IMG/VR virus record: IMGVR_UViG_3300044712_000823
Location: 1 to 64,000 of that record
Length of the DNA: 64,000 nucleotides
Reading direction: 5' to 3' (one strand)
Source of the DNA: a virus
Taxonomy: Duplodnaviria; Heunggongvirae; Uroviricota; Caudoviricetes
Part shown: in pieces, positions 1 to 64,000 of the stretch
Layout of the letters: every line of letters begins with the position of its first letter
Numbering within the stretch: position 1 is the first letter of the stretch
Made by a program: the position numbers and the translations under genes
The notes under the pieces: model-generated
The model's input: the letters and a program-made list of their open reading frames with translations, nothing else
The model's database searches: none
Told to the model about the DNA's origin: nothing

Positions 1-25
1 TCGTTCTTCTTGGGACCGTAGGGTG

Positions 26-367
26 ATGGGCTGGCTTGACGAAAACGACAGCATTCTGGAGTGGGGCTCCGAAGAATTAATTATACCGTATCGTTCTCCG
101 GTAGATGGTAAAATGCACCGTTATTTTCCAGATTTCCACGTGAAAGTTAAGCAAAAAGATGATACAATCCGCGTGATGGTACTGGAAGTTAAACCGCATA
201 GACAAACGATAGAGCCTAAGAAAAAAAGCAGAGTGACTAAACAGTATATTAATGAGGTTGTTACATATGGTATCAACCAAAGTAAATGGGCAGCCGCGAC
301 GGAATATTGCTTAGACCGGGGCTGGACATTTAAAGTGTTAACTGAATATGATTTGGGAATAAAATGA
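26..367 (+). CDS. Head-completion protein gp4-like; 5' end may lie outside the window.
   Basis: YxPDF...EVKP pattern and position in the structural module. The reading frame is open to the window edge. Confidence 0.35.
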   Translation: MGWLDENDSILEWGSEELIIPYRSPVDGKMHRYFPDFHVKVKQKDDTIRVMVLEVKPHRQTIEPKKKSRVTKQYINEVVTYGINQSKWAAATEYCLDRGWTFKVLTEYDLGIK

Positions 368-2127
368 TTAGATTGCATGTACTTTCGGTGGCACATACTG
401 CTTCAACGAAAGAATATACGGTGTGTGCTTTCACACAAAAAGTGATTAATTTTTGTAAAATGTACAAAGAACAGGGAATGCATGTGATTCATTATGGTCA
501 CGAACGTTCCGATGTTGTTTGTGATGAACATGTGACTGTTACAAACGATGAGGTTCTACGTCAAGCTTACGGTGACTATGACTGGAAGAACCAAGGTTTG
601 AGGTTCAATGTTAATGATTCTGCGTATCAGACCTTCAATGATAATTGCATCAGAGAAATTGCAAAGAGAAAACAACCGGGCGACATTATTCTCCCGTTTT
701 TTGGTGTAGCACAGAAACCAGTTTGTGATGCACATTCCGACCTCTTTATTTGTGAACCGTCTATTGGTTACGCATCTTCATTTGCACCATACAAAGTCTA
801 TGAATCTTATGCAGTGATGCACGGACTACAAGGTCCTTCCAAAGTTTCAGAAGCGGAATATAAATTCTATGACGCAGTGATTCCTTCTGGTTTCGACTTG
901 AATGAGTTCGAATATCGTGAAAAGAAAGAAGATTATTTCATGATGTGTGGACGAATTGTTTGGTCCAAAGGTGTCGATATTGCCGCACAAGTTTGTGAAA
1001 GACTTGGTGTGAAATTGATACTTGCGGGAACAAGCTATGGTCCACATGATTGTAACTTGGGTACAGAATGGCCTAAACACGTTGAATATGTCGGTTATGC
1101 TGACGTTGAAAAACGCAAGAAATTGATGGCCGGAGCCAAAGGTCTATTCTGCCCAACAATCTACAATGAACCCTTCGGTTACGTTGCAATTGAAGCCATG
1201 TTATCAGGTACACCTGTAATCACCGTAGACTGGGGTGCATTCACTGAAACGGTGCAACATGGTGTGACTGGTTACCGTTGCCGCACGTTTGAGCAATTCT
1301 TATGGGCAGCAAAAAACATTGACACAATTTCACCCAAAGCATGTAGAGAATGGGCTGAGAATAATTACAATTTCAACAAAGTTGGAAAGATGTACAAGGA
1401 ATATTTCCAGTCATTGAAAAACTTGGGAAGAGAAGGCTGGTACACGGAAAATACCGACCGTCAGGAACTTGAATGGTTGACAAAGGTTTATCCGAAAGAA
1501 CCAAAAACATTCACCGAAATTTTAAACTGGTACAATTCCAACAAGAACGGCAAACTGAATTTCCTACAGATCGGTGCAATGGATGGTGTCAAACATGATG
1601 AACTGTACCGTTATGTGGTGAGTAACGATTGGACTGGTGTTCTGGTTGAACCTCTGCCTGATATGTTTGAACAACTTATCCAGAACTACCAGGAACAACC
1701 AGGACTCAAGTTTGAGTGTTCGGCTATTACTAACGAAGACGGTCTAGTGACCATGTCCAGGATACCAAAAGAACTGATTCAGGATAAGGTTGTACCAGAA
1801 TGGGCAGAAGGTTGTTCTACACTAGTAACCGATGGTTATATTGCAGATTTATTACCACATATGGTTAAAGAGACAGTTCGTGGCATCACGTTGAAAACTC
1901 TTTATGAAAAATACGGAAACGATTTCAATTTAGTTCAAGTTGACACCGAGGGCTTTGACTACGATATTTTCCTTCAATTGATGAACAACGGATTTACCGC
2001 CGATCTATACAAAATTGAGATTGCACACATCACATACACAAAGACTGTTTGGATGCGTTGGGTTCTGGAGAATCAAGGTTATAAAACGTTCATTGACGGA
2101 TACGATTTAATCGCTTATCGGTTCTAA
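364..2127 (+). CDS. Fusion protein: N-terminal GT-B glycosyltransferase plus C-terminal FkbM-family methyltransferase.
   Basis: GT4-like motif EPFGYVAIEAMLSGTPVI...GVTGY. The C-terminal region NFLQIGAMDGVKHDE resembles FkbM SAM-methyltransferases. Confidence 0.6.
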   Translation: MIRLHVLSVAHTASTKEYTVCAFTQKVINFCKMYKEQGMHVIHYGHERSDVVCDEHVTVTNDEVLRQAYGDYDWKNQGLRFNVNDSAYQTFNDNCIREIAKRKQPGDIILPFFGVAQKPVCDAHSDLFICEPSIGYASSFAPYKVYESYAVMHGLQGPSKVSEAEYKFYDAVIPSGFDLNEFEYREKKEDYFMMCGRIVWSKGVDIAAQVCERLGVKLILAGTSYGPHDCNLGTEWPKHVEYVGYADVEKRKKLMAGAKGLFCPTIYNEPFGYVAIEAMLSGTPVITVDWGAFTETVQHGVTGYRCRTFEQFLWAAKNIDTISPKACREWAENNYNFNKVGKMYKEYFQSLKNLGREGWYTENTDRQELEWLTKVYPKEPKTFTEILNWYNSNKNGKLNFLQIGAMDGVKHDELYRYVVSNDWTGVLVEPLPDMFEQLIQNYQEQPGLKFECSAITNEDGLVTMSRIPKELIQDKVVPEWAEGCSTLVTDGYIADLLPHMVKETVRGITLKTLYEKYGNDFNLVQVDTEGFDYDIFLQLMNNGFTADLYKIEIAHITYTKTVWMRWVLENQGYKTFIDGYDLIAYRF

Positions 2128-2139
2128 ACTAAATAGTGG

Positions 2140-2748
2140 ATGGCTAAAACATCTACACTCACACAAATCGCACAATCTAGAACAGGTCTGGACCAAGAAT
2201 TCTTGTCCAGACAATCTTTTGCATGGTTTCAAAAGAACATTCAAGAATTGAGAAATCCAATAAAATTGGCAAAAGAAATTGCCAATGAAAAGACCAGGTC
2301 TGGAGGAAAATTTCAGATGGGTGGTTTATACCATTTTGTGTATGATCCAAAAACCAAATCTGATCTACCATATTATGATATGTTTCCTTTGGTCATACCT
2401 CTACAAAGTCAAAAAGATGGCTTTTTAGGTTTGAATTTGCATTATTTGCCACCGGCTTATCGTGCAGCATTTATGGACAAACTTATGCAGTTTGCTGTGA
2501 CGAATGAGCAAGAAGAACCAAAAAGATTGCGTGTGACATATGATATATTGGCAGCATCACGCAACTACAAAGAATTTAGAGCTTGTATTAAACATTATTT
2601 GAACAATCAAATAAAATCTCGCATGTTGACAATTAAGCCAAATGAATGGGAAACGGCATTGTTTTTACCGACTGCCGTATTTAAAGGTGCCACTACAAGC
2701 ACCGTTCATAAAGAATCTATTCAAGAAACAAACGCTAGGATTTACTGA
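2140..2748 (+). CDS. Baseplate wedge protein (gp53-like?).
   Basis: Position between gp4-like and tail-tube family genes. The stop overlaps the next start (TGATG). Homology is weak. Confidence 0.3.
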   Translation: MAKTSTLTQIAQSRTGLDQEFLSRQSFAWFQKNIQELRNPIKLAKEIANEKTRSGGKFQMGGLYHFVYDPKTKSDLPYYDMFPLVIPLQSQKDGFLGLNLHYLPPAYRAAFMDKLMQFAVTNEQEEPKRLRVTYDILAASRNYKEFRACIKHYLNNQIKSRMLTIKPNEWETALFLPTAVFKGATTSTVHKESIQETNARIY

Positions 2749-3398
2749 TGCCAGGTTCAATAGCCGATTTCAAAGCAAGTTTTTCAAAAGACTTAGCTCG
2801 TTCAAATAAATTTGATGTTTATATTCCCATTCCATTGGGAATGGTGCCTTTTATCGGTACCTCCAGACAACTTTCCTTTCGTTGTGAAAGCGCACAATTG
2901 CCAGGGCGAAATCTCGACACCACACAAATGAAAATTTACGGTGTACAGGAGAGTTTTCCGACACAAACAACGTATGACAATTTGACACTGACATTTTTGG
3001 TCGGTGATGATATGAAAGAAAAAATATTCTTTGATTCTTGGCTAAACTGGATACAGCCAACATTGACTTTTGATACAAAATATAAGGAAGATTATTCTGT
3101 TTTGTTGAGAATCAATCAATATAATGTAGAAAATAAGTTATCAATGTCCGTCGATTTGATAGATGCATTTCCAATAGCAGTCAATCAATTGGACTTGGAT
3201 TGGTCATCAGATTCTGTGCATAAGTTGTCAGTCACATTTGCATATACGATGTGGAGAAACAACGATGTTAATTCTCTTGCGATGGAATTCTTAGAGTATA
3301 ACATTGGTCAAGTTTTAACAAATTCAAATCTAGGATCAGATATTAACGGAGTTATAAACCAATATAATTTTGATGTGACTCAACAAAATATAGTTTAA
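2748..3398 (+). CDS. Tail tube family protein (T4 gp19/gp48/gp54-like).
   Basis: Alignment pattern to T4 gp19 (ARSNKFDV...F.C..A.LPG...DW...LDW...F.V..A..W). Confidence 0.55.
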   Translation: MPGSIADFKASFSKDLARSNKFDVYIPIPLGMVPFIGTSRQLSFRCESAQLPGRNLDTTQMKIYGVQESFPTQTTYDNLTLTFLVGDDMKEKIFFDSWLNWIQPTLTFDTKYKEDYSVLLRINQYNVENKLSMSVDLIDAFPIAVNQLDLDWSSDSVHKLSVTFAYTMWRNNDVNSLAMEFLEYNIGQVLTNSNLGSDINGVINQYNFDVTQQNIV

Positions 3399-3412
3399 TG
3401 GAGAAATAAATT

Positions 3413-4138
3413 ATGGCATTACCTAAGATTGATACACCAATCTATGACTTGGAATTACCATTGTGTAAAAAGAAAATCAAATTCAGACCTTTCTTGGTGA
3501 AAGAACAAAGAAATTTGTTTATGGCCTTGGAATCCGGTGATAAAGATTCTATTGAATCTGCTATTCAGCAGGTACTAAAAAATTGCACCATTACAAAAGG
3601 TGTTAAGATTGAAGACTTGCCTGTACTGGACATTGAATTTTATTTCATTAACCTTCGTGCAAGATCCGTTGGTGAAATGGTAGAAAACAAATATCGTTGT
3701 GATAATGAAGTCGAAGGTAAAGCTTGCGGAAACATTATGGAAACATCATTGAATCTTCTTGATATCAAGGTTGAAAAACCTAAAGATATTAGTGATGTTA
3801 TTCAATTAACAGATAATATTTCGGTTAAGTTAAGATATCCAAAATTTTCAGTTCTAGGTAAGCTTGCGAACTTGGAAACACCAACTGAAGTAGCATTTGA
3901 AATGATAGCGGATTCAGTTGAATATATTTGTGATGGTGAACAATTCTATTATGAAAAGGATGTTCCACATAAAGAGATTGTTGAGTTTATCGAAACATTG
4001 AGCCAGAAACATTTTTCAAAGATTGAAGAATTTTTCGCAAATCTTCCTAAGCTGGAAAAGAAAATAGAAATGAAATGTTCGCGTTGTGGGTTTCAACACA
4101 CAATTGATATAGAAGGACTCGAAAGTTTTTTCGGTTAA
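3413..4138 (+). CDS. Baseplate hub/assembly protein (gp26/gp51-like?) with a C-terminal CxxC zinc ribbon.
   Basis: Genomic context. Ends in KCSRCGFQHTIDIEGLESFFG. Confidence 0.3.
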   Translation: MALPKIDTPIYDLELPLCKKKIKFRPFLVKEQRNLFMALESGDKDSIESAIQQVLKNCTITKGVKIEDLPVLDIEFYFINLRARSVGEMVENKYRCDNEVEGKACGNIMETSLNLLDIKVEKPKDISDVIQLTDNISVKLRYPKFSVLGKLANLETPTEVAFEMIADSVEYICDGEQFYYEKDVPHKEIVEFIETLSQKHFSKIEEFFANLPKLEKKIEMKCSRCGFQHTIDIEGLESFFG

Positions 4139-4325
4139 TTTTTTGCCATGATAACTTGAGAAATTATTATAAAACTAATTTCTCGCTTATGCAACACCAT
4201 AAGTATTCCCTGACGGAACTTGATAATATGATACCGTGGGAACGTGACATATATGTGTCTATGCTAATTCAGTATATGGAAGAAGAAAATCAAAGATTAA
4301 AACAGTTACAAAACGAAAGACGTAA

Positions 4326-5639
4326 ATGAATTTACTGGGACGAAAAACATCAGAAGTGATGGGAGAGAAAAGCGCCGGAATGTATTCCGGTGTTTCTGAT
4401 ATTGCGTCCAACATGATGAAATCTTTGAGCATTTCTGAAGAAACACTTTCTAAAATTTCCGAAAAATATCAAGACAATCTAAATGCTGAAGAAAAGTTAA
4501 AGACAAAACATCATAAAGAAATTCTTCGTGTCATTTTAGCTGCAACAAAAAAGAAAGCTAAAGGACAAAAACGAATAGAAGAAAACGTTGAAAAAGAGAA
4601 AAAAAGCCAGAAAGCAGAAACTAAAAAAACAGAAGCTAAAACAGAAGAAACTGCTAAGCCTGCTGAAGCACCACCTCCTCCTAAACCTGAGCCAGCACCT
4701 AAGCCTGAAGTTGCACCGAAACCGACACCTGCACCTAAACCTGAGCCTGCTCCTAAACCGACTGCAAAAAGAGTTGAGGAAGTTAAACCTACTCCGAGTT
4801 TAAAGCCTGAAGTTCCAAAGTCAGTAACAACTGCCACTAAAGTTTCAACAGGAGGACTCTTAGCTGCCGCTGCAATGTCAGTGAGAGGTGAAACTGGTGG
4901 CAAATCGTTAGATACTGTTAGTACAGATGCGAAAAAAGTCGGACAAGTTGTACAAAATGATCCGAAACCTGGCGTCAGTTCATATGGCATTTTTGGCTTG
5001 AATTCTGGAGGTTCTGTACAGAATTTTGTAAAAGATAATCCTCAATTTGGTCTATCTGAATTGCAACCTGCATCGAAACAGTTTGATGAAAGATGGAAAA
5101 ATCTAGCCATTGAAAAGACACAAGAATTTTATCAAGCACAAATTAATTGGTACAAAAAGTATGTATATGATCCAGTTAAAGCGGATATGCAGAAATTGTT
5201 ACCACAACATTTAGGTTCCGATGACGGTGTTGTGACCTATATGGCGGATAGACGTAATCAGATGGGTAAATTGTATGAGGGTGAAGCCATTACTTATGCA
5301 AAGAATTCAAATACACCAAAAGAATTCATTGCAAAAATTGCAGAACATGATTCAAGCGAGAGTTATATCAAGAAAGCTTTTCCAACATACTTGAAAACTC
5401 ATGGCGATAAGAATATACCAGGTTTACAGAATCGAGTTCGCATCCGCGAAGAAATGTCAATAAAAGTTTCAGGTGATTTAATAAGTGGTGTTTCAAACGA
5501 AAACACGAACATGAAAAAAGATTTGCAACAAAGTTCAGGTGCAACAGTTGTTATACAACAAAACAATAACACCACATTGAATAAGCAATCTATGATTATG
5601 CAAAACAAAAAACAAGAATTAAATCCAACGATGAGATAA
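4326..5639 (+). CDS. Proline-rich repeat structural/virion protein (PAPKPE repeats).
   Basis: Long ORF with tandem PxPKPE repeats at aa ~110–150. Conserved C-terminal domain (YGIFGLNSGGS). Confidence 0.35.
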   Translation: MNLLGRKTSEVMGEKSAGMYSGVSDIASNMMKSLSISEETLSKISEKYQDNLNAEEKLKTKHHKEILRVILAATKKKAKGQKRIEENVEKEKKSQKAETKKTEAKTEETAKPAEAPPPPKPEPAPKPEVAPKPTPAPKPEPAPKPTAKRVEEVKPTPSLKPEVPKSVTTATKVSTGGLLAAAAMSVRGETGGKSLDTVSTDAKKVGQVVQNDPKPGVSSYGIFGLNSGGSVQNFVKDNPQFGLSELQPASKQFDERWKNLAIEKTQEFYQAQINWYKKYVYDPVKADMQKLLPQHLGSDDGVVTYMADRRNQMGKLYEGEAITYAKNSNTPKEFIAKIAEHDSSESYIKKAFPTYLKTHGDKNIPGLQNRVRIREEMSIKVSGDLISGVSNENTNMKKDLQQSSGATVVIQQNNNTTLNKQSMIMQNKKQELNPTMR

Positions 5640-5643
5640 CAAA

Positions 5644-7089
5644 ATGGGAATACTAGACAAAGTAAAAAGTGCAGTAAATTTTGCCACTGGTGGTCCAAGA
5701 AAACAGACGTATGGGTATAGTGCTAGTTTTTTGAATGAAACAAAACGTGATTATGCTGGCAAAAGCAAATTTGGAAAAATTGCCAGGTTTTTAACTGGCG
5801 GACCAAGACAACAATCTTATGGGTATTTTGCTGAACATTTTCAAAATGGTAACACTTCTGTAAAGAGAGAGAAGAAATCATTTACACCAATACGTAATGT
5901 TGTTTCACCGACACCTGGTGCATTACCTGCACCATCTATGCAATATGGCGCATCAACCGAATCTCTCAATAATGTATTCGATTTCATAAAAAGAAGTCAA
6001 GAAAAACAAGCTCGACAAATTGAAGTGCAAAACAGTTTTGTTGAGGGTAGAATCAATGTAGAGAATGAAAGGCATCAAGAACTATTGAGTGCCATGAAAA
6101 ACTTTGTGAAGGTGAAGGGCGGTACTACTGTCACAAAAGTTGAAGAAAATGAAAGTGGTGTCGGACTCTTTGACAATATTAAAGATATGATTAAGTCCAT
6201 GATTACAAGTGCAGTAGCTGCAATTACGGACACATTTAACACTTTAAAAAAAGGTTTACAGTGGTTGAGTGAAATTCAATGGCTCACAAAGGCCAAAGAA
6301 TTATATGATATAGCCACAAAATACGGACCAATGCTGTTAAGATTTTTGGGTTCACCTTTAGGTGTCGCCTTGCTCGGTGCAACTACATTAGCTGCATTTT
6401 TAAAAGCCGTGGCAGACGAAAAAGCTTCGATTGAAGCAAATCCCTATGATACGAAATACAAAGATAACACATATGCAAAGTTGTTGAGAAAAGAGGTTAG
6501 TAGTGTTGCTCAAGGAGGTGAAGCAAACACAAGAATGACCGTTAAACAAATTCCTCGTCCAGAAATAGAACAATCTGTCACATCATCATTGTCTGATGAT
6601 GAATTAAAAGCTGCATATGGACAAGACAGATCAGGTCTAGCAAAATGGCTGCAAGATAATCCTAAAGAAAAATATTACCAAGCGGCAGTAGCACCTATTG
6701 CTGGTAAACCAACGACTGGTGTTTTGTCTGGAGGTAATCCACTTCCTGTTGCACCTACAGCATTACCTGAAGGTGTGTCACCATCGACAGCGGGTGCTGC
6801 TAGAAGTTCAACGGACTTCTCCGCAACTGATCCTAGAAGGCTGGATCTTGCAACACCAGTTCCACCTGCACCAATTTCTGAACCAGTCTCGCGGGTTATA
6901 AGTGATAATAAAGCACTTGAAATGCAAAGTATGTCGGCTTCTGGTTCAAATTCACCTGTTGTATTGAACGGAGGTTCTTCTCAAGTTGTCAATGATCCAC
7001 CGATTGCCACTACAGCAATTCAACGTGATGAAGAACCAATGGCAGGTCATGTTTTTGACATACAAAGAAAGAAATCTAGAGCATACTAA
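5644..7089 (+). CDS. Structural protein with duplicated GGPRxQxYGY motif and a central hydrophobic segment.
   Basis: N-terminal repeats (FATGGPRKQTYGY / LTGGPRQQSYGY). Pro/Ala-rich C-terminus. Followed by a terminator. Confidence 0.35.
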   Translation: MGILDKVKSAVNFATGGPRKQTYGYSASFLNETKRDYAGKSKFGKIARFLTGGPRQQSYGYFAEHFQNGNTSVKREKKSFTPIRNVVSPTPGALPAPSMQYGASTESLNNVFDFIKRSQEKQARQIEVQNSFVEGRINVENERHQELLSAMKNFVKVKGGTTVTKVEENESGVGLFDNIKDMIKSMITSAVAAITDTFNTLKKGLQWLSEIQWLTKAKELYDIATKYGPMLLRFLGSPLGVALLGATTLAAFLKAVADEKASIEANPYDTKYKDNTYAKLLRKEVSSVAQGGEANTRMTVKQIPRPEIEQSVTSSLSDDELKAAYGQDRSGLAKWLQDNPKEKYYQAAVAPIAGKPTTGVLSGGNPLPVAPTALPEGVSPSTAGAARSSTDFSATDPRRLDLATPVPPAPISEPVSRVISDNKALEMQSMSASGSNSPVVLNGGSSQVVNDPPIATTAIQRDEEPMAGHVFDIQRKKSRAY

Positions 7090-7090
7090 T

Positions 7091-7120
7091 AAAAAACCCC
7101 GCCGAAGCGGGGTTTAATTT
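7091..7120. terminator. Bidirectional rho-independent terminator between convergent genes.
   Basis: aaaaaaCCCCGCcgaaGCGGGGtttaattt. GC hairpin flanked by an A-run and a T-run. Confidence 0.7.
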
Positions 7121-7133
7121 ATGTGAAGAAGTT

Positions 7134-8009
7134 TTATTCTTCTTCAGCAAGCTTACTGAAGTAAGCCAGATCATCATCATCTGCAATAGATGGTTCAACC
7201 GGCTCGGGCTTGCGTGGTGCAGCCTTTGCTTGTTCGACAGTGGTACGTGGCTTAGGTGCGGAACCATCAACACCAAGAACCTTGTCCAGACGAGCCTTCA
7301 GTTCATCGTAAGATTTGAAGTTGGACGCATCCAAGAATTTCTTCAGCGAATGTTCTTTCTTCCAGATAGACTCAAGTTTGCTATCATCATAGTCACCAAG
7401 TGTGCCAACAGATGCAAACTCAGACTTATCATAGTTACGATAGCCTTCAACGTTACGAATCTTCAGTTTGAAGTCTGCACCAGACCACATATCAAATGGG
7501 TTCAGTGCTTTCTCATCTTCAAATTGAGGATTCATTGCTTCGTTGATCTTGTCAAAGATTTTCTTGCCAAACTTGTACAAGAAAACTTTACCTTCATTAT
7601 CAGGATTTTTAGGATCTTCGACAACATAGATGTTTGCAATGTAAGAAAGACGGCGCTTTTGCTTACGTGCAATTTCTTTGTTTGCTTCAATTCCAGAATT
7701 CCACAACTGAGAGTTGTATTCTGAAACCGGATCTTTCTGATTGAGTGTAGTCAGGGAGTTTTCGATGTACCAGCCGCCAGGACCCTGGAAGCCATGATCG
7801 AACACTTTAACCCAAGGCAGACCATCATCACCATCAACCTCAGGTGCAGGCAAGAAACGAATAACGGCGTAACCGTTACCTGCTTTGTCTACTTCGGGTT
7901 TCCAGAAGTTATCTTCTTTTTGGTTGCTTTCGGACGAATTTAGCTGTTCGATTGCTTTAGCCAGCTTGTCCAGGTTGCCAGATTGTTTTTTAAGATTAGC
8001 GAATGACAT
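7134..8009 (-). CDS. 32: gp32 single-stranded DNA-binding protein.
   Basis: Strong similarity to T4 gp32 (AGNGYAVIRFLP...NEGKVFLYKFGKKIFDKIN). Acidic C-terminus. Confidence 0.9.
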   Translation of the reverse strand: MSFANLKKQSGNLDKLAKAIEQLNSSESNQKEDNFWKPEVDKAGNGYAVIRFLPAPEVDGDDGLPWVKVFDHGFQGPGGWYIENSLTTLNQKDPVSEYNSQLWNSGIEANKEIARKQKRRLSYIANIYVVEDPKNPDNEGKVFLYKFGKKIFDKINEAMNPQFEDEKALNPFDMWSGADFKLKIRNVEGYRNYDKSEFASVGTLGDYDDSKLESIWKKEHSLKKFLDASNFKSYDELKARLDKVLGVDGSAPKPRTTVEQAKAAPRKPEPVEPSIADDDDLAYFSKLAEEE

Positions 8010-8086
8010 ACGTATTTCCTTTAGTTGTATAGTCGGTGTATAAAATTTTTGTCCACATATTCATAGTATACGAATATATAGGCATT

Positions 8087-8584
8087 TTAGCTGTACAATT
8101 TAAGCAAGGCAATGGTTGTTAGTGCATCTTTGTGAAGAATACCAATACCACCAGCTTTGTTCCAATCTTCGATGTTTTGTTTGTCATCGTCAATCAGAAC
8201 ATAACCAGGCTCTGCAAATTTGTATTTGTGTTTCTTGCCTGGAACATAATTATCTTTCCAGTCAATTTTGTATTTGCGTAACCAAACTTTCTTTTGTTGT
8301 GAAATCGGTTCGTAAGTATCCTCATGTGCTGTAGAGGAGAGGATTTCTTTAGGGATGTTTCCAAGTTTATCGTTCAGATAATTCACCAAAGTTTCCATAT
8401 CAGGCATTGGCTCCAATACGGCGAACTCATGGTTTTTGACAAACTGTTTGAATTGTTCTTTACGTTCTTTTTTATGTTTATGTGTCATTTCAGGATCGAA
8501 ACCGTGCAGTTCAACCCACTTCTTTTCGAAGTTGGCTAACACGCCATCCATATCAACATAAATCTTTTTCATGCGTTTTGACAT
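8087..8584 (-). CDS. HAD-family 5'(3')-deoxyribonucleotidase.
   Basis: HAD motif I (IYVDMDGVLA) and GYVLIDDD. Confidence 0.55.
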   Translation of the reverse strand: MSKRMKKIYVDMDGVLANFEKKWVELHGFDPEMTHKHKKERKEQFKQFVKNHEFAVLEPMPDMETLVNYLNDKLGNIPKEILSSTAHEDTYEPISQQKKVWLRKYKIDWKDNYVPGKKHKYKFAEPGYVLIDDDKQNIEDWNKAGGIGILHKDALTTIALLKLYS

Positions 8585-9186
8585 ATCTTATCCTTTAATA
8601 TGTTTTTAAATTTAACTTTATCGTAACCGAAAAAAGGTTTGTACTTATTACATTTTTTCACAAAATCGGGAAAAACAATATCATCTTCAACCTTTTTTGA
8701 CCACATAGGTAAAAAATTTAGGTAATCGTTAAGTATGATTATTGTTTCCAGGTGTATAGAATCTTGTAAGAACTCATTGTACAGTAAAGGATATTGACCG
8801 TCAATCACAATCAACAATTCATCAGGTTTTTCCACCTTATCAAAAAGATGACTAATATCCTGGTCAAATAGGTAGCCCAATGATTGTTGAATGCGGAGCC
8901 AAACCTTATATTCAGATTCTGCGTCCTCATTCAACAGGTCACCAGCCCAAAGTTTTGGATTTTTTAGAAAGTTAGCCACGTAGAAACCAAAGAGTTCTTC
9001 ACGTTTGTATTTTCTGGACAATTTATAGAATGAAAATTTGTCCTTACGAACCATGAATTGTTCTTTGGTTACGTTTGTTTTACCGTTATATTTAACATAA
9101 TCATAATTGCCGGAGAAATGCAATTTCAATGCATGATACATTGTAAATGCTTCATATCCTCCAGCTTCACTGACGGTAAGACTCAT
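8569..9186 (-). CDS. 59: gp59 helicase loader.
   Basis: Similarity to T4 gp59 (KYNGK...KDKFSFYKLSRKYKREEL). Adjacent to gene 32 as in T4. Confidence 0.7.
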   Translation of the reverse strand: MSLTVSEAGGYEAFTMYHALKLHFSGNYDYVKYNGKTNVTKEQFMVRKDKFSFYKLSRKYKREELFGFYVANFLKNPKLWAGDLLNEDAESEYKVWLRIQQSLGYLFDQDISHLFDKVEKPDELLIVIDGQYPLLYNEFLQDSIHLETIIILNDYLNFLPMWSKKVEDDIVFPDFVKKCNKYKPFFGYDKVKFKNILKDKICQNA

Positions 9187-9404
9187 AGTGGCAACTTATT
9201 CACTTTCTTAATTAGATTCATTGCTTGTGCTTCTTCAGAAATCTTTGCTTTGATTGGCGGTGTTAGCAGAGTAGCTGCCAGTTCCACTTCAAAGCCAATT
9301 TCTTCACAATGCAAGATGACTGCATCCATATATTCGATGCGTTTTTCTTTGACAATCTTTTCGATAATCTCGGAGAATTTACGTTGTTCTTCTTTGGTAG
9401 GCAT
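9183..9404 (-). CDS. 33: gp33 late-transcription co-activator.
   Basis: Similarity to T4 gp33 C-terminal half. Conserved 32–59–33 order. Confidence 0.6.
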   Translation of the reverse strand: MPTKEEQRKFSEIIEKIVKEKRIEYMDAVILHCEEIGFEVELAATLLTPPIKAKISEEAQAMNLIKKVNKLPL

Positions 9405-9610
9405 TATCGTTTATTACCTAGTGCATATGCAATGCAGGTAGAAGTTGGATTGGTTTCATATGCACATTTTACCGATAGTGGATCAACACCTTTAGCAATT
9501 GCTGCTTCGATGTTCTTGGCCATATTAGACCGATCGGTGATGTAATTCATTGATGTTGCAGCAACTCCTGCAAGTGCAAGAATCATAACGCAAACCATAC
9601 CTGTAGTCAT
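9404..9610 (-). CDS. Small membrane protein.
   Basis: Start taken at the internal Met after the upstream gene's stop. One TM helix. Confidence 0.3.
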   Translation of the reverse strand: MTTGMVCVMILALAGVAATSMNYITDRSNMAKNIEAAIAKGVDPLSVKCAYETNPTSTCIAYALGNKR

Positions 9611-9617
9611 AACAGTA

Positions 9618-10175
9618 TTAGAAGAACTCTTTGTTTCTGTCAATTGTATCACCTTTTCTCTTGTAAAAAATATGTCGGCCAATTTTGTCAACTTTTTCCA
9701 TCTTCCAACCAGGATTAACATAGTCGGCGTGGTAGTAGGTTGCTCCATTGGTAACATCTTCCTGTTTATCGTGATTAATAACAATGTTTGTTGCTAGTTC
9801 ACGAATCTCATTATATAACTGACTGTCTTTGATTGTCAAGCGTCTATCGGTAAACTTTTTTTCACAATACCAGGAAAACTGGCACGTTCCGTTAGTTTTT
9901 TGATAAACAACATCGCAAATTGAATCGGCGTAATTTCCCGTCCGCACACGGTTAAGTGTTACAAATGCGACTGCTTTTTTACCTTCAAGCGGCTCATTTG
10001 CCGCCTCAAAATAAATGTTCTCCGCAAGGCACGTGACCTGCTTCTGTACATCTTTTGAGAGGGAATTAAAAGTTGTTTTGAATGGTAACATGGAGTCAAT
10101 ATTGAAATTAATCATACTGCCGCCTACCATAATTGCCGATAGAAGGATAGTCAGAAGTATTGGTTTACTTCTCAT
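9618..10175 (-). CDS. SleB-like cell-wall hydrolase with signal peptide.
   Basis: N-terminal signal peptide. Hydrolase_2 motifs (YFEA...AVAFVTLNRV). Confidence 0.55.
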   Translation of the reverse strand: MRSKPILLTILLSAIMVGGSMINFNIDSMLPFKTTFNSLSKDVQKQVTCLAENIYFEAANEPLEGKKAVAFVTLNRVRTGNYADSICDVVYQKTNGTCQFSWYCEKKFTDRRLTIKDSQLYNEIRELATNIVINHDKQEDVTNGATYYHADYVNPGWKMEKVDKIGRHIFYKRKGDTIDRNKEFF

Positions 10176-10364
10176 TTTTTCCTCTGTAGTTGAACAAGAT
10201 GATGGGTTATTCTGTTACGAGGAAACCCATCGAAACCCTAGTCAGCGTTTAGGCTGCCAATGCGAACTTTTCATCGTTTGCGTTTAGTTTGATTTACTTT
10301 TAACGACTATCTGTGTCGAGTTGTCCACTTCTGTACTTGTTGCCCTGTCGAAACCATGGCTGGC

Positions 10365-10478
10365 CCATCAGAAGTATACTAAACGTGGATCGTCCCTAAA
10401 TGCTTACTGAATTCTACAGTCAGCTTAGTATACTTCTGGTGGACCAGGCGGGAGTCGAACCCGCGTCCAGAACACTTT
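10365..10478 (-). ncRNA. tRNA-like 3' fragment (T-arm plus acceptor 3' half plus CCA) next to a 14-bp inverted repeat. Possible structured RNA.
   Basis: Minus-strand reading GCGGGUUCGACUCCCGCCUGGUCCACCA. No matching 5' acceptor strand. The inverted repeat is CAGAAGTATACTAA...TTAGTATACTTCTG. Confidence 0.25.
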
Positions 10479-10542
10479 TCTAGTTGCTTCATACAACCAT
10501 AGCCGCTAGTATAGCAGCTTTTTATTTAGTTGGCAAGCGTTT

Positions 10543-11685
10543 TTACCAGGGTTTTCCTGTACCGCGAAAATTACTGAAGCTTATTTGTCCGCTTGCTGGA
10601 ATCGTGATGTTTATTATCGCACTCTTCCTAACTTTACATGTATATCCTTGTGAGGACTGTGTAAGTACCTCAAAAGAATATGTTTCACCATTCACTGTGG
10701 TCGATGAGGGTGGTGGCACATTACCAGAAAGACTCAAGTTTGCAACTATATCACCGTTCCAAAAAACTTTTCCGAATGAGGTTCCTGGAGTCGTCAATGT
10801 ATCCCAGAACATACCATATGTCAACTTTCCCGATGCTGCTGATTGGAACTGGTCAATGGAACCCAACAATAAAGTGTTGGAAGAAACGGAAGATAAATTT
10901 GCAGGTAAGCTTATGGTTGAGGGTGTTACGAATGTGCCACCACGGTAATAACTGCTGACACTATATGGTTTTCCTGTATTACCGAAGATTGTCGCCAAAG
11001 TGTCTAGGTTTATTGTTGCATTATCGTCTATTCTATTTCTAAGCCAAATTATGGCCTCCATATAATTTCTAGAATCCGACGACGATTGATTGTACCTTTG
11101 TGGTAGAGGTGATTGAAGGTAATTTATTGAATAAAAATTTCCGTTTGATGAATTTGTGTAACGAGTGCCAAAGGAAGTCAGTGAGCGACTGATTGATCCT
11201 GTGTGTGAGAATACAAAAATTGAATTTGAATTTGAAAGTACAAAGTTATTTGCGGTCGAAGTCGTCGGCTCACCCATACTGAAAATAAACAAATCTCTAC
11301 ATTTCACTAATGTTTTATTTTCTATGAGACCATCTGTCGTAGAATAGACTGTAGGACACACTAATGATGCACCGGAAGGTGGAATTGCAGCTAATGCTAC
11401 AGCCGCATTGTCTGCATTGATTTGTCCAACATCTATACCTTTAGAAGCAACATTTATTAGTGTACCAACTGTTGTTCCCGGAGAACTCGGATCGAAACCG
11501 TTTGCAATCAATGCAATCGTTCCATTACCAGATGTGGTAATTATCGCACTTCTTGCATTGATAAATGTGTTCGATCTGACCAAAAAGTCACCAACAACAG
11601 TTATGTTTCCTGTTATAATAACGTCATTATTGGTTCTCAGATTGTAGTTGGTGTATGTTCCACCTGTTATGGTAGTTGTTGCCAT
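10543..11685 (-). CDS. Tail-fibre/adhesin-like protein (Ser/Thr/Asn-rich).
   Basis: Composition and repeats typical of receptor-binding fibre proteins. Confidence 0.4.
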   Translation of the reverse strand: MATTTITGGTYTNYNLRTNNDVIITGNITVVGDFLVRSNTFINARSAIITTSGNGTIALIANGFDPSSPGTTVGTLINVASKGIDVGQINADNAAVALAAIPPSGASLVCPTVYSTTDGLIENKTLVKCRDLFIFSMGEPTTSTANNFVLSNSNSIFVFSHTGSISRSLTSFGTRYTNSSNGNFYSINYLQSPLPQRYNQSSSDSRNYMEAIIWLRNRIDDNATINLDTLATIFGNTGKPYSVSSYYRGGTFVTPSTISLPANLSSVSSNTLLLGSIDQFQSAASGKLTYGMFWDTLTTPGTSFGKVFWNGDIVANLSLSGNVPPPSSTTVNGETYSFEVLTQSSQGYTCKVRKSAIINITIPASGQISFSNFRGTGKPW

Positions 11686-11687
11686 TT

Positions 11688-12353
11688 TTACCTATTATTC
11701 TTGTAGAATTGAATATGTTCCAACAAATTATTTAGGTGATCTTCTGTTTTCTCTACAAAGATCAGTGGTTCTTTCTGACCCTCCACTGCCATCATAATGA
11801 CAATCTGGTCGATTGGTACACCGACAAGTTCCTCATACATCAGAGAATAAGCAGTACATTGTGCAAAATAATCAGGAATATCTTGCTTCGTTTTGATTCG
11901 TTTTGAGGTTTTAAAGTCAATCACAGACAATACACCATCAAATTCTGCAATCAAGTCTACCCGACCTGCCATGCCAATATTTTCAGACCACAATGCCTGT
12001 TCTTGGTAGTGAATATTGTTAATCCGCATAATGTCACGAATAAGTGATCTGAACATAACCACAGAGTCAGGCATTTCTTTATTCCAGTAAATTGGGTCAT
12101 TATTCAGATACTTCTCAGCTAACAGGTGTACTCGATTACCTCGACCAGATGCAAATCTGGAAACCCTATTAGCTTCTTCTTCACCTACACGATTTCGCCA
12201 TTCTAGAATAGATTGTTTTTTCATGGCACCAATAACAGTTGTCACCGAGGGTAGTTTCTTACCGCTCGGTGACACATAATATCGTTTGCCATCAGGTTGA
12301 GTTACAGATTCTAGATTTGGTAACTCTTTTGGTGGGCAATGTACAAATGTCAT
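11688..12353 (-). CDS. PD-(D/E)XK nuclease (Cas4/YqaJ-like fold).
   Basis: GRVDLIAEFDG...VIDFKTSK motifs. Confidence 0.45.
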   Translation of the reverse strand: MTFVHCPPKELPNLESVTQPDGKRYYVSPSGKKLPSVTTVIGAMKKQSILEWRNRVGEEEANRVSRFASGRGNRVHLLAEKYLNNDPIYWNKEMPDSVVMFRSLIRDIMRINNIHYQEQALWSENIGMAGRVDLIAEFDGVLSVIDFKTSKRIKTKQDIPDYFAQCTAYSLMYEELVGVPIDQIVIMMAVEGQKEPLIFVEKTEDHLNNLLEHIQFYKNNR

Positions 12354-12354
12354 A

Positions 12355-12702
12355 TTATTTTTTTAATAACTCTTTAGCTTCGTCGTATGTTAAGTTTAAA
12401 TTATAGTTTGTTGACAAATATGTTGCAAACAGATTCGTTGCATATTCCTTATTTACACAAAATTCAAGTTGCTTTCTATATGCTTCTAACTCATAATTTA
12501 ATCTATATTTTTTTGACAATTTGTAAAATAGACCGTTAAGACCTAATGTTCTCCAGAATTGATTAACATGAATCTTTTCATGTTCAAGAAGATCAGTTTC
12601 GCCTTTTACACCGGGTCTCAAGAAAATCAAAAATGCGACTGTAAGCCCATTAAATCTTTTTGGTATGAAAAGGTCGGTGTAAAAGACGAAATAATTTTTC
12701 AT
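12355..12702 (-). CDS. Hypothetical protein.
   Basis: ORF in an operon-like array. Confidence 0.35.
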   Translation of the reverse strand: MKNYFVFYTDLFIPKRFNGLTVAFLIFLRPGVKGETDLLEHEKIHVNQFWRTLGLNGLFYKLSKKYRLNYELEAYRKQLEFCVNKEYATNLFATYLSTNYNLNLTYDEAKELLKK

Positions 12703-12947
12703 TCCATTTCCACTTTCTCTTGTTTGAAACGTCTTTCTTGAATCGTTTCTTGTTTGTACAGTTTGCGTGGATTACCGCATATCAGACAGCCTGGAGTGCC
12801 ACAATCCATTGCGTGGTGTTTTGCAAATTTATGAGGCTCTTTCACTTCAATACCATATGCTTTTGCAATCTTAGTTTGCTTTTTAACTGCAACTTCTTTT
12901 GCATGGATACGTTTGCTGTGCTTGATCTTATCTTCTTCTTTGCTCAT
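12699..12947 (-). CDS. Small basic Cys-containing protein.
   Basis: CGTPGCLICGNP motif. Overlapping start/stop with neighbours. Confidence 0.35.
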   Translation of the reverse strand: MSKEEDKIKHSKRIHAKEVAVKKQTKIAKAYGIEVKEPHKFAKHHAMDCGTPGCLICGNPRKLYKQETIQERRFKQEKVEME

Positions 12948-13708
12948 ACATTATCCTCATATTTAAGTTTTGCAACAATATAGTCTTTAACCAAAGAACT
13001 ACGAACAATATCATCAACATCGAATTCGAACTTGGTGAATGCTCTCATGTGATATGCGATATCAAAGAATTTTAAAATTCCAGAAACATCATTCTTCTTC
13101 TTGTTCAAATCCGTTTGACGATAATCGCCACACCAAATAATCTTTGAGCGATAACCAACACGTGTCATAACGGTGTCAATTTCTTCAAAGGTCATATTCT
13201 GCATTTCATCGACAATAATGATTGCATCATCGAATGACATACCACGAATGAATGATGTAGAAATGAATTCTACACAACTTTGTTCTTCAAGTCTATCCCA
13301 TGCATCTTTTCTACCAAAAAGAGTTTCGCAGATTTGTCGGTATGGTTGCTGATAGATTTCCATCTTCTCGGAAATATCACCCGGCAAATGACCAACTTCT
13401 CGACTCTGTACGGCAGAACGCACAACAATGATTTTTTTGAAGGGATTTGTTTTATCGAGGACTTCTTCCAATGCTTTATACATAGCACAGAATGTTTTAC
13501 CGGTGCCTGCAACACCGTGTAGTGCTATAAAATAGTCTCCTTTTTTATATGCTTCAAAGAATTTTCTCTGATTCTCTGTTAATGGCTCAAATGTTTTTAA
13601 ATGATCTAGTTTGATTTTTAATGAATTTGAAATGATTGGTTGGTGTCTATGTTGTACTTCGTCACCTTCGATAACATCATCTCTACGCGCAGGTCTTTTA
13701 CTAGCCAT
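12944..13708 (-). CDS. phoH: PhoH-like ATPase.
   Basis: Walker A (GVAGTGKTF) and PhoH family motifs. Confidence 0.85.
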   Translation of the reverse strand: MASKRPARRDDVIEGDEVQHRHQPIISNSLKIKLDHLKTFEPLTENQRKFFEAYKKGDYFIALHGVAGTGKTFCAMYKALEEVLDKTNPFKKIIVVRSAVQSREVGHLPGDISEKMEIYQQPYRQICETLFGRKDAWDRLEEQSCVEFISTSFIRGMSFDDAIIIVDEMQNMTFEEIDTVMTRVGYRSKIIWCGDYRQTDLNKKKNDVSGILKFFDIAYHMRAFTKFEFDVDDIVRSSLVKDYIVAKLKYEDNV

Positions 13709-13717
13709 TAATTCTCC

Positions 13718-14194
13718 TTAGTGTTTTGCGAAATCTTTATGTGTGAAATTTCTATATTCGCATACTTTCTGATAGGCTTGTTCCGGTGTATTAAAATAGC
13801 CCAATCCTTTACCGTCACAAAATGCCAACCATTTTTGCGAATGTTTGTGGAATGAAACACCTTTATATCCACTTGTGTTATTTACCTGTTTTGTTCTATT
13901 TCTACCATTTTGAGAATAATCACAGGGTCTTAGGTTATCTATCTTGTTGTTTGAAGGATTACCATCAATATGGTCTAATTGCTCAGGTACATCACCAAAA
14001 TGAAATGCATAAATTATTCTATGCAACTTGTAGCAAACACCATCAATTCGTAAATTGTAATATCCGTTGGAAGATTTACTTCCTGCTTTTTGTCCAATGT
14101 TTACTTTATCGGACTTTTTAATTTTCCAATAAAGTTCACCATCACAATAATCAAATAATTGTAATAGATATTCCTTTGTCGGAGTTTTTACCAT
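13718..14194 (-). CDS. HNH homing endonuclease with AP2 DNA-binding domain.
   Basis: HIDGNPSNNKIDNLR. SGYKGVSFHKHSQKW (AP2). Confidence 0.7.
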   Translation of the reverse strand: MVKTPTKEYLLQLFDYCDGELYWKIKKSDKVNIGQKAGSKSSNGYYNLRIDGVCYKLHRIIYAFHFGDVPEQLDHIDGNPSNNKIDNLRPCDYSQNGRNRTKQVNNTSGYKGVSFHKHSQKWLAFCDGKGLGYFNTPEQAYQKVCEYRNFTHKDFAKH

Positions 14195-14493
14195 TCTCTT
14201 GCCATCTTTGTTTTATGACCTTGTTTCAAGGTGTTGCCAGGGACCGACTCTTTGATTCTATTAATAATATATTTTTCAAAGGTAGAATCAGCTTTACCTG
14301 TGCCAGGTGTACTCATGCGAGAGCCATCAGACAACATGGGTAAATCTTCTGAAGCAAACGAACGTTCAAGATGTGGATTGTTTTCCTTGAATGCATCAAG
14401 TTCAGCAATCCGCATAATATGTTCTTCGATTGCTCCTGTATCTTTGTTTCTAAATGTGTACGTTGGCAAAGTTGTGCCTCCAAATTTTGTCAA
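14188..14493 (-). CDS. Hypothetical protein.
   Basis: ORF between two HNH genes. Confidence 0.35.
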   Translation of the reverse strand: MTKFGGTTLPTYTFRNKDTGAIEEHIMRIAELDAFKENNPHLERSFASEDLPMLSDGSRMSTPGTGKADSTFEKYIINRIKESVPGNTLKQGHKTKMAREW

Positions 14494-14902
14494 TATGTTT
14501 CATAAAAAGATCAGTTGTTAATTTGTGTTTCATATAATTACAAGTAGAACAACAGGTCTTTACATTGGTATAAGTATACCCTTTTTTATTATCTATTCGA
14601 TCTAATCCGTTTATTGGAACTTTTCTACCAATTGTATCATGTAATTTACCTTCACGTAAAACTGGTTCTCCTCCACAAATATAACAATTTTTCTGCACCA
14701 ATTCCGACCATTGTTCAAATGTTAAGTCCCAAAATATATTTCTGTGATTGGGATTCGCATCACATCTTTGAGAGATAAAAATTTTGTTTAAATATGTTTT
14801 TGTTGGATCTAAAGTTTTTTCATAAACTTTTCTTGTGCTTTTTTTGTGATTTCTTTGCTCATGTTGTAAATCCATAATTACTCCTAAATTGGTATGTAAC
14901 AT
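14450..14902 (-). CDS. HNH endonuclease.
   Basis: CYICGGEP...NGLDRIDNKKGYTYTNV...CCSTCNYMK. Confidence 0.5.
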   Translation of the reverse strand: MLHTNLGVIMDLQHEQRNHKKSTRKVYEKTLDPTKTYLNKIFISQRCDANPNHRNIFWDLTFEQWSELVQKNCYICGGEPVLREGKLHDTIGRKVPINGLDRIDNKKGYTYTNVKTCCSTCNYMKHKLTTDLFMKHIDKIWRHNFANVHI

Positions 14903-14924
14903 ATATATTTAGGAGTTTTTAGAT

Positions 14925-15512
14925 TTATAGATTAAATACGATAGAAATTCTAGGGTCAACGGATCTATTTGGCACAACTTCGTGATACAACCATGCTGGC
15001 CACATTAGTAATAGACCTGGGTATGGCTGATAATCGAAATGAGATTGTGCATACCAACTATCTTTATCTTTGACATGGAAGAAATAGTCGAAAAAATCCC
15101 GAAACGGTTGATTAGGTAGGAACCTGATGGGTGCAGAACCAGGAGGTGTCTGTAAATAGAAAATACCTGAAATTGTACACTGTGAATGTACATGCTTGGG
15201 ATGGTTACTACCTTCTTTGAAATAGTTCAAGAAGAAATATGGATTGAATTTTGCTCCGTATGGTTCAAAACCTTGTGCAGCTAAGAATTCGTGACCCTTG
15301 TTGATAATGAAATCTCCAAACCCTTGGTATTTTGGATCATTTCTAATATCGATGCCTGTACCATGAGTTGTTCTACCATTGTAGTAAAATGAATCGTTGG
15401 TTTGTTTAGTGTCACTTTCAAAATAATCTTTTACGACAGGCAGAAGAATGTCTGCCCAGTTTTTATGTTCTTCAACACCAACCACCGATGGGAATAATGA
15501 ATCAAGTCTCAT
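14925..15512 (-). CDS. 2OG-Fe(II) oxygenase.
   Basis: HVHSQCTISGIFYL...PIRF. HxD...H architecture. Confidence 0.6.
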   Translation of the reverse strand: MRLDSLFPSVVGVEEHKNWADILLPVVKDYFESDTKQTNDSFYYNGRTTHGTGIDIRNDPKYQGFGDFIINKGHEFLAAQGFEPYGAKFNPYFFLNYFKEGSNHPKHVHSQCTISGIFYLQTPPGSAPIRFLPNQPFRDFFDYFFHVKDKDSWYAQSHFDYQPYPGLLLMWPAWLYHEVVPNRSVDPRISIVFNL

Positions 15513-15771
15513 GAGGTAAAAACACTTTCAATTTTTCGTACTTAGCATCAATTGCTTTATGAATATCTTCATCTGTAATATTTATATCTGTTTCATCAAC
15601 CAATACAGAGATGAGAGCCAAAACATCACCAATTTCAGTGATTAGTGCCTGTTTGTTAGTTACGCCTTGCCATTCCGCATTCAATCCAAAACGATTGATT
15701 TTGGAAATGGCTTGAATGACTTCTGCACATTCTTCAGTCAATACACCCATAACCTGTTTAAGATCACGCAT
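15502..15771 (-). CDS. mazG: MazG-like nucleotide pyrophosphohydrolase.
   Basis: EECAEVIQA...EIGDVLA motifs. Confidence 0.7.
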   Translation of the reverse strand: MRDLKQVMGVLTEECAEVIQAISKINRFGLNAEWQGVTNKQALITEIGDVLALISVLVDETDINITDEDIHKAIDAKYEKLKVFLPHET

Positions 15772-15862
15772 AAAAATCCTTTAAATAATATAAATAGGTG
15801 TGGATCACGGTACGCCAATACCCATCCACTCTATGTCCATATTCTATAACAGGAGACACAGC

Positions 15863-16507
15863 TTGTCAAGTATATATACAACGAAAAGAAAAAGAAGAAC
15901 CGTAAATTACCGCAAAATTTACGAACAACATTTTGGTCCAATTCCTTATGATGAATTTGGAAGAAGATATGAAATACATCATATTGATGGCAATCCAAAT
16001 AACAACGACATAAAAAATCTTAAATGTGTTTCAATAAAAGAACATTATGAAATACATTATAAACAAAAAGATTGGGGTGCTTGTTTATTAATTGCGAGAG
16101 CGATGGAAATTACACCAGAAGAAAAGAGAACCTTAGGTAGACTTGCGGCGATTAAGCGTTTAGAAGAAGGTAGCCACAATTTTCTGAATAATGATTCAAA
16201 CGAAAATAGAGTTAAAGCAGGAACACACAATTTTCTTGGTGGTGAAATAGGTGGAAGAACAAGCCGCAGGCGAGTAAAAGAAGGAACTCACATACTTTTA
16301 GGTGGTGAAGTTCAGAGAAAACAATTACTTGACGGTAAAAATAAACTTGTTGGCGGTGAATTGCAACGAGAAAGTGCTAAGAAATTATTGCAGGAAGGTA
16401 GACACCATTCACAAAAAGTGAATGAATGTCCACACTGCAATAGAGAAATTTTAGGTAATGGATTTTATCGCTATCACGGCGATAGATGTAAGTTCAAGAA
16501 AGATTAA
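15863..16507 (+). CDS. HNH homing endonuclease. Proposed TTG start after AGGAG.
   Basis: HHIDGNPNNNDIKNL. Leader shared with the GIY-YIG gene at ~20.9 kb. The ORF track extends to 15800. Confidence 0.65.
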   Translation: MSSIYTTKRKRRTVNYRKIYEQHFGPIPYDEFGRRYEIHHIDGNPNNNDIKNLKCVSIKEHYEIHYKQKDWGACLLIARAMEITPEEKRTLGRLAAIKRLEEGSHNFLNNDSNENRVKAGTHNFLGGEIGGRTSRRRVKEGTHILLGGEVQRKQLLDGKNKLVGGELQRESAKKLLQEGRHHSQKVNECPHCNREILGNGFYRYHGDRCKFKKD

Positions 16508-16968
16508 TCAATTCTTTCCTTGTATTGACGAATGGGTGTGTATGGGAAAGTGATAGGAACTGCACTATCACCATTAGTGAAATACGATTTGTATTTTTTA
16601 CCGGTTTCTTTATCTGTGTACCAATCATAAAAAATAATTCCTTCAGAATCATATGCTTGGCCATTGAATCTGTCAGCCTGTTTGAATATGTGACTGCATC
16701 GTTTATTTTGCATACAGTAGCCGTGGTCTACCCACTCCCAATCTTCACCAGTCAGTGGTGTAATAGGCTCAAACTTGGCCAACTTTTCAAACAAATTAAT
16801 AGCATATGGTGCAGTGGATCCAGAATGTCCTTCTTCGTCAAATATTTCAATCAACTTCAATACATGTTTGCAGATCATCTCCTGCATTTCATCATCGAAT
16901 TTTCCATTCTCGTCAGTCCAACCTGCGGCTCTAAATTCAGCCTCTGCATGTTTAATTAAATTACTCAT
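16504..16968 (-). CDS. Hypothetical protein.
   Basis: ORF. Confidence 0.35.
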   Translation of the reverse strand: MSNLIKHAEAEFRAAGWTDENGKFDDEMQEMICKHVLKLIEIFDEEGHSGSTAPYAINLFEKLAKFEPITPLTGEDWEWVDHGYCMQNKRCSHIFKQADRFNGQAYDSEGIIFYDWYTDKETGKKYKSYFTNGDSAVPITFPYTPIRQYKERID

Positions 16969-17216
16969 TCTTCTTTCCTTATTTCAGTTGCACCACATTG
17001 ATTACAGTCAAAGATTGGATAGCCAACAGGGTTCGTATCACGAAAATTCCAGTGGTGACCCACCTTCTCACACCGTTCACGCAATTCTTTCTTTGCCGGA
17101 TAATAAACAGTCTTGTCATATTCATCCATCAACTCTGACATTTTCTGCCGGCGCGCTCGTTCAATCAGTCCCTTTTCTTTCCAGATTTTGGTTGATTCTT
17201 TTTCTTCATCATTCAT
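16965..17216 (-). CDS. Hypothetical protein (CxxC).
   Basis: ORF with overlapping stop/start. Confidence 0.3.
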   Translation of the reverse strand: MNDEEKESTKIWKEKGLIERARRQKMSELMDEYDKTVYYPAKKELRERCEKVGHHWNFRDTNPVGYPIFDCNQCGATEIRKEE

Positions 17217-17512
17217 GTAATTAATCCATATTCTTTCAAGAGTTGACGAAAATCATTTGTCATAGTAGAACCAGTTTTTGCAATAAAAAGTTGAAGTATA
17301 ATCTGATCTATGTCATTTCTATCTCGCCAAGTTCCGACAAACCAACCAGTGGGATTTGAAAAACCCTTCAGTGTAACAACATCAGAAACATAAATGAAAT
17401 GTGACCTTGTTATTGAGGTGTTACCACTAGTATACATGTCCGACATTTTCTGAATGATATAATATTCAGCTTCTCTCGCATTGCCTGCAATTATAAAATA
17501 TTTGTCAGACAT
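17213..17512 (-). CDS. Hypothetical protein.
   Basis: ORF. Confidence 0.3.
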   Translation of the reverse strand: MSDKYFIIAGNAREAEYYIIQKMSDMYTSGNTSITRSHFIYVSDVVTLKGFSNPTGWFVGTWRDRNDIDQIILQLFIAKTGSTMTNDFRQLLKEYGLIT

Positions 17513-18053
17513 TGTACCACTCTGGGATTGGTCGTGAATTTACTTTACCTTGCCAAGTAGCAAAGCCGCGTTTTGAAATGTTGTAATAGTTTCGGTAAGA
17601 TGCAAGAGAATCTCCGGGAACTTTTACATCATCAGGCATTGCAGGTGTAGGTGGGAAGAATTCACCTTTGGCCATATTGTGTGGAGGCACATACAGAATA
17701 TCATGCAGACGCGCACATGCATGGATTTTACCATAACGATAGGTGTATTCGTTGCACAGGTGATACCACATGCGATAGAGCCAATTGTAGTTGGTTCGAT
17801 TTGCACGGCACCAGATAGCCGACGGATGATTGATGTGAGAAGCTTTCATTAGTTGTTTCTCACGTTCATCATTTAGACGCCAACGTTTGATACGCCGACC
17901 ATTTTCAGTTAGTTCGGTGTATTCTTCGCCATCAAGAATGCGGTGTGCCGTAGACATGAGTTGTGCATACTCAATAATCATTTTGACAACGTGCTTAGAC
18001 AGATGCATTTCTGCACAAGTTTTTGCGTCAGGATCAAGGTAAAAAATATTCAT
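17505..18053 (-). CDS. Hypothetical protein.
   Basis: ORF. Confidence 0.35.
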   Translation of the reverse strand: MNIFYLDPDAKTCAEMHLSKHVVKMIIEYAQLMSTAHRILDGEEYTELTENGRRIKRWRLNDEREKQLMKASHINHPSAIWCRANRTNYNWLYRMWYHLCNEYTYRYGKIHACARLHDILYVPPHNMAKGEFFPPTPAMPDDVKVPGDSLASYRNYYNISKRGFATWQGKVNSRPIPEWYNV

Positions 18054-18068
18054 GACAATTCAATTTTG

Positions 18069-18632
18069 TTATTCAAAAAGTGTATTTTCTGCTGGACCTA
18101 ATGTACGATAAACGGTTGCTTTACTCACATTAAATTTTTCCATGATTTCTCGTATCATATAGCCATCATTTCTCATTTGTTTAATTTCTTCTATTTGCTG
18201 TTCAGCCAACACTTTTTTTCTTCCAAATTTTATTCCTCGTTTTTTTGCCGTTTCTATACCATCAGCTTGATTTTCTTTACGTAAATCATTTTCAAATTCG
18301 GCAAAAACACTCAACATATTAAAAAGCAAATTTCCCACAGGTGTAGTTGTGTCGATGTTTTGGTCAGTAACAATAAGTGCGATTTTTCTTTCTTCAAGCA
18401 TGTGTTTAATGTTTAACAAATCTCTCACATTTCTTGCCAGTCTGTCAATCTTCGTAACACATATGGTATCGCCTTCACGCACAAATTTCATCATTTTTTT
18501 GAATTGTGGTCTATTCATGCTTATTCCAGATACACGCTCTTTGAAAACTTTTTCACAATCTTTTAATTTTTCCAATTGTGCATCTAAATTTTGACCGACA
18601 CTTGAAACCCTAGCATAACCAATTTTAGACAT
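18069..18632 (-). CDS. Small serine recombinase (resolvase/invertase family).
   Basis: GYARVSSVGQNLDAQ catalytic motif. C-terminal HTH. Confidence 0.8.
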   Translation of the reverse strand: MSKIGYARVSSVGQNLDAQLEKLKDCEKVFKERVSGISMNRPQFKKMMKFVREGDTICVTKIDRLARNVRDLLNIKHMLEERKIALIVTDQNIDTTTPVGNLLFNMLSVFAEFENDLRKENQADGIETAKKRGIKFGRKKVLAEQQIEEIKQMRNDGYMIREIMEKFNVSKATVYRTLGPAENTLFE

Positions 18633-18637
18633 TTCTA

Positions 18638-18838
18638 TTACCTCAATTCTGGTTCTTTTTCAAAACATTCAAAACAAACTGCATCATACTTTGGTCCCAT
18701 GCAGGTGGCAATAGCACCGTCGCAATATCTACACAAAATAAATGCATGTGTCACAATTTGATCCTTGCGGGGACCATACAATTTATAGAAACCCTCGTCA
18801 CGTTCAATGTAACCGATGTGTTCTCTTTCTTCATTCAT
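18638..18838 (-). CDS. Small Cys-rich protein.
   Basis: CRYCDG...CFECF. Confidence 0.3.
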   Translation of the reverse strand: MNEEREHIGYIERDEGFYKLYGPRKDQIVTHAFILCRYCDGAIATCMGPKYDAVCFECFEKEPELR

Positions 18839-19116
18839 ATTTTTTGGATTTGTATGCGTTCTACATCTGTCCAGGTTTGAACTACAGTTCCTTCTCCATG
18901 GTTATCATGTTCCCAGACTCTATATTGCAATCCAACTTTGGTAATATTTCCGTTTTCGTCCAAAAATTCTGCCACACGAAAATCATAAGAAAGAGGCTTA
19001 GCAAACACCACCGACGACTGTGGAATTTCGGCTCTAAAAGAGCCACCTGGCTGATATGGCAAAGGTGGCATATTGAACGTGGTCGTTACAATTTGTGTGT
19101 TTAATTTTGTTGTCAC
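18835..19116 (-). CDS. Hypothetical protein.
   Basis: ORF. Confidence 0.3.
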   Translation of the reverse strand: MTTKLNTQIVTTTFNMPPLPYQPGGSFRAEIPQSSVVFAKPLSYDFRVAEFLDENGNITKVGLQYRVWEHDNHGEGTVVQTWTDVERIQIQKI

Positions 19117-19913
19117 GGTACAATATATCCTTTAACTTCAAGGTCTTCCACATCCATTTCAAAATAGGGATAAAGTATTGTAGCAGGAACCGGATCAATT
19201 GTCAATACCCGGTCTCGGATATTATCATGCCATTTACTTTCCAACTCAAAATAACGCCATTTGTACAGGAAATTAGCCCAGGACAAACCACGGTATTGAT
19301 GTGAGCGACCTTGTTCGATGTATCTTTCATCGTTAGGTTCCGGTCTCTTGGCTAGATGTAGTGTGGTATTCCAAACACGACCGTGTGCAAAATCATTGAT
19401 GGATGAACGATCTGGTAAATATTTGACAGCACGGAGGAAATAATCACCTTCACCGAAGCCATAGTGGAATCTTTCATCCCACATTCCAATTTTTTTGATT
19501 GCATTTGGTGTGTATGCACATACCATATCGCCCGCATCATCCGCATAGAAGTCCTGTTTTTCCATGACCGCAAGAAGTCTGATAATCCAATCTCTTTCCC
19601 AAAGAGTGTCGTCTTGTGCAGTGACGACAATATCGGCATCAGGATTTTTTAAATCACGAAAGCCATGAATGATGGCGGTATTCCACATACGCGCCAACAT
19701 AGCAGTAGCAAAATCAGGTTGTGCTGCATTGTGTATTACTTTCACATGCGCCTGATAAACCGGATTGATTGAAAAGTTAGAATGATTGTTGATTACATTC
19801 ACATGTATATCAACTCCTTGTGGTAAATGAGAAAAACCCTCAAATAGAGTCGTTAGATTTCTATCGAGGGCTTTCTCATCTTGCCAAGTCAAAATATAAA
19901 TTTTGATTTTCAT
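19113..19913 (-). CDS. Putative glycosyltransferase (GT-A-like, DxD?).
   Basis: VVTAQDDTLW. Weak. Confidence 0.3.
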   Translation of the reverse strand: MKIKIYILTWQDEKALDRNLTTLFEGFSHLPQGVDIHVNVINNHSNFSINPVYQAHVKVIHNAAQPDFATAMLARMWNTAIIHGFRDLKNPDADIVVTAQDDTLWERDWIIRLLAVMEKQDFYADDAGDMVCAYTPNAIKKIGMWDERFHYGFGEGDYFLRAVKYLPDRSSINDFAHGRVWNTTLHLAKRPEPNDERYIEQGRSHQYRGLSWANFLYKWRYFELESKWHDNIRDRVLTIDPVPATILYPYFEMDVEDLEVKGYIVP

Positions 19914-20063
19914 ATCACCAATGACGTATTACGCCAGCTATAATAAACATGTTTGTAATTATGTAACTTGCAATGATGATGGTTCGAATGATTGCAATTT
20001 TATCTGCTTCACTGTCATCGTTGCTGGCCTTTTCACCTAGTGATTTAGCCCATAGTCTCCACA

Positions 20064-20351
20064 TTATAACATCCTTATAAGTCCAATTGTGTCAATTGTT
20101 GTCAACAAGATATAGTTAGCCAACATGCCAAATGATTTGCGAGTAAATGCGGCCCAAGCATACAAAGCACACCCAGTAATCCAAATAGGATAGAGTGTAA
20201 GCAAAGGAGGGTTGGGTACTGTGAGAGCCATGGTGATAGCACAAGCGATACTAATGCCCCAAGCAAGCAACTCAACACAAAAACGAAAACGATTAGAGTT
20301 CCAGTCACTACGTATCCAGTCAATAGTTGGCTTCAAAATATCAGTTAGCAT
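20064..20351 (-). CDS. Membrane protein.
   Basis: Three predicted TM segments. Confidence 0.35.
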   Translation of the reverse strand: MLTDILKPTIDWIRSDWNSNRFRFCVELLAWGISIACAITMALTVPNPPLLTLYPIWITGCALYAWAAFTRKSFGMLANYILLTTIDTIGLIRML

Positions 20352-20557
20352 CGACCATCCATGTCTACTTCTTTTCTTTCATTGGTGTAATATTCTTTCA
20401 CGGGAACAATTTCCAATTCGCCGTCAATTTCATAACCACAACCACTCAAGAAATTTTTGAAGTAACCCAACACATCATCAAGTTGGTCTACTTCAAATTC
20501 CATTGTAGTCTTAGGACTCCCAAAGCCTACGAAACTTGATTCAAATTTAAATTTCAT
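20345..20557 (-). CDS. Hypothetical protein.
   Basis: ORF. Confidence 0.3.
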   Translation of the reverse strand: MKFKFESSFVGFGSPKTTMEFEVDQLDDVLGYFKNFLSGCGYEIDGELEIVPVKEYYTNERKEVDMDGRC

Positions 20558-20874
20558 TTTTTCTCACCAAAAACGGGAACTTCCAATTCAACGCCTTTGC
20601 CTTCTTCTTGTGGTTTTACCACCGACACAGGTTTATCTTTTTTAGGGAAACGTTTCTGAATATCATCAGCAGTTACAGTTTGCATTGCAAATTGTTTGAA
20701 TTGTTCATAATCTTCTTTAACCTTCAGTGTTCTAACACCATTTACGGATGCAGAATCATTGAAACTTAACACACAACCGCCTGCAATCAGTGGTGCAATT
20801 TCCAACACCATATCCAAGTTGATGATGACTTTACATTTTTTTTCTTCACTTGTAATTTCCACAAAAAGTGACAT
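20554..20874 (-). CDS. Hypothetical protein.
   Basis: ORF. Confidence 0.35.
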   Translation of the reverse strand: MSLFVEITSEEKKCKVIINLDMVLEIAPLIAGGCVLSFNDSASVNGVRTLKVKEDYEQFKQFAMQTVTADDIQKRFPKKDKPVSVVKPQEEGKGVELEVPVFGEKK

Positions 20875-20969
20875 AATTTTTCTCCAGAGTAAATAAATAA
20901 AAGGTGCCAGTCACGATGCGTCAACATCCACTGGCTCTATGTCTAAGATTTTACAACAGGAGACACAGC

Positions 20970-21509
20970 TTGTCAAGTATATATTCAACAAAATTTTATG
21001 TCTATGCCTACCTGCGTGAAAACGGTACACCTTATTACATCGGTAAAGGTACCGGCAAAAGAGCATGGAGACACTTTAAAAAAGAAATAAAACCACCGAA
21101 AGATAAAAGTAAAATAGTCATATTGGAAAATAATTTGACTGAAATTGGTGCCTTTGCATTAGAAAGGAGATATATTTTTTGGTATGGCAGAAAAGATAAA
21201 AATACTGGCATACTGAGAAATAAAACTGACGGCGGTGACGGTGCTTCTGGTAGAAAATTTAAAATGACAGAAGAACAAAAAAGAAAAATATCCAACGCCA
21301 AAAAAGGTAAAATACCACCATGCATTTTTATCCGGCGTTCATATGAAAATTCCGGAAACCCAAAATCCAAAAAATGTATATCACCTGATGGAAGAGTTTT
21401 TGATTGTGCTAAAGAAGCCGCAATTCAAATGAATATTGGTGTCAAGGCATTACAAAAAAGATGTAGAAATGGTGCAATGGGTTGGTCATATGTAATTGAA
21501 AACAACTAA
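20970..21509 (+). CDS. GIY-YIG homing endonuclease. Proposed TTG start after AGGAG.
   Basis: FYVYAYL...YYIGKGTGKRAWRH motif. The ORF track begins at a GTG at 20904. In-frame ATG at 20916. Confidence 0.65.
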   Translation: MSSIYSTKFYVYAYLRENGTPYYIGKGTGKRAWRHFKKEIKPPKDKSKIVILENNLTEIGAFALERRYIFWYGRKDKNTGILRNKTDGGDGASGRKFKMTEEQKRKISNAKKGKIPPCIFIRRSYENSGNPKSKKCISPDGRVFDCAKEAAIQMNIGVKALQKRCRNGAMGWSYVIENN

Positions 21510-21817
21510 CAAAACCAAAAGAAAAACGCCGGCAAAAAGGAAAAGTTTTTTCCTACGCCTGCGTTTTTCGATTTCTTTGTATAACTTCACCTGATCCAGA
21601 AAAAATTCAAAATTATCCATAATGTAGCCATCTAATGTGATGGTATATTTAGCAGTAGAGTCGGGTGTTAATTATACGAGAAATAATTTTTATTTCCTGT
21701 TCCGCTAACTTATAGCCAGGAAATCTTAGTAGGACATTTTTCCATTCACTTTTTAATTTCTTCAACTCACTTGTAGGTAAAGAAATTAAATGTGAAAGTT
21801 TCCTGTCCATCATATCA

Positions 21818-22030
21818 TCAGTTGAAACTTTTAAAAGCGGTTTTCTCCACTTGGTCTTTTACATAAGAACCAACATCTTCAACTGATTTGAGAATCTGTT
21901 TTGTGAATGTCGTTTCTGCATCAACGAATGAATTAAGAGTCTCACGCACCTTTTCTTCAGTAATGAAAGAATTAACGAAGAATTTCTTTGAGTTTTGAAC
22001 TGTGTCGATAAATGTGTCGTATGCAAACAT
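21818..22030 (-). CDS. Hypothetical protein.
   Basis: ORF. Confidence 0.3.
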   Translation of the reverse strand: MFAYDTFIDTVQNSKKFFVNSFITEEKVRETLNSFVDAETTFTKQILKSVEDVGSYVKDQVEKTAFKSFN

Positions 22031-22141
22031 GGTTTTCTCCTAAAAAAGCGAGGTTAAAAATAGAAACCCGATTGGCGTTTCTGTCTCTATTATATATGCT
22101 TTTTATGTTGCAGTGCAACATTTTTTTCTAGAGTGGCAATA

Positions 22142-22771
22142 CTAAAATGACCATCCACGTTTAAGAAATTTGTCTGTGCGGAACCGATTCGGTTCAACAT
22201 AACCAGTTTTCACCAATTTTTTGTTGTGAATTGCATCCATCTGTGCAACAGAAATATGAAATTTGTCGGTCATTAGATCGTAATATGGCAGACAATGCAC
22301 AAAGTCAAAAGTTTTTCTCATTGACTCATAATCTGCAATGGTAATAAACTGTGCTTTGTTTTTCATGGTGATTGCATTTGCAGTAATTATTTTGCCTAAG
22401 ACACCGGCATCTTGACCACCATAGTTGTCTTTATAATCCGCAATGAAATCACTATATCTCGTGGGAAATATTTTTGCTGAAAAATTTGCATCTTCCGGTG
22501 TTTTAAACCAAAAGTCATAATCGTTTACAGGTTCATCGTGATACAAAGAAGAAATACTTGAACCAGACAATACACATCTTAGTCGTGTATGTTCAACCAA
22601 ATCTACAGGCATCCGACTTGGCTGTGAAATGTATACTGCATTAAAAAGAACTTGAATGTGATGTTTGATTTTGTCTTTCAAAAATAATGCATTATCTTTA
22701 AAATTATCAATTAACATAATTGTATTGTATGTGTCGTTTACATTCATTGACCGAGTGACATTTGTGACCAT
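22142..22771 (-). CDS. Hypothetical protein.
   Basis: ORF. Confidence 0.4.
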   Translation of the reverse strand: MVTNVTRSMNVNDTYNTIMLIDNFKDNALFLKDKIKHHIQVLFNAVYISQPSRMPVDLVEHTRLRCVLSGSSISSLYHDEPVNDYDFWFKTPEDANFSAKIFPTRYSDFIADYKDNYGGQDAGVLGKIITANAITMKNKAQFITIADYESMRKTFDFVHCLPYYDLMTDKFHISVAQMDAIHNKKLVKTGYVEPNRFRTDKFLKRGWSF

Positions 22772-22964
22772 TCACATAAATTACTTTAGGTGAATACACA
22801 AGAATTTCGCCAGCAGACATTTTCAGACGGTAGAAAGTTTTACCTTTCTTGTCAGTCTCTTTGCTTTTAATTCCGGAATAATTGTCTGCGAGACCTGCCC
22901 ACATGAGCATTTCCCGCAGTTCATCCGATACGAGTTTTCTAAACCAATTTGCATTCATATTCAC
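22707..22964 (-). CDS. Hypothetical protein.
   Basis: ORF. Confidence 0.3.
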   Translation of the reverse strand: MNMNANWFRKLVSDELREMLMWAGLADNYSGIKSKETDKKGKTFYRLKMSAGEILVYSPKVIYVNGHKCHSVNECKRHIQYNYVN

Positions 22965-22993
22965 ATCATATCATAAAAAAATTGCATTGGCAA

Positions 22994-23191
22994 TCAATTT
23001 TCGTTTAGGATTTTCCTAAACTTTTCAAACTCATCTTTTTCCAGGAAGAATTCAAACTTTTTATGCAGACCATCGGGATCTTTAGCACCAGAAAAATTGG
23101 TCAAAAATACCACATGCTTCATACCACGTACATCTTGAACATTCAAGAAATATTTGTAGATAGCATTATCACGAGAAATCAAATTCATCAT
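22994..23191 (-). CDS. Hypothetical protein.
   Basis: ORF. Confidence 0.3.
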   Translation of the reverse strand: MMNLISRDNAIYKYFLNVQDVRGMKHVVFLTNFSGAKDPDGLHKKFEFFLEKDEFEKFRKILNEN

Positions 23192-24348
23192 ACAAAACCC
23201 ATCTTTCTTTCAATTGAATTTTTCAGTTCACGGGTATTACGCTTTTCTTTCTCAAAGAAAATATCCGCAATAGACCACTTGTCACGCTGACCATTCAGTT
23301 TAGTTCCAACTTTTACAGCCAGTTTCTCTGCCTGTTCTTGGTTCAGTTCCTTGAAATGCACAATGTCATAACAACGACCAGGACGCACCAATGCAGGATC
23401 AATATCATTGATAGACGGCAGGTTAGTTGAGAAGATAAGTTTCTTGTTGCGTGTAGTCACAAGACCGTCACCAACATTCAGAAACTTATGCATCATCGTA
23501 TTGCCCTCTTTACGTGCCTTCAGAAACATATCTGCATCCTCAAGCACCATCATAGATTTATCACCTTCGATAAACTGTGCGAACACATAATCTTTCTCCA
23601 AAACTGCTGCATCATAAGATACAATAGCAGAAGATTCCGTATGTTGCAGCATACCACGAATGAACGTGGTTTTACCAGTACCTGGCGGTCCAATCAGAAG
23701 AAGAATAGATGCATTCGACTTCATAAAATCATCATAGTAATCTGCGAGAGATTGACCATTGAGGAACGGATACATTTCTTCCACGGGCATACGCTCATGT
23801 TGTAGCGGAATCTCAATAGATGCACCATCATTTGAATACAGCCATTCGATATGGTTAGTAACGAATTGGAAATTCTCAGTGAAAAGAGATTGATATTCAT
23901 CACCAAATTCTTTATCACCAGTCAGTGTGATATTGATATGCGTAGAATGAATGCGATACTGCAACCAATTCATTCCAACATCATCGAACAGATAGCCGGT
24001 GTCCCTACCCACCTGGACGATACGGAGGTCATGTTGCAGAACAGGAAGAAACTCCACCCATTCCTTGTGTGTACAATAGATTCCAAAATCACGTGTGAAA
24101 GTTTCCAGGTTTGCAGAATTACGTGCCTCTAGAATCTTAGATTGAAAGAGATCCGTAATATCAGACAGACCAAGGAAAATTTCATTTTGTGCTTTGTTCA
24201 TAAAGTCATAACCTCTCAAAGTATAATGTTTCAGCATTTTTCGTTTTGTGTTTTTTCGCACACGAACACGCCGGCGAGTAGTTCGGTAACCATCGAGTGC
24301 AATTGCTGCATTGATCCTACGTATAATTGATTGTGCGTTTTCGCTCAT
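23188..24348 (-). CDS. AAA+ ATPase.
   Basis: Walker A (LLIGPPGTGKTT). Walker B (MMVLEDAD). Sensor region. Confidence 0.65.
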   Translation of the reverse strand: MSENAQSIIRRINAAIALDGYRTTRRRVRVRKNTKRKMLKHYTLRGYDFMNKAQNEIFLGLSDITDLFQSKILEARNSANLETFTRDFGIYCTHKEWVEFLPVLQHDLRIVQVGRDTGYLFDDVGMNWLQYRIHSTHINITLTGDKEFGDEYQSLFTENFQFVTNHIEWLYSNDGASIEIPLQHERMPVEEMYPFLNGQSLADYYDDFMKSNASILLLIGPPGTGKTTFIRGMLQHTESSAIVSYDAAVLEKDYVFAQFIEGDKSMMVLEDADMFLKARKEGNTMMHKFLNVGDGLVTTRNKKLIFSTNLPSINDIDPALVRPGRCYDIVHFKELNQEQAEKLAVKVGTKLNGQRDKWSIADIFFEKEKRNTRELKNSIERKMGFV

Positions 24349-25121
24349 TTTTTCGTTTTTAACTTTGTCAAAATTCTAGAATCAATGGCACCAATATTGT
24401 TTAAATCCTTATCTGTATAATCATTTTTCATCAGAACATACTGCATTGCTGCAATACGTGCGGATCGTTTACAGTCAGATTTTACTTGAACCCATGGGCA
24501 CATGGCAATAGAAGTTTCTCGGAACATACGTTCTTTGGCTTCTGTGTACTCATCCCATAAAGTTTGACTCGCTTTATCCACCGGGCTCAGTTTTCCAGTT
24601 TTAAGTGGATGTTTATCTCTTTGTTCAAATCTTCTGTTTTGTTCATCCCGTGTTACGGAAAACCAAAACTTAATGATGTTAATGTTTGCTTCAACCCAAA
24701 TCTTTTCAAGCTTAGGACATTCTTTGTAGAATTGGTTCGTTTGTTCTGGTGTACAGAAACCCATAACAGGCTCAACGCCTGCACGGTTATACCACGACCT
24801 ATCCCAGAAGGTGATTTCACCTGCACGTGGAAATTGATTGATATAACGCTGCCAATACCATTCTTGTTTCTCCAATTCAGTGGGTTTATCCAACGCAACG
24901 ACACGTGCGCCGCGAGGATTAATGTGTTCCATGAATCTTTTGATTGTGCCACCTTTACCTGCGGCATCACGACCTTCGAAAATAACTATGTGTTGGCTTT
25001 TGGTTTCTCGCACATGGTTTTGCCATTTGAGTAATTCAATTTGAAGCAGATACTTCTTACTTTCATACTCTTTTGTTGGCATCACCACGCGACCAGAATC
25101 TTCAAACTCAATTTTTTCCAT
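24345..25121 (-). CDS. Polyphosphate kinase 2 (PPK2).
   Basis: FEGRDAAGKGG Walker A and PPK2 lid motifs. Confidence 0.8.
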   Translation of the reverse strand: MEKIEFEDSGRVVMPTKEYESKKYLLQIELLKWQNHVRETKSQHIVIFEGRDAAGKGGTIKRFMEHINPRGARVVALDKPTELEKQEWYWQRYINQFPRAGEITFWDRSWYNRAGVEPVMGFCTPEQTNQFYKECPKLEKIWVEANINIIKFWFSVTRDEQNRRFEQRDKHPLKTGKLSPVDKASQTLWDEYTEAKERMFRETSIAMCPWVQVKSDCKRSARIAAMQYVLMKNDYTDKDLNNIGAIDSRILTKLKTKK

Positions 25122-25302
25122 CTAACATAAACTTCTTTAGATAATCTTCGACTTGTTCGAACTTTTCCATTGTAGACAATTTATCTTCAATCGCATACAT
25201 TGGATCCAACGTCAGAGTTACATTCAGTAGCGGATGATCCTTTGCACGAATTGTGATTGTATATGGTTTATTTTTCTTTTCCATCTTTTTGGCCCTTTGC
25301 AT
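25108..25302 (-). CDS. Hypothetical small protein.
   Basis: ORF. Confidence 0.3.
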   Translation of the reverse strand: MQRAKKMEKKNKPYTITIRAKDHPLLNVTLTLDPMYAIEDKLSTMEKFEQVEDYLKKFMLDGKN

Positions 25303-25711
25303 TTTTGGATGCAGAGTTTATACCTTCTTCGATATAAGAATCTAGCTTTTGTTCGATCAGTGTCAGAACTTTTTTACCAGTTTCTTGCACCTTTTCATTC
25401 TCTGAAACCTTTTGTGTTGCATATGCACCAACCATAATATATGCAGTTTTTTCGGAAGGAATAAAAATATTAAGAATGGCGGCGACAATAGCCGTGATAC
25501 CAATACGCCGAATTACTTTGTCTAGATTCGACCGTTTTTCGGTTTTATCTTTAATAGTTCTCTCTGAATCCCAACTATTAATGCTCAATTCAATTGAACG
25601 ATACAATAACATGAATATTATTGACATTCCGCCGACCATCATAGTTGAGCCGAGCGTGAATGTCAATGGCGTCAGCAGAGAAATGCCATAAACAAGTAGA
25701 GCCAGATCCAT
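25268..25711 (-). CDS. Membrane protein (partner of SPFH protein?).
   Basis: Multiple TM helices. Downstream of the SPFH gene. Confidence 0.4.
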   Translation of the reverse strand: MDLALLVYGISLLTPLTFTLGSTMMVGGMSIIFMLLYRSIELSINSWDSERTIKDKTEKRSNLDKVIRRIGITAIVAAILNIFIPSEKTAYIMVGAYATQKVSENEKVQETGKKVLTLIEQKLDSYIEEGINSASKNAKGQKDGKEK

Positions 25712-25712
25712 T

Positions 25713-26507
25713 TTATTTCGGCATCATCAGTGCGTTGAAGTTGGCAGGCACAACAATTGTCTGTACTTTACCAGCTTTAATACCTTCGGAGATATTAATC
25801 ATAGCTTGTGCCTGCATGTAAGCAATACTCTGTGCACCTTGATTACTCAGTGCCTGCATACGCTCTGCTTCCATCTTAGCAGTTTTAACTTCAACTTCTT
25901 TTTGCTTCAATTCGTTTTTAGCACGAACCAAATCATTAGCACTAGCAACAACACTGTCGGCAGGAACAATATTACGAATCAACACTTGACTAACAGTCAA
26001 GCTACCATCAAGTTTTTCATCAGTCAACGACTTTTGAATCTGTTCCCGAACAGCTTGTTCCATTGCTTGGCGACTGTCTGCCATATCCAATGCTTCATAC
26101 TTTCGCGCTTCTTTGTAGATAGCATTGCGAGCATTCTGCACAATATAGTTATACATCAAGTAGATATCACCATTGTGTCGAGCATGAAATGCCTGACTCT
26201 TGGTACTATACAGCTCCGCAACCTGTGATTGATTAATATTATAGATAACAACCGCATCGAAATCTTTCATTGTGCTATTATCTTTAGCAACAGGCGTCAT
26301 GTCGTCCAGTTTAACATTAACGTCTTTGATGGGAAAAGTTAGAACATCACCAATCATCGTCTGATTAAACGAACCAGGCAGAAGTTCACCAGATTGAACC
26401 TGCTTATCAAAACCAACACGTACACCAACTTCACCAGTTTCAATGCGGGTGCATCCCGTGGCAAGTACACCGGCGGCAACAAGAACTGACAGACTAAAAC
26501 GTTTCAT
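25713..26507 (-). CDS. SPFH/band-7 (prohibitin/HflC-like) lipoprotein.
   Basis: Start set at MKRFSL (GGAG RBS). Lipobox LATGC. SPFH domain plus coiled coil. Confidence 0.7.
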   Translation of the reverse strand: MKRFSLSVLVAAGVLATGCTRIETGEVGVRVGFDKQVQSGELLPGSFNQTMIGDVLTFPIKDVNVKLDDMTPVAKDNSTMKDFDAVVIYNINQSQVAELYSTKSQAFHARHNGDIYLMYNYIVQNARNAIYKEARKYEALDMADSRQAMEQAVREQIQKSLTDEKLDGSLTVSQVLIRNIVPADSVVASANDLVRAKNELKQKEVEVKTAKMEAERMQALSNQGAQSIAYMQAQAMINISEGIKAGKVQTIVVPANFNALMMPK

Positions 26508-26518
26508 AAAACACTCCA

Positions 26519-26695
26519 TTAAAACAAAATAACAATTACAGCAAGGACAGAAAAAGCCAGTATAGCACAAACGGCAGAATACGTCAAGAGTTTAATAAGT
26601 TCCCATTTTTCTTGGTTTGTCAATTTTCGAATTGTTGGAATTCCTACAAAAAACAATGCAAAGAAAACCAAATAAATCAGGAAAATGCGTGCCAT
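26519..26695 (-). CDS. Small membrane protein (58 aa).
   Basis: Hand-translated ORF filling the gap. Two TM segments. Confidence 0.3.
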   Translation of the reverse strand: MARIFLIYLVFFALFFVGIPTIRKLTNQEKWELIKLLTYSAVCAILAFSVLAVIVILF

Positions 26696-26696
26696 T

Positions 26697-27083
26697 TTAT
26701 ACGCTTACAGCTTCCGTGGAGACCTCTTGTTCGGTGTTAACCTGTGCAGCGGGTGCTGGGGCTTGCACAACAGGTGCAGCCGTTTGTTTACCAACGTATC
26801 GACCGTCATCATTGAATTCATCAACATTCACTAACTGGTATGCAGTAACTTTGCGACCTTCTTTGTGTACCTTGATAATGCCACCATCCTTGCGGATGTT
26901 ATAGATGTTTGTACTCAAACGATACAGTACGCCTTCTTGATCTGTTCCCTTAAAGACGGCTGCAATGTCATCGGGAGAAACGGGACGACCGCATTTCAGA
27001 ATAGCTGCAATTTTTTCGTGGCGATTGATTTTAGTGTTTGTACGCATAATATATTTCCTTTTCAAAAAGATTACCAGATTCAA
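26697..27083 (-). CDS. Putative DNA-binding protein.
   Basis: Winged-helix-like N-terminus. Pro/Ala linker. Confidence 0.35.
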   Translation of the reverse strand: MNLVIFLKRKYIMRTNTKINRHEKIAAILKCGRPVSPDDIAAVFKGTDQEGVLYRLSTNIYNIRKDGGIIKVHKEGRKVTAYQLVNVDEFNDDGRYVGKQTAAPVVQAPAPAAQVNTEQEVSTEAVSV

Positions 27084-27117
27084 TTATAAAGCAGTGGCTG
27101 TCTGGTGTCAACCATTG

Positions 27118-28311
27118 TTAGAACGGAATTTCTTCGTTCAGATTTTTGTTTACAGTTTTTTGTTCCGCCACCTTCTCGGCAACTTTCACATCAACCTTCG
27201 CATACAAATCAAGGAACGAAACCTTGGTTTCTTCATCGAATCGCGCAACGCACAATGCAATTGCTTTGTTGCGGTCTTTGAAAATCGAATATGCTTTCGC
27301 AATATGCACCAAGCGGCGAGTAGAAATGATTTCGTCAATACCACCTTCGCTGAATGTCTTACGAATCACATCAGCCCACTTGACAAGATTCTCCGCAAAC
27401 TCATCATCATTGAGCATGGGTTTCAGAATCTTCAATTCAACTTTGGCATCAGGATAGTCCTGCTCAACAGTAATTGGGAAACGTTCCAGAAACGCATCAT
27501 CAAGAATTTGAGACAGATAACGACCTTCTTCCGAACCACGACCTTTGGTGTTTGCAGTTGCAACCACGTTAAAGCCCTCGGCAGGATGAATATACTCACC
27601 AGATTTTTTGTTGAAGTAGGGTTTACCTTCAAGAATACCCTGCATACACATGAGTTTATTTGAACCACGGTCAACTTCGTCAATCAGAAGAATTGCACCA
27701 CGTTTCATTGCAGTGATAACAGGACCATCACGGTACACCACGTTACCGTCAACAAGAGTGTTTGAGCCGATCAGGTCAGATTCATCCGTTTCAACAGAAA
27801 TATTCACACGAATGCATTCACGACCGAGAACGGCACAAACTTGTTCGACCATCAAAGTTTTACCGTTACCGGAAAGACCAGTAACGAAAACGGGATAGAA
27901 CATCTTCGATTGAACAATGTTCATCAGGTCTTTATAGAAACCGAACGGAACAAAACCAGGAAACTTCTGAGGCACTGCCGTGTCGGAATCATCATGGAGT
28001 TTCTTCTGACGCAACACATGCACACTTGCCGTTTGAACACTTGCAGTTTGTGCCATTGCAATGGTGACAGGTTGTTCCACCTGCTGCACCACTGCTTTGG
28101 TTTGATGAGTACCATCGGGCAGTGCCGGCAGTTTGTACTGACCGCGTTCTGCTCGGTATTCCTGCTTGGTGATGAACCAATAGGGAAAGGGAACATTACG
28201 TTGGTCAACCACACTTTGAATCTGGTCACGGGTGAGGATAGCACTCGAACCGAACATATCAGTTGCAGCCTGAACAAAAGCCTTCGCATTGCGATTCATA
28301 GAAATCTCCAT
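27118..28311 (-). CDS. cobS: CobS-like MoxR-family AAA ATPase.
   Basis: VFVTGLSGNGKT...LLIDEVDRG...ATANTKGRG. CobS architecture. Confidence 0.8.
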   Translation of the reverse strand: MEISMNRNAKAFVQAATDMFGSSAILTRDQIQSVVDQRNVPFPYWFITKQEYRAERGQYKLPALPDGTHQTKAVVQQVEQPVTIAMAQTASVQTASVHVLRQKKLHDDSDTAVPQKFPGFVPFGFYKDLMNIVQSKMFYPVFVTGLSGNGKTLMVEQVCAVLGRECIRVNISVETDESDLIGSNTLVDGNVVYRDGPVITAMKRGAILLIDEVDRGSNKLMCMQGILEGKPYFNKKSGEYIHPAEGFNVVATANTKGRGSEEGRYLSQILDDAFLERFPITVEQDYPDAKVELKILKPMLNDDEFAENLVKWADVIRKTFSEGGIDEIISTRRLVHIAKAYSIFKDRNKAIALCVARFDEETKVSFLDLYAKVDVKVAEKVAEQKTVNKNLNEEIPF

Positions 28312-28329
28312 AACAAAAACACTATTCTA

Positions 28330-29328
28330 TCAAGTTGATTGTTTTTTGGCAAGTGGCCAAGAATAACGGAATGTGGAAGAAGTAGTGGTACTATTTGATA
28401 CAACTTTGGGTTGATACGAATACCTCTGGGTATTTCCCCATTGACCATCACATTGACCATCGTGATAACCTTCTTCATAGTTGTTCGACCACACAATGCC
28501 ATCGTTTTTATAATCACGTTCGAAATAACCATCTTCATAGCCACGTGCATAATCACCAGTACCAACTTTAGGCTCAGGTGCTTTCACACTATTTGCATTG
28601 TGCTGAACGGGCTTGGTGAATTCCTTATCATCGGTAGCATCAAGCCCAACCTCACCAACAACCTCATAGCGGCAGGTACGACCTTTAGAGTTGTTGTAAT
28701 CCACGGGTATAGAAACAACATCACGCGGGTTGATTTTCACAATCACAAGACGGTCGCCACCGAAACTTTTCAGGTACTCCTGCGAACAGAAGTGTAGACC
28801 TGTCGAGCAGGTGTTTTCCGCTTTGTCATCAACCATGTTACGTTCCATTTCACACACAGAACCAACAGAGTTGTCAAACTTACCAGAATGAACGTCAGTA
28901 TAGTCATTACGGACTTTCTTGTAAGCAAGGAAATGGCCATCGGGGGTGATGGGAAGATTGTTCTTCTCAAGGAAACCGTACAGTTCTTGCACGGAACGAT
29001 AAGAAGGATTCTGCATCAGGTTTTCCATGAAAAGAATCATAGGCTCAATCGAGAAACCCTCTTGCAGCATTTCAATCATGCGTTTAGCCATCGAATGGTG
29101 GAACTCTTGACCTTTCCAGTACAGAGTTTCACCTTGAATGGAAACATTACCTTGACCGTAGTTAATTACAACTTTTTTCGGTTCGATAATGTCCTGAACC
29201 AGTTCCCAATCACCTTTCTTAATTGCGTCTTTTACACGCTCATACGTGATATGGGTTTTGGAGATGGTGTGAGTTTTATTACCGATCACCACGGTAATAT
29301 TGGATCCTTGGATAAGAAACGGAAACAT
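28330..29328 (-). CDS. rIIB: rIIB.
   Basis: C-terminal similarity to T4 rIIB (TCSTGLHFCS...PRDVVSIPVDYNNSKGRTCRYEVV). Confidence 0.8.
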   Translation of the reverse strand: MFPFLIQGSNITVVIGNKTHTISKTHITYERVKDAIKKGDWELVQDIIEPKKVVINYGQGNVSIQGETLYWKGQEFHHSMAKRMIEMLQEGFSIEPMILFMENLMQNPSYRSVQELYGFLEKNNLPITPDGHFLAYKKVRNDYTDVHSGKFDNSVGSVCEMERNMVDDKAENTCSTGLHFCSQEYLKSFGGDRLVIVKINPRDVVSIPVDYNNSKGRTCRYEVVGEVGLDATDDKEFTKPVQHNANSVKAPEPKVGTGDYARGYEDGYFERDYKNDGIVWSNNYEEGYHDGQCDGQWGNTQRYSYQPKVVSNSTTTSSTFRYSWPLAKKQST

Positions 29329-29329
29329 T

Positions 29330-31528
29330 TTAAATACCTTTCAGTTTGTCAATCGAATTGATATATTCTGCAACATCGGACGTATCACCATGGAAACGGT
29401 TGTAATTTGTCACATAGCGCAGCATTGGATATCTAGCATACATATTATCGCACTCTTTCCGCACTTTGTCAACATCTTTCGAAGGATCAAATGCGGAATC
29501 CTTAGTGTAAACCCTACACAGCATGGATACCACAGCCTGGTTCAGTTTCACCTTTTTAACATTTGCAAACCTTTCGATCAGTTGACGAATAGGATTTTTA
29601 ACATCCAGTTTGGTGGCAAGCTTCGAACCCATCTGCATGAAAACCTCATTATCAATTGAGTCTTTAGCAAGACCATCGACAACAGTTTGCGGAATGTTTG
29701 AAAGAACCTTGGTAATATGATCCTCAATATTGATCCAATTCTTTTGCATTTTAATTGCATCAATATCCGCCTTACGGACACCGTACATATCCACATTCAA
29801 TTCAGGAATACCCGAATTGATAAGTTCACCCAGAAGGGTATGTGCAGAAGTATGTGGATTCTTGGTAGACTGCATTTCAAATGCCTTCAGCGGAACATAG
29901 TAATATGTTTTCGTTGCATCAAGACTATGGAAATTAGTAGCTTCCCATGCATAGTAATTTGTATCACGGTAAGAACCGGCCCGCAGACGTTTTGCAAGTT
30001 TCAGAATCGAAACATTACGACCAACACCACCAGCGCGAGGCTTTACTGCCAGCGAAGATGCAAGAAACACAGAAGTTTCGGGGGGATTTTCGATAAATTC
30101 CAGAAACTCTTTGAATTTTGCAGGCTTAGTTTTATCTGCCGCATCAAGCACAAAAACAGTAGAAGTATTGCCTTTCATTGGCGTGGTTTTCCAGTGATAC
30201 TTACTGCGCTCAGTTGCACCAATCTTGGTATCATTCTTCACAAAGTAAACATTCGGCTCAACCATAATGCGCCAGTGATTAACCATCACCTGTTTACGGC
30301 CATCGGGAGTATCAATATGCACATAACGAGAAACGGTATTCTCATTACGGCAAGTAGATTCATGCGAATACTTATTGAAACCACGAATCGAAATATTGAA
30401 ATCATCCTTCAGCGTATCAACCGCAATTTCGAAATTGAAACTACGCGAATAGCTACCAGCAGTGTGATAAAGTTTGAAACCAGTTTTGGTCACATACTCC
30501 GCAACAGAATTGGTCCAAAGAGGTTCACTCGCCTTTTTCACAAGGAAAATAGAACGTTCCCATTTATTCGAAATAACATCAGCTTCTTTTGCAAGAACAT
30601 CCGTCAGTGCATTTTTAAGCAGTTCAAGCTTTTTGCGAATAGACTCAATCGTTTGCGGGATATAAGACAGACCTTCACGGGAGGCTTGGAAATCCAGTTC
30701 ACCAATATTGAAATGCAGTTCAAGACCGCAATTCAGCAGCTTTTGCAGTTCACCGAGAGCATTATTAGGCACTTCAATCGGATATGCAATGTTACCCATG
30801 ATAGCACGGGACTTATTATTGTAATTGCGATTGGCGAGCGAATGCACACCGGGGATGATATCCTTGGTACCGTATTCAATATCTTCAAACTTGAAGTTGG
30901 AAACACCACCGACACGAGGTTTCAGACTGAAGTGTCGATACACATAATATGCTTCTTGTTGAAACTTGAAGAAATCATTACGGTCATTAACCGCAAACTT
31001 CACTTCAACACCAGCAGGTTCATCCGTATTTTCTTCCATCATCAGTGCGATAGACGGTACACCAGCATCATTAATAAATGCAGTGTAAATGCCCTTACGA
31101 CCATCTTTAATAGCCGTCACGGTGAAGTTATCAGTATACGAAAACGGAGATTTAGAACCAAGGCCAAGTGCGCCAATAAACTCATTCGAATTAGTTTTGG
31201 TAGATTCGAAATATGTGGTATAAATGTTAGTAACCTGGTCATGGTTCAGACCAGTACCAAAATCACGGATAGAAAAATGCGGTTCAAGTGCCGTGGGCAG
31301 GTGCACCTCAAAAGGTTTATCTGCACGACCGGCCGCAGCATGAGAGTCCACAGCATTGCAGGACAGTTCGCGCACAATAGCACGGATTTTGTTGGCGTAC
31401 AGGCCAGACGACAGGATATTAAAGGCCTTGGCGGAGTTACGAATGCGGAACTCACCAATCTCGCCAACATTGGACATAACGGCTTCGGCTTGCGGTGCGG
31501 AATTCAGAATCATTACAAAAACTTTCAA
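29330..31528 (-). CDS. rIIA: rIIA (GHKL ATPase-like N-terminus).
   Basis: Similarity to T4 rIIA (KAFNILSSGLYANKIRAIVRELSCNAVD...RDFGTGL...GLGSKSPFSYTDNFTVT). Confidence 0.85.
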   Translation of the reverse strand: MKVFVMILNSAPQAEAVMSNVGEIGEFRIRNSAKAFNILSSGLYANKIRAIVRELSCNAVDSHAAAGRADKPFEVHLPTALEPHFSIRDFGTGLNHDQVTNIYTTYFESTKTNSNEFIGALGLGSKSPFSYTDNFTVTAIKDGRKGIYTAFINDAGVPSIALMMEENTDEPAGVEVKFAVNDRNDFFKFQQEAYYVYRHFSLKPRVGGVSNFKFEDIEYGTKDIIPGVHSLANRNYNNKSRAIMGNIAYPIEVPNNALGELQKLLNCGLELHFNIGELDFQASREGLSYIPQTIESIRKKLELLKNALTDVLAKEADVISNKWERSIFLVKKASEPLWTNSVAEYVTKTGFKLYHTAGSYSRSFNFEIAVDTLKDDFNISIRGFNKYSHESTCRNENTVSRYVHIDTPDGRKQVMVNHWRIMVEPNVYFVKNDTKIGATERSKYHWKTTPMKGNTSTVFVLDAADKTKPAKFKEFLEFIENPPETSVFLASSLAVKPRAGGVGRNVSILKLAKRLRAGSYRDTNYYAWEATNFHSLDATKTYYYVPLKAFEMQSTKNPHTSAHTLLGELINSGIPELNVDMYGVRKADIDAIKMQKNWINIEDHITKVLSNIPQTVVDGLAKDSIDNEVFMQMGSKLATKLDVKNPIRQLIERFANVKKVKLNQAVVSMLCRVYTKDSAFDPSKDVDKVRKECDNMYARYPMLRYVTNYNRFHGDTSDVAEYINSIDKLKGI

Positions 31529-31598
31529 TCAGTGAATCAATGCGACAATTATACCAGAGTTGGAGAAAAAGGCAACCGTTGCGGTTGCCTTGTTGTTT

Positions 31599-31787
31599 TT
31601 ATGCTACGCGGTGATATTCAGCACGGAAGTAGCATTCAGAATTGCCGCTAAAGTATTGCCGACAAAATTGTTTAGCATCTTCCTCATTGTCGAAATACTT
31701 TTCACCCATAGGACGCTGACCGTAGCCACGTTCATATTCCGTCATGGTGACTTTGAACAGGGGACCAGGATGTTTAACTTCTGCCAT
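31599..31787 (-). CDS. Hypothetical small protein.
   Basis: AGGAG RBS. Confidence 0.4.
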   Translation of the reverse strand: MAEVKHPGPLFKVTMTEYERGYGQRPMGEKYFDNEEDAKQFCRQYFSGNSECYFRAEYHRVA

Positions 31788-32041
31788 TTGGAACTCCTTT
31801 CTAACTAGGGTTCTAGTGTATCACGACCGATTAGAGTGGCAACCATTGTTGTTCAAATACAACAGGCATCCTTACCACTTTTCCTGTCAACCCTAAACAA
31901 TACCATTGCGTTATCCATATGTGCCCCCATCAGTATGATAGGATCCATGTCCTAAAGTCCTTCTTAACCAAGGTGTATTCCTTAATTCCATAGGTCCTGC
32001 AATGGGTCCATGCTTCAAGGTAAAAGGGAAATTCAATCACA

Positions 32042-32479
32042 TTAGTTTTCATTTTGTTTTCCTTTAAAGAATGTTTTAATACCACGTGCATCCCACAATG
32101 CATTATGTGGAACATACGAAACATAATCAATGCCACGGTTCAATTCAAACTGCACTTTATGTGCAGTGGGTAACATCTCACCTGGACCAGTAATCAGTGC
32201 CTCACAGAAATACCGAATATCATCAGGCCAATCTGCTACAATAGTACATTCACCAATTAGAAATAGATATTGTGCCAGTGCATTTTGAAACTCAGTATAA
32301 GTACAGGGCAGAAGAAACATATGTGGTACCACATTTTCTTTCACCCATGGGTCTAGTTGACCAGTAAATTCAATTTCTTTATAGAATTCTGGTAGAGAAT
32401 CATCTTCAGGCACTAATGCCATGGACATTAGTTTACCGTTGAAACCATTAAATTCGGTGTCAAGATAAAGTTTAGTCAT
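32042..32479 (-). CDS. DEDDh 3'-5' exonuclease (DnaQ/RNase T-like).
   Basis: LYLDTEFNG (Exo I). HNALWDA (Exo III). Confidence 0.6.
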   Translation of the reverse strand: MTKLYLDTEFNGFNGKLMSMALVPEDDSLPEFYKEIEFTGQLDPWVKENVVPHMFLLPCTYTEFQNALAQYLFLIGECTIVADWPDDIRYFCEALITGPGEMLPTAHKVQFELNRGIDYVSYVPHNALWDARGIKTFFKGKQNEN

Positions 32480-32667
32480 TATTCGTCCTCCGGATAATCA
32501 TAATAACCAACAATTTCACACATATCCGCAATTAAGTTTGTTGCATTTTCATGCACCCAATCTTCATTTGTAGCTTCTGGACAAGAGATATGTTGTTCAG
32601 TGATAAATTTTGCAACAGTATTCCAGAGTTCCGCCATTTCTTTAACTGTAGGTTCAACATTAATCAT
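32479..32667 (-). CDS. Hypothetical small protein.
   Basis: ORF. Confidence 0.3.
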   Translation of the reverse strand: MINVEPTVKEMAELWNTVAKFITEQHISCPEATNEDWVHENATNLIADMCEIVGYYDYPEDE

Positions 32668-33047
32668 TTCAATTCAATCCTTGCACAGAATTTATCTTTC
32701 CAACTACGATAAGCCAGACGCACAAAACCAGGTTCACTGTCTTGCATTTTAACTTTACCTGCCATAGTTCCGAACATGATACCAAAGCCGGCGACCACAC
32801 CAATTAAAATTTGTGATGCTGTATTCAGTTCATGTCCCCAAAATAGCCAACTGAAAATGTTGGCCACTGAAACCAATACCCATATTGTAAGTGATACCCC
32901 ACCAGCCAAAGACAACAGAAATAGTGATGTACCAAAAATTACATAACGAATATATGAACAAATATCAGTTGCAGAATATACACGTTCTTCGCCGAAATTG
33001 GCCAACCAATAGTGCCACGATTTTCGCTTCAATTCAATTGTTTTCAT
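32664..33047 (-). CDS. Membrane protein.
   Basis: TM helices. Confidence 0.4.
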   Translation of the reverse strand: MKTIELKRKSWHYWLANFGEERVYSATDICSYIRYVIFGTSLFLLSLAGGVSLTIWVLVSVANIFSWLFWGHELNTASQILIGVVAGFGIMFGTMAGKVKMQDSEPGFVRLAYRSWKDKFCARIELK

Positions 33048-33307
33048 TATTCAATTCCAAAATGTTTTTTGATTTTATTGACAGAATCTGATTTACAATT
33101 AAACCATTCATCACGGTATGAATCTTCAGGTCCTGCCAGCCTGATACATTCTCTGATAACTAGTTCGGCGAATTTTCGTTTATTGAAAATTTCTTGTGGA
33201 TAATCGTAATCGAACTCCACAACATCATGTGCTTTTCGAATCAAATCTTTAATATTTTCATTCATTATATTGTTTTTGCCTTTCTTTTTGTTCTTCAAAA
33301 TGTTCAT
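33047..33307 (-). CDS. Small paralogous-family protein (FAELVIREC...HFGIE).
   Basis: Shares motifs with six ORFs at 38.2–41.2 kb. Confidence 0.45.
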   Translation of the reverse strand: MNILKNKKKGKNNIMNENIKDLIRKAHDVVEFDYDYPQEIFNKRKFAELVIRECIRLAGPEDSYRDEWFNCKSDSVNKIKKHFGIE

Positions 33308-33668
33308 CGCATAGTGTTTTCATCCATGGCAGGTCTCTTAGTGTGCCAGGGTTACCACATACTTCGCAAGTATCACATGCCCATACTTCAGCCATTGAAA
33401 CTAGACCGTCAATGAAACTGTCACCGCCCGAATAATAGAATCGAAGACCGCCAAACTTTTCTTTAACTTGTTCGACGGTAACCTGCTCTACACGTTCAAC
33501 TTTATTATCGGGATACTTATCACAGTAAGAATTAACGTGGTCAATGTGTGCCTGAATCTCACGCGACAAAGCAAAGATAATATTCTGCCAACCAGGACCA
33601 ACGTATACGTCACCGTGAGTATACATTAGCGGAAACTCAGCTTTCAGTTTTTCTACAAAATCACTCAT
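33258..33668 (-). CDS. Hypothetical protein (Cys cluster).
   Basis: ORF. Confidence 0.4.
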   Translation of the reverse strand: MSDFVEKLKAEFPLMYTHGDVYVGPGWQNIIFALSREIQAHIDHVNSYCDKYPDNKVERVEQVTVEQVKEKFGGLRFYYSGGDSFIDGLVSMAEVWACDTCEVCGNPGTLRDLPWMKTLCDEHFEEQKERQKQYNE

Positions 33669-34081
33669 TATAGTTCTCCAAATAGTTCTGAAATGTCATA
33701 TTCAAAACGTGCTTTCATCCGATCAAGGGCTTCTTGTGGTACATTATGTACATTCTGAAATTGATTTTGACATAGAATCACTTGCGGCACGATATTAAAA
33801 CACTTTGCAAGATCAAAATATGGCTTCAATTCTTTCTTGGTCGTAAACGTATTTGATACGACCACATCATTACCCAATTCCAAATATTCACGGGTTACAC
33901 GTTGACACCATTCGTGGGCTTCTTTGATACGCGAAATATCAAAGTTGTAATTGCGGTTAATATCGTACCAAAACATATCAGTTTCAAGATGAACAAAATC
34001 ATCTGAGAAACTTTTAGCGGTAGTGGATTTACCTGAACCAGGTAGTCCACGAATGAGAATTAGATTCAAAATTAACTCCAA
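33668..34081 (-). CDS. P-loop kinase (AAA_33-like).
   Basis: IRGLPGSGKST Walker A. Confidence 0.6.
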   Translation of the reverse strand: MELILNLILIRGLPGSGKSTTAKSFSDDFVHLETDMFWYDINRNYNFDISRIKEAHEWCQRVTREYLELGNDVVVSNTFTTKKELKPYFDLAKCFNIVPQVILCQNQFQNVHNVPQEALDRMKARFEYDISELFGEL

Positions 34082-34386
34082 GTCCTATGTGCCTCAGCCA
34101 CCCATTCACTGCCATCATATTCACAAATGGTCCATTCCACACCATCGGGAATTTCCACAATTCGTAGGTTGGCACATTCACCATTTGCATTAGTGCCGAG
34201 AGTTTCCACCACTTCAATCAAAAGTGGGTCAGCACGGTCAATTTGACCTTGGAAAAAATCTTCATAATATTTCCAAGTATTATTCCATACGCCAGGATTC
34301 ATACCCTTGCGGGCACAGTAAATATCAACTGCCTCCTTGGACAAACCAAAACCACCATGACAAGCATTAATAACAATTTTAGTCAT
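34072..34386 (-). CDS. Hypothetical protein.
   Basis: Start set at MTKIV, directly after the upstream gene's stop. Confidence 0.35.
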   Translation of the reverse strand: MTKIVINACHGGFGLSKEAVDIYCARKGMNPGVWNNTWKYYEDFFQGQIDRADPLLIEVVETLGTNANGECANLRIVEIPDGVEWTICEYDGSEWVAEAHRTWS

Positions 34387-34387
34387 T

Positions 34388-34582
34388 TTAAATTCCGTTT
34401 TTATATTTTTCGTTCTCTTGAATTGCTTGGTAGAATTTGACAATAATATCAAGCTTCGTGCTGACGCCAGACGGGAATATATCACCGAATTGCGTTCGCA
34501 CCTGCACCATTTCAAGAATCAAATCACGGCACAGTTTCAATTCACTAGCCGTACCAATCTCATGTACTTCGAAATCGGACAT
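34388..34582 (-). CDS. Hypothetical small protein.
   Basis: ORF. Confidence 0.35.
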   Translation of the reverse strand: MSDFEVHEIGTASELKLCRDLILEMVQVRTQFGDIFPSGVSTKLDIIVKFYQAIQENEKYKNGI

Positions 34583-34776
34583 TAGATATACCCCAGCACT
34601 GCTCCGATCGGTGCAATAAAGATACCAACGACACGCAGAACCAGCAGACCGGTAATATCATTGAAATTAGAATGTGCGATGGTGATAATATTGGCAATCC
34701 AACCATAGCAGATTGCAGCAATAACACCGAGCCAAACAACGGCACCAAAAAGGGTGAAAAAGTCTTTCTTCGTCAT
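34582..34776 (-). CDS. Small membrane protein.
   Basis: TM helices. Confidence 0.35.
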   Translation of the reverse strand: MTKKDFFTLFGAVVWLGVIAAICYGWIANIITIAHSNFNDITGLLVLRVVGIFIAPIGAVLGYI

Positions 34777-34786
34777 AATATACTCC

Positions 34787-35215
34787 TTAAATCTTTTCAA
34801 CAACAATCTCTTGACTCATATCATCATTAAAGGACATATTATGATGATGCACTTTTACCAAACCCTTACGCGCAAGAGATTCACACACAAGGAAATTCAT
34901 AAAGATACTCAGACGGTCAGCAAACTCCTCTGCCGTTTTGGATACATCGCAGCCTTCACCAGTCGCCAACATTTCAGAAATGAGCATCATATCTTCCAAG
35001 TTTCGCTCATCTTCTGGTTTATCAATTTCAGTAATAAAATGTTGCAGGTCACCTTCAGACATATTTTTAATAAAATCACCGACGACACAGTAAGGGTTAC
35101 GCATCATATCGGCAGCCAGCAGGCGAGTAATAGCCAGCATTTCTTTAGAATGAACGATATTTTGATAATTCAGGTAAAAAGGTTCACCGTCTTTATATTC
35201 TTTTTGCATTTCCAT
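34787..35215 (-). CDS. Hypothetical protein.
   Basis: ORF. Confidence 0.4.
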   Translation of the reverse strand: MEMQKEYKDGEPFYLNYQNIVHSKEMLAITRLLAADMMRNPYCVVGDFIKNMSEGDLQHFITEIDKPEDERNLEDMMLISEMLATGEGCDVSKTAEEFADRLSIFMNFLVCESLARKGLVKVHHHNMSFNDDMSQEIVVEKI

Positions 35216-35229
35216 TTTATTTACCTCAA

Positions 35230-35502
35230 TTATTCGTAATCGTAATTATAATCATCGAAAGAACCATAGTCCTCATCGGTACCCCAACCAGCGGACGCCA
35301 GTGCATCAGCGTCATCCTCAAATCGGGAACCTTCCATCACCTCATCCATGGCCATATTAGCCTCTGCATCAATAACCAGATTTTCGGCCACGACCAACGA
35401 AAGGCCATATTCCGACATGATGGTTTTCACCACCTGGTCAAAATCCAAGCCTTGGTCATACAATTCACCGATATACAGTTCCAAATCAGACATTTTAGAC
35501 AT
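35230..35502 (-). CDS. Acidic small protein.
   Basis: D/E-rich. Confidence 0.4.
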   Translation of the reverse strand: MSKMSDLELYIGELYDQGLDFDQVVKTIMSEYGLSLVVAENLVIDAEANMAMDEVMEGSRFEDDADALASAGWGTDEDYGSFDDYNYDYE

Positions 35503-35642
35503 TACTATTACTCCACCGAGAGAAGAAAATTAACGAATCGAAACACGACCAATTGCACCAGCAGTGGCATTTGCCAAATAAGTGCAAGAAATCTCATCGC
35601 GCAAATTACCGCTGAGATATTCAACCATATACAACCAACCAT

Positions 35643-35858
35643 TCATACTGCAACTCCTTCAGAAATAGATTCGATTTGTTCGTGGTCAAGGATAATGCGT
35701 TCGCGCACGGCACCGAAAACGGTGATGGGTTTATTCAGAACCACATGATGGGTAACGCGGCCGCCGTAGGTAACGCGGGACAGTTCTACTGTACCAGTCA
35801 CGGTGTACATATTGAGGTACCGACCGGTGACGGAGAGGTTTTCAAGGTTCCATTGCAT
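35643..35858 (-). CDS. Small protein; paralog of 41745..41957.
   Basis: About 50% identity to the second copy. Directly downstream of a promoter cassette. Confidence 0.45.
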   Translation of the reverse strand: MQWNLENLSVTGRYLNMYTVTGTVELSRVTYGGRVTHHVVLNKPITVFGAVRERIILDHEQIESISEGVAV

Positions 35859-35887
35859 TTTGTGTCTTTCGCTGAATCAATGCATGA

Positions 35888-35916
35888 ATTATGGCGGATG
35901 GAAGTGGATCTGGCAA
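35888..35916 (-). promoter_or_regulatory. Sigma70-like early promoter (family copy P1): TTGCCA-17-CATAAT.
   Basis: Minus-strand reading ...TTGCCAgatccacttccatccgcCATAAT. Upstream conserved stem-loop 35932..35950. Confidence 0.55.
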
Positions 35917-35974
35917 TGTGGAGCAATAGTTCTCCAGCACTGCGCTGGAGTTAGAACCTTTTACTTACAAAATC

Positions 35975-36136
35975 CTAGACGATTCCAGCGATTCGGAGCC
36001 ATTGACCAAGGGCCAGCATGAGCCCAAGGATTCCGATGATCCTAGACTGCGGGTTGCTGCCCCATGTGGCAAATACGCCGCCAAAAATTACCAGATAAAC
36101 GATTATCACATAATCGAGCACAAAATATTCTTTCAT
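35975..36136 (-). CDS. Small membrane peptide (53 aa).
   Basis: Hand-translated. ATGA overlap with the upstream ORF. Confidence 0.3.
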   Translation of the reverse strand: MKEYFVLDYVIIVYLVIFGGVFATWGSNPQSRIIGILGLMLALGQWLRIAGIV

Positions 36137-36345
36137 TTAATTTGACCTTCTTGAATCATTTGCTCAAATGTATTGAAAAGAATCTCAAATTTCATTTGAT
36201 ACAATGTCTGAAGTCCAATAAGAATATTCAGCAATTCATCGTGTGACATATCACGAATATCCGTAATTTGTGCGATTGTTTTAATATCATCACAAACACC
36301 CCAGCAATCCATAATTTGCTGTTCAAAAACGAAACGACTATTCAC
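36133..36345 (-). CDS. Hypothetical protein.
   Basis: ORF. Confidence 0.35.
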   Translation of the reverse strand: MNSRFVFEQQIMDCWGVCDDIKTIAQITDIRDMSHDELLNILIGLQTLYQMKFEILFNTFEQMIQEGQIK

Positions 36346-36361
36346 ATTAACCCCTTATTAC

Positions 36362-36405
36362 ATACCAAAGAAAAATGAATGCTGCCCTAAAAGAATGCAG
36401 CATTC
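36362..36405 (-). terminator. Rho-independent terminator (minus strand).
   Basis: GAAUGCUGC...GCAGCAUUC 9-bp stem, then AUUUUUCUUU. Confidence 0.6.
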
Positions 36406-36443
36406 TCTTGAAATAATACACACGATATTTCAGTGCATTCATA

Positions 36444-37331
36444 TTAACCTGCAATAGTATACTCTGCCAAATCTTTCCAGTTTGCACCAGCAGATTTACG
36501 GATTTTGGTGACTTGAATCAGAGTGCGAAGGGACAACTCTTTAACATTATCACGCACAGAATTAATCAAATCAAGGGCGTCTTGTTTGATTTGTTTAGCA
36601 ATCTCGGGCATAAAATCAGGCTGGTCAAGCAGCCATTGCATACGCTCGATTTTCTGCTCCTTATTCATAGACAGGTCAACTGCCATAGAACGGGTGATAA
36701 TCGCTTGGTCAATCTTATCCGAGCCGAGATTCGAAATAAAGATAACACGACCTTTGAATTCAAAAGTAGTGGGCAAATCTTCATCACGAATATCCGCACG
36801 CCAAGAGATAATGCGCTTAGAATAAGAATCCAAAGCACCTTTCAGAAGGTTAAGAGAAATGGGGTCTTTGAGAACCGAATCGCAATCATCAAAAACAATA
36901 ACGCCATCTTTATTCTCATAAAGGGTGCGATACAGACCTTTGGGCGTAGAATAACCCTTGATAATACGATACGATTTTTTAGTATTGAGTTTGTCGCCGA
37001 CTTTGAATTCATCAAGCACGGTAACGTCCTGCATACCATTTTTGACCAATGCATCGGTCACGGTGTGGGATTTACCCAGACCGCCAGGACCGCAGATAAC
37101 CACGGACGCTTGGTCGCCTTTGCAAAGCATGGCAACCATATCCGAAACGAAACCGAATCGCTGGTTAATCGAAAAACGCGAAGGAGCGACGGTCTCTGCC
37201 ACGGGTTCCACGCCGCCAGCCTTCATGGCCTGACGAACCACGTAGTCCATGTGCGCCTTGGACGTGCGCTTGACCAGTTTACCGTTAATCATGGCCTGGT
37301 ACTTACCGTTCACAAATTTGACTTCAATCAT
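36444..37331 (-). CDS. P-loop NTPase (AAA-like ATPase).
   Basis: ICGPGGLGKSH Walker A. VIVFDDCD Walker B. Confidence 0.6.
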   Translation of the reverse strand: MIEVKFVNGKYQAMINGKLVKRTSKAHMDYVVRQAMKAGGVEPVAETVAPSRFSINQRFGFVSDMVAMLCKGDQASVVICGPGGLGKSHTVTDALVKNGMQDVTVLDEFKVGDKLNTKKSYRIIKGYSTPKGLYRTLYENKDGVIVFDDCDSVLKDPISLNLLKGALDSYSKRIISWRADIRDEDLPTTFEFKGRVIFISNLGSDKIDQAIITRSMAVDLSMNKEQKIERMQWLLDQPDFMPEIAKQIKQDALDLINSVRDNVKELSLRTLIQVTKIRKSAGANWKDLAEYTIAG

Positions 37332-37363
37332 CGTTCACTCCGTGTTAATCAATCAATGCATGA

Positions 37364-37392
37364 ATTATGGCGGACGGACGCCAATTTGTCAA
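37364..37392 (-). promoter_or_regulatory. Sigma70 consensus early promoter (family copy P2): TTGACA-17-CATAAT.
   Basis: Minus-strand reading TTGACAaattggcgtccgtccgcCATAAT. Stem-loop 37407..37427 upstream. Confidence 0.6.
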
Positions 37393-37438
37393 TGTGGAGC
37401 AATAGTTCTCCAGTGCCGTGCTGGAGATTGCTAAAGTA

Positions 37439-37627
37439 TTACTTTTTGCTTTCAGTGTTTTTTATAATACGAACACCAAAACCTAGACTCATTTTCAGAA
37501 ATTCAGACCAACATTGTGGACATACTGGTTTATTATCATAAACTGGTGCAGGATGTGTATTATGTGGGGAAAATGCAAATTCAAAACCACATTTCACACA
37601 TTTATATGGTGCAGGCATTATGTACAT
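37439..37627 (-). CDS. Zinc-ribbon small protein.
   Basis: CVKCG...CPQC. Confidence 0.35.
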   Translation of the reverse strand: MYIMPAPYKCVKCGFEFAFSPHNTHPAPVYDNKPVCPQCWSEFLKMSLGFGVRIIKNTESKK

Positions 37628-37760
37628 TATTTCTGTCTTTCACGAATACAGCTATAAATGTCGGACATTTGCTCAGGATTTAGTTTAGTAACAGCAATCC
37701 ATTCTGCGCCATTAGTCCTCATGCACAACCAACCCGTGCCAGAAATTTTATATTCTATAT

Positions 37761-37955
37761 TCATCGCTGCACCATTAGAAGAAACTCTTTATATTCGACT
37801 GCCAAGAATTTGGCGTCATTCGGGTGGCAATACACAATGCCATCAAATACTTGCCAAACATACTCGCGGAAATTATGAAGGCAATAATCAATAAACCCAT
37901 CAATGGGCAGATTATAATCCTCAGCAACATAAACCAAATTAGTTTTGTAAAACAT
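37761..37955 (-). CDS. Hypothetical small protein.
   Basis: Downstream of promoter P3. Confidence 0.35.
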   Translation of the reverse strand: MFYKTNLVYVAEDYNLPIDGFIDYCLHNFREYVWQVFDGIVYCHPNDAKFLAVEYKEFLLMVQR

Positions 37956-37984
37956 ATCAACCTTTCTTTCAATCTATGTGTGGG

Positions 37985-38012
37985 ATTCTACCACGGCTGG
38001 TGGAAATGGCAA
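37985..38012 (-). promoter_or_regulatory. Early promoter family copy P3 (TTGCCA-16-TAGAAT).
   Basis: Minus-strand reading TTGCCAtttccaccagccgtggTAGAAT. Confidence 0.5.
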
Positions 38013-38203
38013 GTGTAGTAAAAAGTTCTCCATCCTGCCGGTCAACTATTCATCATAACCCTTACCAATACCAATATAAATTCCAAACTTAATTAAGTCA
38101 ATTTTAATTGACCACTCATGTTCGCAGTTATGACCAATAAAAATACCCAAATTAATATAATTAGATTCAAACCAGTTGATGCGAAACTTTTCACCACTTC
38201 CCA

Positions 38204-38425
38204 TTATTTGGCTCCGAAATGATTTTTAATTTGAATTGCAGCGTGTTTATAGTAATTGTGATTGCCATTGGTCTTTTCGTGCATATCCAATAGTTTACCA
38301 CAACATTCATCAATAATCAACTCGGCGAATTTCTCCAATTCATAATCATAGAATTGCCAAACTGGTGGAATATGTTTTTTGGTGCCCATGGCGTGCTCGG
38401 CGAGTTCATAAATTCGTTCATTCAT
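38204..38425 (-). CDS. Small paralogous-family protein (MNERIYEL...FAELIIDEC...HFGAK).
   Basis: Family motifs. Confidence 0.5.
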   Translation of the reverse strand: MNERIYELAEHAMGTKKHIPPVWQFYDYELEKFAELIIDECCGKLLDMHEKTNGNHNYYKHAAIQIKNHFGAK

Positions 38426-38570
38426 TTACTTTTATCTTTCGAAAAATCGAATATCATACCTTTGAGAAAACCCTGCTTGAAAGTACCGCTCGGCGCAAAT
38501 AACATATAACCTATAATCAATCCCTGAAACGTACCGAGAAAGTAGAGAAAAGCCATCATAAATGCTTCCA

Positions 38571-38777
38571 TTATTCAACTCCGAAATGTTCTTTTAGATG
38601 ACGTTCTTCAATAATACCAAAACTTTCTACGCCGCGCTGATGCAAATGCATTGCACATTCCTTGATAATCAATTCGGCAAATTCTTGTGGGTCGAAATAA
38701 GTATGCAATTTCAATACATGGAGTGTATTCCTATCTCCACCGGCTTTAAAGAATAGTTCATAAATTCGTTCATTCAT
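38571..38777 (-). CDS. Small paralogous-family protein.
   Basis: N-terminal 34 aa identical to 40961..41188. Confidence 0.5.
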   Translation of the reverse strand: MNERIYELFFKAGGDRNTLHVLKLHTYFDPQEFAELIIKECAMHLHQRGVESFGIIEERHLKEHFGVE

Positions 38778-38952
38778 TTGAATAATCCTTTACTGTGGGA
38801 ATATCTTTCCATTCAGACCATTGCATATTCTTCATAGTATCTGGAAATGGACCATTACCAGCATATACGTTCATATCAATTTGCTGCCTTTGTTGCAATA
38901 CCTTTTCAGGACCATCCCAACCTTGGCGGATAAACCAACGTAATTCAACCAT
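38770..38952 (-). CDS. Hypothetical small protein.
   Basis: ORF. Confidence 0.3.
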   Translation of the reverse strand: MVELRWFIRQGWDGPEKVLQQRQQIDMNVYAGNGPFPDTMKNMQWSEWKDIPTVKDYSNE

Positions 38953-39194
38953 TATTCAACTCCAAAATGTTCTTTGATCTTAACTGCAATGTCTGCCAAG
39001 TAGTAATATAACGTGCCTTCATCATGTAACTCACTGCCTTCGCTGTGTATATGAGCAATGTTAGCACATTCCTTGACAATCAACTCTGCAAACTTTTGCT
39101 CAAATGTGCGAATATATGAAACGCCGTGAGTTTCACATTCTTTATGTGCGTAGTTTTGCGCCTGTTCGGACAATTCTTTTATCCGTTCATTCAT
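38952..39194 (-). CDS. Small paralogous-family protein.
   Basis: FAELIVKEC...HFGVE. Confidence 0.5.
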   Translation of the reverse strand: MNERIKELSEQAQNYAHKECETHGVSYIRTFEQKFAELIVKECANIAHIHSEGSELHDEGTLYYYLADIAVKIKEHFGVE

Positions 39195-39200
39195 ATTATA

Positions 39201-39494
39201 TCACCACGCCAAAGCAAAAGCATAGAAACCGTTGGTATTATCACCTCCAGTTTCAATATGAACCCGCCGATTGCCACAATCACAACGGCGATTCCCGACT
39301 TGCCAGCCTGCACATTCTATATCATTTTCACCCAAATAATCATTGCAGTTTTGACCGTCAAATTCGACAAAATCATCGCCAGATTGTGCAATAAATGCAT
39401 CAATAGCTTCTTGCTGCGTTTTGTAATTCATTATATCACATACTCCAATAAGTTTCAGACGCGGGATTGCAACACCATGGAGTATCCTCGGCAA
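39201..39494 (-). CDS. Hypothetical Cys-rich small protein.
   Basis: ORF. Start uncertain. Confidence 0.3.
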   Translation of the reverse strand: MPRILHGVAIPRLKLIGVCDIMNYKTQQEAIDAFIAQSGDDFVEFDGQNCNDYLGENDIECAGWQVGNRRCDCGNRRVHIETGGDNTNGFYAFALAW

Positions 39495-39684
39495 TGAGAA
39501 TATACTCCTGGGACATTAGATTCCGCACCAGTTTCATACCTTCAACGGGATTTTGTTTCTGCCACTCCCACAGGTCATCAATCTTATTGAAAATGGGACC
39601 GAAAGTAATTCCAGTCACATTATCAACACATTGCCAGCCGCCAGCAACCGAAAGACACGCAAGATCAATCGCGTTAGCACTCAT
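39436..39684 (-). CDS. Hypothetical small protein.
   Basis: Start set at the internal Met after the upstream stop. Confidence 0.3.
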   Translation of the reverse strand: MSANAIDLACLSVAGGWQCVDNVTGITFGPIFNKIDDLWEWQKQNPVEGMKLVRNLMSQEYILIAEDTPWCCNPASETYWSM

Positions 39685-39720
39685 TATATTCTCCAAAAGT
39701 TTCACCAAGTTAACGACCAC

Positions 39721-39915
39721 TCACATACTGCAAAGATTATCCATCTCATTAATGAAAATGAGATATGCCGAACTCATCATACAGGACAATTCACCTGCTT
39801 TATATTCAGTTTCCAGTTTCTCAATGCAATCTAGCATAGAGTTTGCGCCAATGTCAGTGCCATATGCCATGACCAAATCAATTGCTTCGCGGGTCGTCAT
39901 AATCGTTTCATTCAT
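39721..39915 (-). CDS. Hypothetical small protein.
   Basis: ORF. Confidence 0.3.
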   Translation of the reverse strand: MNETIMTTREAIDLVMAYGTDIGANSMLDCIEKLETEYKAGELSCMMSSAYLIFINEMDNLCSM

Positions 39916-40124
39916 TCTTCAACTCCAAAATGTTTACGTGCAACAAATTGAACATGCCAGCCTTTCATAGGCCCATCTTCATTAGCACCAACCCAAGGAC
40001 ATACTTCAGGGAGAAACTGTTCATATTCACGAATAATCAATTCTGCAAATCGCACGGCATCAAAACCAGTTTCAGATTCACACCGCTGCATCATTTCAAG
40101 AATAACGCCATTCGTTTCAATCAT
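39912..40124 (-). CDS. Small paralogous-family protein.
   Basis: FAELIIREY...HFGVEE. Confidence 0.45.
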   Translation of the reverse strand: MIETNGVILEMMQRCESETGFDAVRFAELIIREYEQFLPEVCPWVGANEDGPMKGWHVQFVARKHFGVEE

Positions 40125-40142
40125 TTATTCAATTCCAAAATG

Positions 40143-40349
40143 TTATTTGATACCAAATTCGAACATAATTTCGTCGGCAATATCCTCATAATCCTCAACA
40201 GATACGCCTTTATTCGAACCGAAATAAGAATAACCTTCCATTTCTCGGGTATAACCATGAATAATGGAAATAATACGGTCACGAATAGCCTTTTCCTTAT
40301 CAGAAATCTCAGTATATTCGGGAATATGAGAATACCAACGAGCAGACAT
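40143..40349 (-). CDS. Hypothetical small acidic protein.
   Basis: Ends FEFGIK. Confidence 0.35.
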   Translation of the reverse strand: MSARWYSHIPEYTEISDKEKAIRDRIISIIHGYTREMEGYSYFGSNKGVSVEDYEDIADEIMFEFGIK

Positions 40350-40363
40350 AACATTACCTCCAA

Positions 40364-40645
40364 TTACCGACGATAAACTGCAAAAGTAACTGCATCACTT
40401 TTCAGACAGGTAGAATGAGCATTAATCACGGAGTAATTAATACCACGGATAATACCTGCTTTAGTTTGAACACGATACCGACTTTCACCTTTATTATAAC
40501 GATGAGAACGGGGACCACGATAACGCACCTTAATTTTAACGCCGTCAATTGCAAACAGGCGTTTAATCTCATCAAGATATTGCATGGGGATACCATGCAT
40601 AATGGACTGACGATCAGAACCAGACTTATATTGTAGAATGTGCAT
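40364..40645 (-). CDS. Basic small protein (possible nucleic-acid binding).
   Basis: K/R-rich. Downstream of P4. Confidence 0.4.
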   Translation of the reverse strand: MHILQYKSGSDRQSIMHGIPMQYLDEIKRLFAIDGVKIKVRYRGPRSHRYNKGESRYRVQTKAGIIRGINYSVINAHSTCLKSDAVTFAVYRR

Positions 40646-40681
40646 TTTCTTTTTCCAATCAATTACCGAACCAATAAAGAC

Positions 40682-40709
40682 AGTATAACAGAACCAGGGG
40701 AAATGGCAA
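40682..40709 (-). promoter_or_regulatory. Early promoter family copy P4 (TTGCCA-16-TATACT).
   Basis: Minus-strand reading TTGCCAtttcccctggttctgtTATACT. Confidence 0.5.
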
Positions 40710-40755
40710 TGTAGATCGGAAGTAGTCCATCCGTCCGGTCAAGTTCTCGGCAGGT

Positions 40756-40983
40756 TCATTCTTCAACTCCAAAATATGTGTATACTGCTTCTTCCATACT
40801 GGGACCAAATTGCATTCCTGCTCTTGCGACTATCAAAGTTTCTTTGATAATCAACTCGGCGAATTTACTTTCAAATGCTTGAATATATGAAACACCATAT
40901 TTGTCGTTTTGTTCATGTGCATAGTTTTGTGCATCATAAGAAAGTTTTTTAATTAGTTCTTCATTCATTTTCTTCAATTCCAA
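40756..40983 (-). CDS. Small paralogous-family protein.
   Basis: FAELIIKE...YFGVEE. Confidence 0.45.
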   Translation of the reverse strand: MELKKMNEELIKKLSYDAQNYAHEQNDKYGVSYIQAFESKFAELIIKETLIVARAGMQFGPSMEEAVYTYFGVEE

Positions 40984-41188
40984 ACTCTTTTTCCATACTC
41001 AAACAAACCTCACGGGCTTGATTTCGTGTCAGTTCCTTGTGGGGATATTTGTAAACAAAGTCGGAACATTCTTTGATAATCAAATTGGCGAATTCTTGTG
41101 GGTCGAAATAAGTATGCAATTTCAATACATGGAGTGTATTCCTATCTCCACCAGCCTTAAAGAATAGTTCATAAATTCGTTCATTCAT
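40961..41188 (-). CDS. Small paralogous-family protein.
   Basis: About 100 bp near-identical to 38680–38777. Confidence 0.5.
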   Translation of the reverse strand: MNERIYELFFKAGGDRNTLHVLKLHTYFDPQEFANLIIKECSDFVYKYPHKELTRNQAREVCLSMEKEFGIEENE

Positions 41189-41191
41189 TGT

Positions 41192-41728
41192 TTAAACTCC
41201 GATATACTTAGATGCTTCAGCATGAAGACCACGGTCGCCTTTTGTCATAACTTCGAGGAGAAGCCTTTTCTCGGCGAGATAAGTCTTGGCAAACCCAGGA
41301 TCATACTGCATAATAGATTTACTATTAGAGATAAGATCAGCAAGTTTAATTGTCTGAGCTTCAGCAGGTGCATCCGCAGTATGAGCACGATCAATTGCTT
41401 TACGGTGTGCCCTATTACCGTCTTCAGGGCGACTTACATCAGTGAGCCAACCAACAAGGCGAGCAATATCAATACCAAACGCCATATGAATATCATTAAA
41501 TGTGCAACCAGTATCTTCGACAACATCATGGAGCCATGCAGCAGCAACCATCTCATGCGTAGAACCAGGAACAGAAGCCACAATACTAGCCACCTCAGCA
41601 GGGTGAACAATATAAGATTCACCTGTATATTTACGCTTTTGACCGACAGCAGCATGAGCCGCCATTGCATATACTTGCGCCTTTTGTACAATATCCATAC
41701 CAGTAAGTTCCATTGTAAAGCATTGCAT
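41192..41728 (-). CDS. HD-domain (p)ppGpp hydrolase (SpoT/Mesh1-like small alarmone hydrolase). Start uncertain.
   Basis: YIVHPAEVA...AAWLHDVVEDTG matches the RelA/SpoT HD motif. Confidence 0.65.
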   Translation of the reverse strand: MQCFTMELTGMDIVQKAQVYAMAAHAAVGQKRKYTGESYIVHPAEVASIVASVPGSTHEMVAAAWLHDVVEDTGCTFNDIHMAFGIDIARLVGWLTDVSRPEDGNRAHRKAIDRAHTADAPAEAQTIKLADLISNSKSIMQYDPGFAKTYLAEKRLLLEVMTKGDRGLHAEASKYIGV

Positions 41729-41744
41729 GATTACTCCTTATTCC

Positions 41745-41957
41745 TTATTCCGTATTATCCGCAACAAAATCAATCTCGGTATGACTCAGAATCACCCGTT
41801 CCCGCATTGCACCAAATACCTCAATAGGGTTATCCAGAACTACGGTGTGTTTAATATCACCACCATATGCAATGCGAGACAATTCTACAGTACCAGACAC
41901 AATAAACCTGTTCAGATACTTACCACGAACAAACATATTTTCAAGAACCCAACTCAT
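41745..41957 (-). CDS. Small protein; paralog of 35643..35858.
   Basis: Paralogy. Confidence 0.45.
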   Translation of the reverse strand: MSWVLENMFVRGKYLNRFIVSGTVELSRIAYGGDIKHTVVLDNPIEVFGAMRERVILSHTEIDFVADNTE

Positions 41958-42109
41958 TCTATATCCTCCAGAGATTGAATTTGAATGTCCAATTCTTCAG
42001 AGGACATATTAACCAAATCAGCGATAAAACCAACAAATTGGTCATTATCACCAATGCCAATATGCATCATTTTATCAATAATATAAACAATCTTTTCCGC
42101 ACAATTCAT
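41954..42109 (-). CDS. Small protein (51 aa).
   Basis: Start reset downstream of the P5 transcription start. AGGAG-7-ATG. Confidence 0.35.
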   Translation of the reverse strand: MNCAEKIVYIIDKMMHIGIGDNDQFVGFIADLVNMSSEELDIQIQSLEDIE

Positions 42110-42134
42110 ACAAAATCTCCTAATCAATGAAGAC

Positions 42135-42163
42135 AGTATAACAGAACGTAAGGAGAATGGCAA
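42135..42163 (-). promoter_or_regulatory. Early promoter family copy P5 (TTGCCA-17-TATACT).
   Basis: Minus-strand reading TTGCCAttctccttacgttctgtTATACT. Confidence 0.5.
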
Positions 42164-42546
42164 TGTAGAGCAATAGTAGTCCATAGAAGAGGTCAACTAT
42201 TGTCCAGTGTATGGGAATGCATGGGGAAGAACCAGGAATGGAATAGGAGATGATTGAAACCAAAGGTAGTAACCAGTGTAGCAAGAACCATGCGTGGATT
42301 GAAAATGAAAGTGCTATTTATTGCGTGCCTACCGTGCGTTGTCGCGGGACCTGTCGCAGGTATGGTGTAGCACCTTAGTCTTAGTTGCTGTCTGCGAGCC
42401 AGGTTTTTCCTCAACCAGCCACTCTATCACAATCCACAGCGGTTGGCAATAGGTTTCCTCTCAGAACCTCAGAGAACCATAGAGCCAGGCTATAGCATAG
42501 TGGATTTCCGACCAATAGCAAAGTAAATTTTCTTTCACCCAGCTGG

Positions 42547-42576
42547 TTGCCAAACACCAGTGCCATGTGATATAAT
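42547..42576 (+). promoter_or_regulatory. Early promoter family copy P6 (TTGCCA-18-TGaTATAAT), plus strand. Points into an ORF-poor region.
   Basis: TTGCCAaacaccagtgccatgtgaTATAAT. Confidence 0.45.
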
Positions 42577-42682
42577 GGACCAAACGTCTTCCGCTGGCGG
42601 TAGTACCTTAGTGTTACACGGTATATAACGTGCAGCCTCCACGTCCATCCCCGTGTATTGCCGTTCGAATCATTGTAGTGGA

Positions 42683-42709
42683 TTATACCAGAACCGAACG
42701 GACTGGCAA
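42683..42709 (-). promoter_or_regulatory. Early promoter family copy P7 (TTGCCA-16-TATAAT), minus strand. Points into the ORF-poor region 42.2–42.65 kb.
   Basis: Minus-strand reading TTGCCAgtccgttcggttctggTATAAT. Confidence 0.5.
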
Positions 42710-42744
42710 GTAGAGCAAAAGTTCTCTACCTGCCAGGTGGGTCA

Positions 42745-42969
42745 TTAGTCTAGCAGGACCATGTACTCCGCTGGGAAGTGGGTGCGGAACCAGTCCAGAC
42801 CCTTGCGGACGGTCTTGTAGTCTCCGAACATCTCCGAGCCACGGATGGTGTCATACACTGCCACGGCGTCAGGAGGTAGGGTCACCGACTCACCAGAGAA
42901 GGGATTGGACACCAGCACCGGTGCATCGTCCAGGATTTTGCAGGGAAAGGGAAGGGTGCGAACGTTCAT
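42745..42969 (-). CDS. Hypothetical protein (GC-rich island).
   Basis: AGGAG RBS. GC-rich codon usage. Confidence 0.45.
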   Translation of the reverse strand: MNVRTLPFPCKILDDAPVLVSNPFSGESVTLPPDAVAVYDTIRGSEMFGDYKTVRKGLDWFRTHFPAEYMVLLD

Positions 42970-42980
42970 ATTTTACTCCT

Positions 42981-43508
42981 TTATTGAACCACGTTGAAAG
43001 GACCTTTGCGGTCATATTTTTTGGTGAAGAATGCCTCCACCTTGTCAGCGGTAGGACGGAATGCCTCAGCCTTGCCACCGTACCAGCCTTCGAAGCCACC
43101 ACGGTCAGGACGCGCCACGATGGTGAAGTCCTCATACTTGAGCTTGACCTTCTTGGGAGCCTTCGGTGCTTTGGGTGCCTTGGGCTCCTTGGCCACCTTT
43201 GCAGGCTTGGTTGTCGGTTTTGCCACCGAGGGCGTTTCCGGGACAGCCTGAGGTTGGACCTGACCTTTGAGGTGAGGCATGATGGCTTGGAGCCGCTCCA
43301 CGTTGGATTGTGCATACTTGACCAGGTCCTCACCGGTCAGCCCTTTGGACGTACCTTGTACAATGTAGTCGGCGAACAGGTGAGCCTCAGCCTTGTCCTT
43401 CGGTTTGACACCGACGGACTTTGCAATGCGGAAGTGGTCGGCAGGCTTCAGGGTTTTGAGGTACTTGACCAGCTGGTCGGCAGAGGTGAAGGTGGTTTGG
43501 ATTTCCAT
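42981..43508 (-). CDS. Hypothetical protein with KAPKAPKAPK linker.
   Basis: Start at MEIQ, downstream of the P8 transcription start. Lys/Ala/Pro-rich linker. Confidence 0.45.
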   Translation of the reverse strand: MEIQTTFTSADQLVKYLKTLKPADHFRIAKSVGVKPKDKAEAHLFADYIVQGTSKGLTGEDLVKYAQSNVERLQAIMPHLKGQVQPQAVPETPSVAKPTTKPAKVAKEPKAPKAPKAPKKVKLKYEDFTIVARPDRGGFEGWYGGKAEAFRPTADKVEAFFTKKYDRKGPFNVVQ

Positions 43509-43531
43509 GTGAGTTACTTTCGAATGAGTCA

Positions 43532-43560
43532 ATTATACCAGAATTTTCAAGCCGTGGCAA
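43532..43560 (-). promoter_or_regulatory. Early promoter family copy P8 (TTGCCA-17-TATAAT).
   Basis: Minus-strand reading TTGCCAcggcttgaaaattctggTATAAT. Confidence 0.5.
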
Positions 43561-44200
43561 CCGTCAGGCGGATAATTTTCGCCATCTTACGACCGTGGGC
43601 GGGGTAGCCGATGACCGCCACGGACTTATCGTAGCAGGTACGGCAGGTCAGGCACTTGCCACCTTGGTTGTATGCTGGGCAGACGGAAACACCACCGGGC
43701 GCGTTTTCCGCGTCGGGAATGATGGTAGAGCCATGCACGCCAGGCGTATAGGAACCATCCACGGCATCGGAAGAGAACCGAACCATTACATTGTCCAGCC
43801 GTTGCATGGCTGCAATGATGGGGGCAAACTTGGGGAATTTTGCCATGCGGGTGGGCAGCCAATGCTTGGTGTTGGGCGTACGGACCATCACCTGGTAGAT
43901 TTTGGTTGCCAATTCCAGGGAGTACATATCCCCCGAATCGAACCAACGGAAGTGGGTGTCCTTGCTCAATTGAGCCACCATGGCGTCAACCCAGCCGTCC
44001 TCTTGCCATGCGGCTTTATTGTCAGCACGGACAGCCTTGACGGCGCCGAAGTGGTACATGCCCGTGGTGGCGTAGCAACCAGAGCAGGCCGCAACCAGTT
44101 GGCCGTCCTTGCCAACCGAACCGGGGCAGGTCTCAATGGCTTGGAGGGACCAGGACTTGGTGCCTAGCTTGGAGGTCTTGGAGAGTTTGTTTTTCATCAT
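43547..44200 (-). CDS. Cys-rich metal-binding protein.
   Basis: Two Cys clusters (CPGS...CSGCY and CPAYNQGGKCLTCRTCY). Confidence 0.45.
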   Translation of the reverse strand: MMKNKLSKTSKLGTKSWSLQAIETCPGSVGKDGQLVAACSGCYATTGMYHFGAVKAVRADNKAAWQEDGWVDAMVAQLSKDTHFRWFDSGDMYSLELATKIYQVMVRTPNTKHWLPTRMAKFPKFAPIIAAMQRLDNVMVRFSSDAVDGSYTPGVHGSTIIPDAENAPGGVSVCPAYNQGGKCLTCRTCYDKSVAVIGYPAHGRKMAKIIRLTVATA

Positions 44201-44247
44201 GTGGTGTATTCTACAGGTTTCCTAGGTTCTGTCAACCAGTCCTTGGA

Positions 44248-44553
44248 TTAGTTGACCGGATTGGTGGGTTTCACCGTCACCGTCCAGCTGGAGAAGGAGA
44301 GACCGACCATGGTGTAACCATGGGCTGCCAGTGCCTTGATTAGGCGCTTGGCGATAATGTTAGCCATGGCGTTCTCCGCTTCGGTGCGGTTGATTGACGG
44401 CTCATGCAGGTGCATATCACCGGCATCCTCGCAGGTGAAAGGTACAACCAGCACCTCGCCCTGGTAGGCGTCCTTGTACGGCTTAGCCGCTTTGAAAAGA
44501 ATTGCGTTTTTCATGTGATGGAGTATACCACAACCGAAGGGAATGGCAACCAA
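44248..44553 (-). CDS. Hypothetical protein. May start at 44514 (MKNAILF).
   Basis: Two tandem upstream promoters (P9, P10). Confidence 0.4.
   Translation of the reverse strand: MVAIPFGCGILHHMKNAILFKAAKPYKDAYQGEVLVVPFTCEDAGDMHLHEPSINRTEAENAMANIIAKRLIKALAAHGYTMVGLSFSSWTVTVKPTNPVN
44522..44549 (-). promoter_or_regulatory. Early promoter family copy P9 (TTGCCA-16-TATACT).
   Basis: Minus-strand reading TTGCCAttcccttcggttgtggTATACT. Confidence 0.45.
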
Positions 44554-44648
44554 CCGATCATTGGAATTTCCTATTGATCCTGCGGACCCATAGTTGCGGT
44601 TCTAACGCCCAGCCTCCACGTCCATCCCAGTGCCTTTCGAATGGTCCT

Positions 44649-44676
44649 ATTATACCAGAACCGAGGACCCCGGCAA
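44649..44676 (-). promoter_or_regulatory. Early promoter family copy P10 (TTGCCG-16-TATAAT).
   Basis: Minus-strand reading TTGCCGgggtcctcggttctggTATAAT. Confidence 0.45.
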
Positions 44677-44716
44677 CCAATACCCTACCGCTCCGCTGGA
44701 GAACTATAGTTCTACA

Positions 44717-44744
44717 TTGCCATTTCCTCCGGTTCTGTCATAAT
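44717..44744 (+). promoter_or_regulatory. Early promoter family copy P11 (TTGCCA-16-CATAAT).
   Basis: TTGCCAtttcctccggttctgtCATAAT. ATG 8 nt downstream (leaderless). Confidence 0.5.
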
Positions 44745-44751
44745 CCACTCC

Positions 44752-44949
44752 ATGATGAATAGCAAAACAAAACCCTATACCGAATCCGTTGCAACCCGTC
44801 TCCCCGCTGGCCTGACCAGTGAAAAGGACCTGTGGACTGAAATCTACAAAATCGTGGAAGCCGACCTCGGCAAGAAAAGAGCATTCTACATGATGAACTA
44901 CAGTGAGGACTTCTTTCCTGATGTAATGCACGACTACAAATACCTGTAA
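44752..44949 (+). CDS. Small protein (65 aa); likely leaderless mRNA.
   Basis: Starts ~8 nt after the -10 of P11. Confidence 0.4.
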   Translation: MMNSKTKPYTESVATRLPAGLTSEKDLWTEIYKIVEADLGKKRAFYMMNYSEDFFPDVMHDYKYL

Positions 44950-44974
44950 ACTCTTGAAAACGAAAGGTTACAAA

Positions 44975-45187
44975 ATGAATCGCATTAGCCAAAATGGTTG
45001 GACTCTCCGCCGCTCCAACAACCAGCCGGTGCTGGTGAATCAGGCAGCCATAAGCTTCCGTGGTGACATAGCCACCATTGTGGGTGGACGCCCTCCTACC
45101 CACTTTGGTTCAACCGGTAGGGTCTGGACCAAGGCTGGTGGGGAATACTTCCCTTCGGTCTTTGACCTTGAGTGGGTGAAAGACTAA
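44975..45187 (+). CDS. Small protein (70 aa).
   Basis: AAAGG-8-ATG. The ORF track extends to a TTG at 44954. Confidence 0.4.
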   Translation: MNRISQNGWTLRRSNNQPVLVNQAAISFRGDIATIVGGRPPTHFGSTGRVWTKAGGEYFPSVFDLEWVKD

Positions 45188-45215
45188 CCAATCCGGTCAA
45201 CTATCCGACGGATGG

Positions 45216-45243
45216 TTGCCAAATCCTCCAGACCTGTCATAAT
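45216..45243 (+). promoter_or_regulatory. Early promoter family copy P13 (TTGCCA-16-CATAAT).
   Basis: GGTTGCCAaatcctccagacctgtCATAATCC. Almost identical to P14 and P15. Confidence 0.55.
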
Positions 45244-45281
45244 CCATTCCATAGTAAATCAACAAAGCAAAGGAAACAAAA

Positions 45282-45509
45282 ATGTCTCAAGGCTACAATG
45301 GCTGGACCAACCGCGAAACCTGGTTGGTTAACGTTTGGTTCAATCCGGAATCCCGTGAGGATGTGGAGGATGCACGGTCCATCCTGGAGGAACAATATGA
45401 TTCCATGACCGATGGTCCCCTGAAGGACATGGTTGCCCTGTCCGAGGTGGACTGGGACCAGCTGCTGGAACACTTCGAAGAGGAAGAGGATGAGGAGGAC
45501 GAGGAATGA
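45282..45509 (+). CDS. Small acidic protein with poly-Glu/Asp C-terminal tail. Candidate DNA-mimic-like early protein.
   Basis: NGWTNRETWLVNVW N-terminus. C-terminus EEEEDEEDEE. AAAGGAAAC RBS. Confidence 0.45.
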   Translation: MSQGYNGWTNRETWLVNVWFNPESREDVEDARSILEEQYDSMTDGPLKDMVALSEVDWDQLLEHFEEEEDEEDEE

Positions 45510-45718
45510 GCGTAGTCCGTAACCGGTTGCCCGGTTCAACCGGGTCCATAACCGAGCATTGGACCTCGGAATCACCGCAAGCCATCCAGGACCTGTTCCA
45601 GCAGGAGGTGACCAACTATCCTACAGGTGGTTATGGCACCATGCTCACCGGCATCCATGCCGATCCGACCGGTCTCCTATGGCATGCCAGGTTCTATCGC
45701 ATGGCATCTTGCGATTGA
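45506..45718 (+). CDS. Small protein (70 aa).
   Basis: ATGA overlap with the upstream gene. Confidence 0.4.
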   Translation: MSVVRNRLPGSTGSITEHWTSESPQAIQDLFQQEVTNYPTGGYGTMLTGIHADPTGLLWHARFYRMASCD

Positions 45719-45738
45719 AAATTCCAATGGCAACATTC

Positions 45739-45766
45739 TTGCCATTTCCTCCAGCCCTGTCATAAT
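45739..45766 (+). promoter_or_regulatory. Early promoter family copy P12.
   Basis: TTGCCAtttcctccagccctgtCATAAT. Confidence 0.5.
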
Positions 45767-45803
45767 CCATTCCATAGTAAATCAACCGCTGAAAGGAAAG
45801 CAG

Positions 45804-45998
45804 ATGAGTGTAATCGACAACCTGATTCTGGACATCCAGAAGGACATTACCGAAGGTCGCCTGACCTTCCGTGAAATCGCCGACCTGCGCGGCATCCCGT
45901 TTGACTGGGTGGATATGGTTGCTCTGGAGATGGCTCGCCAAGGTGAGGATGATCCGGAATACCTGGACTCTGACGCATACCTGGAGACGCTGGAATGA
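45804..45998 (+). CDS. Small acidic protein (64 aa).
   Basis: AAAGGAAAG RBS. The ORF track start at 45627 runs through promoter P12. Confidence 0.4.
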   Translation: MSVIDNLILDIQKDITEGRLTFREIADLRGIPFDWVDMVALEMARQGEDDPEYLDSDAYLETLE

Positions 45999-46156
45999 AC
46001 CGCTACACCTTGATCCTTTCCAACGGTCGGATCATGGTTTTCTCGGTGCTGGCCTGCGCTGAGGTCTTCCAGCAGGCCCACGGTGGAACGCTGGTAACCC
46101 AGCAAACCGGTCAAGAATCCAAGGAACAGTTGCCAAATCTTCCAGTCCTGTCATAA
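45995..46156 (+). CDS. Small hydrophobic protein (53 aa); reads through promoter P14.
   Basis: ATGA overlap. Hand-translated. Confidence 0.25.
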   Translation: MNRYTLILSNGRIMVFSVLACAEVFQQAHGGTLVTQQTGQESKEQLPNLPVLS

Positions 46157-46157
46157 T
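46130..46157 (+). promoter_or_regulatory. Early promoter family copy P14.
   Basis: TTGCCAaatcttccagtcctgtCATAAT. Confidence 0.5.
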
Positions 46158-46189
46158 CCATTCCATAGTAAATCACTGAGGACGACCAA

Positions 46190-46450
46190 ATGCTCAAAAT
46201 GATCTGGAATGACAAATCCCTCCTGACCATGACCGGCATCGCCGTGGCTCTGGTTGTGGCTGCCGTGGCTGCAACCATTTACAATGGCAACCAGTGGAAG
46301 GAATTCAGCCAGGAACATGAGTGCAAGGTGGTTGCCAAGCATGCCGGTACCACTGGCTATGGTATGACCAGCACCGGTAAGATGGGCATGGTCACCACTT
46401 CCGCAACCACTTCCTACCTTTGCAACGATGGTGTGACCTATACCCGTTAA
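46190..46450 (+). CDS. Small membrane protein (86 aa).
   Basis: One TM helix. RBS GAGGA. Confidence 0.45.
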   Translation: MLKMIWNDKSLLTMTGIAVALVVAAVAATIYNGNQWKEFSQEHECKVVAKHAGTTGYGMTSTGKMGMVTTSATTSYLCNDGVTYTR

Positions 46451-46481
46451 CCCAGACTTCCGGTCAACTATTCCCAGATGG

Positions 46482-46509
46482 TTGCCAAATCCTCCAGACC
46501 TGTCATAAT
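46482..46509 (+). promoter_or_regulatory. Early promoter family copy P15.
   Basis: TTGCCAaatcctccagacctgtCATAAT. Confidence 0.55.
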
Positions 46510-46546
46510 CCATTCCATGATGAAAAACGAAACGAAAGGAAACCAG

Positions 46547-46813
46547 ATGACTTACACCCCCGCCCAAGCGGCTGCCCTCCGTCACGCTGAAGTGACCCTG
46601 ACTCGCATGGCTCAGGAAGCCGCCCTCCGCTACGCCGAGGCTCTGGTCAAGTACCATGCCACCCGTCGCTTCGAAAAGTCTGAGGTGGCCTCTGAGCGCC
46701 AGATGGCACGGGATGCATGGACCATGGTCCTCATCACTGCTGAGGATGTGAACCAAGCCGCTGAGTGCCAGGCTCAGCTCACCGGCAACCAAATTGTGAA
46801 GGAGCTTGCATAA
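46547..46813 (+). CDS. Small alpha-helical protein (88 aa). Alternative leaderless start at 46517.
   Basis: AAAGGAAACCAG-ATG. Confidence 0.4.
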   Translation: MTYTPAQAAALRHAEVTLTRMAQEAALRYAEALVKYHATRRFEKSEVASERQMARDAWTMVLITAEDVNQAAECQAQLTGNQIVKELA

Positions 46814-46896
46814 TGAAAACTTTCGCAGTAGAACTGATCCAGGCAGCCATCCTGGCCACCCTTTTCTTCGGTCCCCTCTTCCTCTACATCCTCTGA
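46813..46896 (+). CDS. Hydrophobic micro-protein (27 aa).
   Basis: GAAGGAG-8-ATG. Single TM. Confidence 0.3.
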   Translation: MKTFAVELIQAAILATLFFGPLFLYIL

Positions 46897-46907
46897 AAGG
46901 TACTACC

Positions 46908-47117
46908 ATGGCAGCAACAGTCATTCCGGTTAAGGTCACGGACCGTAGGGTCCAGGAGCAATATGTGGTGGATGGTGCTCTGGTTACAATTTGCAAGCCA
47001 GCCAAGGCTCGGAAGTCGGAGAGGACTTGGAGAGGTGGCAGTAAGTGGTCAGTGGCTGGCTTGGGTGGTAAGGCACTGAGCCTGCGGAATGGCGGGCTGG
47101 CTAAGGCTAAAGGCTAA
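46908..47117 (+). CDS. Small basic protein (69 aa).
   Basis: GAAAGG-7-ATG. Confidence 0.4.
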   Translation: MAATVIPVKVTDRRVQEQYVVDGALVTICKPAKARKSERTWRGGSKWSVAGLGGKALSLRNGGLAKAKG

Positions 47118-47131
47118 GCCTAACACATTGG

Positions 47132-47160
47132 TACTAAAATTTGGACGGCAGTGTCCAAAA
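47132..47160 (-). terminator. Putative minus-strand terminator.
   Basis: UUGGAC-N6-GUCCAA hairpin followed by AUUUUAG. Confidence 0.35.
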
Positions 47161-47260
47161 ATTAAACCAATGTAAGTAATTTTCGCCTATGGCCCAAACT
47201 CGATTTTTCTGTTTTTTATTTTCTGGGGCCAAAACGCATTTTTCGAAATTTAGCACACCT

Positions 47261-47749
47261 CTAAATTTTTTCTCCGGACTCCAGCAGGTTTTCGAATTTT
47301 CCTGGAGGACTCTCCTGCGTATACTTTACATTGTTTAGCACGGGTCTGCCGTTCTCTGTCTTTCTGCACCACGGTATGTCTGTACGTACCACATAGGTCC
47401 ACTTATTGTAGTGCTGCATGAAGCTAATCATGTGCTGCGTACCTCTGGACTCTCCATCCCAAAATGCAATGAGTCCGTCTGCATAGACACCCATCTCTGC
47501 ATTCCGCATAGGACCCGCTTTCTTACCGTGGCGCTTCCAGTCGGCAGGAAAGAGCTTGACTGGAATGTTGCGCTCCTCTGCCCAACGTTCACCCAAGGAG
47601 TCAGCGCCTGCTGCACGGCCAGAAACAACCTCAGTAATGTGCAACCACGGTGGTATCGTTGCAAGGTAAGCCCTCAAATAATCATAATCATTAAAATCTC
47701 TGGATCCTGCAATGATTACTCTGCTCCGGCTGCTGCTTCTGCTGCTCAT
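47261..47749 (-). CDS. SLOG-superfamily (DprA/LOG-like) Rossmann nucleotide-binding protein.
   Basis: IIAGSRDF...VVSGRAAGAD...WDGESRGT motifs. Confidence 0.45.
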   Translation of the reverse strand: MSSRSSSRSRVIIAGSRDFNDYDYLRAYLATIPPWLHITEVVSGRAAGADSLGERWAEERNIPVKLFPADWKRHGKKAGPMRNAEMGVYADGLIAFWDGESRGTQHMISFMQHYNKWTYVVRTDIPWCRKTENGRPVLNNVKYTQESPPGKFENLLESGEKI

Positions 47750-47943
47750 TCTGGAATCATTCCCTGTGACTTAGCATAATAATAAATTGCGATACCGATG
47801 AGGTACAACACAACCTGCATCCAAAGACCGCGTGGGTTACCCCAGCTTCGGATGTTCCAAAGTACCCAAAGCATACCCAGTGCGAAACTGAATAGGTTTA
47901 GATGGAACGGGGAAATCGTCAGGAAATTCTCTAGTGTGTACAT
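47746..47943 (-). CDS. Small membrane protein.
   Basis: Two TM helices. Confidence 0.35.
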   Translation of the reverse strand: MYTLENFLTISPFHLNLFSFALGMLWVLWNIRSWGNPRGLWMQVVLYLIGIAIYYYAKSQGMIPE

Positions 47944-48034
47944 AGTCTCGGAGGCGCGGGGAGCGGGGAGTTCGCTCCGCTCAAAACTGTTAGTTAAGTT
48001 TCGCTAGTATAACACACAGGATGGAAAAGGCAAG

Positions 48035-48214
48035 TTACTTCTTGCGTTTCTTCGGTTTCTCTACGGATGCAATTGCTTCTCGGACTTCTTCTAGTAGCTT
48101 TTCGTCATCCCAGATAAGTTCTGTCTTACCGTTTTCGTGGGTAACTACGGTGAGGTGGTTACCCTTATTAATGATAGGATATTGTGCTGGTGCAGCTTTA
48201 GGTTTTTTGGGCAT
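48035..48214 (-). CDS. Small basic protein (59 aa).
   Basis: Start set at MPKKPK. Confidence 0.3.
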   Translation of the reverse strand: MPKKPKAAPAQYPIINKGNHLTVVTHENGKTELIWDDEKLLEEVREAIASVEKPKKRKK

Positions 48215-48348
48215 TTTCTTTTTCCTATTTAGATGGTGTAGAAAGTAAAAGGCATGTGAAAATGAAGGTACCGATTGACCACTCATATTCAATAATTAAG
48301 TATGCTGTACCTGCAAGCAGTAAGAAATTATACAGCAAACAAGCAATA

Positions 48349-48936
48349 CTAAGCACTAGGTGGTGAGTTGTCTTTTCCATACATTAACATCATTGCGTCA
48401 AAAATACAATCGTCAATCGGATTGTGCTTGGTGATATGGAGCTTGGAATCAAAGCCAGGATAGTCCACATCAGTGTATCCACGTTCAGTATTATAGAAGA
48501 TATCGATTGCAGTACGTACATCGCGCCAACGAGCGTAAGGGAAGATTGGATCAAGTCCCAACTGTTCTTCAATCGAATCTAACACAAGTTGATCTAGGTT
48601 ACCACGTGCCCATACATGGGACATTGGTTCCTTGAATTGGGAAGCCCATTCGCGCATACGTTCATATCCGACTTCAAACGACACATCTTCATCGGATGGG
48701 CGGAAGGATTTGTTTTTAACATTCGTGCATTGCTTCTTCCACCATTCAATCGTGGAAGGTGACATAGACCGTTTCAGGCGCTTGCGTTGTTCTTCTACAT
48801 CAAACTTCGCAAAGAATGCATTTGCGCGAAGGTCTTCATGTGAGGGTTTTTTGAGTGGATCAAAATGCACACATGCCATGGAAAGAATAATCGCATTAGA
48901 TTCTTTCCCTAGCGTTTCAACATCAAATACAAACAT
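48349..48936 (-). CDS. dexA: Exonuclease A (DexA).
   Basis: Similarity to T4 DexA (STIEWWKKQ...PSDEDVS). Confidence 0.75.
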   Translation of the reverse strand: MFVFDVETLGKESNAIILSMACVHFDPLKKPSHEDLRANAFFAKFDVEEQRKRLKRSMSPSTIEWWKKQCTNVKNKSFRPSDEDVSFEVGYERMREWASQFKEPMSHVWARGNLDQLVLDSIEEQLGLDPIFPYARWRDVRTAIDIFYNTERGYTDVDYPGFDSKLHITKHNPIDDCIFDAMMLMYGKDNSPPSA

Positions 48937-49133
48937 TATGCGTCGGATAGGTCAAATTTAAAGATACCTGCAACACCATTGTAATGCACATCAACCACAA
49001 CATCAACGGTATAACCGGATACACCGACACCGTTCGGGTTCGTGGCAATTGTTACATCATCAACATCTGGAAATTTCTCCAGAGTTTGCATGATTTTGTC
49101 CAGTTCATCTTTTTTAAGCTTGATCGCTGCCAT
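48936..49133 (-). CDS. Hypothetical small protein.
   Basis: ORF. Confidence 0.3.
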   Translation of the reverse strand: MAAIKLKKDELDKIMQTLEKFPDVDDVTIATNPNGVGVSGYTVDVVVDVHYNGVAGIFKFDLSDA

Positions 49134-49268
49134 CTTTCACTCCATTCTTACAATAATTATATAATTTCACAATATACGAAAATTCTGTTGGACAATGTTC
49201 CGGATCAGGAAGATTATCACCATACATTTCGATTAGATCATTTACAATGATTTCAATTTCTTCACTGG

Positions 49269-49616
49269 TCATTTCATATTAACTTGTCGTAGAACCTTGA
49301 TATTTGAATCTGGTGCAAGATATGCATACACTCTAACAATTTGATCTGCCGTTTGGAGATCCTTGACCGTGGTAAAATTCACTAGACCTTTTTCAATGAT
49401 TGCACCAACCAACTTCAAAGTGACACGGTGTCGAACTTGGTCTTTCCATGCTTCACTGTCTATGTTGGACATGTACTCATATTCATTAATACGCATTTCG
49501 GAGAAAACTAACTTACCACCAATGGCAAATTCTTTAATCTCCAAATTCATGTCAACGTCAAAAGGATCGGATGCTATCTGAAACTTATTGAAATTAGTCG
49601 GGTTTGTTGTAGACAT
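49269..49616 (-). CDS. Hypothetical protein.
   Basis: ORF. Confidence 0.35.
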   Translation of the reverse strand: MSTTNPTNFNKFQIASDPFDVDMNLEIKEFAIGGKLVFSEMRINEYEYMSNIDSEAWKDQVRHRVTLKLVGAIIEKGLVNFTTVKDLQTADQIVRVYAYLAPDSNIKVLRQVNMK

Positions 49617-49830
49617 TAAGTATACTCTCTTTCACAATAACTTTACAATATTCTAAATTAGCTTCATCATAGGTCGTAAACGTTTTGTCCTTCAAATTCG
49701 TATTCTCAACGATATTCAAAATGTCCTGGATAATCAGATATGCAAACTCTTCCAGACGTTCATTGCTGCACATTTGAATTCTGGCTCTAATGGCCATTTC
49801 TAGTAGTCGTTTGTTCATCAGTCGATCCAT
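49594..49830 (-). CDS. Hypothetical protein.
   Basis: ORF. Confidence 0.3.
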   Translation of the reverse strand: MDRLMNKRLLEMAIRARIQMCSNERLEEFAYLIIQDILNIVENTNLKDKTFTTYDEANLEYCKVIVKESILNVYNKPD

Positions 49831-50213
49831 TCTAGTATTTCGAAATATTCGTTTACTCTACCCTTTGCATCATCTAAAGAAGTAGCTAAAACTTCTACGA
49901 CGAGTATATCATCTTCAAGGTGCATTGTAAATGGACAATCGTTTGCTTTTTTGGAAGAGATTAGGTCACCAATGTCTACTTTACCACATACTGTATAGAA
50001 CTTACCATTCTTTACACGATCCATTAAATTGTAAGTTTCATTATGTATTTCAATTACATCATCAAACCATTTTTCAGCTTCTTGTTGTGTGTCAAAATGA
50101 GGTGATAAAGTGGATCCGGAACTGGGATTAACCCAGAACCAGACAGCTTGTTCCATATTCGCTTGTCGATATTTTATTAAGTGTGCCTTGAATTGCTTCT
50201 TCTTTATCGTCAT
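49818..50213 (-). CDS. Hypothetical protein.
   Basis: ORF. Confidence 0.35.
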   Translation of the reverse strand: MTIKKKQFKAHLIKYRQANMEQAVWFWVNPSSGSTLSPHFDTQQEAEKWFDDVIEIHNETYNLMDRVKNGKFYTVCGKVDIGDLISSKKANDCPFTMHLEDDILVVEVLATSLDDAKGRVNEYFEILEWID

Positions 50214-50764
50214 GTTGGTTGTTTATCTTTTTTAGAGAAGAACAACTGTATGGAAAATCTAGGCACTGCATATGGACTAATTGGTGTCGTACAATGCCAT
50301 TCCATTTCAGTTGAAAGAATTGAACGATTGTATTTTGGAACAATGAATTGGCCATGTTGTGGCTTTACATCACCTTCCTGGAAGTTGTGGTCTGTCGTAA
50401 ATGCAAACCAACCACCCCAATTGGAATCCCATTCTCGGTTTAGATAAATCGAAAGTGCATTGTAGTCTCTATAATCGGCATGCCAATTCACGCAGGAATT
50501 GGGCATACCAATATAGAACAGCGTGGAACGAGACCACGGCGAATAATCAATTTTACCGCGACTCTGTAACTCATCATAGATTCTATCGCTCAGGTTTGCA
50601 GGCATGACACGGCTTAGAATAGTTCCAGCCGTGGCATACTTTAGCGATTCGACCCATTTAGTTTGGTTAGAAGCCCAAACATCACCTGCCTTAGTTTCAT
50701 CGTTCCATTTAAAAACATCCGAAATCAATTCTTCCGACAGTGTATCTTCATACAGATATAGCAT
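50210..50764 (-). CDS. 2OG-Fe(II) oxygenase-like protein.
   Basis: VNWHADYRD...ALSIYLN...WHCT (HxD...H). Confidence 0.5.
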   Translation of the reverse strand: MLYLYEDTLSEELISDVFKWNDETKAGDVWASNQTKWVESLKYATAGTILSRVMPANLSDRIYDELQSRGKIDYSPWSRSTLFYIGMPNSCVNWHADYRDYNALSIYLNREWDSNWGGWFAFTTDHNFQEGDVKPQHGQFIVPKYNRSILSTEMEWHCTTPISPYAVPRFSIQLFFSKKDKQPT

Positions 50765-52941
50765 TAAGCAATCATCCTAATAAAACGATTTAAAATAATA
50801 CGAGAGGAGATTTTACCTTCTGTATATTTAGAGAAGGCACTGACCAAGCCCCTAGTGCTATTCGTATTAATTTTCATTTCTTCTTCTTCAGTTTCCATCG
50901 CAGTGGAACGAATGAGATAATATTCATCATATCCGAAATTCTCAATGATAAACACTTTTTCCTTTTTGAACTCATTCATTTTAGTATCTACGTCTTGACG
51001 TATTTTATGATAATCCTTATCAGTATAATCACCATAGATTTCCATAGCGGAACGAATACTACGTGAATCAGCAATGAAGAAACCCACTAAGTTACATTCT
51101 GCACGTTGTTTCAGCAACTGCAAAAGTGCCTTTGTTTGTTGTGCCGTATCACCACCATAACCACGTACAGGTTTAATCTCTACAGAAACTTTCGTTTTCG
51201 GATCACGAAGGAAAGGGCGCACAATGTTAGTCGGGCGGCAAGCAATTTGTTTCCTCATATTCGAAGAATAATCAACATAGCCATATCTTTCGGACAGGAA
51301 TGAACTTTCACCGTCAGTCAAGAATGCAGAATTAACAATTTGCAGTTTATTCGCTTTCTTGAATTCTGGAATAATATCAAATGCAGCAACGATTGCATGG
51401 TTCAAAGGAGTACCACCGAGAGAAAGTTGCGCGGGGATACTACAGTTCGTAGTCAGTTTGCGATAACCAGTGCCATAGTCCAAAAGAAAAGATGCCATTG
51501 TCACATATTCTTTTGCAGACATTCTGCTAGAAAGCAAATTCAACAAAGAAAAGTTATACACATGAAGATCACCGATCTTAGGCTTTTGAATCTTTATTGT
51601 CGAGTCCTTATACCATTGTGAGGTGAAGGCATAGACCTCGAAAGGAATATTTACCTTCTTGCAGAACATCACAAGATTCAGCAACTGCTTGACGGTAGAA
51701 TGAATATGATCCTGCATAGAACCAGACCAATCGATAAACATCACAAGACCATGTGATTTTCCATTAGGCACATTCGTGATACGCTTGAAGATATCATCGG
51801 TGAGTTGATAACTATGGATTTTATCCATGTTCAATTCACCAGTCTTGGCGACTCTTGCTCGACTTTGTTGGTCGGCGTTCTTGCGAAGTTCGAACTCTTT
51901 CACCAAATACGAAACAATTTTGTTCGTTTCATTTTTAAATTTAAGAAAATTGCTTTTCAGCTTAGCCGGATTATAAAAATCTGCAAATTCTTTCTTTTTA
52001 TTGTGAGACAGGAATGCAGATTCGACTTCACGAAACGGAATGATGACCTTATCCAGATTCAGTTTTGGGATTTCACTGTAGATACAGTCTTTTTTTCTGT
52101 CTTTGCTGTAGAGATCCTTTTCTCTTTCTCGGAAGCTTTTATCGGTTTTTGATTCGATTGATTGTTCCTCTGAGCCCATTGTGCCGGAAGAACCGGGCTT
52201 ACTCTTGTCACTTTCATTTCGCTTTCCTTCTTGTTTTTTCTTGTCGTCTTTTTCTTTGGATCCAGGTGCAGATTCGGCCGAGGTCTTCGACCCAGTTTCA
52301 TCTTCGCTATCTTGTTCCTCGGAATCATCACCTTCGCTGTCATCCGGAACAGCTTCTTCTTCTTTCTGCTCCTCGGGCTGCCGCTTCATTTCGGCTTTCA
52401 TGAATTCTTGGATTTTCTTGGCAACGATCACAACTTCATCCCAAGTTTCCGTAGATTCCACTTCTTCCAGAAGAACTTTTTCAGCATCGGAAAAAACAAT
52501 GTTGTGACTTGCGCCACCCTTTGTGTGCAAGTTAATACGGTCAATGAAATTCATGGCGTTAAGGTCTTTACCTTTGACACCAAAAAAGTCCATTTCCATA
52601 AGTTCTTGATAGCCTCGGACAAACGACAGCTTCAGACCAGGGAATTTACGTTTGATTTTTTTCTCAATACGCACATCTTCACAGACATTTAGAATGTCCT
52701 TGTTGACTTTGTGGTCGTATAGAGAATCATGCCAACCTTGAGCAGGTGTTTCCAGTGCATGACCGACTTCATGTCCAAGCAAAAGATCATAAAGATAGCT
52801 GGAAAGTGCGCCGTTCAAGATGGGAACGGTCAAAATCCGACTTTTAATGTCGAAAGATGCAGTCTGAACGTTTCGTTCTTCTACGGTGAGATTTTCCGTA
52901 GCCATCAGACGAGCCAAATTTGATTTTGCTTCAAGTAACAT
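50764..52941 (-). CDS. cobT: CobT-like vWA-domain protein with N-terminal HExxH motif and central acidic region.
   Basis: C-terminal MIDAS (MFIDWSGSM). Acidic D/E/S stretch. N-terminal LLGHEVGHALE. Confidence 0.6.
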   Translation of the reverse strand: MLLEAKSNLARLMATENLTVEERNVQTASFDIKSRILTVPILNGALSSYLYDLLLGHEVGHALETPAQGWHDSLYDHKVNKDILNVCEDVRIEKKIKRKFPGLKLSFVRGYQELMEMDFFGVKGKDLNAMNFIDRINLHTKGGASHNIVFSDAEKVLLEEVESTETWDEVVIVAKKIQEFMKAEMKRQPEEQKEEEAVPDDSEGDDSEEQDSEDETGSKTSAESAPGSKEKDDKKKQEGKRNESDKSKPGSSGTMGSEEQSIESKTDKSFREREKDLYSKDRKKDCIYSEIPKLNLDKVIIPFREVESAFLSHNKKKEFADFYNPAKLKSNFLKFKNETNKIVSYLVKEFELRKNADQQSRARVAKTGELNMDKIHSYQLTDDIFKRITNVPNGKSHGLVMFIDWSGSMQDHIHSTVKQLLNLVMFCKKVNIPFEVYAFTSQWYKDSTIKIQKPKIGDLHVYNFSLLNLLSSRMSAKEYVTMASFLLDYGTGYRKLTTNCSIPAQLSLGGTPLNHAIVAAFDIIPEFKKANKLQIVNSAFLTDGESSFLSERYGYVDYSSNMRKQIACRPTNIVRPFLRDPKTKVSVEIKPVRGYGGDTAQQTKALLQLLKQRAECNLVGFFIADSRSIRSAMEIYGDYTDKDYHKIRQDVDTKMNEFKKEKVFIIENFGYDEYYLIRSTAMETEEEEMKINTNSTRGLVSAFSKYTEGKISSRIILNRFIRMIA

Positions 52942-53012
52942 GTGTGTTTCCGTTCAAAAATTTCTTTGTAGAACGTATTTTAACTTATTTTTTAGAAATA
53001 ATCAAGTTTCCA

Positions 53013-53225
53013 TCACCGGAAATAGACAAATCCCAAGGTATCGCCGACTTTCCAGCCTTGTGTTTCACAAAAACCTTCAGGAAAATTCAAAATTCTGTCG
53101 CCGGAGCCATCCTTAGTATCCTCGATGGTTGCATAAATCTTAGGATTGACCCAATTATGCACAACTTTAGACAATTCTGCGTGCCAAGAGATAATTTCAT
53201 CGTTTTCAGGCGTGGTCATAGACAT
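53013..53225 (-). CDS. Hypothetical small protein.
   Basis: ORF. Confidence 0.3.
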   Translation of the reverse strand: MSMTTPENDEIISWHAELSKVVHNWVNPKIYATIEDTKDGSGDRILNFPEGFCETQGWKVGDTLGFVYFR

Positions 53226-53334
53226 CCTTTCGATGTTTTGGTTGTCGTTGATATTTTGTTTCGATTTTATGACGAGAAACCGGTTTTATCGGCGTTCGAC
53301 ACACAGGTTTAGACAGATTTAATTTAATTTTCAT

Positions 53335-53664
53335 TTAACGCCTCATATTGGAAATGTCTACAGCATCCATGTTGTTAAAAACAGGAACAGCATTTGATTT
53401 GTGTAGTGTAGCGATACCGATCATTTTGTCACCGGTATACACCTTACGTGGTGCAGCACCAGGCGCAACAAGGCCTGTATCAAGAGATTTGTATTTTTGC
53501 GTTTCACGGCCAGGCGGAGTATTTAACTTATAAACAAATCCTTGGTCACTGGACTTAATTTGTTTCTTTGGGTTATGCTTGGCCAACCAAGCTTCATATT
53601 CTTCGCGTTCCTTTTTGGGACGGAGTTTTTGCTTGGCTTTACGAATAGAAGTGTAAATCATCAT
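53335..53664 (-). CDS. Basic hypothetical protein.
   Basis: ORF. Confidence 0.35.
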   Translation of the reverse strand: MMIYTSIRKAKQKLRPKKEREEYEAWLAKHNPKKQIKSSDQGFVYKLNTPPGRETQKYKSLDTGLVAPGAAPRKVYTGDKMIGIATLHKSNAVPVFNNMDAVDISNMRR

Positions 53665-53732
53665 AAGGTTTTCTCCACAAGTTTTACTATTATAACTCAG
53701 GAGAAAACCAATGTCAACAAGTTGTTGTTTTT

Positions 53733-53939
53733 TTACATCTTGGCGTATTTTTTAGGTTTTTTGCTATATGAACCATCATAGCCATAGTTATCATCTTCAT
53801 AATCGCGCAGCCTCATTTTTTTAAGTTCTGCACTTTCACTTTTACGCTTTTTATTCTTGATGTAGTTTTTAGAATAGTCATATTCGTCATCGTCCATAAT
53901 ATGATCGCGTTGACGAAACTTACCAACAAATTTTGACAC
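53733..53939 (-). CDS. Small basic protein.
   Basis: ORF. Confidence 0.3.
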   Translation of the reverse strand: MSKFVGKFRQRDHIMDDDEYDYSKNYIKNKKRKSESAELKKMRLRDYEDDNYGYDGSYSKKPKKYAKM

Positions 53940-53990
53940 TTATTTAACTCCGATTTTACTTAATAAAAGTCTGAGCCGTTTGGACTTTAT

Positions 53991-54416
53991 TCACGGCACG
54001 ACACCTTCAGTGTTATCACGGATAAACTTATAAGTTAATCCTTTAACACCCAAATCTTTCTTAAAAATACCCATAATTACATCAGCTTCTCTAGGTTCAA
54101 GAGACTCTAACATAATCAATAATAGTTCTTCACGCTTTTGTTCACTCAGATTCTCTGCACTGGGATTACCTTCGAGGAAAAGATAAATCCTTCGCAGTTC
54201 TGCATTAATGTTTGAATATGAAACACCAGGCAATGTGTCTGGAGTTTTATATTTTTTCGGCTTGTCTTTCACCTTCCATTTAATGTCGGGATGATAAGCC
54301 AACTGAAGCACCTTCATTACTGTTGGTGTCCAGTTATTTCTGAGAACTTGCAACCTTTCTTGTTTGGTATTTGCGGCAGCAAATTCATCAAAAATTTCGT
54401 AAATGTTTTTAGCCAT
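53991..54416 (-). CDS. Hypothetical protein.
   Basis: ORF upstream of rnh. Confidence 0.35.
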   Translation of the reverse strand: MAKNIYEIFDEFAAANTKQERLQVLRNNWTPTVMKVLQLAYHPDIKWKVKDKPKKYKTPDTLPGVSYSNINAELRRIYLFLEGNPSAENLSEQKREELLLIMLESLEPREADVIMGIFKKDLGVKGLTYKFIRDNTEGVVP

Positions 54417-55282
54417 TAAAATTCCTCAATAACTTCCATTAGATTTTTAAGTTTCTTCTCCATGAAGTAATTCATAAGCTTCATGCGAGGAGCAGGTTTT
54501 GTATCATTATATGTAGCAATAATTGAATTTTTAATATCATCTGGAATATTTCTCAAATCAATTAGAGTTTGGTTGCGCGAGAAGCCAACACGTGCAGACT
54601 CATCTTCATAGTCGTTATATTCTTTCGACATAAAGTTGGTCATGCGGTTTTCAGTCAGAACCTTTTGGCGAACACCTCTGACGAATGTGTCACTAGGAGA
54701 CATAATGTTAGGAATACCATCACCAGCATCACCAGTGATAATTTTTTGTTTAAGTTCGATTAGTGGTTCTTTCGAAACAATATATTTTTTCTGCGTGGGA
54801 TTATATTGCTTGATGCTATGCTTCTCGTTTTTTCCATTGTACATTTGCAACTGCAAAAAGTCGCCGTCACTGGAAAGAATAAGAACATTTTCTTCGCGGA
54901 CTTTCATTGGTGCGAGTACACCAATAATATCATCAGCTTCCGCACCTTCAACGTCAATTACCCTATACGGGAAATAAACTTTGAGGTCTTCCTTGAGATT
55001 ACCAAGGATAGAGAAGATCATATTCCAGTCGAGACTGGAACTATCACGCGCTTTCTTGCGGTGCGCCTTGTAGAAAGGAAAGAAGTCTTTACGCCAATAT
55101 TTCCTATTGTCGCAACAAAGAACAACTTCGCCATATTCTGCTTTGAATTGCTTAACGTGACCGCGAAGGATGTTAAGTGCAATATGGCGAACCAAATCTT
55201 CCTCAAGCTTTACATTTTTTTGACCAGAAATTTGGACCATCAGACCGGCCAGCAAAACCTGGTTCAAATCAACAAGAATCAT
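54416..55282 (-). CDS. rnh: RNase H / FEN-family 5'-3' exonuclease.
   Basis: Similarity to T4 RNase H (VLCCDNRKYWRKDF...EADDIIGVL...ILSSDGDFLQL). Confidence 0.85.
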   Translation of the reverse strand: MILVDLNQVLLAGLMVQISGQKNVKLEEDLVRHIALNILRGHVKQFKAEYGEVVLCCDNRKYWRKDFFPFYKAHRKKARDSSSLDWNMIFSILGNLKEDLKVYFPYRVIDVEGAEADDIIGVLAPMKVREENVLILSSDGDFLQLQMYNGKNEKHSIKQYNPTQKKYIVSKEPLIELKQKIITGDAGDGIPNIMSPSDTFVRGVRQKVLTENRMTNFMSKEYNDYEDESARVGFSRNQTLIDLRNIPDDIKNSIIATYNDTKPAPRMKLMNYFMEKKLKNLMEVIEEF

Positions 55283-55290
55283 TTTAAACC

Positions 55291-56418
55291 TTATTTAATT
55301 ACTCGTAGCAATACTATATCAGAGTTTATGCGACCTGTCAAGGTCTGCTCAACTGCATTTATTTCAGGAAGTAATTTTTTGAGGATAATTTTTCCACCCT
55401 TTAGACAATTAGGTAAAACCGCTTCAGGTTTCCTAACCGTTTTTTGAATTGATGTGGCTTCATTGTAATTTACAATAGAAGTTCCTTTAACACTTAATCC
55501 CGAAGAATCGATGGCGTTATAGACACCGAGTTTTCTGGTTTTGGTATTAAATATCCAAAGTTGAGAAGCGCCCACAATGTTAGTAGGATCAATAGAAACA
55601 ATCTTAAACCCATTATCATCCTTTTTGAATTGTAGTTTAGAAATAACCTTATCGACAGGTTTTGCTTTTACTTTTCTGGGTTTTCTTGTAGCTTTTGCAT
55701 TATGTGCAAGCTTTGATGCATCGGAGATGATCGAACTTATCAGTTTGCTATATTCTTTCAGATGTGTTTTGGAAAAGTTTGAATAACCTTCTTTAAGATC
55801 CTCATCCTTTGTCTTTTGCACTTCTTCAATTTCAGAAAGCCGACCTTCAAAGAATTTAATGATGTGTGGAGTATGGGCACCTTTAACACCCAAACTTTGC
55901 ATCAATTCATAAGGTTCGAAAACGGTGAAATCTCTAACAAACAAACAATCATCAATAGCAGCTTCAATTTCTGCAATATACTCTTTCGATTTCAGTTCAA
56001 CACGTTCCTGTATCGAAATAGTTGGTGCTGTACTCTCCACGGGCACAGAAGCTTTGATTTTTGTTTTCAGTGTTCCAATAAATTCAGTAATCCATTGCTC
56101 ATTCTTTTTAGACAATGGTGCACCGCGCAGTTTCATTCGGACAACGAAACCCAAGTTCTGAAAATGTTCATCAGAAACTTTTTCTAGGATTTCAATATCC
56201 GTTTTTGGTGCTTTGATTTCTTTGAGATATGAGAGTGTGAATGCTTTACTCTCTTTGGTGCTTGAATGGTAGTTGTACCAATTCAATGCTCTTGTTATAG
56301 ATTCTTCGCCATTTTTCCAGGTGGGTTCACCACCTGAAATTGCTTTTTCGTAATCTTTTAATGATGTGTGTCTCATGTCAAAATGTTTTTGATAGAATCG
56401 ATTCGGAAAGAACGCCAT
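55291..56418 (-). CDS. Hypothetical protein with basic linker.
   Basis: ORF. Confidence 0.4.
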   Translation of the reverse strand: MAFFPNRFYQKHFDMRHTSLKDYEKAISGGEPTWKNGEESITRALNWYNYHSSTKESKAFTLSYLKEIKAPKTDIEILEKVSDEHFQNLGFVVRMKLRGAPLSKKNEQWITEFIGTLKTKIKASVPVESTAPTISIQERVELKSKEYIAEIEAAIDDCLFVRDFTVFEPYELMQSLGVKGAHTPHIIKFFEGRLSEIEEVQKTKDEDLKEGYSNFSKTHLKEYSKLISSIISDASKLAHNAKATRKPRKVKAKPVDKVISKLQFKKDDNGFKIVSIDPTNIVGASQLWIFNTKTRKLGVYNAIDSSGLSVKGTSIVNYNEATSIQKTVRKPEAVLPNCLKGGKIILKKLLPEINAVEQTLTGRINSDIVLLRVIK

Positions 56419-56648
56419 CCACCGTTTTCAACGTCCCAAACAGAGATTGTATTAGGATTTTCTGCTCTTGGCGAGCCTTCTGTCAAAAGCTGTTGTCCTT
56501 GTGCAACATTCACTGGCATATACTCAGGAATTAAAGTGCATTTCATAGTACGCTCGGTACCATCAACTTTTGTGAAAACTACAGTAGCCACACCATTTTG
56601 CAAAACTTCTTTCAACTCATGCTTGTTCATCATTTTTACTTTCCTCAT
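56373..56648 (-). CDS. Hypothetical protein.
   Basis: ORF. Confidence 0.35.
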   Translation of the reverse strand: MRKVKMMNKHELKEVLQNGVATVVFTKVDGTERTMKCTLIPEYMPVNVAQGQQLLTEGSPRAENPNTISVWDVENGGWRSFRIDSIKNILT

Positions 56649-56997
56649 AATATTTAATATTGACTTCCGAATATTCAGAAATTGTGTTAAAAGTTTCTGA
56701 CATAAATTTTTCAGATGTTTCTGTCACTTTAGCTACGATGCCAAGGAAACCGTCATCAATCATTCTAGAAATATAATGTAGAGGTGACGTTAAGATTGCT
56801 TGGAATCTTTCTGGCATTTTAGGTGGGTCATCAGAAAAGATGATGATATCATAATATCCACCCATCTCATTTTTACCAATGTTTTCTGAAGGTATTTTAT
56901 AAGAAAAACCTGAAACTTCCAAATCACCATTTTCGTTTCTAAGGAAGTTTATTCCGTCGTAATCTTTATCCTTTAACGGTCGTAAGAATTCTTTCAT
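56617..56997 (-). CDS. Hypothetical protein.
   Basis: ORF. Confidence 0.35.
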   Translation of the reverse strand: MKEFLRPLKDKDYDGINFLRNENGDLEVSGFSYKIPSENIGKNEMGGYYDIIIFSDDPPKMPERFQAILTSPLHYISRMIDDGFLGIVAKVTETSEKFMSETFNTISEYSEVNIKYYEESKNDEQA

Positions 56998-57403
56998 TAA
57001 ATGCCTTAATATGTGATTTACGAACTCTAACCATTATCCACGTATTGTAGTAATCGTTGGATTCCAACACACCTCTATCAAATTGCTCTTTAGCTTCCAA
57101 ATAGCTACACTCACCTCTGGATTTACATAAGTGAAGTATTTCTCGTTTGAAGGCTTCTTCACCTTGAATCTTAACATCATTTTGAAGTTCTGTGTTGGAT
57201 CCATAGTAAGTTTGCCAGTCCGAAGACACTGTATACCGTTTTTTCTTTCCTTTGAGTATTTTAGTTTTTGCGGAATAAAATAATTTTTTTCCAACGTATT
57301 TTTTACCCGAAATGGTATTGGTGATAAGATAGACGAATCCATAATTATCACCAATATTTTCTTCTTTAAATACTGTATTGTTGTAAGTCCAATTTAAGTC
57401 CAT
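56966..57403 (-). CDS. GIY-YIG nuclease domain protein.
   Basis: GFVYLITNTISGKKYVGKK...N..Y. Confidence 0.55.
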   Translation of the reverse strand: MDLNWTYNNTVFKEENIGDNYGFVYLITNTISGKKYVGKKLFYSAKTKILKGKKKRYTVSSDWQTYYGSNTELQNDVKIQGEEAFKREILHLCKSRGECSYLEAKEQFDRGVLESNDYYNTWIMVRVRKSHIKAFNERILTTVKG

Positions 57404-57585
57404 TCTTCATTATCTTCGTCGAGTTCATCATCATCATCTATATATTCTTCTTCGAAGTTAACGATTTGATCGCCGCAAAATGGACAAAAAGTTGGTGTTT
57501 CATCGGAAACTAGTTCCTCCGTATAAGCAAGTTCGAATGTTGATTCGCAATTCTCACATTCTCCCGATACAAGTTTATCCGTCAT
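57394..57585 (-). CDS. Zinc-ribbon protein with acidic tail.
   Basis: CENC...CPFC. C-terminal D/E run. Confidence 0.35.
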   Translation of the reverse strand: MTDKLVSGECENCESTFELAYTEELVSDETPTFCPFCGDQIVNFEEEYIDDDDELDEDNEEWT

Positions 57586-57596
57586 TTAAATCTCCT

Positions 57597-57824
57597 TTAT
57601 TTTTCTTCTTTTGGTTCCCATTTCATACACCAATAATTTGGCTTCACTTTAGCATCCCATTTCTTGCAATGTTTTGTTCCCGGAACGTAGTATTCACAAT
57701 TACTGCACTTTTCATGTCCAGTTGAAACGTGATATTTTGGTGGCAAACTTTTTGGTATTCTAGTACCATCTGGATATTTTCTCTCCAGTGATTCTCTCAA
57801 CTCTTTTAGTTTTAGTGTGCCCAT
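57597..57824 (-). CDS. Zinc-binding small protein.
   Basis: CSNC...HC...WC. Confidence 0.35.
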   Translation of the reverse strand: MGTLKLKELRESLERKYPDGTRIPKSLPPKYHVSTGHEKCSNCEYYVPGTKHCKKWDAKVKPNYWCMKWEPKEEK

Positions 57825-58798
57825 ACATCACCCCAATTTCCTTGTTGAGCACCTTTTGCATAATCGGTGGCTCGATTTTCAAAAAAGTTGGTATGTGTAG
57901 GTGCGTTAATCATTTCTTCAACCCATGGCAATGGATTGCGTTTAACTTTGAAAATACCTTTCATACCAAGACCAATCAAACGACGATCTGCGATATAACG
58001 AATGTACTTTTTCACATCTTCACTTGTCAGTCGTTCCATCTCAGTTACACCGAAAGCTAGATCAATGAATTTGTCCTCAAGTTCGACCATCTTTTCAGCA
58101 ATCGTGTAAATTGAAGATTTTAATTCATCATTCCAAATTTCAGGATTTTCTTGAATGTAAGTCTTGAAAAGCTTCATCATATTTTCGGCGTGCATCGTTT
58201 CATCAACAATTGACCAAGTAACGATTTGTCCCATGCCTTTCATTTTTCCATTACGCGGAAAATTCAACAACATGATAAACGACGAGAATAGTTGCATACC
58301 TTCAGTGAATGCGGAAAACACAGCAATATGTTTTGCGGTATTTTCTTTTGTCCCGTTCGTATCGGAAATGTCCATGATGAAATCATGCTTGTCTTTCATT
58401 TCTTGATATTCAAGGAATTCACTATATGTGGTTTCAGGTAAACCTAAAGTTTCAATTAGGTGTGAGTATGCAGCAATATGCAATGCTTCACGCGCAGCGA
58501 AACCAAGAAGCATCATGCGTACTTCAGGTTGTTTGAAATAAGGCAGATAGTTCTTAACATAACCACCTGCCACATCAATATCACCTTGCGTGAAGAATCG
58601 GAAAATGTGAGTCAAGAATTTCTTTTCTTCCTCAGTTAATTTTCTTTTCCAATCCTTCTCATCTTCAAGCATTGGAACTTCCGAATGCAACCAATGAATT
58701 TGTTCATGTTTCAACCAGGCATCATAAGCCCATGCATAGTTGAAGGGCTTAAAATTGCTTCTTTCATCTGTTAGATTAGTTGCAAGTTTTTTAATCAT
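57812..58798 (-). CDS. nrdB: Ribonucleotide reductase small subunit (NrdB).
   Basis: Class Ia R2 iron-ligand and tyrosyl radical motifs. Confidence 0.85.
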   Translation of the reverse strand: MIKKLATNLTDERSNFKPFNYAWAYDAWLKHEQIHWLHSEVPMLEDEKDWKRKLTEEEKKFLTHIFRFFTQGDIDVAGGYVKNYLPYFKQPEVRMMLLGFAAREALHIAAYSHLIETLGLPETTYSEFLEYQEMKDKHDFIMDISDTNGTKENTAKHIAVFSAFTEGMQLFSSFIMLLNFPRNGKMKGMGQIVTWSIVDETMHAENMMKLFKTYIQENPEIWNDELKSSIYTIAEKMVELEDKFIDLAFGVTEMERLTSEDVKKYIRYIADRRLIGLGMKGIFKVKRNPLPWVEEMINAPTHTNFFENRATDYAKGAQQGNWGDVWAH

Positions 58799-59042
58799 TG
58801 TTTAACCATTCTTCTAGCTTAGGTTTTGCTGATACTCCAACAAGTCGTTTCATTTCTGTATTTCCATCCAACATCACCAAAGTTGGCACTCCACGAATGC
58901 CATACTCAACTGCAATGTCGGTTTTTTCATCAATGTCATAAACTTCGATTGGAATGTTTGTGTTGATTTCATCTAATGTTTTCGCTAACATCTTACATGG
59001 CTGACACCATGAAGCTGTAAATCTCAATACTCTTTTATCCAT
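58791..59042 (-). CDS. Thioredoxin.
   Basis: WCQPC active site. Thioredoxin fold length. Confidence 0.7.
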   Translation of the reverse strand: MDKRVLRFTASWCQPCKMLAKTLDEINTNIPIEVYDIDEKTDIAVEYGIRGVPTLVMLDGNTEMKRLVGVSAKPKLEEWLNND

Positions 59043-59045
59043 TTT

Positions 59046-60836
59046 TTATCCTTCGCAAGCTATACAATCGTTACCTTGAGCAATCTGTGACATATCTAAT
59101 TCTTTAATCACTTCACGTTCAATTCGTTTAGAAACTTTATCTGCTTTAGCGAGTTTTTCACTACGGCAGTAATACATAGTCTTTAGACCTTTTTTCCATG
59201 CCATAAAATGTACAGCATGTATATATTTGATATGAGAATCTGGTCTAAAGAAAACATTCAAGCTTTGTGCTTGGTCAATATACTGCTGACGATCTGCTGC
59301 ATGTTCGATAACCCAACGTTGGTCGATTTCCATTGAGGTCTTGTAAACTTCTTTTGTTATGTCGTCCATCCAGTCAAGATGTTGTACAGAACCATCATTT
59401 GCGATAATGCTGCTCCAAGTTTCTTCATACCAACCTTCTTTTTGCCGTTCGGCTTCTTTTTTAATAATCAAATCAAGATAACGATTTTTATTTAGAAAAG
59501 ATCCCGATAGAGTATCTTGACGGTATGCATTAGCACGCCAAGGCTCGACACTAGGAGAAGTATTTCCCAAGATGATAGACGAAGAAGCATTTGGAGCAAT
59601 AGCCATAAGATGACTAAAACGGAAGCCAGTGCCCACAGCATCGGGTGCTTCACCGCGTTCTTTACCGAGTTCAATATTTGCTGCATCTAGACCCTTTCTT
59701 ACTGTTCGAAAGATTTGGTTGTTGATTGATTTCGCAATGGCGGATTCAAAGGATACACCTTTACGTTGAAGGTAAGCATGAAAACCCAAAGCGCCAACGC
59801 CAATGCTACGTTCGCGGCTAGCAGAATACTTAGCGCGAGATATACTGTCAGGAGCATTATCGATAAAATATTGCAAAACGTTATCGAGCATTTCTGCCAC
59901 ATCTCGTAGAAAAAGTGTATCATTTTTCCACTCATCATAGGTCTCCAAATTTAAAGAAGAAAGACAACAGACTGCGGTCCTATCTTTATCTGTTGGCAGA
60001 ATAATTTCAGAACACAAATTAGACTGATGTACTTTCAGTCCTTTTTCTTTCAACCACGCTGGCAACTGTCGGTTGCTTGTATCAATAAAATGCAAGTATG
60101 GTTCGCCCGTGTGCATACGCAGGTCTAACACTTTTTCCCACAACATCTTAGCCGACACAACTTCACGCACTTCTCCGGAATTTGGATCGATTAATTTCCA
60201 ATCATCATTTGCATCTTTGTCGACCATACTTCTTTCAATAAGTCGCATGAAATCATCGGGAATATTAATCCCATGATGCAAGTTCAGGCAACGCATATTT
60301 TGGTCACCTGTAGCTTTCCTCATCTCAAGGAAGGGAATAATATCAGGATGGGAAATATCAAGATAGGCAGCATAAGACCCACGACGAGTGCGACCTTGGC
60401 GATACGCCAGGCTAGATGAATCGTAAATTTTGAGGTGCGGCATAACACCAGTAGATTTATCATCCGCCGAACGAATACCAAAACCAATGCCGACACCGCC
60501 ACCAAGCATACTAAGCCAATTAGTTTCACTAAGATTATCAACTAGACCCTCCGCTGTATCTTCAATAAAATTTAAGAAACATGAGATTGGCATACCACGT
60601 TTCGAGCGACCAAAAGACAGAATGGGAGTAGAATATGAAAGCCAGTGCTTAGAACTATACTCATACAATCTTTGCGAATGTTCAAGGTTCGAACCAAAAG
60701 TTTTTGACACATATGCAAATCTATGTTGAGGAGAAGTTTCTTCTTCCCTCATATAAGATTCTTTAAGTCTTTTGATTCCCAGTTCATCGAAAAGTTTATC
60801 TCTCTCCAAGTCTATATTAATTCCTAGATATTGCAT
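59046..60836 (-). CDS. nrdA: Ribonucleotide reductase large subunit (NrdA, no ATP-cone).
   Basis: NLCSEI active site. C-terminal CxxC. Confidence 0.85.
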   Translation of the reverse strand: MQYLGINIDLERDKLFDELGIKRLKESYMREEETSPQHRFAYVSKTFGSNLEHSQRLYEYSSKHWLSYSTPILSFGRSKRGMPISCFLNFIEDTAEGLVDNLSETNWLSMLGGGVGIGFGIRSADDKSTGVMPHLKIYDSSSLAYRQGRTRRGSYAAYLDISHPDIIPFLEMRKATGDQNMRCLNLHHGINIPDDFMRLIERSMVDKDANDDWKLIDPNSGEVREVVSAKMLWEKVLDLRMHTGEPYLHFIDTSNRQLPAWLKEKGLKVHQSNLCSEIILPTDKDRTAVCCLSSLNLETYDEWKNDTLFLRDVAEMLDNVLQYFIDNAPDSISRAKYSASRERSIGVGALGFHAYLQRKGVSFESAIAKSINNQIFRTVRKGLDAANIELGKERGEAPDAVGTGFRFSHLMAIAPNASSSIILGNTSPSVEPWRANAYRQDTLSGSFLNKNRYLDLIIKKEAERQKEGWYEETWSSIIANDGSVQHLDWMDDITKEVYKTSMEIDQRWVIEHAADRQQYIDQAQSLNVFFRPDSHIKYIHAVHFMAWKKGLKTMYYCRSEKLAKADKVSKRIEREVIKELDMSQIAQGNDCIACEG

Positions 60837-60847
60837 TTTTTACCTTA

Positions 60848-61195
60848 TTATTTTACAAATGGCTTCAAGTTAGGTGGTGACCAGCCTTCTGGTTTCAAAA
60901 CCTTGCCATTTTCATTTTTTATTACTTTACCTGTAGTCGAATCAATTTTAGAAAGATTTGAACGTGCAACTTCCGCCCATGCACCATCAACATCATAACC
61001 CTTCATGTAGCAATAACCTAAAATTACCCAAATCAAATCCATACAACCATCAAGTTGTCCTTCTTCATCATTATGCAGATAAGCTATAACAAACTCATCA
61101 AATTCTTCACGAATGAGATTCTTATATAGTAGAACGTTTTTTTCGTTTCGTTCTTGGTCACATGCTTCAATAAATTTTACAACATCATTATTCAC
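60848..61195 (-). CDS. MazG/HisE-like all-alpha NTP pyrophosphohydrolase.
   Basis: EEFDEF...D.LIWVILGY pattern. Confidence 0.45.
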   Translation of the reverse strand: MNNDVVKFIEACDQERNEKNVLLYKNLIREEFDEFVIAYLHNDEEGQLDGCMDLIWVILGYCYMKGYDVDGAWAEVARSNLSKIDSTTGKVIKNENGKVLKPEGWSPPNLKPFVK

Positions 61196-61847
61196 TTACG
61201 AACTCCTTAATCATTGGGAAAATAGTTTCAATTTCTTTAGCACATGCTAGTGCAACTTCTTGGTGTTCTTTCTGCGTTCCATTTGCGGAACGGAGCTGTA
61301 TATAGTGAACCCAAGAACGAAGTGTTCCGTTCATATACATTCGTGATTTCGTGATACCTTCAGGCAAGACGGCACGTGCCTGTTCTTTAGCAATACCTTT
61401 TTCCAGTGCGAATTGATATGCTTCGCCGGCAACTCTAATCACTTCATTCTGATAATTTTCCCACCAGGCTTTAAGTGCTAGATTGTCAGTCTCTACACTG
61501 TTTTGTCGGTTCTTCAAATCTTGTAAACGTGCATCGCGCAGTTCGAATCCCAATTGAGAAGCATCAGCATATCTTTGTGAAAATTCTTGAAAAGAAAAAG
61601 AACGATGACGAAGAATTTGCCTAGCAATATCTCGCGTGGTTTCGATTTCCATACACACCGAAACCATCTCCAGTGGCGACCAATGCTGGTGCTTAATAAG
61701 ATATCGAACTAGCTTCTCAGCAGTATCCGAATTGTTTTGGTTTGCTGGGTTTGATACCCGCGCTGCATATGCAACCTGCTCAAGCAGGTCTTTACCTTCA
61801 GGTGATTGTGAATAATTGATTAATTTAACTTTCATACTTTCTTCCAT
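61188..61847 (-). CDS. thyX: Flavin-dependent thymidylate synthase ThyX.
   Basis: RHRSFSFQEFSQRY ThyX motif. Confidence 0.85.
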   Translation of the reverse strand: MEESMKVKLINYSQSPEGKDLLEQVAYAARVSNPANQNNSDTAEKLVRYLIKHQHWSPLEMVSVCMEIETTRDIARQILRHRSFSFQEFSQRYADASQLGFELRDARLQDLKNRQNSVETDNLALKAWWENYQNEVIRVAGEAYQFALEKGIAKEQARAVLPEGITKSRMYMNGTLRSWVHYIQLRSANGTQKEHQEVALACAKEIETIFPMIKEFVSE

Positions 61848-62839
61848 TGAATAAACTCAAATTTTGCTCTCAGATTAACGAATGTGTTTTTATTGATTAT
61901 ATCAACCAATTCTTCGGTTGTAAAGCCGGAAAGAACCATTTCATTAATGTCTTTTTCTTTCATCATTTCTGGCCAAATGCAAATTTGGAAATGTTCCTCA
62001 ATTGCTCTGTCCATTAATTTGCAGATATCTTTGTTTCTAGGTTCATTGTCGAACACCAGAACAATTTTATCTTTTGGAATGTAATTCACTGCGTTTGTCA
62101 AATTTGCATCAGCGGTTGCAACACCGTTCGGCAAAAACAACGAATCGATAGGACCCTCGGTCACATAAACTTTTTCTTGTTTATTTACCTTGTTCAATCC
62201 ATATATCTTAATGCTTTCTTCAGCTAACTTGATCGTAATATAACGAATTTTTGAGTCACGTAGAGCGCGTCCTTGGAAGGCCAAGAGTGTGCCATCTTCA
62301 TCATAAAAAGGAATGACCAATCGAGGATCATCTTCTTTCAGTTCTTTCTCATGTTCGGGAAAGATTTCATCTACAAACTTCTTGAAGTCCTCTGCATAGT
62401 AAAGGTTATCATATGTATCCTCTGGAATTTTTCGTCCTATGCAATACTGTGCCGCATAGTGATCCATGTCCAGATCAATGATCTTAGGAAGATTGATGAG
62501 TTTTTTCCTGAATACAGGCTTCTCAAATTTTATTTCAGGTTTTTCGTAGGTTCTGGCTGTGTCTCCATTGGTGTATCGTTCCATGGAGTATTCTTTGGCC
62601 ATGTTTGGATCAAGCAAATTGATGAAGTTGTACATTGTGTGTCCAACACCACAATTTTGGCATTTATAAAAGTATTGGTTTTTCTTGCGAAAAACATAGC
62701 CACGGGCTTTGAATTGGTTCTTCTGCGAGTCACCACAAAACGGGCAGCGGAAATTAAACAGGTCGTCTTTTTTCTGTGCGAACCTGTTTAATTTAGGAGA
62801 AAGTAGCTTGAGGAATTTTCTATCAATAAAAATGGACAT
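61832..62839 (-). CDS. 61: gp61 DNA primase.
   Basis: Similarity to T4 gp61 (FRCPFCGDS...KARGY, PRLVIPFYDEDG, TEGPIDSLF, DNEPRN). Confidence 0.85.
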   Translation of the reverse strand: MSIFIDRKFLKLLSPKLNRFAQKKDDLFNFRCPFCGDSQKNQFKARGYVFRKKNQYFYKCQNCGVGHTMYNFINLLDPNMAKEYSMERYTNGDTARTYEKPEIKFEKPVFRKKLINLPKIIDLDMDHYAAQYCIGRKIPEDTYDNLYYAEDFKKFVDEIFPEHEKELKEDDPRLVIPFYDEDGTLLAFQGRALRDSKIRYITIKLAEESIKIYGLNKVNKQEKVYVTEGPIDSLFLPNGVATADANLTNAVNYIPKDKIVLVFDNEPRNKDICKLMDRAIEEHFQICIWPEMMKEKDINEMVLSGFTTEELVDIINKNTFVNLRAKFEFIQWKKV

Positions 62840-62856
62840 AACGAAGGAGGAATCAT

Positions 62857-63300
62857 TTAACCAAAAAGTTTCGTCAGTATATCAAAATTTATGCGAGAAA
62901 ACAACCATGCAAGAACAAGAATACCACCTGCCGCTGTCCACTTCCATTCCAGAATCTTATCGATCTTATGATCCTCGGTTTTATTGTGTTCGGTAATATC
63001 TTTGCGTAGAGCTTTTATCTCATCCATAATTCTACGCTCCGTTAGTTCGACTTTATCCGACAACTCTCTACTCACGGTCGTAATTCTGGAATGTAGCTCC
63101 TTCACATCAGCATCTTTTTCTTCTTCTCTTTTTCTCATATCGTTATATATCTGTTCTACGATTTTTTCTTGACTCTCCGCGAGCTTATCTATAACTTTGT
63201 CCATCTTATCACAAAGTTTTGTTAATGCTTCTACTTGGGTTTTTAGTACACCTACATCCACTTTTAGATCGATGCATTCTTCTTTTTTATCGACCATCAT
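62857..63300 (-). CDS. Coiled-coil membrane-anchored protein.
   Basis: Charged coiled coil plus C-terminal TM. Confidence 0.4.
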   Translation of the reverse strand: MMVDKKEECIDLKVDVGVLKTQVEALTKLCDKMDKVIDKLAESQEKIVEQIYNDMRKREEEKDADVKELHSRITTVSRELSDKVELTERRIMDEIKALRKDITEHNKTEDHKIDKILEWKWTAAGGILVLAWLFSRINFDILTKLFG

Positions 63301-63497
63301 TTTTTCACAGGAATTTCCGTGCCCTCAAGCTTCTTATGAACCTTGATCTTTTTACAATCTTGTTGTGGTTTTCCGTCTTTACCTACAACAGCTTTACCGT
63401 CTTTACCAAGCTTATCTACACAAACAGTTTTTTCTTCACCGGCGGCAAAAACTGTTGCAGAAAATGACAATAGTAGGGCACAGATAATTTTTTTCAT
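63297..63497 (-). CDS. Small secreted protein.
   Basis: Signal peptide. Lys-rich. Confidence 0.4.
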   Translation of the reverse strand: MKKIICALLLSFSATVFAAGEEKTVCVDKLGKDGKAVVGKDGKPQQDCKKIKVHKKLEGTEIPVKK

Positions 63498-63507
63498 TTT
63501 GATTCCT

Positions 63508-63963
63508 TTAAATTTCTGGATGATCTGGTTGTATGGGAGCCGGTTTGCCGCCGAAGCCGCTTACAACTTCTGTTTTGAGAATTGGTTCCTGTCTAGCTTC
63601 AACGACAGGTGTGAATGTTCTTTGCACTTGTTGTACAGGTTTTGGTTCTACAACAATAGGTGTAGGTGGTTTATCCCAACCTTTGTTGGCAGCCTTCAAC
63701 GCTTCCGCTTGAGCATTTTTATCATTTCCCGCCAACATTATACCAGAAAGTGTTCCAGTTAAAAACGTTGCAATAGGAATAATCAATTCGAAAAACTTTT
63801 GGTCAATGGGTGAAATTGCATTCAATGGTTGTGTCACGAATATAATCGAATATAGAACAACGAAAACAATTCCAGTTAACGTTAGTGCTAGACAAATACC
63901 AATGAAAAATTTCAGACGAGCCATCAACTGCTCTTCCGTGTATAAGAATGTATTATTTTCCAC
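63508..63963 (-). CDS. Membrane protein.
   Basis: Two TM helices. Pro-rich tail. Confidence 0.4.
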   Translation of the reverse strand: MENNTFLYTEEQLMARLKFFIGICLALTLTGIVFVVLYSIIFVTQPLNAISPIDQKFFELIIPIATFLTGTLSGIMLAGNDKNAQAEALKAANKGWDKPPTPIVVEPKPVQQVQRTFTPVVEARQEPILKTEVVSGFGGKPAPIQPDHPEI

Positions 63964-64000
63964 AACTTGCTCCTTGTGTCAATGATTGCGCTGAAGGCAA

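Follow-up and report, generated by a model that had tools for sequence, protein, structure and literature searches.

A two-hairpin leader shared by unrelated phage endonuclease genes appears to be selected on the strand opposite the gene

Free-standing endonuclease genes of different catalytic families, carried by a clade of uncultured large phages, share a leader whose conserved two-hairpin structure appears, from base-pair statistics, to be selected on the strand opposite the homing endonuclease gene (HEG). Hairpins that seem to be read from that strand point to an antisense RNA. Our preferred reading, to which we give a probability of about one half, is that the leader is a portable cassette for endonuclease expression that would also encode a cis-antisense RNA and would be moved between ORFs by recombination.

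The window, as we call the whole 64,000-nt stretch of phage DNA that was analysed, contains two HEGs of this kind, for which an earlier note had claimed a common leader, an AGGAG followed 7 nt later by an in-frame TTG, and the same first five codons:

15863–16507, plus strand: HNH_3 homing endonuclease gene with TTG start, MSSIYTTK... (Pfam HNH_3, 8e-12; start homologous to the ATG of relatives)
20970–21509, plus strand: GIY-YIG-type homing endonuclease gene with TTG start (MSSIYSTKFYVYAYLRENGTPYYIGKG...), assigned by Pfam, motif and an ortholog at locus L001

A MAFFT alignment of 15786–15886 with 20889–20993 confirmed a leader of ~85–95 bp common to both genes, with AGGAG (15851–55 and 20958–62) placed as claimed 7 nt 5′ of the TTG (15863 and 20970), and the N-termini are indeed near-identical (MSSIYTTK in the HNH protein, MSSIYSTK in the GIY-YIG protein). 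The two copies are 66% identical in the 5′ part (box to P2) and 87% in the 3′ part (TCTAT to codon 8). Within the latter, the 30-mer AACAGGAGACACAGCTTGTCAAGTATATAT occurs exactly twice in the window, at 15848–15877 and 20955–20984, both on the plus strand, against a chance expectation of 0 matches and 0 in 100 shuffles; a repeat search of the window returned the pair as a 46-nt family (D18) with 91% identity. When a covariance model (R1) was built from relatives only, with the window sequences left out, its matches in the window were the two leaders only, at 63.3 and 59.8 bits (E 4e-15 and 4e-14). The GIY-YIG-type protein matches NUMOD3 above the Pfam cut-off (4.9e-05) and I-TevI_DNA-bd and GIY-YIG weakly, below the cut-offs, and the motif FYVYAY...PYYIGKG is readable in its sequence; the L001 ortholog (68% identity) has the same locus and the same leader. 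Because the TTG of both window genes aligns with the ATG that over 130 relatives have right behind the invariant CAGC, it is probably their start codon, and the nearest subfamily members read ATG TCA AGT ATA TAT from this position. A serine recombinase gene (18069–18632) lies between the two leader copies.

The leader is not a private duplication of the window genome, since a search for further copies found it ahead of at least 138 distinct endonuclease ORFs on more than 120 IMG/VR phage contigs. A first, degenerate pattern scan of IMG/VR matched at least 119 contigs, all but one with perfect stems, a second scan that did not require the box gave at least 120 matches, and R1 run over 100 loci gave 117 matches in 99 of them, often two or three per locus. 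The leader matched once in 596 Gb of cellular genomes, had no match in GenBank phages and belonged to no family in Rfam. The ORFs that follow it (at least 138 distinct) include NUMOD3 (47), HNH_3 (17), HNH (14), GIY-YIG (10), SegE_GIY-YIG (4) and DUF559 (1), with one Vsr-like ORF among them, and the endonucleases span at least three catalytic superfamilies. These numbers bear out the suggestion of a module portable among unrelated free-standing endonuclease genes, on a wider scale than the two genes in which it was first seen; exchange between the two window genes themselves we can only infer, from their shared derived TTG/AGGAGAC variant. The leader also evolves more slowly than its coding flanks: identity between the window and L001 is 90.5% in the leader and 62–73% in the flanks. 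Most HEGs run antisense to the genes on either side (37 of 59 loci); where the upstream ORF is co-oriented, its stop lies ≤7 nt from the box.

From 5′ to 3′ on the HEG strand, the leader consists of an NTAAATA box, hairpin P2, TCTAA, hairpin P3 with the SD, CAGC, the start codon and TATTTA(T/C). In the window, the upstream boxes and hairpins are placed as follows:

15789–15796, plus strand: TATAAATA box of the HNH leader (consensus NTAAATA), T4 late promoter-like, 3 nt 5′ of P2
15800–15829, minus strand: P2/P2′ of the HNH leader, outer arms GTGGAT/ATCCAC, inner arms GGTA/TACC, loop CGCCAA, with single-base bulges
15831–15861, minus strand: P3/P3′ of the HNH leader, arms 15831–15838 and 15854–15861 (from the R1 alignment, covariation, and G·U versus A·C)
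20893–20899, plus strand: ATAAATA box of the GIY-YIG leader, 6 nt 5′ of P2
20906–20935, minus strand: P2/P2′ of the GIY-YIG leader, GCCAGT/ACTGGC and GATG/CATC, loop CGTCAA
20937–20968, minus strand: P3/P3′ of the GIY-YIG leader, arms 20937–20944 and 20961–20968, SD AGGAG at 20958–20962 (from the R1 alignment)

The window has only four ATAAATA sites where 17.5 are expected, and the leaders account for two of them. In the scan that did not require it, the NTAAATA box was kept in ~96% of elements, at a fixed distance of 3–6 nt (mode 5) from P2; on the minus strand, the box at 15789–15796 is the U-rich tract after P2′. Of 151 elements, 114 have the motif TATTTA(T/C) behind the start codon; it stands 5 nt from CAGC in 91 and occurs in three reading frames (108/21/15), in the commonest of which it could partly reflect Ile-Tyr codons. 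This mirror box is not universal: TACTTAT, TATATAT or TATCTAT replaces it in ~25% of elements, and in the window subfamily it is degenerate (TATATAT). Covariation was tested for a pairing between the 5′ box and the post-start motif, and none was found.

Both hairpins are supported by covariation. Their 19 pairs are formed in 98.5% of 2449 cells, 500 of which are double changes, and the covariation score is 0.616 compared with 0.224 in shuffled alignments (0 of 500 as high) and ≤0.14 in slid controls. In P2, which has two conserved single-base bulges, compensatory changes are seen at 10 of the 11 pairs, and between the GIY-YIG and HNH leaders both sides have changed in four of the six outer pairs and in two inner pairs.

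The cells that depart from Watson-Crick pairing in P2 and P3 are nearly all G·U on the HEG-antisense strand alone. P2 has 828 Watson-Crick cells, 19 that are A·C on the sense strand (G·U on the antisense strand) and one sense G·U; with the bulge pair counted in, the ratio is 54 to 1, and P3 has 113 variable antisense G·U cells versus seven A·C. Co-orientation of the HEG and its upstream neighbour leaves this asymmetry unchanged (n=44). Folding favours the antisense strand in 149 of the 150 elements (−18.2 vs −12.6 kcal/mol), and only this strand allows complete pairing of P2 and P3 as well as pairing of the invariant TCTA/CAGC. On this strand P3′ (CUG...UAG) holds an anti-SD in its loop and is separated by 5 nt from the mirror box, and the tract after P2′ has 6.5 T in nt 3–12 compared with 3.4 on the sense strand. 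The SD AGGAG of the HNH leader (15851–15855) overlaps a P3 arm on the plus strand. A sense-strand structure occluding the ribosome binding site is weak: P3 averages only −2.2 kcal/mol there (P2, −9.1 kcal/mol), and z-scores of the whole leader range from −0.2 to −1.35. The other suggestion of the earlier note, that the leader is a shared regulatory target, is plausible.

In the window subfamily, an antisense sigma70-type site overlaps the TTG start and codons 2–3:

15841–15869, minus strand: sigma70-type promoter-like site by consensus match, TTGACA (15869–15864), 17 nt, TAGAAT (15846–15841)
20948–20976, minus strand: sigma70-type promoter-like site, TTGACA (20976–20971), 17 nt, TAAAAT (20953–20948), 11/12 matches

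The former, also with 11/12 matches and ranked within the best three sites of 7.8 kb, points at a MazG-like gene starting at 15771 and the latter at an ORF starting at 20874; equivalent sites are present in L001, L030, L041, L111, L037, L177 and L061. TGTCAA, which runs from the second base of the TTG start through codon 2 into the first base of codon 3, is the antisense −35 hexamer, and the −10 hexamer sits in an enlarged P3 loop (the large loop of P3′ on the minus strand in the HNH leader). Dual coding with the antisense promoter can explain why 30 nt including the TTG and MSSIY are identical in two unrelated genes. The identity of the first five codons thus stands, not as a protein feature but as a nucleotide-level constraint, given the −35 hexamer and a post-start motif kept in three frames. 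The predicted sigma70 start (~15834 and 20941) falls within the 3′ arm of P3′, and the predicted transcript of the window subfamily would contain P2′ only and leave the SD uncovered; P3′ pairing is nevertheless conserved there.

According to our preferred reading, the cassette would supply the HEG strand with the NTAAATA box as a T4-type late promoter, an SD, and a start codon directly after CAGC, and the HEG mRNA would start at the base of P2. The mirror box, which is NTAAATA on the other strand, would act as a convergent promoter, replaced in the window subfamily by the antisense sigma70-type promoter. From the mirror box, a two-hairpin RNA of ~70 nt would run to P2′ and the U tract and show full complementarity to the 5′ UTR, SD and start codon of the HEG; like IS10 RNA-OUT or other cis-antisense RNAs, it may hold down HEG expression. 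The cassette would pass among endonuclease ORFs through recombination inside the conserved leader. Both promoters and the terminator are candidates that match a consensus; with its two bulges, and an A-C spacer ahead of the U run, P2′ is not a textbook terminator and was not called by a simple terminator scan. It would also be odd for a promoter meant to express the neighbouring gene to be aimed directly at a terminator-like hairpin.

Four other explanations were weighed. The antisense hairpins and U tract might serve host-direction transcription as a terminator or insulator, ending or stabilising a transcript read antisense through the HEG before a promoter restarts the neighbour gene, much like a promoter-early stem-loop (PeSL) with sigma70 promoters and with no regulatory antisense RNA. 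The prevalence of HEGs antisense to both neighbours (37/59), the U-rich tract after P2′ and the precedents of T4 endonuclease-gene promoters and PeSLs (PMC2988022, PMC4122927) agree with this, as do the sigma70-like promoters just past the U tract in 23 of 151 elements, the outward-facing sigma70-like promoter of the window copies, and four elements without a late box that keep ATTTTTGTTGAC(A/T), in which a TTGAC(A/T) −35-like hexamer is overlapped by a U run. We consider it rather unlikely, however: the structure is kept equally where a co-oriented upstream neighbour leaves nothing to terminate or restart (n=44), the element adjoins endonuclease genes only (2/2 in the 64-kb window), and the mirror box at fixed spacing and the anti-SD loop of P3′ go unexplained. 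In the window, moreover, the promoter lies upstream of the hairpin rather than downstream. Unlikely as well is a leader that works on the sense strand only, with a late promoter, an mRNA-stabilising 5′-terminal P2, a weak SD hairpin P3 and a start codon, the antisense asymmetry being functionless. A box fixed 3–6 nt (mode 5) 5′ of P2 would indeed place a T4-type start at the stem base, P2 folds on the sense strand too (mean −9.1 kcal/mol), and promoter, SD and start are what an endonuclease inserted antisense to both neighbours (37/59 loci) needs; set against these are the counts of 54 sense A·C versus 1 G·U and, in P3, of 113 variable antisense G·U cells versus 7 A·C, the sense P3 mean of only −2.2 kcal/mol and the invariant TCTA/CAGC pair of the antisense strand alone.

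A preference for G·T over A·C would be expected also of a folded single DNA strand, such as a site, with extrahelical bases, for strand-specific recognition or recombination that captures or exchanges endonuclease ORFs, loosely like integron attC. The two conserved single-base bulges, the sharp module ends at both boxes (with co-oriented upstream stops ≤7 nt away), the unrelated ORFs sharing the element and the serine recombinase gene at 18069–18632 would fit; we nevertheless regard this as very unlikely because RNA-level functions account for the promoter-like boxes, SD and U tract, the element is at the ORF's 5′ and not its 3′ end, and no recombinase is consistently linked to it in the window. 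That two genes of the same genome were recently duplicated or underwent gene conversion, with no function involved, is hardly credible as the sole source of the similarity. The window copies share a derived TTG and AGGAGACACAGC variant where other subfamily members have AAGGACACAGC(C/T)CATG, and because of this shared variant some intragenomic homogenisation or common capture is likely. Mere duplication as a sufficient explanation is refuted by more than 150 distinct copies with compensatory changes in other phages, by the compensated stem changes between the window copies and by conservation of the leader above its coding flanks between phages.

Known phage systems resemble the leader in part. 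CfrI of cyanophage S-PM2, an RNA of ~225 nt antisense to a free-standing HEG and psbA (Millard et al. 2010, as recounted in PMC2984593), is a precedent for an antisense RNA opposite, and co-expressed with, a phage free-standing endonuclease gene; it is longer, links the HEG to psbA, is confined to a single locus and has an unknown function. The T4 genes I-TevI, I-TevII, I-TevIII and segB and Aeh1 mobE have late-promoter and RBS-sequestering hairpins (reviewed in PMC2988022); as proposed for our leader, a TATAAATA-type late promoter right upstream and a leader RNA structure restrict expression of a potentially harmful nuclease. In those leaders one hairpin contains the promoter and pairs its other arm with the SD, so that only read-through early RNA is closed (PMC2988022), whereas here the box is outside the hairpins, its pairing with the post-start motif lacks covariation, the sense SD hairpin is weak with structure selected on the other strand, and most genes are antisense to their neighbours. 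Among metagenomic 'fractured genes', Dassa et al. 2009 (PMC2677866) describe free-standing endonucleases of the GIY-YIG and Vsr-like kinds preceded by conserved hairpins with TATAAATA, that is, phage-like loci at which different endonuclease families share a 5′ UTR hairpin and a late-promoter motif. R1 had 0 matches in 26 gp41-1 split-intein loci searched (50 recovered), and in L195, the one such locus read, a single stem carries TATAAATA in its loop, unlike the leader here. PeSLs, the mobile regulatory cassettes of T4-type phages, are likewise small composites of promoter and stem-loop, repeated within a genome, that serve as recombination points shuffling unrelated ORFs, but they are based on early promoters and precede many kinds of hyperplastic-region ORFs (PMC2839356, PMC4122927); T4 endonuclease genes are also known to bear promoters that serve genes downstream, and PeSLs to be terminator/promoter cassettes (PMC2988022, PMC4122927). 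The present leader is set apart from PeSLs, as these are described, by its tie to endonucleases, its occurrence just twice in the 64 kb, its late-type boxes and its two covarying hairpins.

In IS10, promoters that converge and overlap where the mobile element's gene begins give rise to RNA-IN and RNA-OUT, the latter a short, stably folded antisense RNA over the SD and start codon. The phage leader has no homology to this system, has two hairpins rather than one, and its candidate promoters are of the phage late or sigma70 type. By analogy with RNA-OUT, the putative antisense RNA could also act in trans on other copies (multicopy inhibition).

The leader alignment that an earlier note had claimed between two unrelated homing endonuclease genes was confirmed, and it extends from their TATAAATA and ATAAATA boxes (15789 and 20893) to approximately codon 8 (15886 and 20993). 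Its identical core of 30 nt is present at those two places of the window alone (0 expected). The main reading of that note, a portable initiation module placed before two genes that have their first five codons in common, is correct in outline, and the element is larger and odder than had been described. The features concerned are the following.

15502-15771, minus strand: MazG-like gene, antisense to the endonuclease genes
15789-15796: TATAAATA box of the HNH leader
15863-16507, plus strand: HNH gene (Pfam HNH_3 confirmed)
15869 to 15841, minus strand: sigma70-type site, TTGACA-17-TAGAAT
16504-16968, minus strand: homolog of the anti-Thoeris protein Tad3 (Pfam PF25185, 7.7e-35)
18069-18632, minus strand: serine recombinase/resolvase gene (Resolvase 2e-41, and HTH_7)
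20893-20899: ATAAATA box of the GIY-YIG leader
20970-21509, plus strand: GIY-YIG gene (NUMOD3 above the Pfam cut-off; I-TevI_DNA-bd and GIY-YIG-type matches weak and below the cut-offs)
20976 to 20948, minus strand: sigma70-type site, TTGACA-17-TAAAAT

Both boxes are of the T4 late promoter type by sequence match only. The HNH and GIY-YIG genes are antisense to all of their own neighbours, namely the MazG-like gene, a 2OG-Fe(II) oxygenase gene, the Tad3-like gene, the serine recombinase gene and others. The Tad3 homolog lies immediately 3′ of the HNH gene and is convergent with it, and the resolvase gene lies between the two endonuclease genes in surroundings that otherwise resemble the early-gene region of a lytic-type phage. 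An ORF of 150 aa on the minus strand (14450-14902) carries cysteine and HNH-like motifs (CYICGG...GLDRIDNKKGY...CCSTCNYMKH), has no Pfam match and is a candidate for a third endonuclease-like gene, leaderless and opposite in strand to the other two.

The window phage is large and uncultured and carries rIIA, rIIB, RNR, a CobS-like gene and a tmRNA. Searches by megablast and blastn found no close cultured relative among GenBank phages, and its rIIA is only 30-46% identical to any GenBank phage counterpart. The tmRNA gene (10191-10550, minus strand) scores 136 bits with the Rfam model beta_tmRNA and 127 bits with tmRNA_permuted; the related contig L085 has a tmRNA as well (400-826, minus strand), which is separated by a few dozen bases from an endonuclease-leader copy (864-910). 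The window holds other repeats as well. A 56-73-nt repeat (TTGCCAAATCCTCCAG.CCTGTCATAATCCATTCCAT...; families D1/D2) occurs in five copies that are 350-520 bp apart (44717-46537) and seems to lie at the starts of small minus-strand ORFs that form a tandem family. Interleaved families D4 and D6-D15 (33039-33180 and 38200-41190), including a 124-nt pair with 95% identity (38655-38778 and 41066-41189), suggest an array of paralogous small genes. The 76-nt repeat of family D3 (35875-35950, 37351-37426 and 42122-42197; first two copies 86% identical) has the inverted repeat CTCCAGCACTGCGCTGGAG at its end, and an 18-nt periodic repeat (4672-4841) encodes a Pro-, Ala- and Lys-rich stretch (KPEPAPKPE...) inside a 437-aa ORF (4326-5639).

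Further copies of the leader exist beyond the window pair and form a family in IMG/VR. The exact 30-mer core had no match in IMG/VR, and a 19-mer from it matched only L001, an orthologous locus with the same leader before the orthologous GIY-YIG gene; the family was uncovered through degenerate, structure-based patterns. Leaders of recognisable homology precede the IMG/VR relatives of both window proteins, and the degenerate pattern derived from them matched at least 119 IMG/VR contigs, with 6-bp and 4-bp stems that are perfect in all matches listed except L056; a second pattern, in which the promoter-like box was optional, gave at least 120 matches. R1, a covariance model of the element built from relatives without the window sequences, identified 117 copies, distributed over 99 of 100 loci and frequently with two or three of them inside the same few kb, and with filters off it identified exactly two copies in the whole 64-kb window, both of them endonuclease-linked. 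A single match was obtained in 596 Gb of bacterial and archaeal sequence, and the element was not found in GenBank phages. Since multiple copies lie within a few kb of each other in many contigs, the cassette-bearing endonuclease genes tend to cluster. Two or three such copies were seen in L026 (3600, 8279 and 9440), L019 (3003, 5807 and 8433) and 14 other loci, those of L026 and of L019 all being on one strand.

An ORF of at least 60 codons lies 3′ of 138 of 152 elements, and a subset of these ORFs has recognised endonuclease domains; behind the remaining 14 elements, ORFs are truncated or degenerate, lack a start codon where one is expected or run into a contig end. The downstream proteins were classed by a Pfam scan of all members, BLAST clustering having been dropped because shared NUMOD repeats merged all of them. 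Behind the 138 distinct copies, we found HNH_3 (17), HNH (14), GIY-YIG (10), SegE-type GIY-YIG (4) and NUMOD3-bearing proteins (47), together with HNH_4/5 and one DUF559/Vsr-like protein. The endonuclease gene is antisense to both neighbours at 37 of 59 loci and co-oriented at 10. The window GIY-YIG leader is 90.5% identical to that of its ortholog in L001 and the flanking coding DNA 62-73%, which indicates purifying selection on the leader. We conclude, with a probability of roughly 90%, that the element is a portable, selected and endonuclease-specific cassette.

On the endonuclease strand, the cassette consists of an NTAAATA box, a spacer of 3-6 nt (mode 5), the hairpin P2, TCTA(A/T), the hairpin P3, (N)CAGC, the start codon directly after it, and a mirror box TATTTA(T/C), which reads NTAAATA on the other strand. 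P2 has a 6-bp outer stem, C-R-C, a 4-bp inner stem, a YGNNAR loop and then a Y paired with the R; P3 has a stem of 4-6 bp, with the SD in its loop and 3′ arm. The NTAAATA box is kept in approximately 96% of elements in a scan that did not require it, and among 151 elements it reads ATAAATA in 119, CTAAATA in 17 and GTAAATA in 9. At co-oriented loci the stop codon of the upstream gene lies no more than 7 nt from the box, so the module begins there. ATAAATA is depleted in the whole window, with 4 occurrences (15579, 15790, 20893 and 42315) compared to 17.5 ± 4.8 expected and at least 4 in all 100 shuffles, which is consistent with a functional signal that is avoided elsewhere. The mirror box is present in 114 of 151 elements, lies 5 nt after CAGC and 5 nt from the base of P3′ (P3 on the antisense strand) in 91 of the 151, and is absent or altered in approximately a quarter. 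This post-start motif occurs in each of the three reading frames (108/21/15, as in ATG ACT ATT TAT, ATG TAT TTA and ATG ATA TTT ATA), so that the constraint on it acts at the nucleotide level. In four elements (L129, L130, L148 and L154), the NTAAATA box is replaced by GTCAACAAAAAT approximately 12 nt before P2; the complementary strand then has ATTTTTGTTGAC(A/T), in which a U run overlaps a -35-like TTGAC(A/T) hexamer, a terminator-then-promoter arrangement.

The base pairs of both hairpins point to the strand opposite the endonuclease gene. Among the 850 stem cells of 85 distinct P2 hairpins, 828 are Watson-Crick pairs, 19 are A.C or C.A, which are G.U on the complement, and 1 is a sense-strand G.U; when the bulge pair is counted too, 54 cells are G.U on the antisense strand alone versus 1 on the sense strand, and for P3 the corresponding counts are 113 versus 7. 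The pair closing the P2 loop is C.A in 79 of the 85 hairpins, that is, U.G on the other strand, and the invariant TCTA and CAGC pair as CUG/UAG, with one G.U, on the antisense strand alone, whereby P3′ reaches 8-9 bp. When 150 distinct elements were folded in both orientations, the antisense RNA was the more stable in 149, with mean energies for antisense versus sense of -18.2 versus -12.6 kcal/mol for the whole element and -5.7 versus -2.2 kcal/mol for P3. RNAalifold drew two adjacent hairpins from an antisense-oriented alignment of 129 sequences, with 98.5% of 2449 cells paired and compensatory changes in 15 of 19 pairs (500 double-change cells); covariation was 0.616 compared to 0.224 after shuffling (0 of 500 shuffles as high) and at most 0.14 in slid controls. 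Beyond P2′, which is P2 on the antisense strand, lies a U-rich tract: nt 3-12 hold 6.5 T, compared to 3.4 for the sense strand, and 121 of 151 elements have 6 or more T in 10 nt. The bulged P2′ stem is atypical for a terminator and was not called by a simple terminator scanner.

The G.U/A.C asymmetry is equal with divergent (n = 73) and co-oriented (n = 44) upstream neighbours, which identifies it as a property of the cassette itself rather than of a neighbour's 5′ UTR. A sense leader fold that would occlude the ribosome binding site, for which the earlier note had suggested a test, is weak, with the sense P3 at an average of only -2.2 kcal/mol and leader z-scores of -0.2 to -1.35. A T4-like helix closing around the SD and start codon would be formed by the 5′ ATAAATA and the post-start TATTTAT, which are exact complements, and RNAfold draws it for L004 and L020; it is not supported, since the motif variants do not covary and the variants TACTTAT and TATCTAT break the pairing. 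We also rejected a known RNA family, a ribozyme or an intron fragment: the elements gave no covariance-model match in Rfam 15 (window 15700-21100 at E up to 10, nine typical loci at E up to 5), and the genes are free-standing, with ORFs on either side. The element might also act as folded DNA, at a low probability. We consider it probable, with good confidence, that the selected structure is the one on the antisense strand.

Both window copies belong to a subclass with an enlarged P3 loop, which also comprises L001, L030, L041, L109, L111, L037, L054, L061 and L177. Their sigma70-type sites on the minus strand (11 of 12 positions) are consensus matches that rank among the three best in 7.8 kb. 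On the plus strand the -35 hexamer corresponds to TGTCAA, which spans bases 2 and 3 of the start codon, all of codon 2 and the opening base of codon 3, and the -10 hexamer falls within the extra P3-loop sequence; TTGACA and a -10 hexamer are kept in other subclass members with different spacer sequences. The mirror box of the subclass is TATATAT, its proteins start with M-S-S-I-Y, and relatives read ATG TCA AGT ATA TAT. The TTG start codon proposed earlier, 7 nt after AGGAG, agrees with this arrangement, because the TTG of the window copies and of L001 sits at the ATG position of the relatives, directly after CAGC. The 30 identical bases would thus encode the SD, the start and five codons on one strand and a putative promoter on the other. 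The identical N-terminus M-S-S-I-Y was likewise observed, not as a feature of the proteins but as a by-product of this overlap between codons and promoter-like site. The derived states TTG and AGGAGAC, common to both window leaders and not found in other subclass members, go with a suggested exchange or common capture of the leaders within the window lineage. In the main family, inspection by eye of the antisense strand yielded no convincing MotA-box or sigma70 promoter, the long-loop subclass alone having a sigma70-like one. A hairpin followed by a sigma70-like promoter was found in 23 of 151 elements, and the window copies have the promoter followed by the hairpin and U tract on the minus strand.

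By analogy with the T4 TATAAATA box, approximately 6 nt after which T4 late transcription starts, and given the ATAAATA depletion, the NTAAATA box would be the late promoter of the endonuclease gene. In the main family, the mirror box would drive an antisense RNA running from the base of P3′ to P2′ and its U tract, and this transcript would overlap the SD and start codon of the endonuclease gene if the mirror box is a promoter. In the window, the sigma70 site would take the place of the mirror box, and the antisense RNA would start just before P2′ and end at P2′ and the U tract. Such an RNA could pair with the endonuclease leader, whose P2 and P3 loops are exact complements, and restrain translation or stability. 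From the predicted sigma70 start (~15834 and ~20941), the transcript would contain P2′ only, with the 5′ arm of P3′ missing and the SD left uncovered; the P3′ pairing is conserved in the window although the predicted transcript omits this arm. That the product of the cassette is a regulatory antisense RNA is possible, at slightly under even odds on these sequence features. A stronger version, that the cassette amounts to an entire small-RNA gene on the antisense strand, with its own promoter, two hairpins and terminator, inside the endonuclease leader and acts in trans on every copy by multicopy inhibition, is rather unlikely; action on every copy would follow from the one leader that is common to all endonuclease genes of a genome. 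If it held, the antisense RNA would also act on copies in co-infecting relatives and set a genome-wide ceiling on endonuclease expression, and multicopy inhibition would explain the convergence of unrelated endonuclease families on one leader.

A late promoter and a leader hairpin at phage endonuclease genes are established for T4 and Aeh1 (PMC2988022). The T4-type genes (I-TevI, segB and mobE) share with the present cassette a late-promoter-type box immediately 5′ of the endonuclease ORF. In the T4 design, however, the promoter is contained in a stable hairpin, in the arm opposite the one that pairs with the SD and keeps longer transcripts closed, whereas here the box lies outside P2 and P3; the T4 gene is co-oriented within an early/middle unit, whereas both window genes are antisense to their neighbours. 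A late promoter with a leader hairpin is also noted in a study of metagenomic 'fractured genes' (Dassa 2009, PMC2677866). Identity with the hairpins of that study was rejected for the gp41-1 loci: R1 had no match in 26 gp41-1 loci, and L195, the one locus inspected, has a different hairpin. A conceptual parallel is offered by PeSLs, which are recombination-prone regulatory cassettes but lack endonuclease specificity (PMC2839356, PMC4122927). They occur in many copies per genome before diverse non-endonuclease ORFs in hyperplastic regions, in contrast to two endonuclease-linked copies in 64 kb, and combine a sigma70-type early promoter with a stem-loop terminator; the window copies have a sigma70-like site, then a hairpin and U tract. 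S-PM2 CfrI (PMC2984593) is an earlier example of an antisense RNA that lies opposite a free-standing endonuclease gene. With cis-antisense regulators of the IS10 RNA-OUT and CfrI type, the cassette shares a conserved secondary structure that is specific to the antisense strand. Literature searches and Rfam yielded no description of the element, and the cassette is widespread, endonuclease-linked and apparently undescribed, with a conserved RNA structure on the strand opposite the gene behind it.

Free-standing homing endonucleases are among the commonest selfish genes in large phages, and to our knowledge the way in which they are restrained from harming their carrier is known only for a few genes of T4 and Aeh1. 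One cassette of ~85 nt that is common to HNH, GIY-YIG and Vsr-like genes at more than 150 loci would offer a general regulatory solution and, in addition, a concrete means by which endonuclease ORFs could be shuffled. R1 provides a sensitive marker with which free-standing endonuclease genes and their true start codons can be found and delimited in metagenomic phage contigs. Should the antisense RNA exist, both window genes would be under common control, and the family would represent an abundant and new class of cis-antisense regulators in phages, without a counterpart in Rfam.

Follow-up and report, generated by a model that had tools for sequence, protein, structure and literature searches.

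An intact small serine recombinase without a recognisable recombination site nearby in uncultured T4-like freshwater phages

Carrying a site-specific recombinase is a hallmark of temperate phages, plasmids and transposons, and the T4-type lytic phages are the textbook case of life without them. Among the small serine recombinases, whose Arg/Asp set in gamma-delta numbering comprises R8, D67, R68 and R71, the genes of the known invertases adjoin their invertible segment, and the resolvases naturally autoregulate at res, a site with the half-site consensus TGTCYNNTA. The Tn3/gamma-delta resolvase (TnpR) comes with a three-subsite res of about 120 bp, a transposase and transposon ends, and the invertases Hin, Gin, Cin and Pin (of Salmonella, Mu, P1 and e14), whose phage hosts are temperate, typically with an adjacent invertible segment, gix/hix repeats of about 26 bp at its borders and a Fis-dependent recombinational enhancer within or close to the gene. 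The Int of the filamentous Ralstonia phages phiRSM is a phage-borne small serine enzyme with a role other than inversion or resolution; its attP lies beside the gene and integrated copies are present in host genomes (PMC4471427). The seg/mob homing endonucleases of T4, which are GIY-YIG or HNH nucleases, are encoded by single AT-rich genes that are present or absent at fixed slots between conserved genes in the hyperplastic early region; homing consists in cutting the allele that has no cassette, into which repair then copies the gene.

Here we describe a gene, rec, coding for a small serine recombinase in a stretch of 64 kb (the window) from a phage whose genome is likely longer than 140 kb, which we compared with about 10-20 kb from each related phage. 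The first-pass annotation had taken the source to be a lytic-type T4-like phage, and this is borne out by genes for gp32, gp59, gp33, gp2, gp51, baseplate proteins, rIIA/rIIB and NrdAB, as well as by a gp61-like primase and PhoH. Its closest cultured relatives are the Kyanoviridae; it encodes a tmRNA of the beta type, a hint that its hosts may be freshwater Betaproteobacteria, and no lysogeny module was seen. The window also contains four homing-endonuclease genes, and homing endonucleases flank the operon to which rec belongs. That T4-type phages normally lack such recombinases, as the same annotation held, is true as far as tested: 60 records, evenly spaced among the 407 for phages with a rec homologue in GenBank, include no T4-like phage, Melnitz and HTVC008M have no rec in the syntenic region examined, and we found no report in the literature of such a recombinase in a T4-like phage.

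The coordinates of the locus are collected in Table 1. The predicted Rec protein, whose N-terminus reads MSKIGYARVSSVGQNLDAQ in the ORF translation, matches the Resolvase family (PF00239, aa 4-133, E=2.3e-41) in Pfam and PHROG 125, annotated as 'DNA invertase' (3.5e-62), and it is the sole resolvase-like ORF of the window. In an alignment with Gin (4m6f), Sin (2r0q) and the gamma-delta resolvase (2gm4), it is untruncated and retains Y6, R8, S10, Q14, S35, R41, D63, R64 and R67, with E32 as the Sin-like equivalent of D36; the codon of the nucleophile Ser10 occupies 18603-18605. The sequence features of a small serine recombinase are thereby all present, namely a serine near residue 10, the Arg/Asp set, a C-terminal HTH, with SKATVYR as its recognition helix, and a length in the range of about 180-200 aa. 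The earlier call of an intact recombinase of 187 aa with a C-terminal HTH is upheld by PF00239, PF02796 and the full catalytic set, and the loss of the catalytic serine or truncation of the domain, which had been named as grounds for withdrawing it, was not seen on alignment.

Table 1. Positions of rec, its domains and the surrounding features in the window
Feature	Position	Strand	Remarks
Small serine recombinase gene rec	18069..18632	minus	ATG start, 187 aa, intact ORF
Catalytic (resolvase) domain, aa 4-133	18234..18623	minus	Pfam domain envelope
C-terminal HTH_7 DNA-binding domain, aa 137-178	18099..18224	minus	PF02796, 1.1e-10
DenV (T4 endonuclease V)-fold protein, 182 aa	17505..18053	minus	conserved neighbour downstream of rec
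Three lineage-specific genes (66 aa Cys-rich, 93 aa, 266 aa)	18638..19913	minus	upstream of rec; tblastn synteny table
g20064 and small membrane ORF g19915	19915..20351	minus	conserved, upstream boundary of slot
Sigma-70-type early promoter TTGACA-17-TAAAAT	20948..20976	minus	11/12 consensus match
Second promoter copy TTGACA-17-TAGAAT	15841..15869	minus	heads next operon (MazG...)

In a neighbour-joining tree without support values, Rec falls with the other members of a set of 15 proteins (P0001-P0015) into one group, and all six members of this clade that were traced sit on uncultured T4-like contigs from lakes. A scan of IMG/VR with the single Rec protein gave no matches, and the JGI metagenome-contig collection yielded relatives of at most 54% identity, none of them T4-like; to date, all known sources of the clade are uncultured T4-like myoviruses from fresh water, related to the Kyanoviridae. 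Across 16 aligned clade members Y6, R8, S10, Q14, R41, D63, R64 and R67 are invariant, and the gene is under purifying selection, with dN/dS values of 0.07-0.23 against four other lineages at near-saturated synonymous sites. We therefore regard it as confirmed that rec is a real and intact gene under selection. The selection on its catalytic residues suggests that the enzyme would carry out conservative site-specific recombination.

The sister group of the phage clade in the same tree consists of bacterial and plasmid 'recombinase family proteins', such as those of the Synechocystis plasmid pSYSG (WP_011153800), the Picosynechococcus plasmid pAQ6 (WP_012305516), the Vibrio vulnificus plasmid pC4602-2 (WP_011988313) and a Gallionellaceae MAG (MGO8753835), none of which, among the sister-group relatives, was found to be experimentally characterised. 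They are 50-58% identical to Rec over the full length, share its two-domain architecture, and have the recognition helix SKA[ST][VI]YR, nearly identical to that of Rec. The BLOSUM distance of the phage clade is 0.47-0.50 to this group and 0.64-0.71 to Sin, Gin and the gamma-delta resolvase. Although the phage-borne Hin, Gin, Cin and Pin agree with Rec in length and architecture, they are only about 38% identical to it, and Rec lies outside their subgroup, at a distance from Gin (0.71) equal to that from the gamma-delta resolvase; moreover, its phage is lytic and T4-like, whereas theirs are temperate. Hence, of the first-pass label 'Hin/Gin/resolvase-like', the small serine recombinase class stands and the Hin/Gin subgroup gives way to the bacterial and plasmid relatives. 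The fold, catalytic residues, size and a GRKK-type arm preceding the HTH are common to Rec and the Tn3/gamma-delta resolvase, but these two are only about 33-35% identical (85 bits), and the identity to the phiRSM Int is likewise only about 35%.

The relatives differ from rec most conspicuously in the DNA upstream. We found 41 GTATAC-centred sites upstream of 40 of 146 relatives (about a quarter), and in the closer relatives this site is a 26-bp palindrome, GTCTCAnAAAGTATACTTTnTGAGAC, accompanied by extra TGTCTC words. In the sister group the palindrome precedes the start codon by about 83-120 nt, within a non-coding region of 140-540 nt; its half-site, TGTCTC, resembles that of res, and its centre is AT. 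In contrast, the phage gene, despite the shared architecture and near-identical helix, is preceded by a spacer of just 5 nt, which holds neither this palindrome nor a three-subsite res. A position matrix built from the sister site gave its training sites 19.5-32 bits and the window 10.2 bits at best, the level of shuffled sequence (9.4 +/- 2.4), and none of the phage-clade loci scored above 10.2 bits. The DNA specificity of the phage enzymes may differ from that of the sister group, in which case this search would be blinded.

We also considered the half-site itself. TGTCTC is rarer in rec-positive than in rec-negative phages, its depletion ranking second to fourth of about 1750 hexamers; this is a weak lead that is suggestive only, as the contrast involves small counts and leans heavily on two distant rec-negative phages, and the close rec-negative relatives have an observed/expected ratio of only 0.70-0.80. 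Depletion within the window was rejected as proof of self-avoidance: the hexamer ranks 49th of 2080, and the effect disappears under a maximal-order Markov model because its sub-words are depleted. A search for res sites detected the inferred half-site dyads at chance frequency (1 against 0.77 expected). The enrichment of AGTATACT (4 copies against 0.45 expected) was likewise set aside, since two copies are tmRNA helix arms and none lies within a full site.

Searches that made no use of the sister site also point to the absence of recombination sites around rec. No palindromes or inverted-repeat pairs of 26-30 bp recur within +/-10 kb of rec or in the whole 64 kb, the other rec-positive loci have no gix/hix-type inverted repeats, and the search for such repeats that the first-pass annotation had proposed came up empty in the window and the related loci alike. 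The genes around rec keep a collinear order in all six lineages and an independent assembly, none of which displays an inverted-repeat pair or an inversion. A de novo scan for recurrent near-palindromes was negative, and phylogenetic footprinting with 12-mers across lineages recovered only words of the rec coding sequence. The neighbours of rec are early genes of the phage, and a scan of the stretch from about 13.7 to 26.5 kb (a few small ORFs aside) gave no match to a transposase family. There is no att-like repeat at the ends of the cassette, and no tRNA-like fragment near rec. Among the matches listed, the best 80 bacterial genome loci are all at most 53% identical and include no integrated T4-like copy, none of them having T4 markers or a DenV-like gene. 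The annotation had named no substrate, and none came to light here: the searches found no invertible segment and no res array, nor any att site or integrated copy.

Several arrangements that resemble recombination sites proved to have other explanations. An inverted repeat around the DenV-fold gene (17526-17552 / 18035-18061, 21 of 27 positions matching) has the classic layout of an invertase substrate, but we attribute it to chance because no other rec-positive locus has it, not even that of the 85%-identical L001. A repeat family present in both orientations at 35.8-46.5 kb was considered as a shufflon; its units read TTGCCA-N16-CATAAT, which are early promoters aligned with their genes, often preceded by hairpins and devoid of dyad symmetry. 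The direct repeat of 46 nt between whose copies rec lies (15841 / 20948) is a duplicate, near-consensus minus-strand sigma-70 promoter with a shared 5'UTR, serving two operons, and the copies belong to a repeat of about 100 nt that comprises promoter and 5'UTR. Of these, the copy at 20948 heads the operon g20554...rec...Tad3. In lineage L003 a sigma-70-like promoter directly precedes rec, and in the other lineages the region 5' of the gene is a lineage-specific promoter or terminator. Judging from these promoters, rec is probably expressed early as part of a sigma-70-driven operon.

In all six rec-positive lineages rec occupies one fixed slot upstream of a DenV-like gene, which follows it directly in five of the six; a 74-aa gene intervenes in L001/L002. 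The other side of the slot is variable: of the three genes there, which gave no family matches, those of 66 and 93 aa are common only to the closest relative, L001, and the one of 266 aa is also present in L095. The first-pass annotation had placed rec between small Cys-rich ORFs and a possible glycosyltransferase. On the upstream side there is indeed a Cys-rich ORF (18638-18838), but the downstream neighbour is the DenV-fold protein, and the glycosyltransferase label is unsupported because the ORF concerned (19113-19913) has no Pfam, PHROG or NCBIfam match. A functional pairing of Rec with the DenV-fold protein was rejected, since the latter is core in Kyanoviridae-type phages, has thousands of homologues and is also found in the absence of rec; nor do recombinases from other phages come with a DenV-fold partner. 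With the DenV-fold protein as query, Foldseek had no match in the PDB. Membership in a known defence or anti-defence family was dismissed as well (no matches with PADLOC).

The closest relatives of the phage keep the synteny and lack rec. In the rec-negative L094, g20064/g19915 directly abut the DenV-like gene, and neither there nor in L095 does the empty site contain a remnant of rec. For most of the genes in common, these two resemble the window more closely than do the rec-positive L003, L006, L009 and L014: L094 is 82% identical in PhoH, against 47-62% for L006, L009 and L014 (L095 has only a partial match of 58 residues, at 55%); it is 74% identical in the PD-(D/E)XK nuclease, against 64-66% for rec-positive lineages; and L094 and L095 are 73-76% identical in the DenV-like gene, against 50-54%. 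The GC3 of rec is 23%, as compared to 21-24% in the four homing-endonuclease genes and 32-37% in its neighbours, and in L003 and L006 rec has the lowest GC3 among the genes compared (about 260 nt or longer). The identity between the window and L003 is 74% for rec and 44-60% for the flanking genes. Given its presence or absence in syntenic relatives and its AT-richness, which is like that of homing-endonuclease genes, rec therefore behaves as a patchily distributed single-gene accessory cassette, with the fixed slot and the atypical composition of the free-standing mobile genes of T4-type phages. The likeness to seg/mob has its limits: apart from being a serine recombinase, rec shares both strand and operon with its neighbours, and no evidence of homing was found.

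As laid out here, rec constitutes neither a switch of the Hin/Gin type nor a resolvase system of the Tn3 type, as the adjacent invertible segment and repeats of the former and the res, transposase and transposon ends of the latter are all missing. It could nevertheless be a Gin/Cin-type invertase that flips a distant segment of the phage, for instance tail-fibre C-termini, and so diversifies the host range of the progeny. The PHROG 125 annotation and Gin as the top PDB sequence match (94 bits) agree with this, and the tail-fibre genes lie outside the window; yet the collinear gene order, the want of recurrent palindromes or inverted-repeat pairs in 64 kb, the lack of conservation of the lone repeat around the DenV-fold gene, the equal distance to Gin and the gamma-delta resolvase, a sister group with an upstream palindromic site, and the existence of rec-negative sister phages all make it unlikely. 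The sister group resembles plasmid multimer resolvases in its upstream site I and plasmid context, which might suggest that Rec resolves phage concatemers or circular multimers at a single genomic res site. T4-type phages package by the headful from concatemers, with no need of unit-length resolution, no res-like site was found in the 64 kb or the related loci, and rec is dispensable in the closest relatives, so that we hold this to be highly improbable. Still less credible is an integrase of the phiRSM type, by which the phage would enter and leave a host gene. The phiRSM phages do use a resolvase/invertase-type small serine recombinase for this purpose (PMC4471427), many of the matches are homologues from Ralstonia phages (about 35% identity), and the phage encodes a tmRNA, the gene of which is a classical attachment target; but the phiRSM attP is adjacent, whereas neither an att-like sequence beside rec nor integrated copies were seen, the best 80 bacterial matches remaining at or below 53% identity without T4 markers or a DenV-like gene, and the tmRNA is also found in rec-negative relatives, including Melnitz, with no lysogeny module in evidence.

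That Rec has been domesticated as a DNA-binding regulator, such as a repressor of early genes, and no longer recombines would accord with an early gene lacking a substrate pair and with the autoregulation of resolvases. We consider this very doubtful because Ser10, R8, D63/R64/R67 and the acidic residues of the E-helix are invariant in 16 sequences down to 56% identity, which is not expected under selection for binding only, and no conserved operator-like motif lies near rec. A selfish gene in the manner of T4 seg/mob, transferring itself between co-infecting phages by site-specific cleavage or exchange at the slot with no benefit to them, deserves more attention, if still rather unlikely. It would account for a single gene that close relatives have or lack at a fixed slot, the AT-richness equal to that of the four homing-endonuclease genes, the homing endonucleases flanking the operon, and the higher identity of rec than of its flanks in L003, which hints at exchange between lineages but may simply reflect constraint on the fold. 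Conservative site-specific recombination alone yields no gain in copy number, the ends of the cassette have no repeat or att-like sequence, and we know of no serine recombinase that serves as a homing enzyme. We would accord a similarly low probability to the proposal that Rec is a phage weapon or tool against non-self DNA, which has kept an ancestral TGTCTC-type res specificity and shed its own site. Such an enzyme would act early, its targets being plasmids of the host, genomic or defence islands or phage parasites that bear res; the half-site would have been eliminated from the phage's own genome, in the way that phages rid themselves of restriction sites. In a variant of this proposal Rec would be a 'homing' serine recombinase, the first of its kind, encoded by a free-standing cassette that spreads among T4-like phages.

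With no palindromic site I, no res array and no invertible segment, rec is therefore best described as an 'orphan' recombinase. We judge the chances to be somewhat better than even that it is a competent small serine recombinase, carried as an orphan cassette without its own site and acting in trans outside the region analysed. As there is no site in cis, Rec probably acts in trans, on DNA outside the region and early in infection; its catalytic activity, target class and biological role are what we infer from homology and context. By analogy with its homologues, dimers of the orphan enzyme would bind a dyad site of about 26-28 bp via the HTH, two dimers would synapse, Ser10 would cut staggered double-strand breaks at the central dinucleotide, and half of the tetramer would rotate by 180 degrees before the ends are rejoined. 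The more likely targets would be res-type sites carried by plasmids or islands of the host or by co-resident mobile elements, and a distal phage locus would be a less likely one.

An intact clade that is under selection, lacks a cognate site and is cassette-like implies roles for small serine recombinases beyond integration, adjacent inversion and multimer resolution. The 26-bp site of the sister group provides a testable model of DNA binding, and the rec-positive and rec-negative sister phages are natural controls. If the target is a distal site of the phage, this would be the first report, in the literature searched, of a T4-like phage with a programmed rearrangement; if it is DNA of the host or of competitors, Rec would represent a new type of phage-host interaction.

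The ORF singled out in the first-pass annotation as a small serine recombinase stands at exactly the coordinates proposed (Table), opens with an ATG, and combines a Resolvase domain (PF00239, E=2.3e-41, aa 4-133) with a C-terminal HTH_7 domain (PF02796, 1.1e-10, aa 137-178); it also matches PHROG 125 'DNA invertase' (3.5e-62). Residue-level alignment to the structures of Gin, Sin and the gamma-delta resolvase revealed no truncation and recovered all catalytic residues (Y6, R8, S10, Q14, E32, S35, R41, D63, R64 and R67), with E32 as in Sin and the nucleophile S10 encoded at 18603-18605. The catalytic residues are invariant across 16 recombinase sequences, and comparing five lineages in pairs gives dN/dS values of 0.07-0.23, synonymous sites being close to saturation. 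The product is a genuine, selected and probably active small serine recombinase; taken alone, the protein adds one more ordinary member to a well-known superfamily. Its neighbors fared differently: the "possible glycosyltransferase" matches no Pfam, PHROGs, NCBIfam or PADLOC family, and the expected small Cys-rich ORF downstream is instead a 182-aa protein with the T4 endonuclease V fold (DenV-like; confident structure model, pLDDT 89.5).

Features of the window
Feature	Position	Strand	Details
gp5/VgrG-like baseplate protein	4326-5639	+	18-nt (6-aa) KPEPAP-type tandem repeats at about 4672-4841
tmRNA	10158-10550	-	Rfam beta_tmRNA, 136 bits (gathering score 84)
Homing-endonuclease-type gene	13718-14194	-	HNH+AP2
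Homing-endonuclease-type gene	14450-14902	-	HNH-like
Near-palindrome	14875-14901		TAATTACTCCTAAATTGGTATGT / ACATATATATTTAGGAGTTTTTA
Homing-endonuclease-type gene	15800-16507	+	HNH_3
46-nt direct repeat	15841; 20948		Minus-strand promoters
Tad3 homologue	16504-16968	-	PF25185, 7.7e-35
DenV-like gene	17505-18053	-	182 aa
Serine recombinase gene	18069-18632	-	187 aa
Former "possible glycosyltransferase"	19113-19913		266 aa
Homing-endonuclease-type gene	20904-21509	+	GIY-YIG-like with NUMOD3
Gene with Gad2 mark	22142-22771	-	PF26128; mark not reproduced
Polyphosphate kinase 2	24345-25121	-	PF03976, 3.7e-83
SPFH/Band 7 protein	25713-26519	-	
CobS-like AAA ATPase	27118-28311	-	PHROG 249
~70-aa paralogues (at least six)	33045-41190	-	MNERIYEL...FAELII.EC...HFGVE
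GC-rich island	~42500-47800		47-56% GC
725-aa protein	50764-52941	-	PHROG 459 'peptidase', 1.1e-207

The window encodes gp32, gp59, the gp33 late co-activator, gp2, gp51, and baseplate and gp5-like proteins, along with rIIA, rIIB, NrdA, NrdB, a gp61-like primase, a gp46/47-type exonuclease and PhoH. No GenBank phage is a near-identical relative; gp32 (~60% identity) and shared synteny place the window closest to the Kyanoviridae, a group that includes Pelagibacter phage HTVC008M, Methylophilales phage Melnitz and T4-like cyanophages. The earlier description of a T4-like lytic phage is therefore supported. An apparent intergenic gap between a Hydrolase_2 gene and a 380-aa ORF holds a tmRNA with the tag peptide ANDEKFALAA (ARAGORN), also present at the same syntenic position in the cultured Melnitz; hairpins in the related contigs L009 and L014 suggest its conservation in the clade, and its beta type is a hint of a host among the Betaproteobacteria. 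The polyphosphate kinase, SPFH/Band 7, CobS-like and 725-aa proteins are auxiliary. The GC-rich island (background about 38%) contains long spurious ORFs in every frame and five copies of a 56-73-nt element, 350-520 nt apart, reading as a TTGCCA-N16-CATAAT promoter; its appearance suggests DNA that is foreign or evolving fast. Many of the window's direct-repeat families come from the tandem ~70-aa paralogues.

The exact recombinase protein recurs on an 88.7-kb lake-metagenome contig, and relatives sharing 85, 74, 67, 60 and 56% identity lie on contigs that are all T4-like (gp32, gp59, gp33, PhoH, RNase H). In a neighbor-joining tree without support values, the 15 proteins of this group are monophyletic and sister to a large bacterial and plasmid group (BLOSUM distance 0.47-0.50), with Sin, Gin and the gamma-delta resolvase much further away (0.64-0.71). 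Genes matching only the catalytic domain (aa 1-137 or 4-153, 28-35% identity) are found in 129-140-kb Vibrio phages (NC_020863 (PWH3a-P1), MG592529, OX241423 and OZ195773), so resolvase-domain genes occur in other large phages.

Gene order is collinear in all six recombinase-positive lineages, and in five of them the DenV-like gene directly follows the recombinase gene (spacer 0-15 nt or overlapping stop/start), a 74-aa gene intervening in the remaining one (L001/L002). Close homologues of the DenV-like protein number in the thousands on T4-like contigs, and cultured Kyanoviridae keep it without any recombinase; the adjacency is therefore positional, with no functional coupling indicated. The 46-nt direct repeat bracketing the recombinase gene was discarded as a candidate site: its copies are near-consensus sigma-70 promoters (TTGACA-17-TAGAAT and TTGACA-17-TAAAAT, respectively) with a shared leader of ~60 nt, heading two operons. 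The recombinase gene belongs to the operon starting at 20976, and in the lineage L003 it is directly preceded by a sigma-70-like promoter; these promoters point to a predicted early gene. Anti-defense genes lie on both sides of this operon: the Tad3 homologue, an inhibitor of type I Thoeris, and a gene with a precomputed anti-Gabija Gad2 mark that our local Pfam copy failed to reproduce.

The closely related contigs L094 (158 kb) and L095 share the synteny but have no recombinase, nor any remnant of one at the empty site. By most shared genes they are nearer to the window than the recombinase-positive L003, L006, L009 and L014: L094 versus these four gives 82% against 47-62% for PhoH (L095, 55% over 58 residues only), 74% against 64-66% for the PD-(D/E)XK nuclease and 68% against 56-60% for gp59, and the DenV-like gene gives 73-76% in L094/L095 against 50-54%. 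The slot between this gene and homologues of the conserved upstream genes g20064/g19915 holds different small genes in different lineages. The recombinase gene has 32% GC and a GC3 of 23%, equal to that of the four homing-endonuclease genes (21-24%) and below its direct neighbors (32-37%); in L003 and L006 it has the lowest GC3 of the genes compared (at least about 260 nt; z about -2.7). GC content in its bacterial relatives is 41-49%. Thus, in both its presence/absence slot and its AT-rich composition it follows the pattern of free-standing mobile genes in T4-like phages: a cassette and not a core gene, yet under selection. All four homing-endonuclease-type genes fall within an 8-kb stretch. 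The two plus-strand ORFs run across the minus-strand promoter repeat and hence share an N-terminal 'YNRRHSLSSIY', which is probably not real protein. At the near-palindrome between the HNH-like gene and a 2OG-Fe(II) oxygenase gene, two independent Logan contigs from this phage end or begin, overlapping by 27 nt, which may reflect a population-level presence/absence polymorphism interrupting assembly.

What such an enzyme acts upon was sought through its site. In the sister group, TGTCTC (70/146 versus 17/233 controls) and GTATAC (40/146 versus 4/233) are enriched in the 250 nt upstream, GTATAC lying within the upstream site in those 40 relatives. In closer relatives this site is a 26-bp palindrome, GTCTCAnAAAGTATACTTTnTGAGAC, centered 83-120 nt before the start codon, which with its central AT reads as a textbook site I. 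The phage enzyme, which appears to share its stock with these relatives, has almost the same recognition helix as they do (SKATVYR in the phage). A matrix built from 15 sister-group sites (scoring 19.5-32 bits) reaches only 10.2 bits in the window, like shuffles (9.4 +/- 2.4, maximum 15.7), and no higher at any phage-clade locus; half-site dyads occur at chance frequency. In the window the recombinase gene has an upstream spacer of 5 nt, and no conserved sequence precedes the gene in other lineages, which have a lineage-specific promoter or terminator there.

These results bear on several rival explanations. A switch of distal tail-fibre genes would be an invertase function, and the search for inverted-repeat crossover sites recommended in the first pass returned no pair in the 64 kb outlining a plausible invertible segment; a de novo scan found no recurrent palindromes, and an independent assembly is collinear with the window (100%) over 14875-25907. 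One pair bracketing the neighboring gene (21/27 matches) was rejected, being missing from every other recombinase-positive locus, where no bracketing inverted repeats were found. Integration has a precedent in phiRSM-type phages, in which such an enzyme is the integrase and attP adjoins its gene (PMC4471427); here no att-like sequence was found at the cassette ends, and the best 80 bacterial genome matches, at <=53% identity and without T4 markers, included no integrated T4-like copy. The resolution of concatemers is a further rival, and no site I was recovered in the 64 kb or at related phage loci. For each of the Hin/Gin invertase, Tn3-type resolvase and phiRSM-type integrase systems, a defining feature was sought and is absent, so the gene as laid out here falls outside all three. 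A purely selfish, homing-like cassette would accord with the empty sites and AT-richness, to be set beside the lack of any repeat or att-like sequence at the cassette ends; a role of the protein as a regulator is to be set beside its intact catalytic residues.

A lead comes from the predicted half-site, which is scarce in the window (GTCTCA 9 versus 27 expected; GTCTYA 19 versus 53). Alone this is unremarkable, because it ranks 49th of 2080 hexamers, sub-word depletion explains it, and many restriction palindromes are avoided far more. Among the latter (observed/expected), TGATCA (0/66), AGATCT (0/30), CTTAAG (0/26), TGCGCA (0/26), CTGCAG (0/19) and AGTACT (0/17) are missing, TGATCA also from most related loci, consistent with restriction avoidance. 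Across sequences, GTCTYA observed/expected is 0.25-0.43 in recombinase-positive sequences and 0.60-1.02 in recombinase-negative relatives. When about 1750 hexamers are ranked without bias, GAGACA/TGTCTC comes second to fourth among the words most depleted in recombinase-positive sequences (0.33 versus 1.06), a contrast absent for AGTCTC, GGTCTC and CGTCTC. Counts are small, lineages non-independent and the closest negative relatives only at 0.70-0.80. We offer as a hypothesis, not a result, that this depletion might be tied to the presence of the recombinase.

The gene is best described as an orphan recombinase cassette carried by T4-like phages, whose enzyme probably acts in trans. By inference, we prefer non-phage DNA to a distal phage locus as its target, because of the apparent early expression, the missing site, the accessory and anti-defense neighborhood with its Tad3 homologue, and the half-site lead. 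The searchable literature yielded no description of such a context, and it is this context that is unusual: a T4-like lytic phage in which the cognate site appears lost and the recombinase persists as a homing-endonuclease-like cassette under purifying selection.

Follow-up and report, generated by a model that had tools for sequence, protein, structure and literature searches.

Polyphosphate kinase 2, an SPFH lipoprotein and an AAA ATPase encoded side by side in a T4-like phage: a probable juxtaposition of independent units

Described relatives of the encoded proteins

The early regions of T4-like phages are hyperplastic: small early genes are numerous and preceded by sigma-70-type promoters, homing endonucleases occur, relatives gain and lose genes rapidly, and rIIA/rIIB adjoin. 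The same features are found in the window analyzed here (64,000 nucleotides, positions 1 to 64,000 of IMG/VR virus record IMGVR_UViG_3300044712_000823, Caudoviricetes), although its cargo differs from that of T4 itself and includes a polyphosphate kinase 2 (PPK2), an SPFH cassette, an AAA ATPase and a Gad2-like gene. An earlier note on this DNA had described an AAA+ ATPase, a PPK2, a membrane protein and an SPFH lipoprotein as one functionally linked cluster. All four open reading frames were recovered at the positions assigned to them, on the minus strand, as are all features given below, and the four identities proved correct by Pfam, TIGR and phrog matches, hydrophobic segments and a lipobox.

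Class I PPK2 enzymes such as FtPPK2 of Francisella (PDB 4YEG/5LL0), PA0141 of P. aeruginosa (TIGR03707) and SMc02148 of S. meliloti (3CZQ) consist of a single PPK2 domain with the Walker A motif GRDAAGKG, the Walker B motif DRS, a class I asparagine and a lid motif. The signature residue following Walker B is asparagine in class I, glycine in class II and glutamate in class III (PMC8776046). The 258-aa protein encoded at 24345..25121 has the same single domain and the same motifs. It matched PF03976 (E 3.7e-83, 279.1 bits, cut-off 22.3), the TIGR03707 equivalog model (327.9 bits, above the cut-off of 301.8) and Francisella PPK2 5LL0/4YEG (E 1e-87), with the motifs aligned. Walker A (24951-24974, residues 50-57) and the DRS of Walker B (residues 107-109, within DRSWYN at 24786-24803) are identical to FtPPK2 in the alignment, the signature residue is Asn112 of DRSWYN, placing the protein in class I, and the lid reads RRFEQR...KLSPVD (24576-24635). 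The motifs, whose absence from a profile search the earlier note would have held against the assignment, are intact. Compared with the bacterial enzymes, the window protein is phage-encoded and compact, with no N-terminal extension, and its clade is found only on viral contigs. This phage-borne clade takes in 17 of 19 unique viral sequences without any bacterial members, at a mean within-clade identity of 72%; phage-borne sequences are 65-86% identical to the window PPK2, while bacterial sequences (n = 79), including any bacterial genome representative, reach at most 61%. The protein is probably a class I polyphosphate:NDP phosphotransferase of this phage-borne lineage. Virus-encoded PPK2, so far seen only in surveys of auxiliary metabolic genes (AMGs), and phages receiving no mention in a 2022 review of PPK2, can now be described as a class I clade borne by phages that is distinct and well conserved.

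Bacterial SPFH assemblies, including the HflK/C-FtsH cage and QmcA/YbbK with the NfeD protein YbbJ, resemble the present locus in having an SPFH domain followed by a helical C-terminal region and a small membrane protein encoded adjacently. The SPFH domain of HflK/C faces the periplasm, and the window protein is likely to have the same orientation. The window protein differs, however, in carrying a predicted lipid anchor and no transmembrane-helix anchor, and it had no sequence match among solved SPFH chains; membership of the HflK/C or QmcA/YbbK families is not supported. An SPFH-NfeD operon was likewise considered and set aside, as neither of the small membrane proteins encoded nearby (sm58 and mem147, below) matches NfeD or any other Pfam family. 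In contrast to the NfeD partner, sm58 is a 58-aa two-transmembrane hairpin (26519..26695, two hydrophobic segments) that lacks NfeD and OB domains.

Phage SPFH lipoproteins of phrog_200, known from Kuttervirus/Vi01-like phages, Acinetobacter T4-like phages, Erwinia phiEa2809 and Synechococcus phage BUCT-ZZ01, resemble the window protein in having a Band_7 domain and an N-terminal lipobox, in being about 260 aa long and in having a small two-helix ORF directly upstream, while their genomic position varies by lineage. The window protein (264 aa, 25713..26507) matched Band_7 PF01145 (E 4.4e-18, 66.4 bits, cut-off 23.6, profile positions 2-175 of 176) and the phrog_200 "lipoprotein" profile (E 5.6e-33). 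Its gene has a Shine-Dalgarno sequence, GGAG, 6 nt ahead of the ATG at 26507, and its C-terminus is helical and rich in Ala, Glu, Lys and Gln (residues about 190-240). By pattern matching, an N-terminal membrane anchor is indicated by a signal-peptide-like N-terminus and the lipobox LATGC (26451-26465), which ends at Cys19 and is followed by Thr at +2; of 82 homologues, 75 have a lipobox, which reads ATGC in 65, and 73 have Thr at +2. Identity to the cultured-phage members of phrog_200 is 25-46%, whereas the close relatives (77-94%) are all uncultured.

The 386-aa AAA ATPase (23188..24348; PF00004, E 1.5e-10) belongs to the classical clade by profile, Walker A (GPPGTGKT, 23668-23691), sensor 1 (STN, 23422-23430) and a second region of homology with Arg fingers (RPGR, 23374-23385). 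Its Walker B, MMVLED (23536-23553), has a Glu-Asp order in place of the canonical hhhhDE and is invariant in 40 homologues. Unlike FtsH/i-AAA, BCS1, Msp1/ATAD1, Trip13, Cdc48 D2 and Rpt6, it has a short lid and no canonical aromatic-hydrophobic-Gly pore loop 1, this segment being a gap in both HMMER alignments (to Cdc48 and Rpt6). Residues 11-61 are predicted to be disordered, and residues from about 64 to 181 form an alpha+beta N-domain peculiar to the family; its fold is generic (KA1/Med20/TBP-like), and the BCS1-specific domain gave no match. The protein falls in a phage-only family, phrog_14322. Its gene is followed by p65, a 65-aa ORF (22994..23191) that overlaps the AAA stop codon (ATGA) and has homologues after AAA in L004/L005, L010 and L209.

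Gene packing and promoter-like sites

With the four ORFs on the minus strand, the order of transcription is SPFH, mem147, PPK2, AAA, where mem147 (25268..25711) encodes a 147-aa membrane protein whose hydrophobic segments (residues 3-36 and 66-85) amount to 2-3 helices, and which has a charged C-terminal tail and a match to phrog_3878 (E 3.6e-25). The overlapping start and stop codons attributed to the run by the earlier note hold for PPK2 and AAA, which share an ATGA (4-nt overlap), but not for the other junctions among the four genes: the SPFH stop and the mem147 start are 1 nt apart, and mem147 and PPK2 are 146 nt apart. The latter gap contains sm64, a 64-aa ORF (25108..25302) that overlaps both neighbours and was called as a gene on an identical Logan contig; it has no Shine-Dalgarno sequence and no homologue in any fetched locus, and is best regarded as an orphan that is possibly not a real gene. 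The same packed run extends to sm58, directly upstream of SPFH, and to p65. No terminator-like site was found on the coding strand between the six ORFs, so that co-transcription is possible in this phage, and this may permit a lineage-specific functional link beyond the reach of comparison.

Co-orientation, tight packing and the lack of a coding-strand terminator-like site between the genes are the features expected of a single functional operon, in which polyphosphate-driven nucleotide regeneration by PPK2 would feed the AAA ATPase at an SPFH/membrane-partner microdomain; a PPK2 might in principle serve an ATPase by renewing its ATP locally. However, overlap is the local norm in this genome, occurring in 13 of 21 same-strand neighbour pairs (gene calls on the identical Logan contig), and is therefore a weak indicator of function. 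No membrane segment is predicted in the AAA protein, and a site that is strongly promoter-like by consensus match (TTGACA-17-TATGAT, 11/12, 25638..25666), located inside the 5' part of mem147, separates SPFH from PPK2 and could be the start of a separate sm64-PPK2-AAA transcript. A perfect sigma-70-type match (TTGACA-17-TATAAT, 27083..27111) lies upstream of a 128-aa gene and therefore upstream of the sm58/SPFH run. Sigma-70-type matches of 11/12 or better are strongly biased by strand: the minus strand has 14 and the plus strand 1, compared with about 2 expected from shuffling.

Distribution of the genes in other phages

Co-occurrence was scored in about 150 related phage loci within flanks of 5-10 kb (5 kb for SPFH loci), the loci being retrieved by exact peptide patterns, which favours close relatives. 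There are 372 SPFH relatives in IMG/VR, the best 80 of which are 77-94% identical to the window protein; within 5 kb of SPFH at these best 80 loci, neither PPK2 nor mem147 was found (0/80 each), and AAA was found once (1/80). From the other side, AAA, SPFH and mem147 were all missing from the 16 IMG/VR PPK2 loci, neither SPFH nor mem147 adjoined PPK2 in these 16 loci or in 7 additional contexts in which PPK2 is annotated, and PPK2 was absent from all 23 IMG/VR AAA loci. The search for PPK2 and SPFH together in other phages, which the earlier note had proposed, was thus negative at both kinds of locus. In locus L011, SPFH, mem147 and AAA are dispersed over 7 kb in another order, without PPK2. 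Across about 150 related loci, then, PPK2, AAA, SPFH and mem147 are distributed independently, and the proposed functional linkage of the four does not survive their being unrelated in other phages.

The membrane partner of SPFH also differs from the one originally suggested. The gene downstream of SPFH, put forward as its partner, belongs to 29 unrelated clusters across the best 80 loci and is never mem147; the conserved neighbour is sm58, on the upstream side. A homologue of sm58 lies immediately upstream of SPFH at 69 of these 80 loci, and the ORF in this position has a modal length of 58 aa, with two hydrophobic segments in 73 of the 80. Between sm58 and the L011 ORF, identity is 34% (E 2e-7). 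An analogous hairpin ORF is found upstream of SPFH in six of seven distant phage lineages. Sm58 and SPFH form a conserved two-gene cassette. Homologues of mem147 occur in L004 (55%), L049 (45%) and L011 (43%), none adjoining SPFH; given this and its absence from all of the best 80 SPFH loci, mem147 was rejected as the SPFH partner.

The closest relatives of this locus, L004 (PPK2 86% identical, rIIB 82%) and L049 (PPK2 78%), lack SPFH at this place: L004 has unrelated genes at the SPFH position, and no Band_7 gene was present in the stretch read of either. The four genes were never found together in any other locus examined, which bears out the remark in the earlier note that the combination is unusual, and we attribute its uniqueness to a probably fortuitous juxtaposition. 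The one-operon model appears largely refuted by these comparative data and is very improbable. We prefer, with a probability of about 80%, the reading that the run consists of independent accessory units abutting in a plastic early region downstream of rIIA-rIIB-CobS of a T4-like phage, and is not a four-gene system. Three or four such units can be proposed, comprising sm58 with SPFH, mem147 (with the doubtful sm64), PPK2, and AAA (often with p65). Each fits an already known kind of gene, and the positive points are the phage clade of PPK2 and the pairing of sm58 with SPFH. The main value of the analysis is negative, in that the co-oriented, tight packing of attractive phage domains is not evidence of a system, and in this case the comparative test is clear-cut.

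A narrower link, between PPK2 and AAA only, has also been considered, with PPK2 supplying NTP to the AAA protein or being remodelled by it in a sub-lineage, and the membrane genes as bystanders. Besides the window, PPK2 lies directly upstream of AAA only in L004 and L049, both related T4-like lineages, and this junction is kept in all three despite turnover of the gene upstream of PPK2, which is different in each (L004 has an Nlig-Ia gene there, L049 one encoding 155 aa). At the junction itself, PPK2 and AAA overlap by 4 nt in the window and by 1 nt in L004, and in L049 they are 51 nt apart. However, among the 26 AAA loci with an upstream ORF recovered (window included), the upstream neighbour was PPK2 in three and a gp44-like clamp-loader gene in eleven, leaving AAA without PPK2 in 23, and at least four other phage backbones carry PPK2 but not AAA. 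The AAA proteins, at 53-67% identity, have diverged much faster than the PPK2s (78-86%), which does not suggest co-evolution. Inherited synteny after a single insertion of PPK2 directly upstream of AAA, which would have taken place in the common ancestor of the three related lineages, accounts for the three cases, and a functional pair is quite unlikely. Taken as an independent unit, AAA is a widespread backbone gene of these phages, encoding a classical-clade protein that is probably cytoplasmic.

Possible roles of the individual units

It is likely that the phage-borne PPK2 serves nucleotide or energy supply. In other phages, its gene adjoins UvsW/UvsY/gp46-47, PolA/SNF2/VRR_NUC or primase genes, and this usual position among replication genes points to such a role over phosphorus storage. 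Early in infection, PPK2 would use host polyphosphate to convert ADP, GDP and possibly dNDPs to triphosphates, which could sustain transcription and replication of the phage without recourse to host energy metabolism. NrdA and NrdB, whose products make dNDPs, are also encoded within the window. The reverse, synthetic direction, with the enzyme building or reshaping host polyphosphate as a phosphate store in the manner of a phosphorus-cycling auxiliary gene, would agree with AMG surveys that place virus-encoded ppk2 under polyphosphate accumulation (PMC13188868; PMC9636769) and with some class I enzymes (C. glutamicum PPK2, PA2428) that favour polyphosphate synthesis under certain conditions (PMC8776046). 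This direction is nevertheless unlikely; the nearest characterized relatives (FtPPK2, PA0141-type, TIGR03707) favour polyphosphate-driven NDP phosphorylation, 75-fold in the case of PA0141, the gene sits among replication and recombination genes in other phages, and phosphate storage would be of little gain to a lytic T4-like phage.

The surroundings of the run raise the further possibility of a counter-defence island, in which PPK2, AAA and/or the sm58-SPFH cassette would neutralize host immunity, either by sustaining ATP and GTP during the membrane-potential collapse of abortive infection or by protecting the membrane. A Gad2-like gene of the anti-Gabija family (22142..22771; assigned from precomputed Pfam annotation, PF26128, of the identical contig, L053, and of L004) and a Tad3-like gene lie just downstream, rIIA/rIIB lie just upstream, and genes of the region turn over rapidly between relatives; the presence of the Gad2-like gene identifies an accessory or counter-defence neighbourhood. 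One gene upstream of the hairpin-SPFH pair of Kuttervirus is a gene with the annotation "superinfection exclusion" (PMC3220722). On the other hand, the four genes have no homology to any known defence or anti-defence protein, PADLOC defence-system models giving no match beyond weak P-loop-level ones, and the case is one of guilt by association. Furthermore, known nucleotide-destroying effectors are, to our knowledge, not reversible by PPK2. Such an island is an unlikely reading of the locus.

A related suggestion, confined to PPK2 and offered tentatively as having only a small chance of being correct, is that this lineage, carried at 65-86% identity by at least four unrelated phage backbones, draws on the polyphosphate of the host as an emergency reserve of high-energy phosphate. 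Synthesis of ATP and GTP, and perhaps of dNTPs, would then continue when host energy metabolism fails, as in membrane-depolarizing abortive infection. The rII proteins counter membrane-depolarizing abortive-infection responses, and PPK2 is encoded in the present lineage a few genes downstream of rIIA/rIIB, with counter-defence-like genes around it. If this suggestion were true, polyphosphate would be a contested resource in phage-host conflict.

For the sm58-SPFH cassette, taken as an independent unit, a role at the envelope seems likely. The SPFH protein would be exported and lipid-anchored and may oligomerize on the periplasmic face of a membrane, with its two-helix partner in the inner membrane; membrane stabilization, superinfection exclusion or lysis timing are candidate functions, and it is possible that the SPFH unit acts at the envelope on its own, in exclusion or membrane remodelling. 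Phage SPFH lipoproteins are common in Kuttervirus, Acinetobacter T4-like phages and many uncultured phages, and are almost always accompanied by a tiny two-helix membrane ORF, which is sometimes unannotated. The pairing offers a defined two-protein unit for studying the role of SPFH scaffolds in viruses. As for mem147, it would be an orphan protein of the inner membrane that belongs to the backbone of the lineage; phages lacking SPFH also carry the gene, one example being AP22, in whose structural region it lies.

Gene order and transcription signals of the cluster

The earlier note had described the AAA+ ATPase, the polyphosphate kinase 2 (PPK2), a 147-aa membrane protein (mem147) and an SPFH protein as one gene cluster with a possible joint function. 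All four open reading frames are present on the minus strand with exactly the ends that were reported, and their protein annotations were correct; the proposal that they form one functional system was not borne out by comparison of PPK2, AAA, SPFH and mem147 loci, which shows that the genes do not belong together. Listed in the order of expression, the minus-strand genes are rIIA (31528-29330), rIIB (29328-28330), a CobS-like AAA_5 ATPase (28311-27118), a 128-aa gene, p128 (27083-26697), a 58-aa ORF, sm58 (26695-26519), SPFH (26507-25713), mem147 (25711-25268), a 64-aa ORF, sm64 (25302-25108), PPK2 (25121-24345), AAA (24348-23188), and a 65-aa ORF, p65 (23191-22994); sm58, sm64 and p65 had previously been missed.

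The junctions between PPK2 and AAA and between AAA and p65 have an ATGA in common, SPFH and mem147 are separated by 1 nt, and sm58 and SPFH by 11 nt that include a GGAG Shine-Dalgarno sequence. The 146-nt gap between mem147 and PPK2 is bridged by sm64, for which no ribosome-binding site was seen and no homologue was found in any locus searched; sm64 was also compared with the genes that precede PPK2 in relatives and rejected as their counterpart for want of similarity. Gene overlap is the rule across this genome: of 21 same-strand neighbour pairs called on contig L053, 13 overlap. That contig is 100% identical to the window and was rejected as an independent genomic context. The wider window also codes for NrdA, NrdB, a primase and rIIA/rIIB, and its source is an uncultured T4-like phage; near-identity DNA searches of GenBank phages with the cluster and with a 24-kb stretch gave zero matches.

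Across the whole window, the minus (coding) strand has 14 sigma-70-type matches of at least 11/12 and the plus strand has 1, where about 2 are expected in shuffled sequence. Such a strand bias is consistent with T4-type early promoters and a long region of early transcription. Three sites are perfect (12/12), at 53717, 27111 and 9839; the second of these (27111-27083, minus strand) lies upstream of p128. An 11/12 site on the minus strand lies within the start of mem147, upstream of PPK2 (25666-25638), making a transcription start of its own plausible for PPK2-AAA, and a weaker minus-strand site with an extended -10 lies upstream of SPFH (26587-26559). No terminator-like site was found on the coding strand within the cluster, so that co-transcription by read-through is possible.

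Neighbourhoods of the four genes in related phages

Neither AAA, SPFH nor mem147 was present within 7 kb of PPK2 in any of 16 IMG/VR PPK2 loci. The contigs L004 and L005 (PPK2 86%, rIIB 82% and CobS 81% identical to those of the window) have the order rIIA, rIIB, CobS, homing endonuclease, p128, 90-aa gene, 161-aa gene, mem147, Nlig-Ia, PPK2, AAA, with unrelated genes in the position of SPFH; the 161-aa gene that fills this slot in L004 was considered as a diverged SPFH and rejected on comparison. The Nlig-Ia gene of L004, the closest relative (7757-8020; PF22745, E 1.6e-24), codes for a stand-alone 87-aa form of the NAD+-binding N-terminal domain of DNA ligase, overlaps the start of PPK2, and is unrelated to sm64. 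A further contig, L049 (PPK2 78%, AAA 67%), keeps PPK2 followed by AAA; its mem147 lies 1.5 kb upstream, and the stretch examined has no Band_7 gene. Elsewhere among T4-like phages PPK2 follows UvsY-UvsW and precedes the gp47/gp46 nuclease, and in other contexts it adjoins PolA, an SNF2 helicase and VRR_NUC, or a D5/PriCT primase.

The same picture emerges from the other genes. PPK2 was found in none of 23 IMG/VR AAA loci. When flanking ORFs were clustered, an upstream ORF was recovered for 26 AAA loci, the window included, and PPK2 was that neighbour in just 3. The gene upstream of AAA is instead a gp44-like clamp loader in 11 of the 26, and the downstream gene in 13 is a putative gp62-like gene. 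SPFH has 372 relatives in IMG/VR, and among the best 80 of these (77-94% identical) mem147 and PPK2 occur within 5 kb in none and AAA in 1. SPFH, mem147 and AAA are dispersed over 7 kb in a different order, without PPK2, in contig L011; homologues of mem147 occur in phages lacking SPFH, such as Acinetobacter phage AP22, where the gene is found in the structural region, and the phiAB441 homologue is four genes removed from SPFH. The nearest cultured phage, BUCT-ZZ01, was considered as a carrier of the same module minus PPK2 and rejected; its SPFH is followed by genes for an RNA ligase and a kinase-like protein, both dissimilar to the genes of the window.

Such a pattern marks a plastic early region, and the idea of a four-gene machine was therefore rejected and its units treated separately. 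The backbone of the region consists of rIIA/rIIB, the CobS-like gene, p128, mem147, AAA, p65 and a Gad2-like gene. Its variable cargo comprises sm58 and SPFH in the window and PPK2 in three lineages; in L004 it includes homing endonucleases and Nlig-Ia.

The PPK2 and AAA proteins

PPK2 matches PF03976 (E 3.7e-83) and passes the NCBIfam equivalog for PA0141-type PPK2 (327.9 bits; cut-off 301.8); it has no match among PHROG families. It is most similar to class I PPK2s from Francisella (E 1e-87) and S. meliloti, and its Walker A (GRDAAGKG), Walker B (DRS) and lid motifs are intact. The class-specific residue following Walker B is Asn, a mark of class I PPK2 by which the protein was assigned to that class (PMC8776046). 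Many metagenomic contigs carry relatives at 65-86% identity; bacterial and archaeal PPK2s, scanned with one genome per species, are at most 61% identical. A neighbour-joining tree, built without bootstrap, placed 17 of 19 unique viral PPK2s in a single clade without bacterial members (mean internal identity 72%; maximum to bacteria 61%); the two outside it are a 55% contig and an unannotated stretch within the Moraxella Mcat6 record. This apparently phage-borne clade is one of two points of modest novelty. Among 50,697 GenBank phage records, 15 match PPK2 and 190 match SPFH, and the organism tallies, compared as tallies rather than record by record, barely overlap.

No literature was found on the function of phage-encoded PPK2; in the papers searched, virus-encoded ppk2 is mentioned only in lists of auxiliary metabolic genes (AMGs), where it is interpreted as serving polyphosphate accumulation. 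The phage enzyme most likely uses polyphosphate to regenerate purine NTPs in early infection; this is supported by its assignment to class I, by what its nearest characterised relatives prefer kinetically, and by its replication-gene neighbours in other phages. Action on the dNDPs made by the phage NrdAB would be an attractive extension; T4 is not known to have an NDP kinase of its own. Caution is called for here because FtPPK2 prefers purines, accepting purine and not pyrimidine NDPs (PMC4748334).

AAA belongs to a large phage family (phrog_14322; 2,549 database matches) and carries the core motifs GPPGTGKT, a sensor-1 Asn and RPGR arginine fingers, with MMVLED as its Walker B. Alignments to Cdc48 and Rpt6 lack the canonical pore-loop-1 segment. 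The N-domain, folded by itself, was predicted with confidence, and the model resembles only generic KA1/Med20/TBP-like alpha+beta domains. AAA is an ATPase of the classical clade, presumably cytoplasmic, that is unlikely to thread substrates through a canonical pore. PADLOC defence models returned only P-loop noise against the cluster proteins. In 11-13 of the 26 loci (L015-L031) the AAA homologue sits inside the clamp-loader operon, between the gp44-like and gp62-like genes, an odd place for an unrelated ATPase.

SPFH and its upstream hairpin, with other features of the window

SPFH matches Band_7 across nearly the full profile and also phrog_200, annotated as a lipoprotein; it has no sequence match among solved structures. 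Its lipobox is LATGC (Cys19, Thr at +2), and 75 of 82 homologues likewise have a lipobox. Among the best 80 of the 372 relatives, an ORF ends just before SPFH in every locus (modal length 58 aa, in 53), has two hydrophobic segments in 73 and is a homologue of sm58 in 69, while the downstream ORFs fall into 29 unrelated clusters. Members of the sm58 family share a conserved loop motif, R.LTGKE.W.L.K, and a C-terminal VVLF. They match no Pfam family, and NfeD, Imm-type exclusion and DUF2065-type proteins were rejected as identities after 13 family members gave no consistent Pfam match. Even in distant lineages (SPFH identity 25-46%) a small two-helix hairpin lies directly upstream in 6 of 7: Synechococcus phages BUCT-ZZ01 (58 aa) and S-CREM1 (53 aa), Kuttervirus SilasIsHot (gp55, 69 aa), Erwinia phiEa2809 (64 aa, unannotated), and Acinetobacter AbTZA1 (90 aa) and phiAB441 (92 aa); the exception is AM24, with a soluble 86-aa ORF.

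Conservation of this hairpin ORF upstream of SPFH thus makes sm58 and SPFH the real unit, and the pairing, as read from these loci, is the second point of modest novelty. SPFH would form a lipid-anchored, periplasm-facing oligomer at the envelope, with sm58 as its putative inner-membrane hairpin partner; candidate roles are exclusion, membrane stabilisation and lysis timing. A Kuttervirus gene annotated as a "superinfection exclusion protein" lies one gene upstream of the hairpin-SPFH pair (PMC3220722), an association only. For its part, mem147 is a member of phrog_3878; its hydrophobic stretches span residues 3-36 and 66-85, and its tail is charged.

The phiEa2809 ORF (NC_027340; 1801-1995 of locus L217), a counterpart of sm58, overlaps the start of the SPFH lipoprotein gene in a 650-nt gap of the published annotation. 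Several relatives (BUCT-ZZ01, L011 and L049) have the SPFH cassette, or its position, between an RNA ligase gene and genes for NAD salvage (a NadM-like NMNAT/NUDIX gene, a nicotinamide phosphoribosyltransferase), which suggests that the cassette moves between two accessory regions.

Downstream of the cluster, precomputed Pfam matches on L053 mark a Gad2-like (anti-Gabija) gene (22142-22771, minus strand) and a Tad3-like (anti-Thoeris) gene (16504-16968, minus strand), near MazG, 2OG-Fe(II) oxygenase and resolvase genes. Another gene (41192-41728, minus strand) encodes a protein of 178 aa that contains the RelA/SpoT-type hydrolase domain HD_4 (E 6.5e-15) and may be a small alarmone hydrolase. 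It could bear on polyphosphate, since the polyphosphatase Ppx is inhibited by (p)ppGpp (PMC4748334). A phage-encoded tmRNA (10158-10550, minus strand), called by ARAGORN as permuted (two-piece) with the tag ANDEKFALAA, matches the betaproteobacterial (136 bits) and permuted (127 bits) tmRNA families of Rfam and may hint at a betaproteobacterial host.

A 5.5-kb island (42400-48000) stands out by its GC content (50-57%, against 35-42% for the genome), and its ORFs are all short. A large non-coding RNA was considered here and rejected, with zero Rfam matches even at E 0.1 and Pfam domains in some ORFs. At least two of its ORFs are real genes, both on the minus strand (GP88-like, 43547-44200; YAcAr/SLOG, 47261-47749), and the island looks like a horizontally acquired block. 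Finally, two plus-strand ORFs lie amid minus-strand genes, one with an HNH_3 domain (15800-16507) and one with a GIY...YIG-type motif by eye (20904-21509). A stretch of about 105 nt, 79% identical between them, lies at their 5' ends (15782-15887 and 20890-20993), and both ORFs probably encode homing endonucleases and share an upstream or 5' element.
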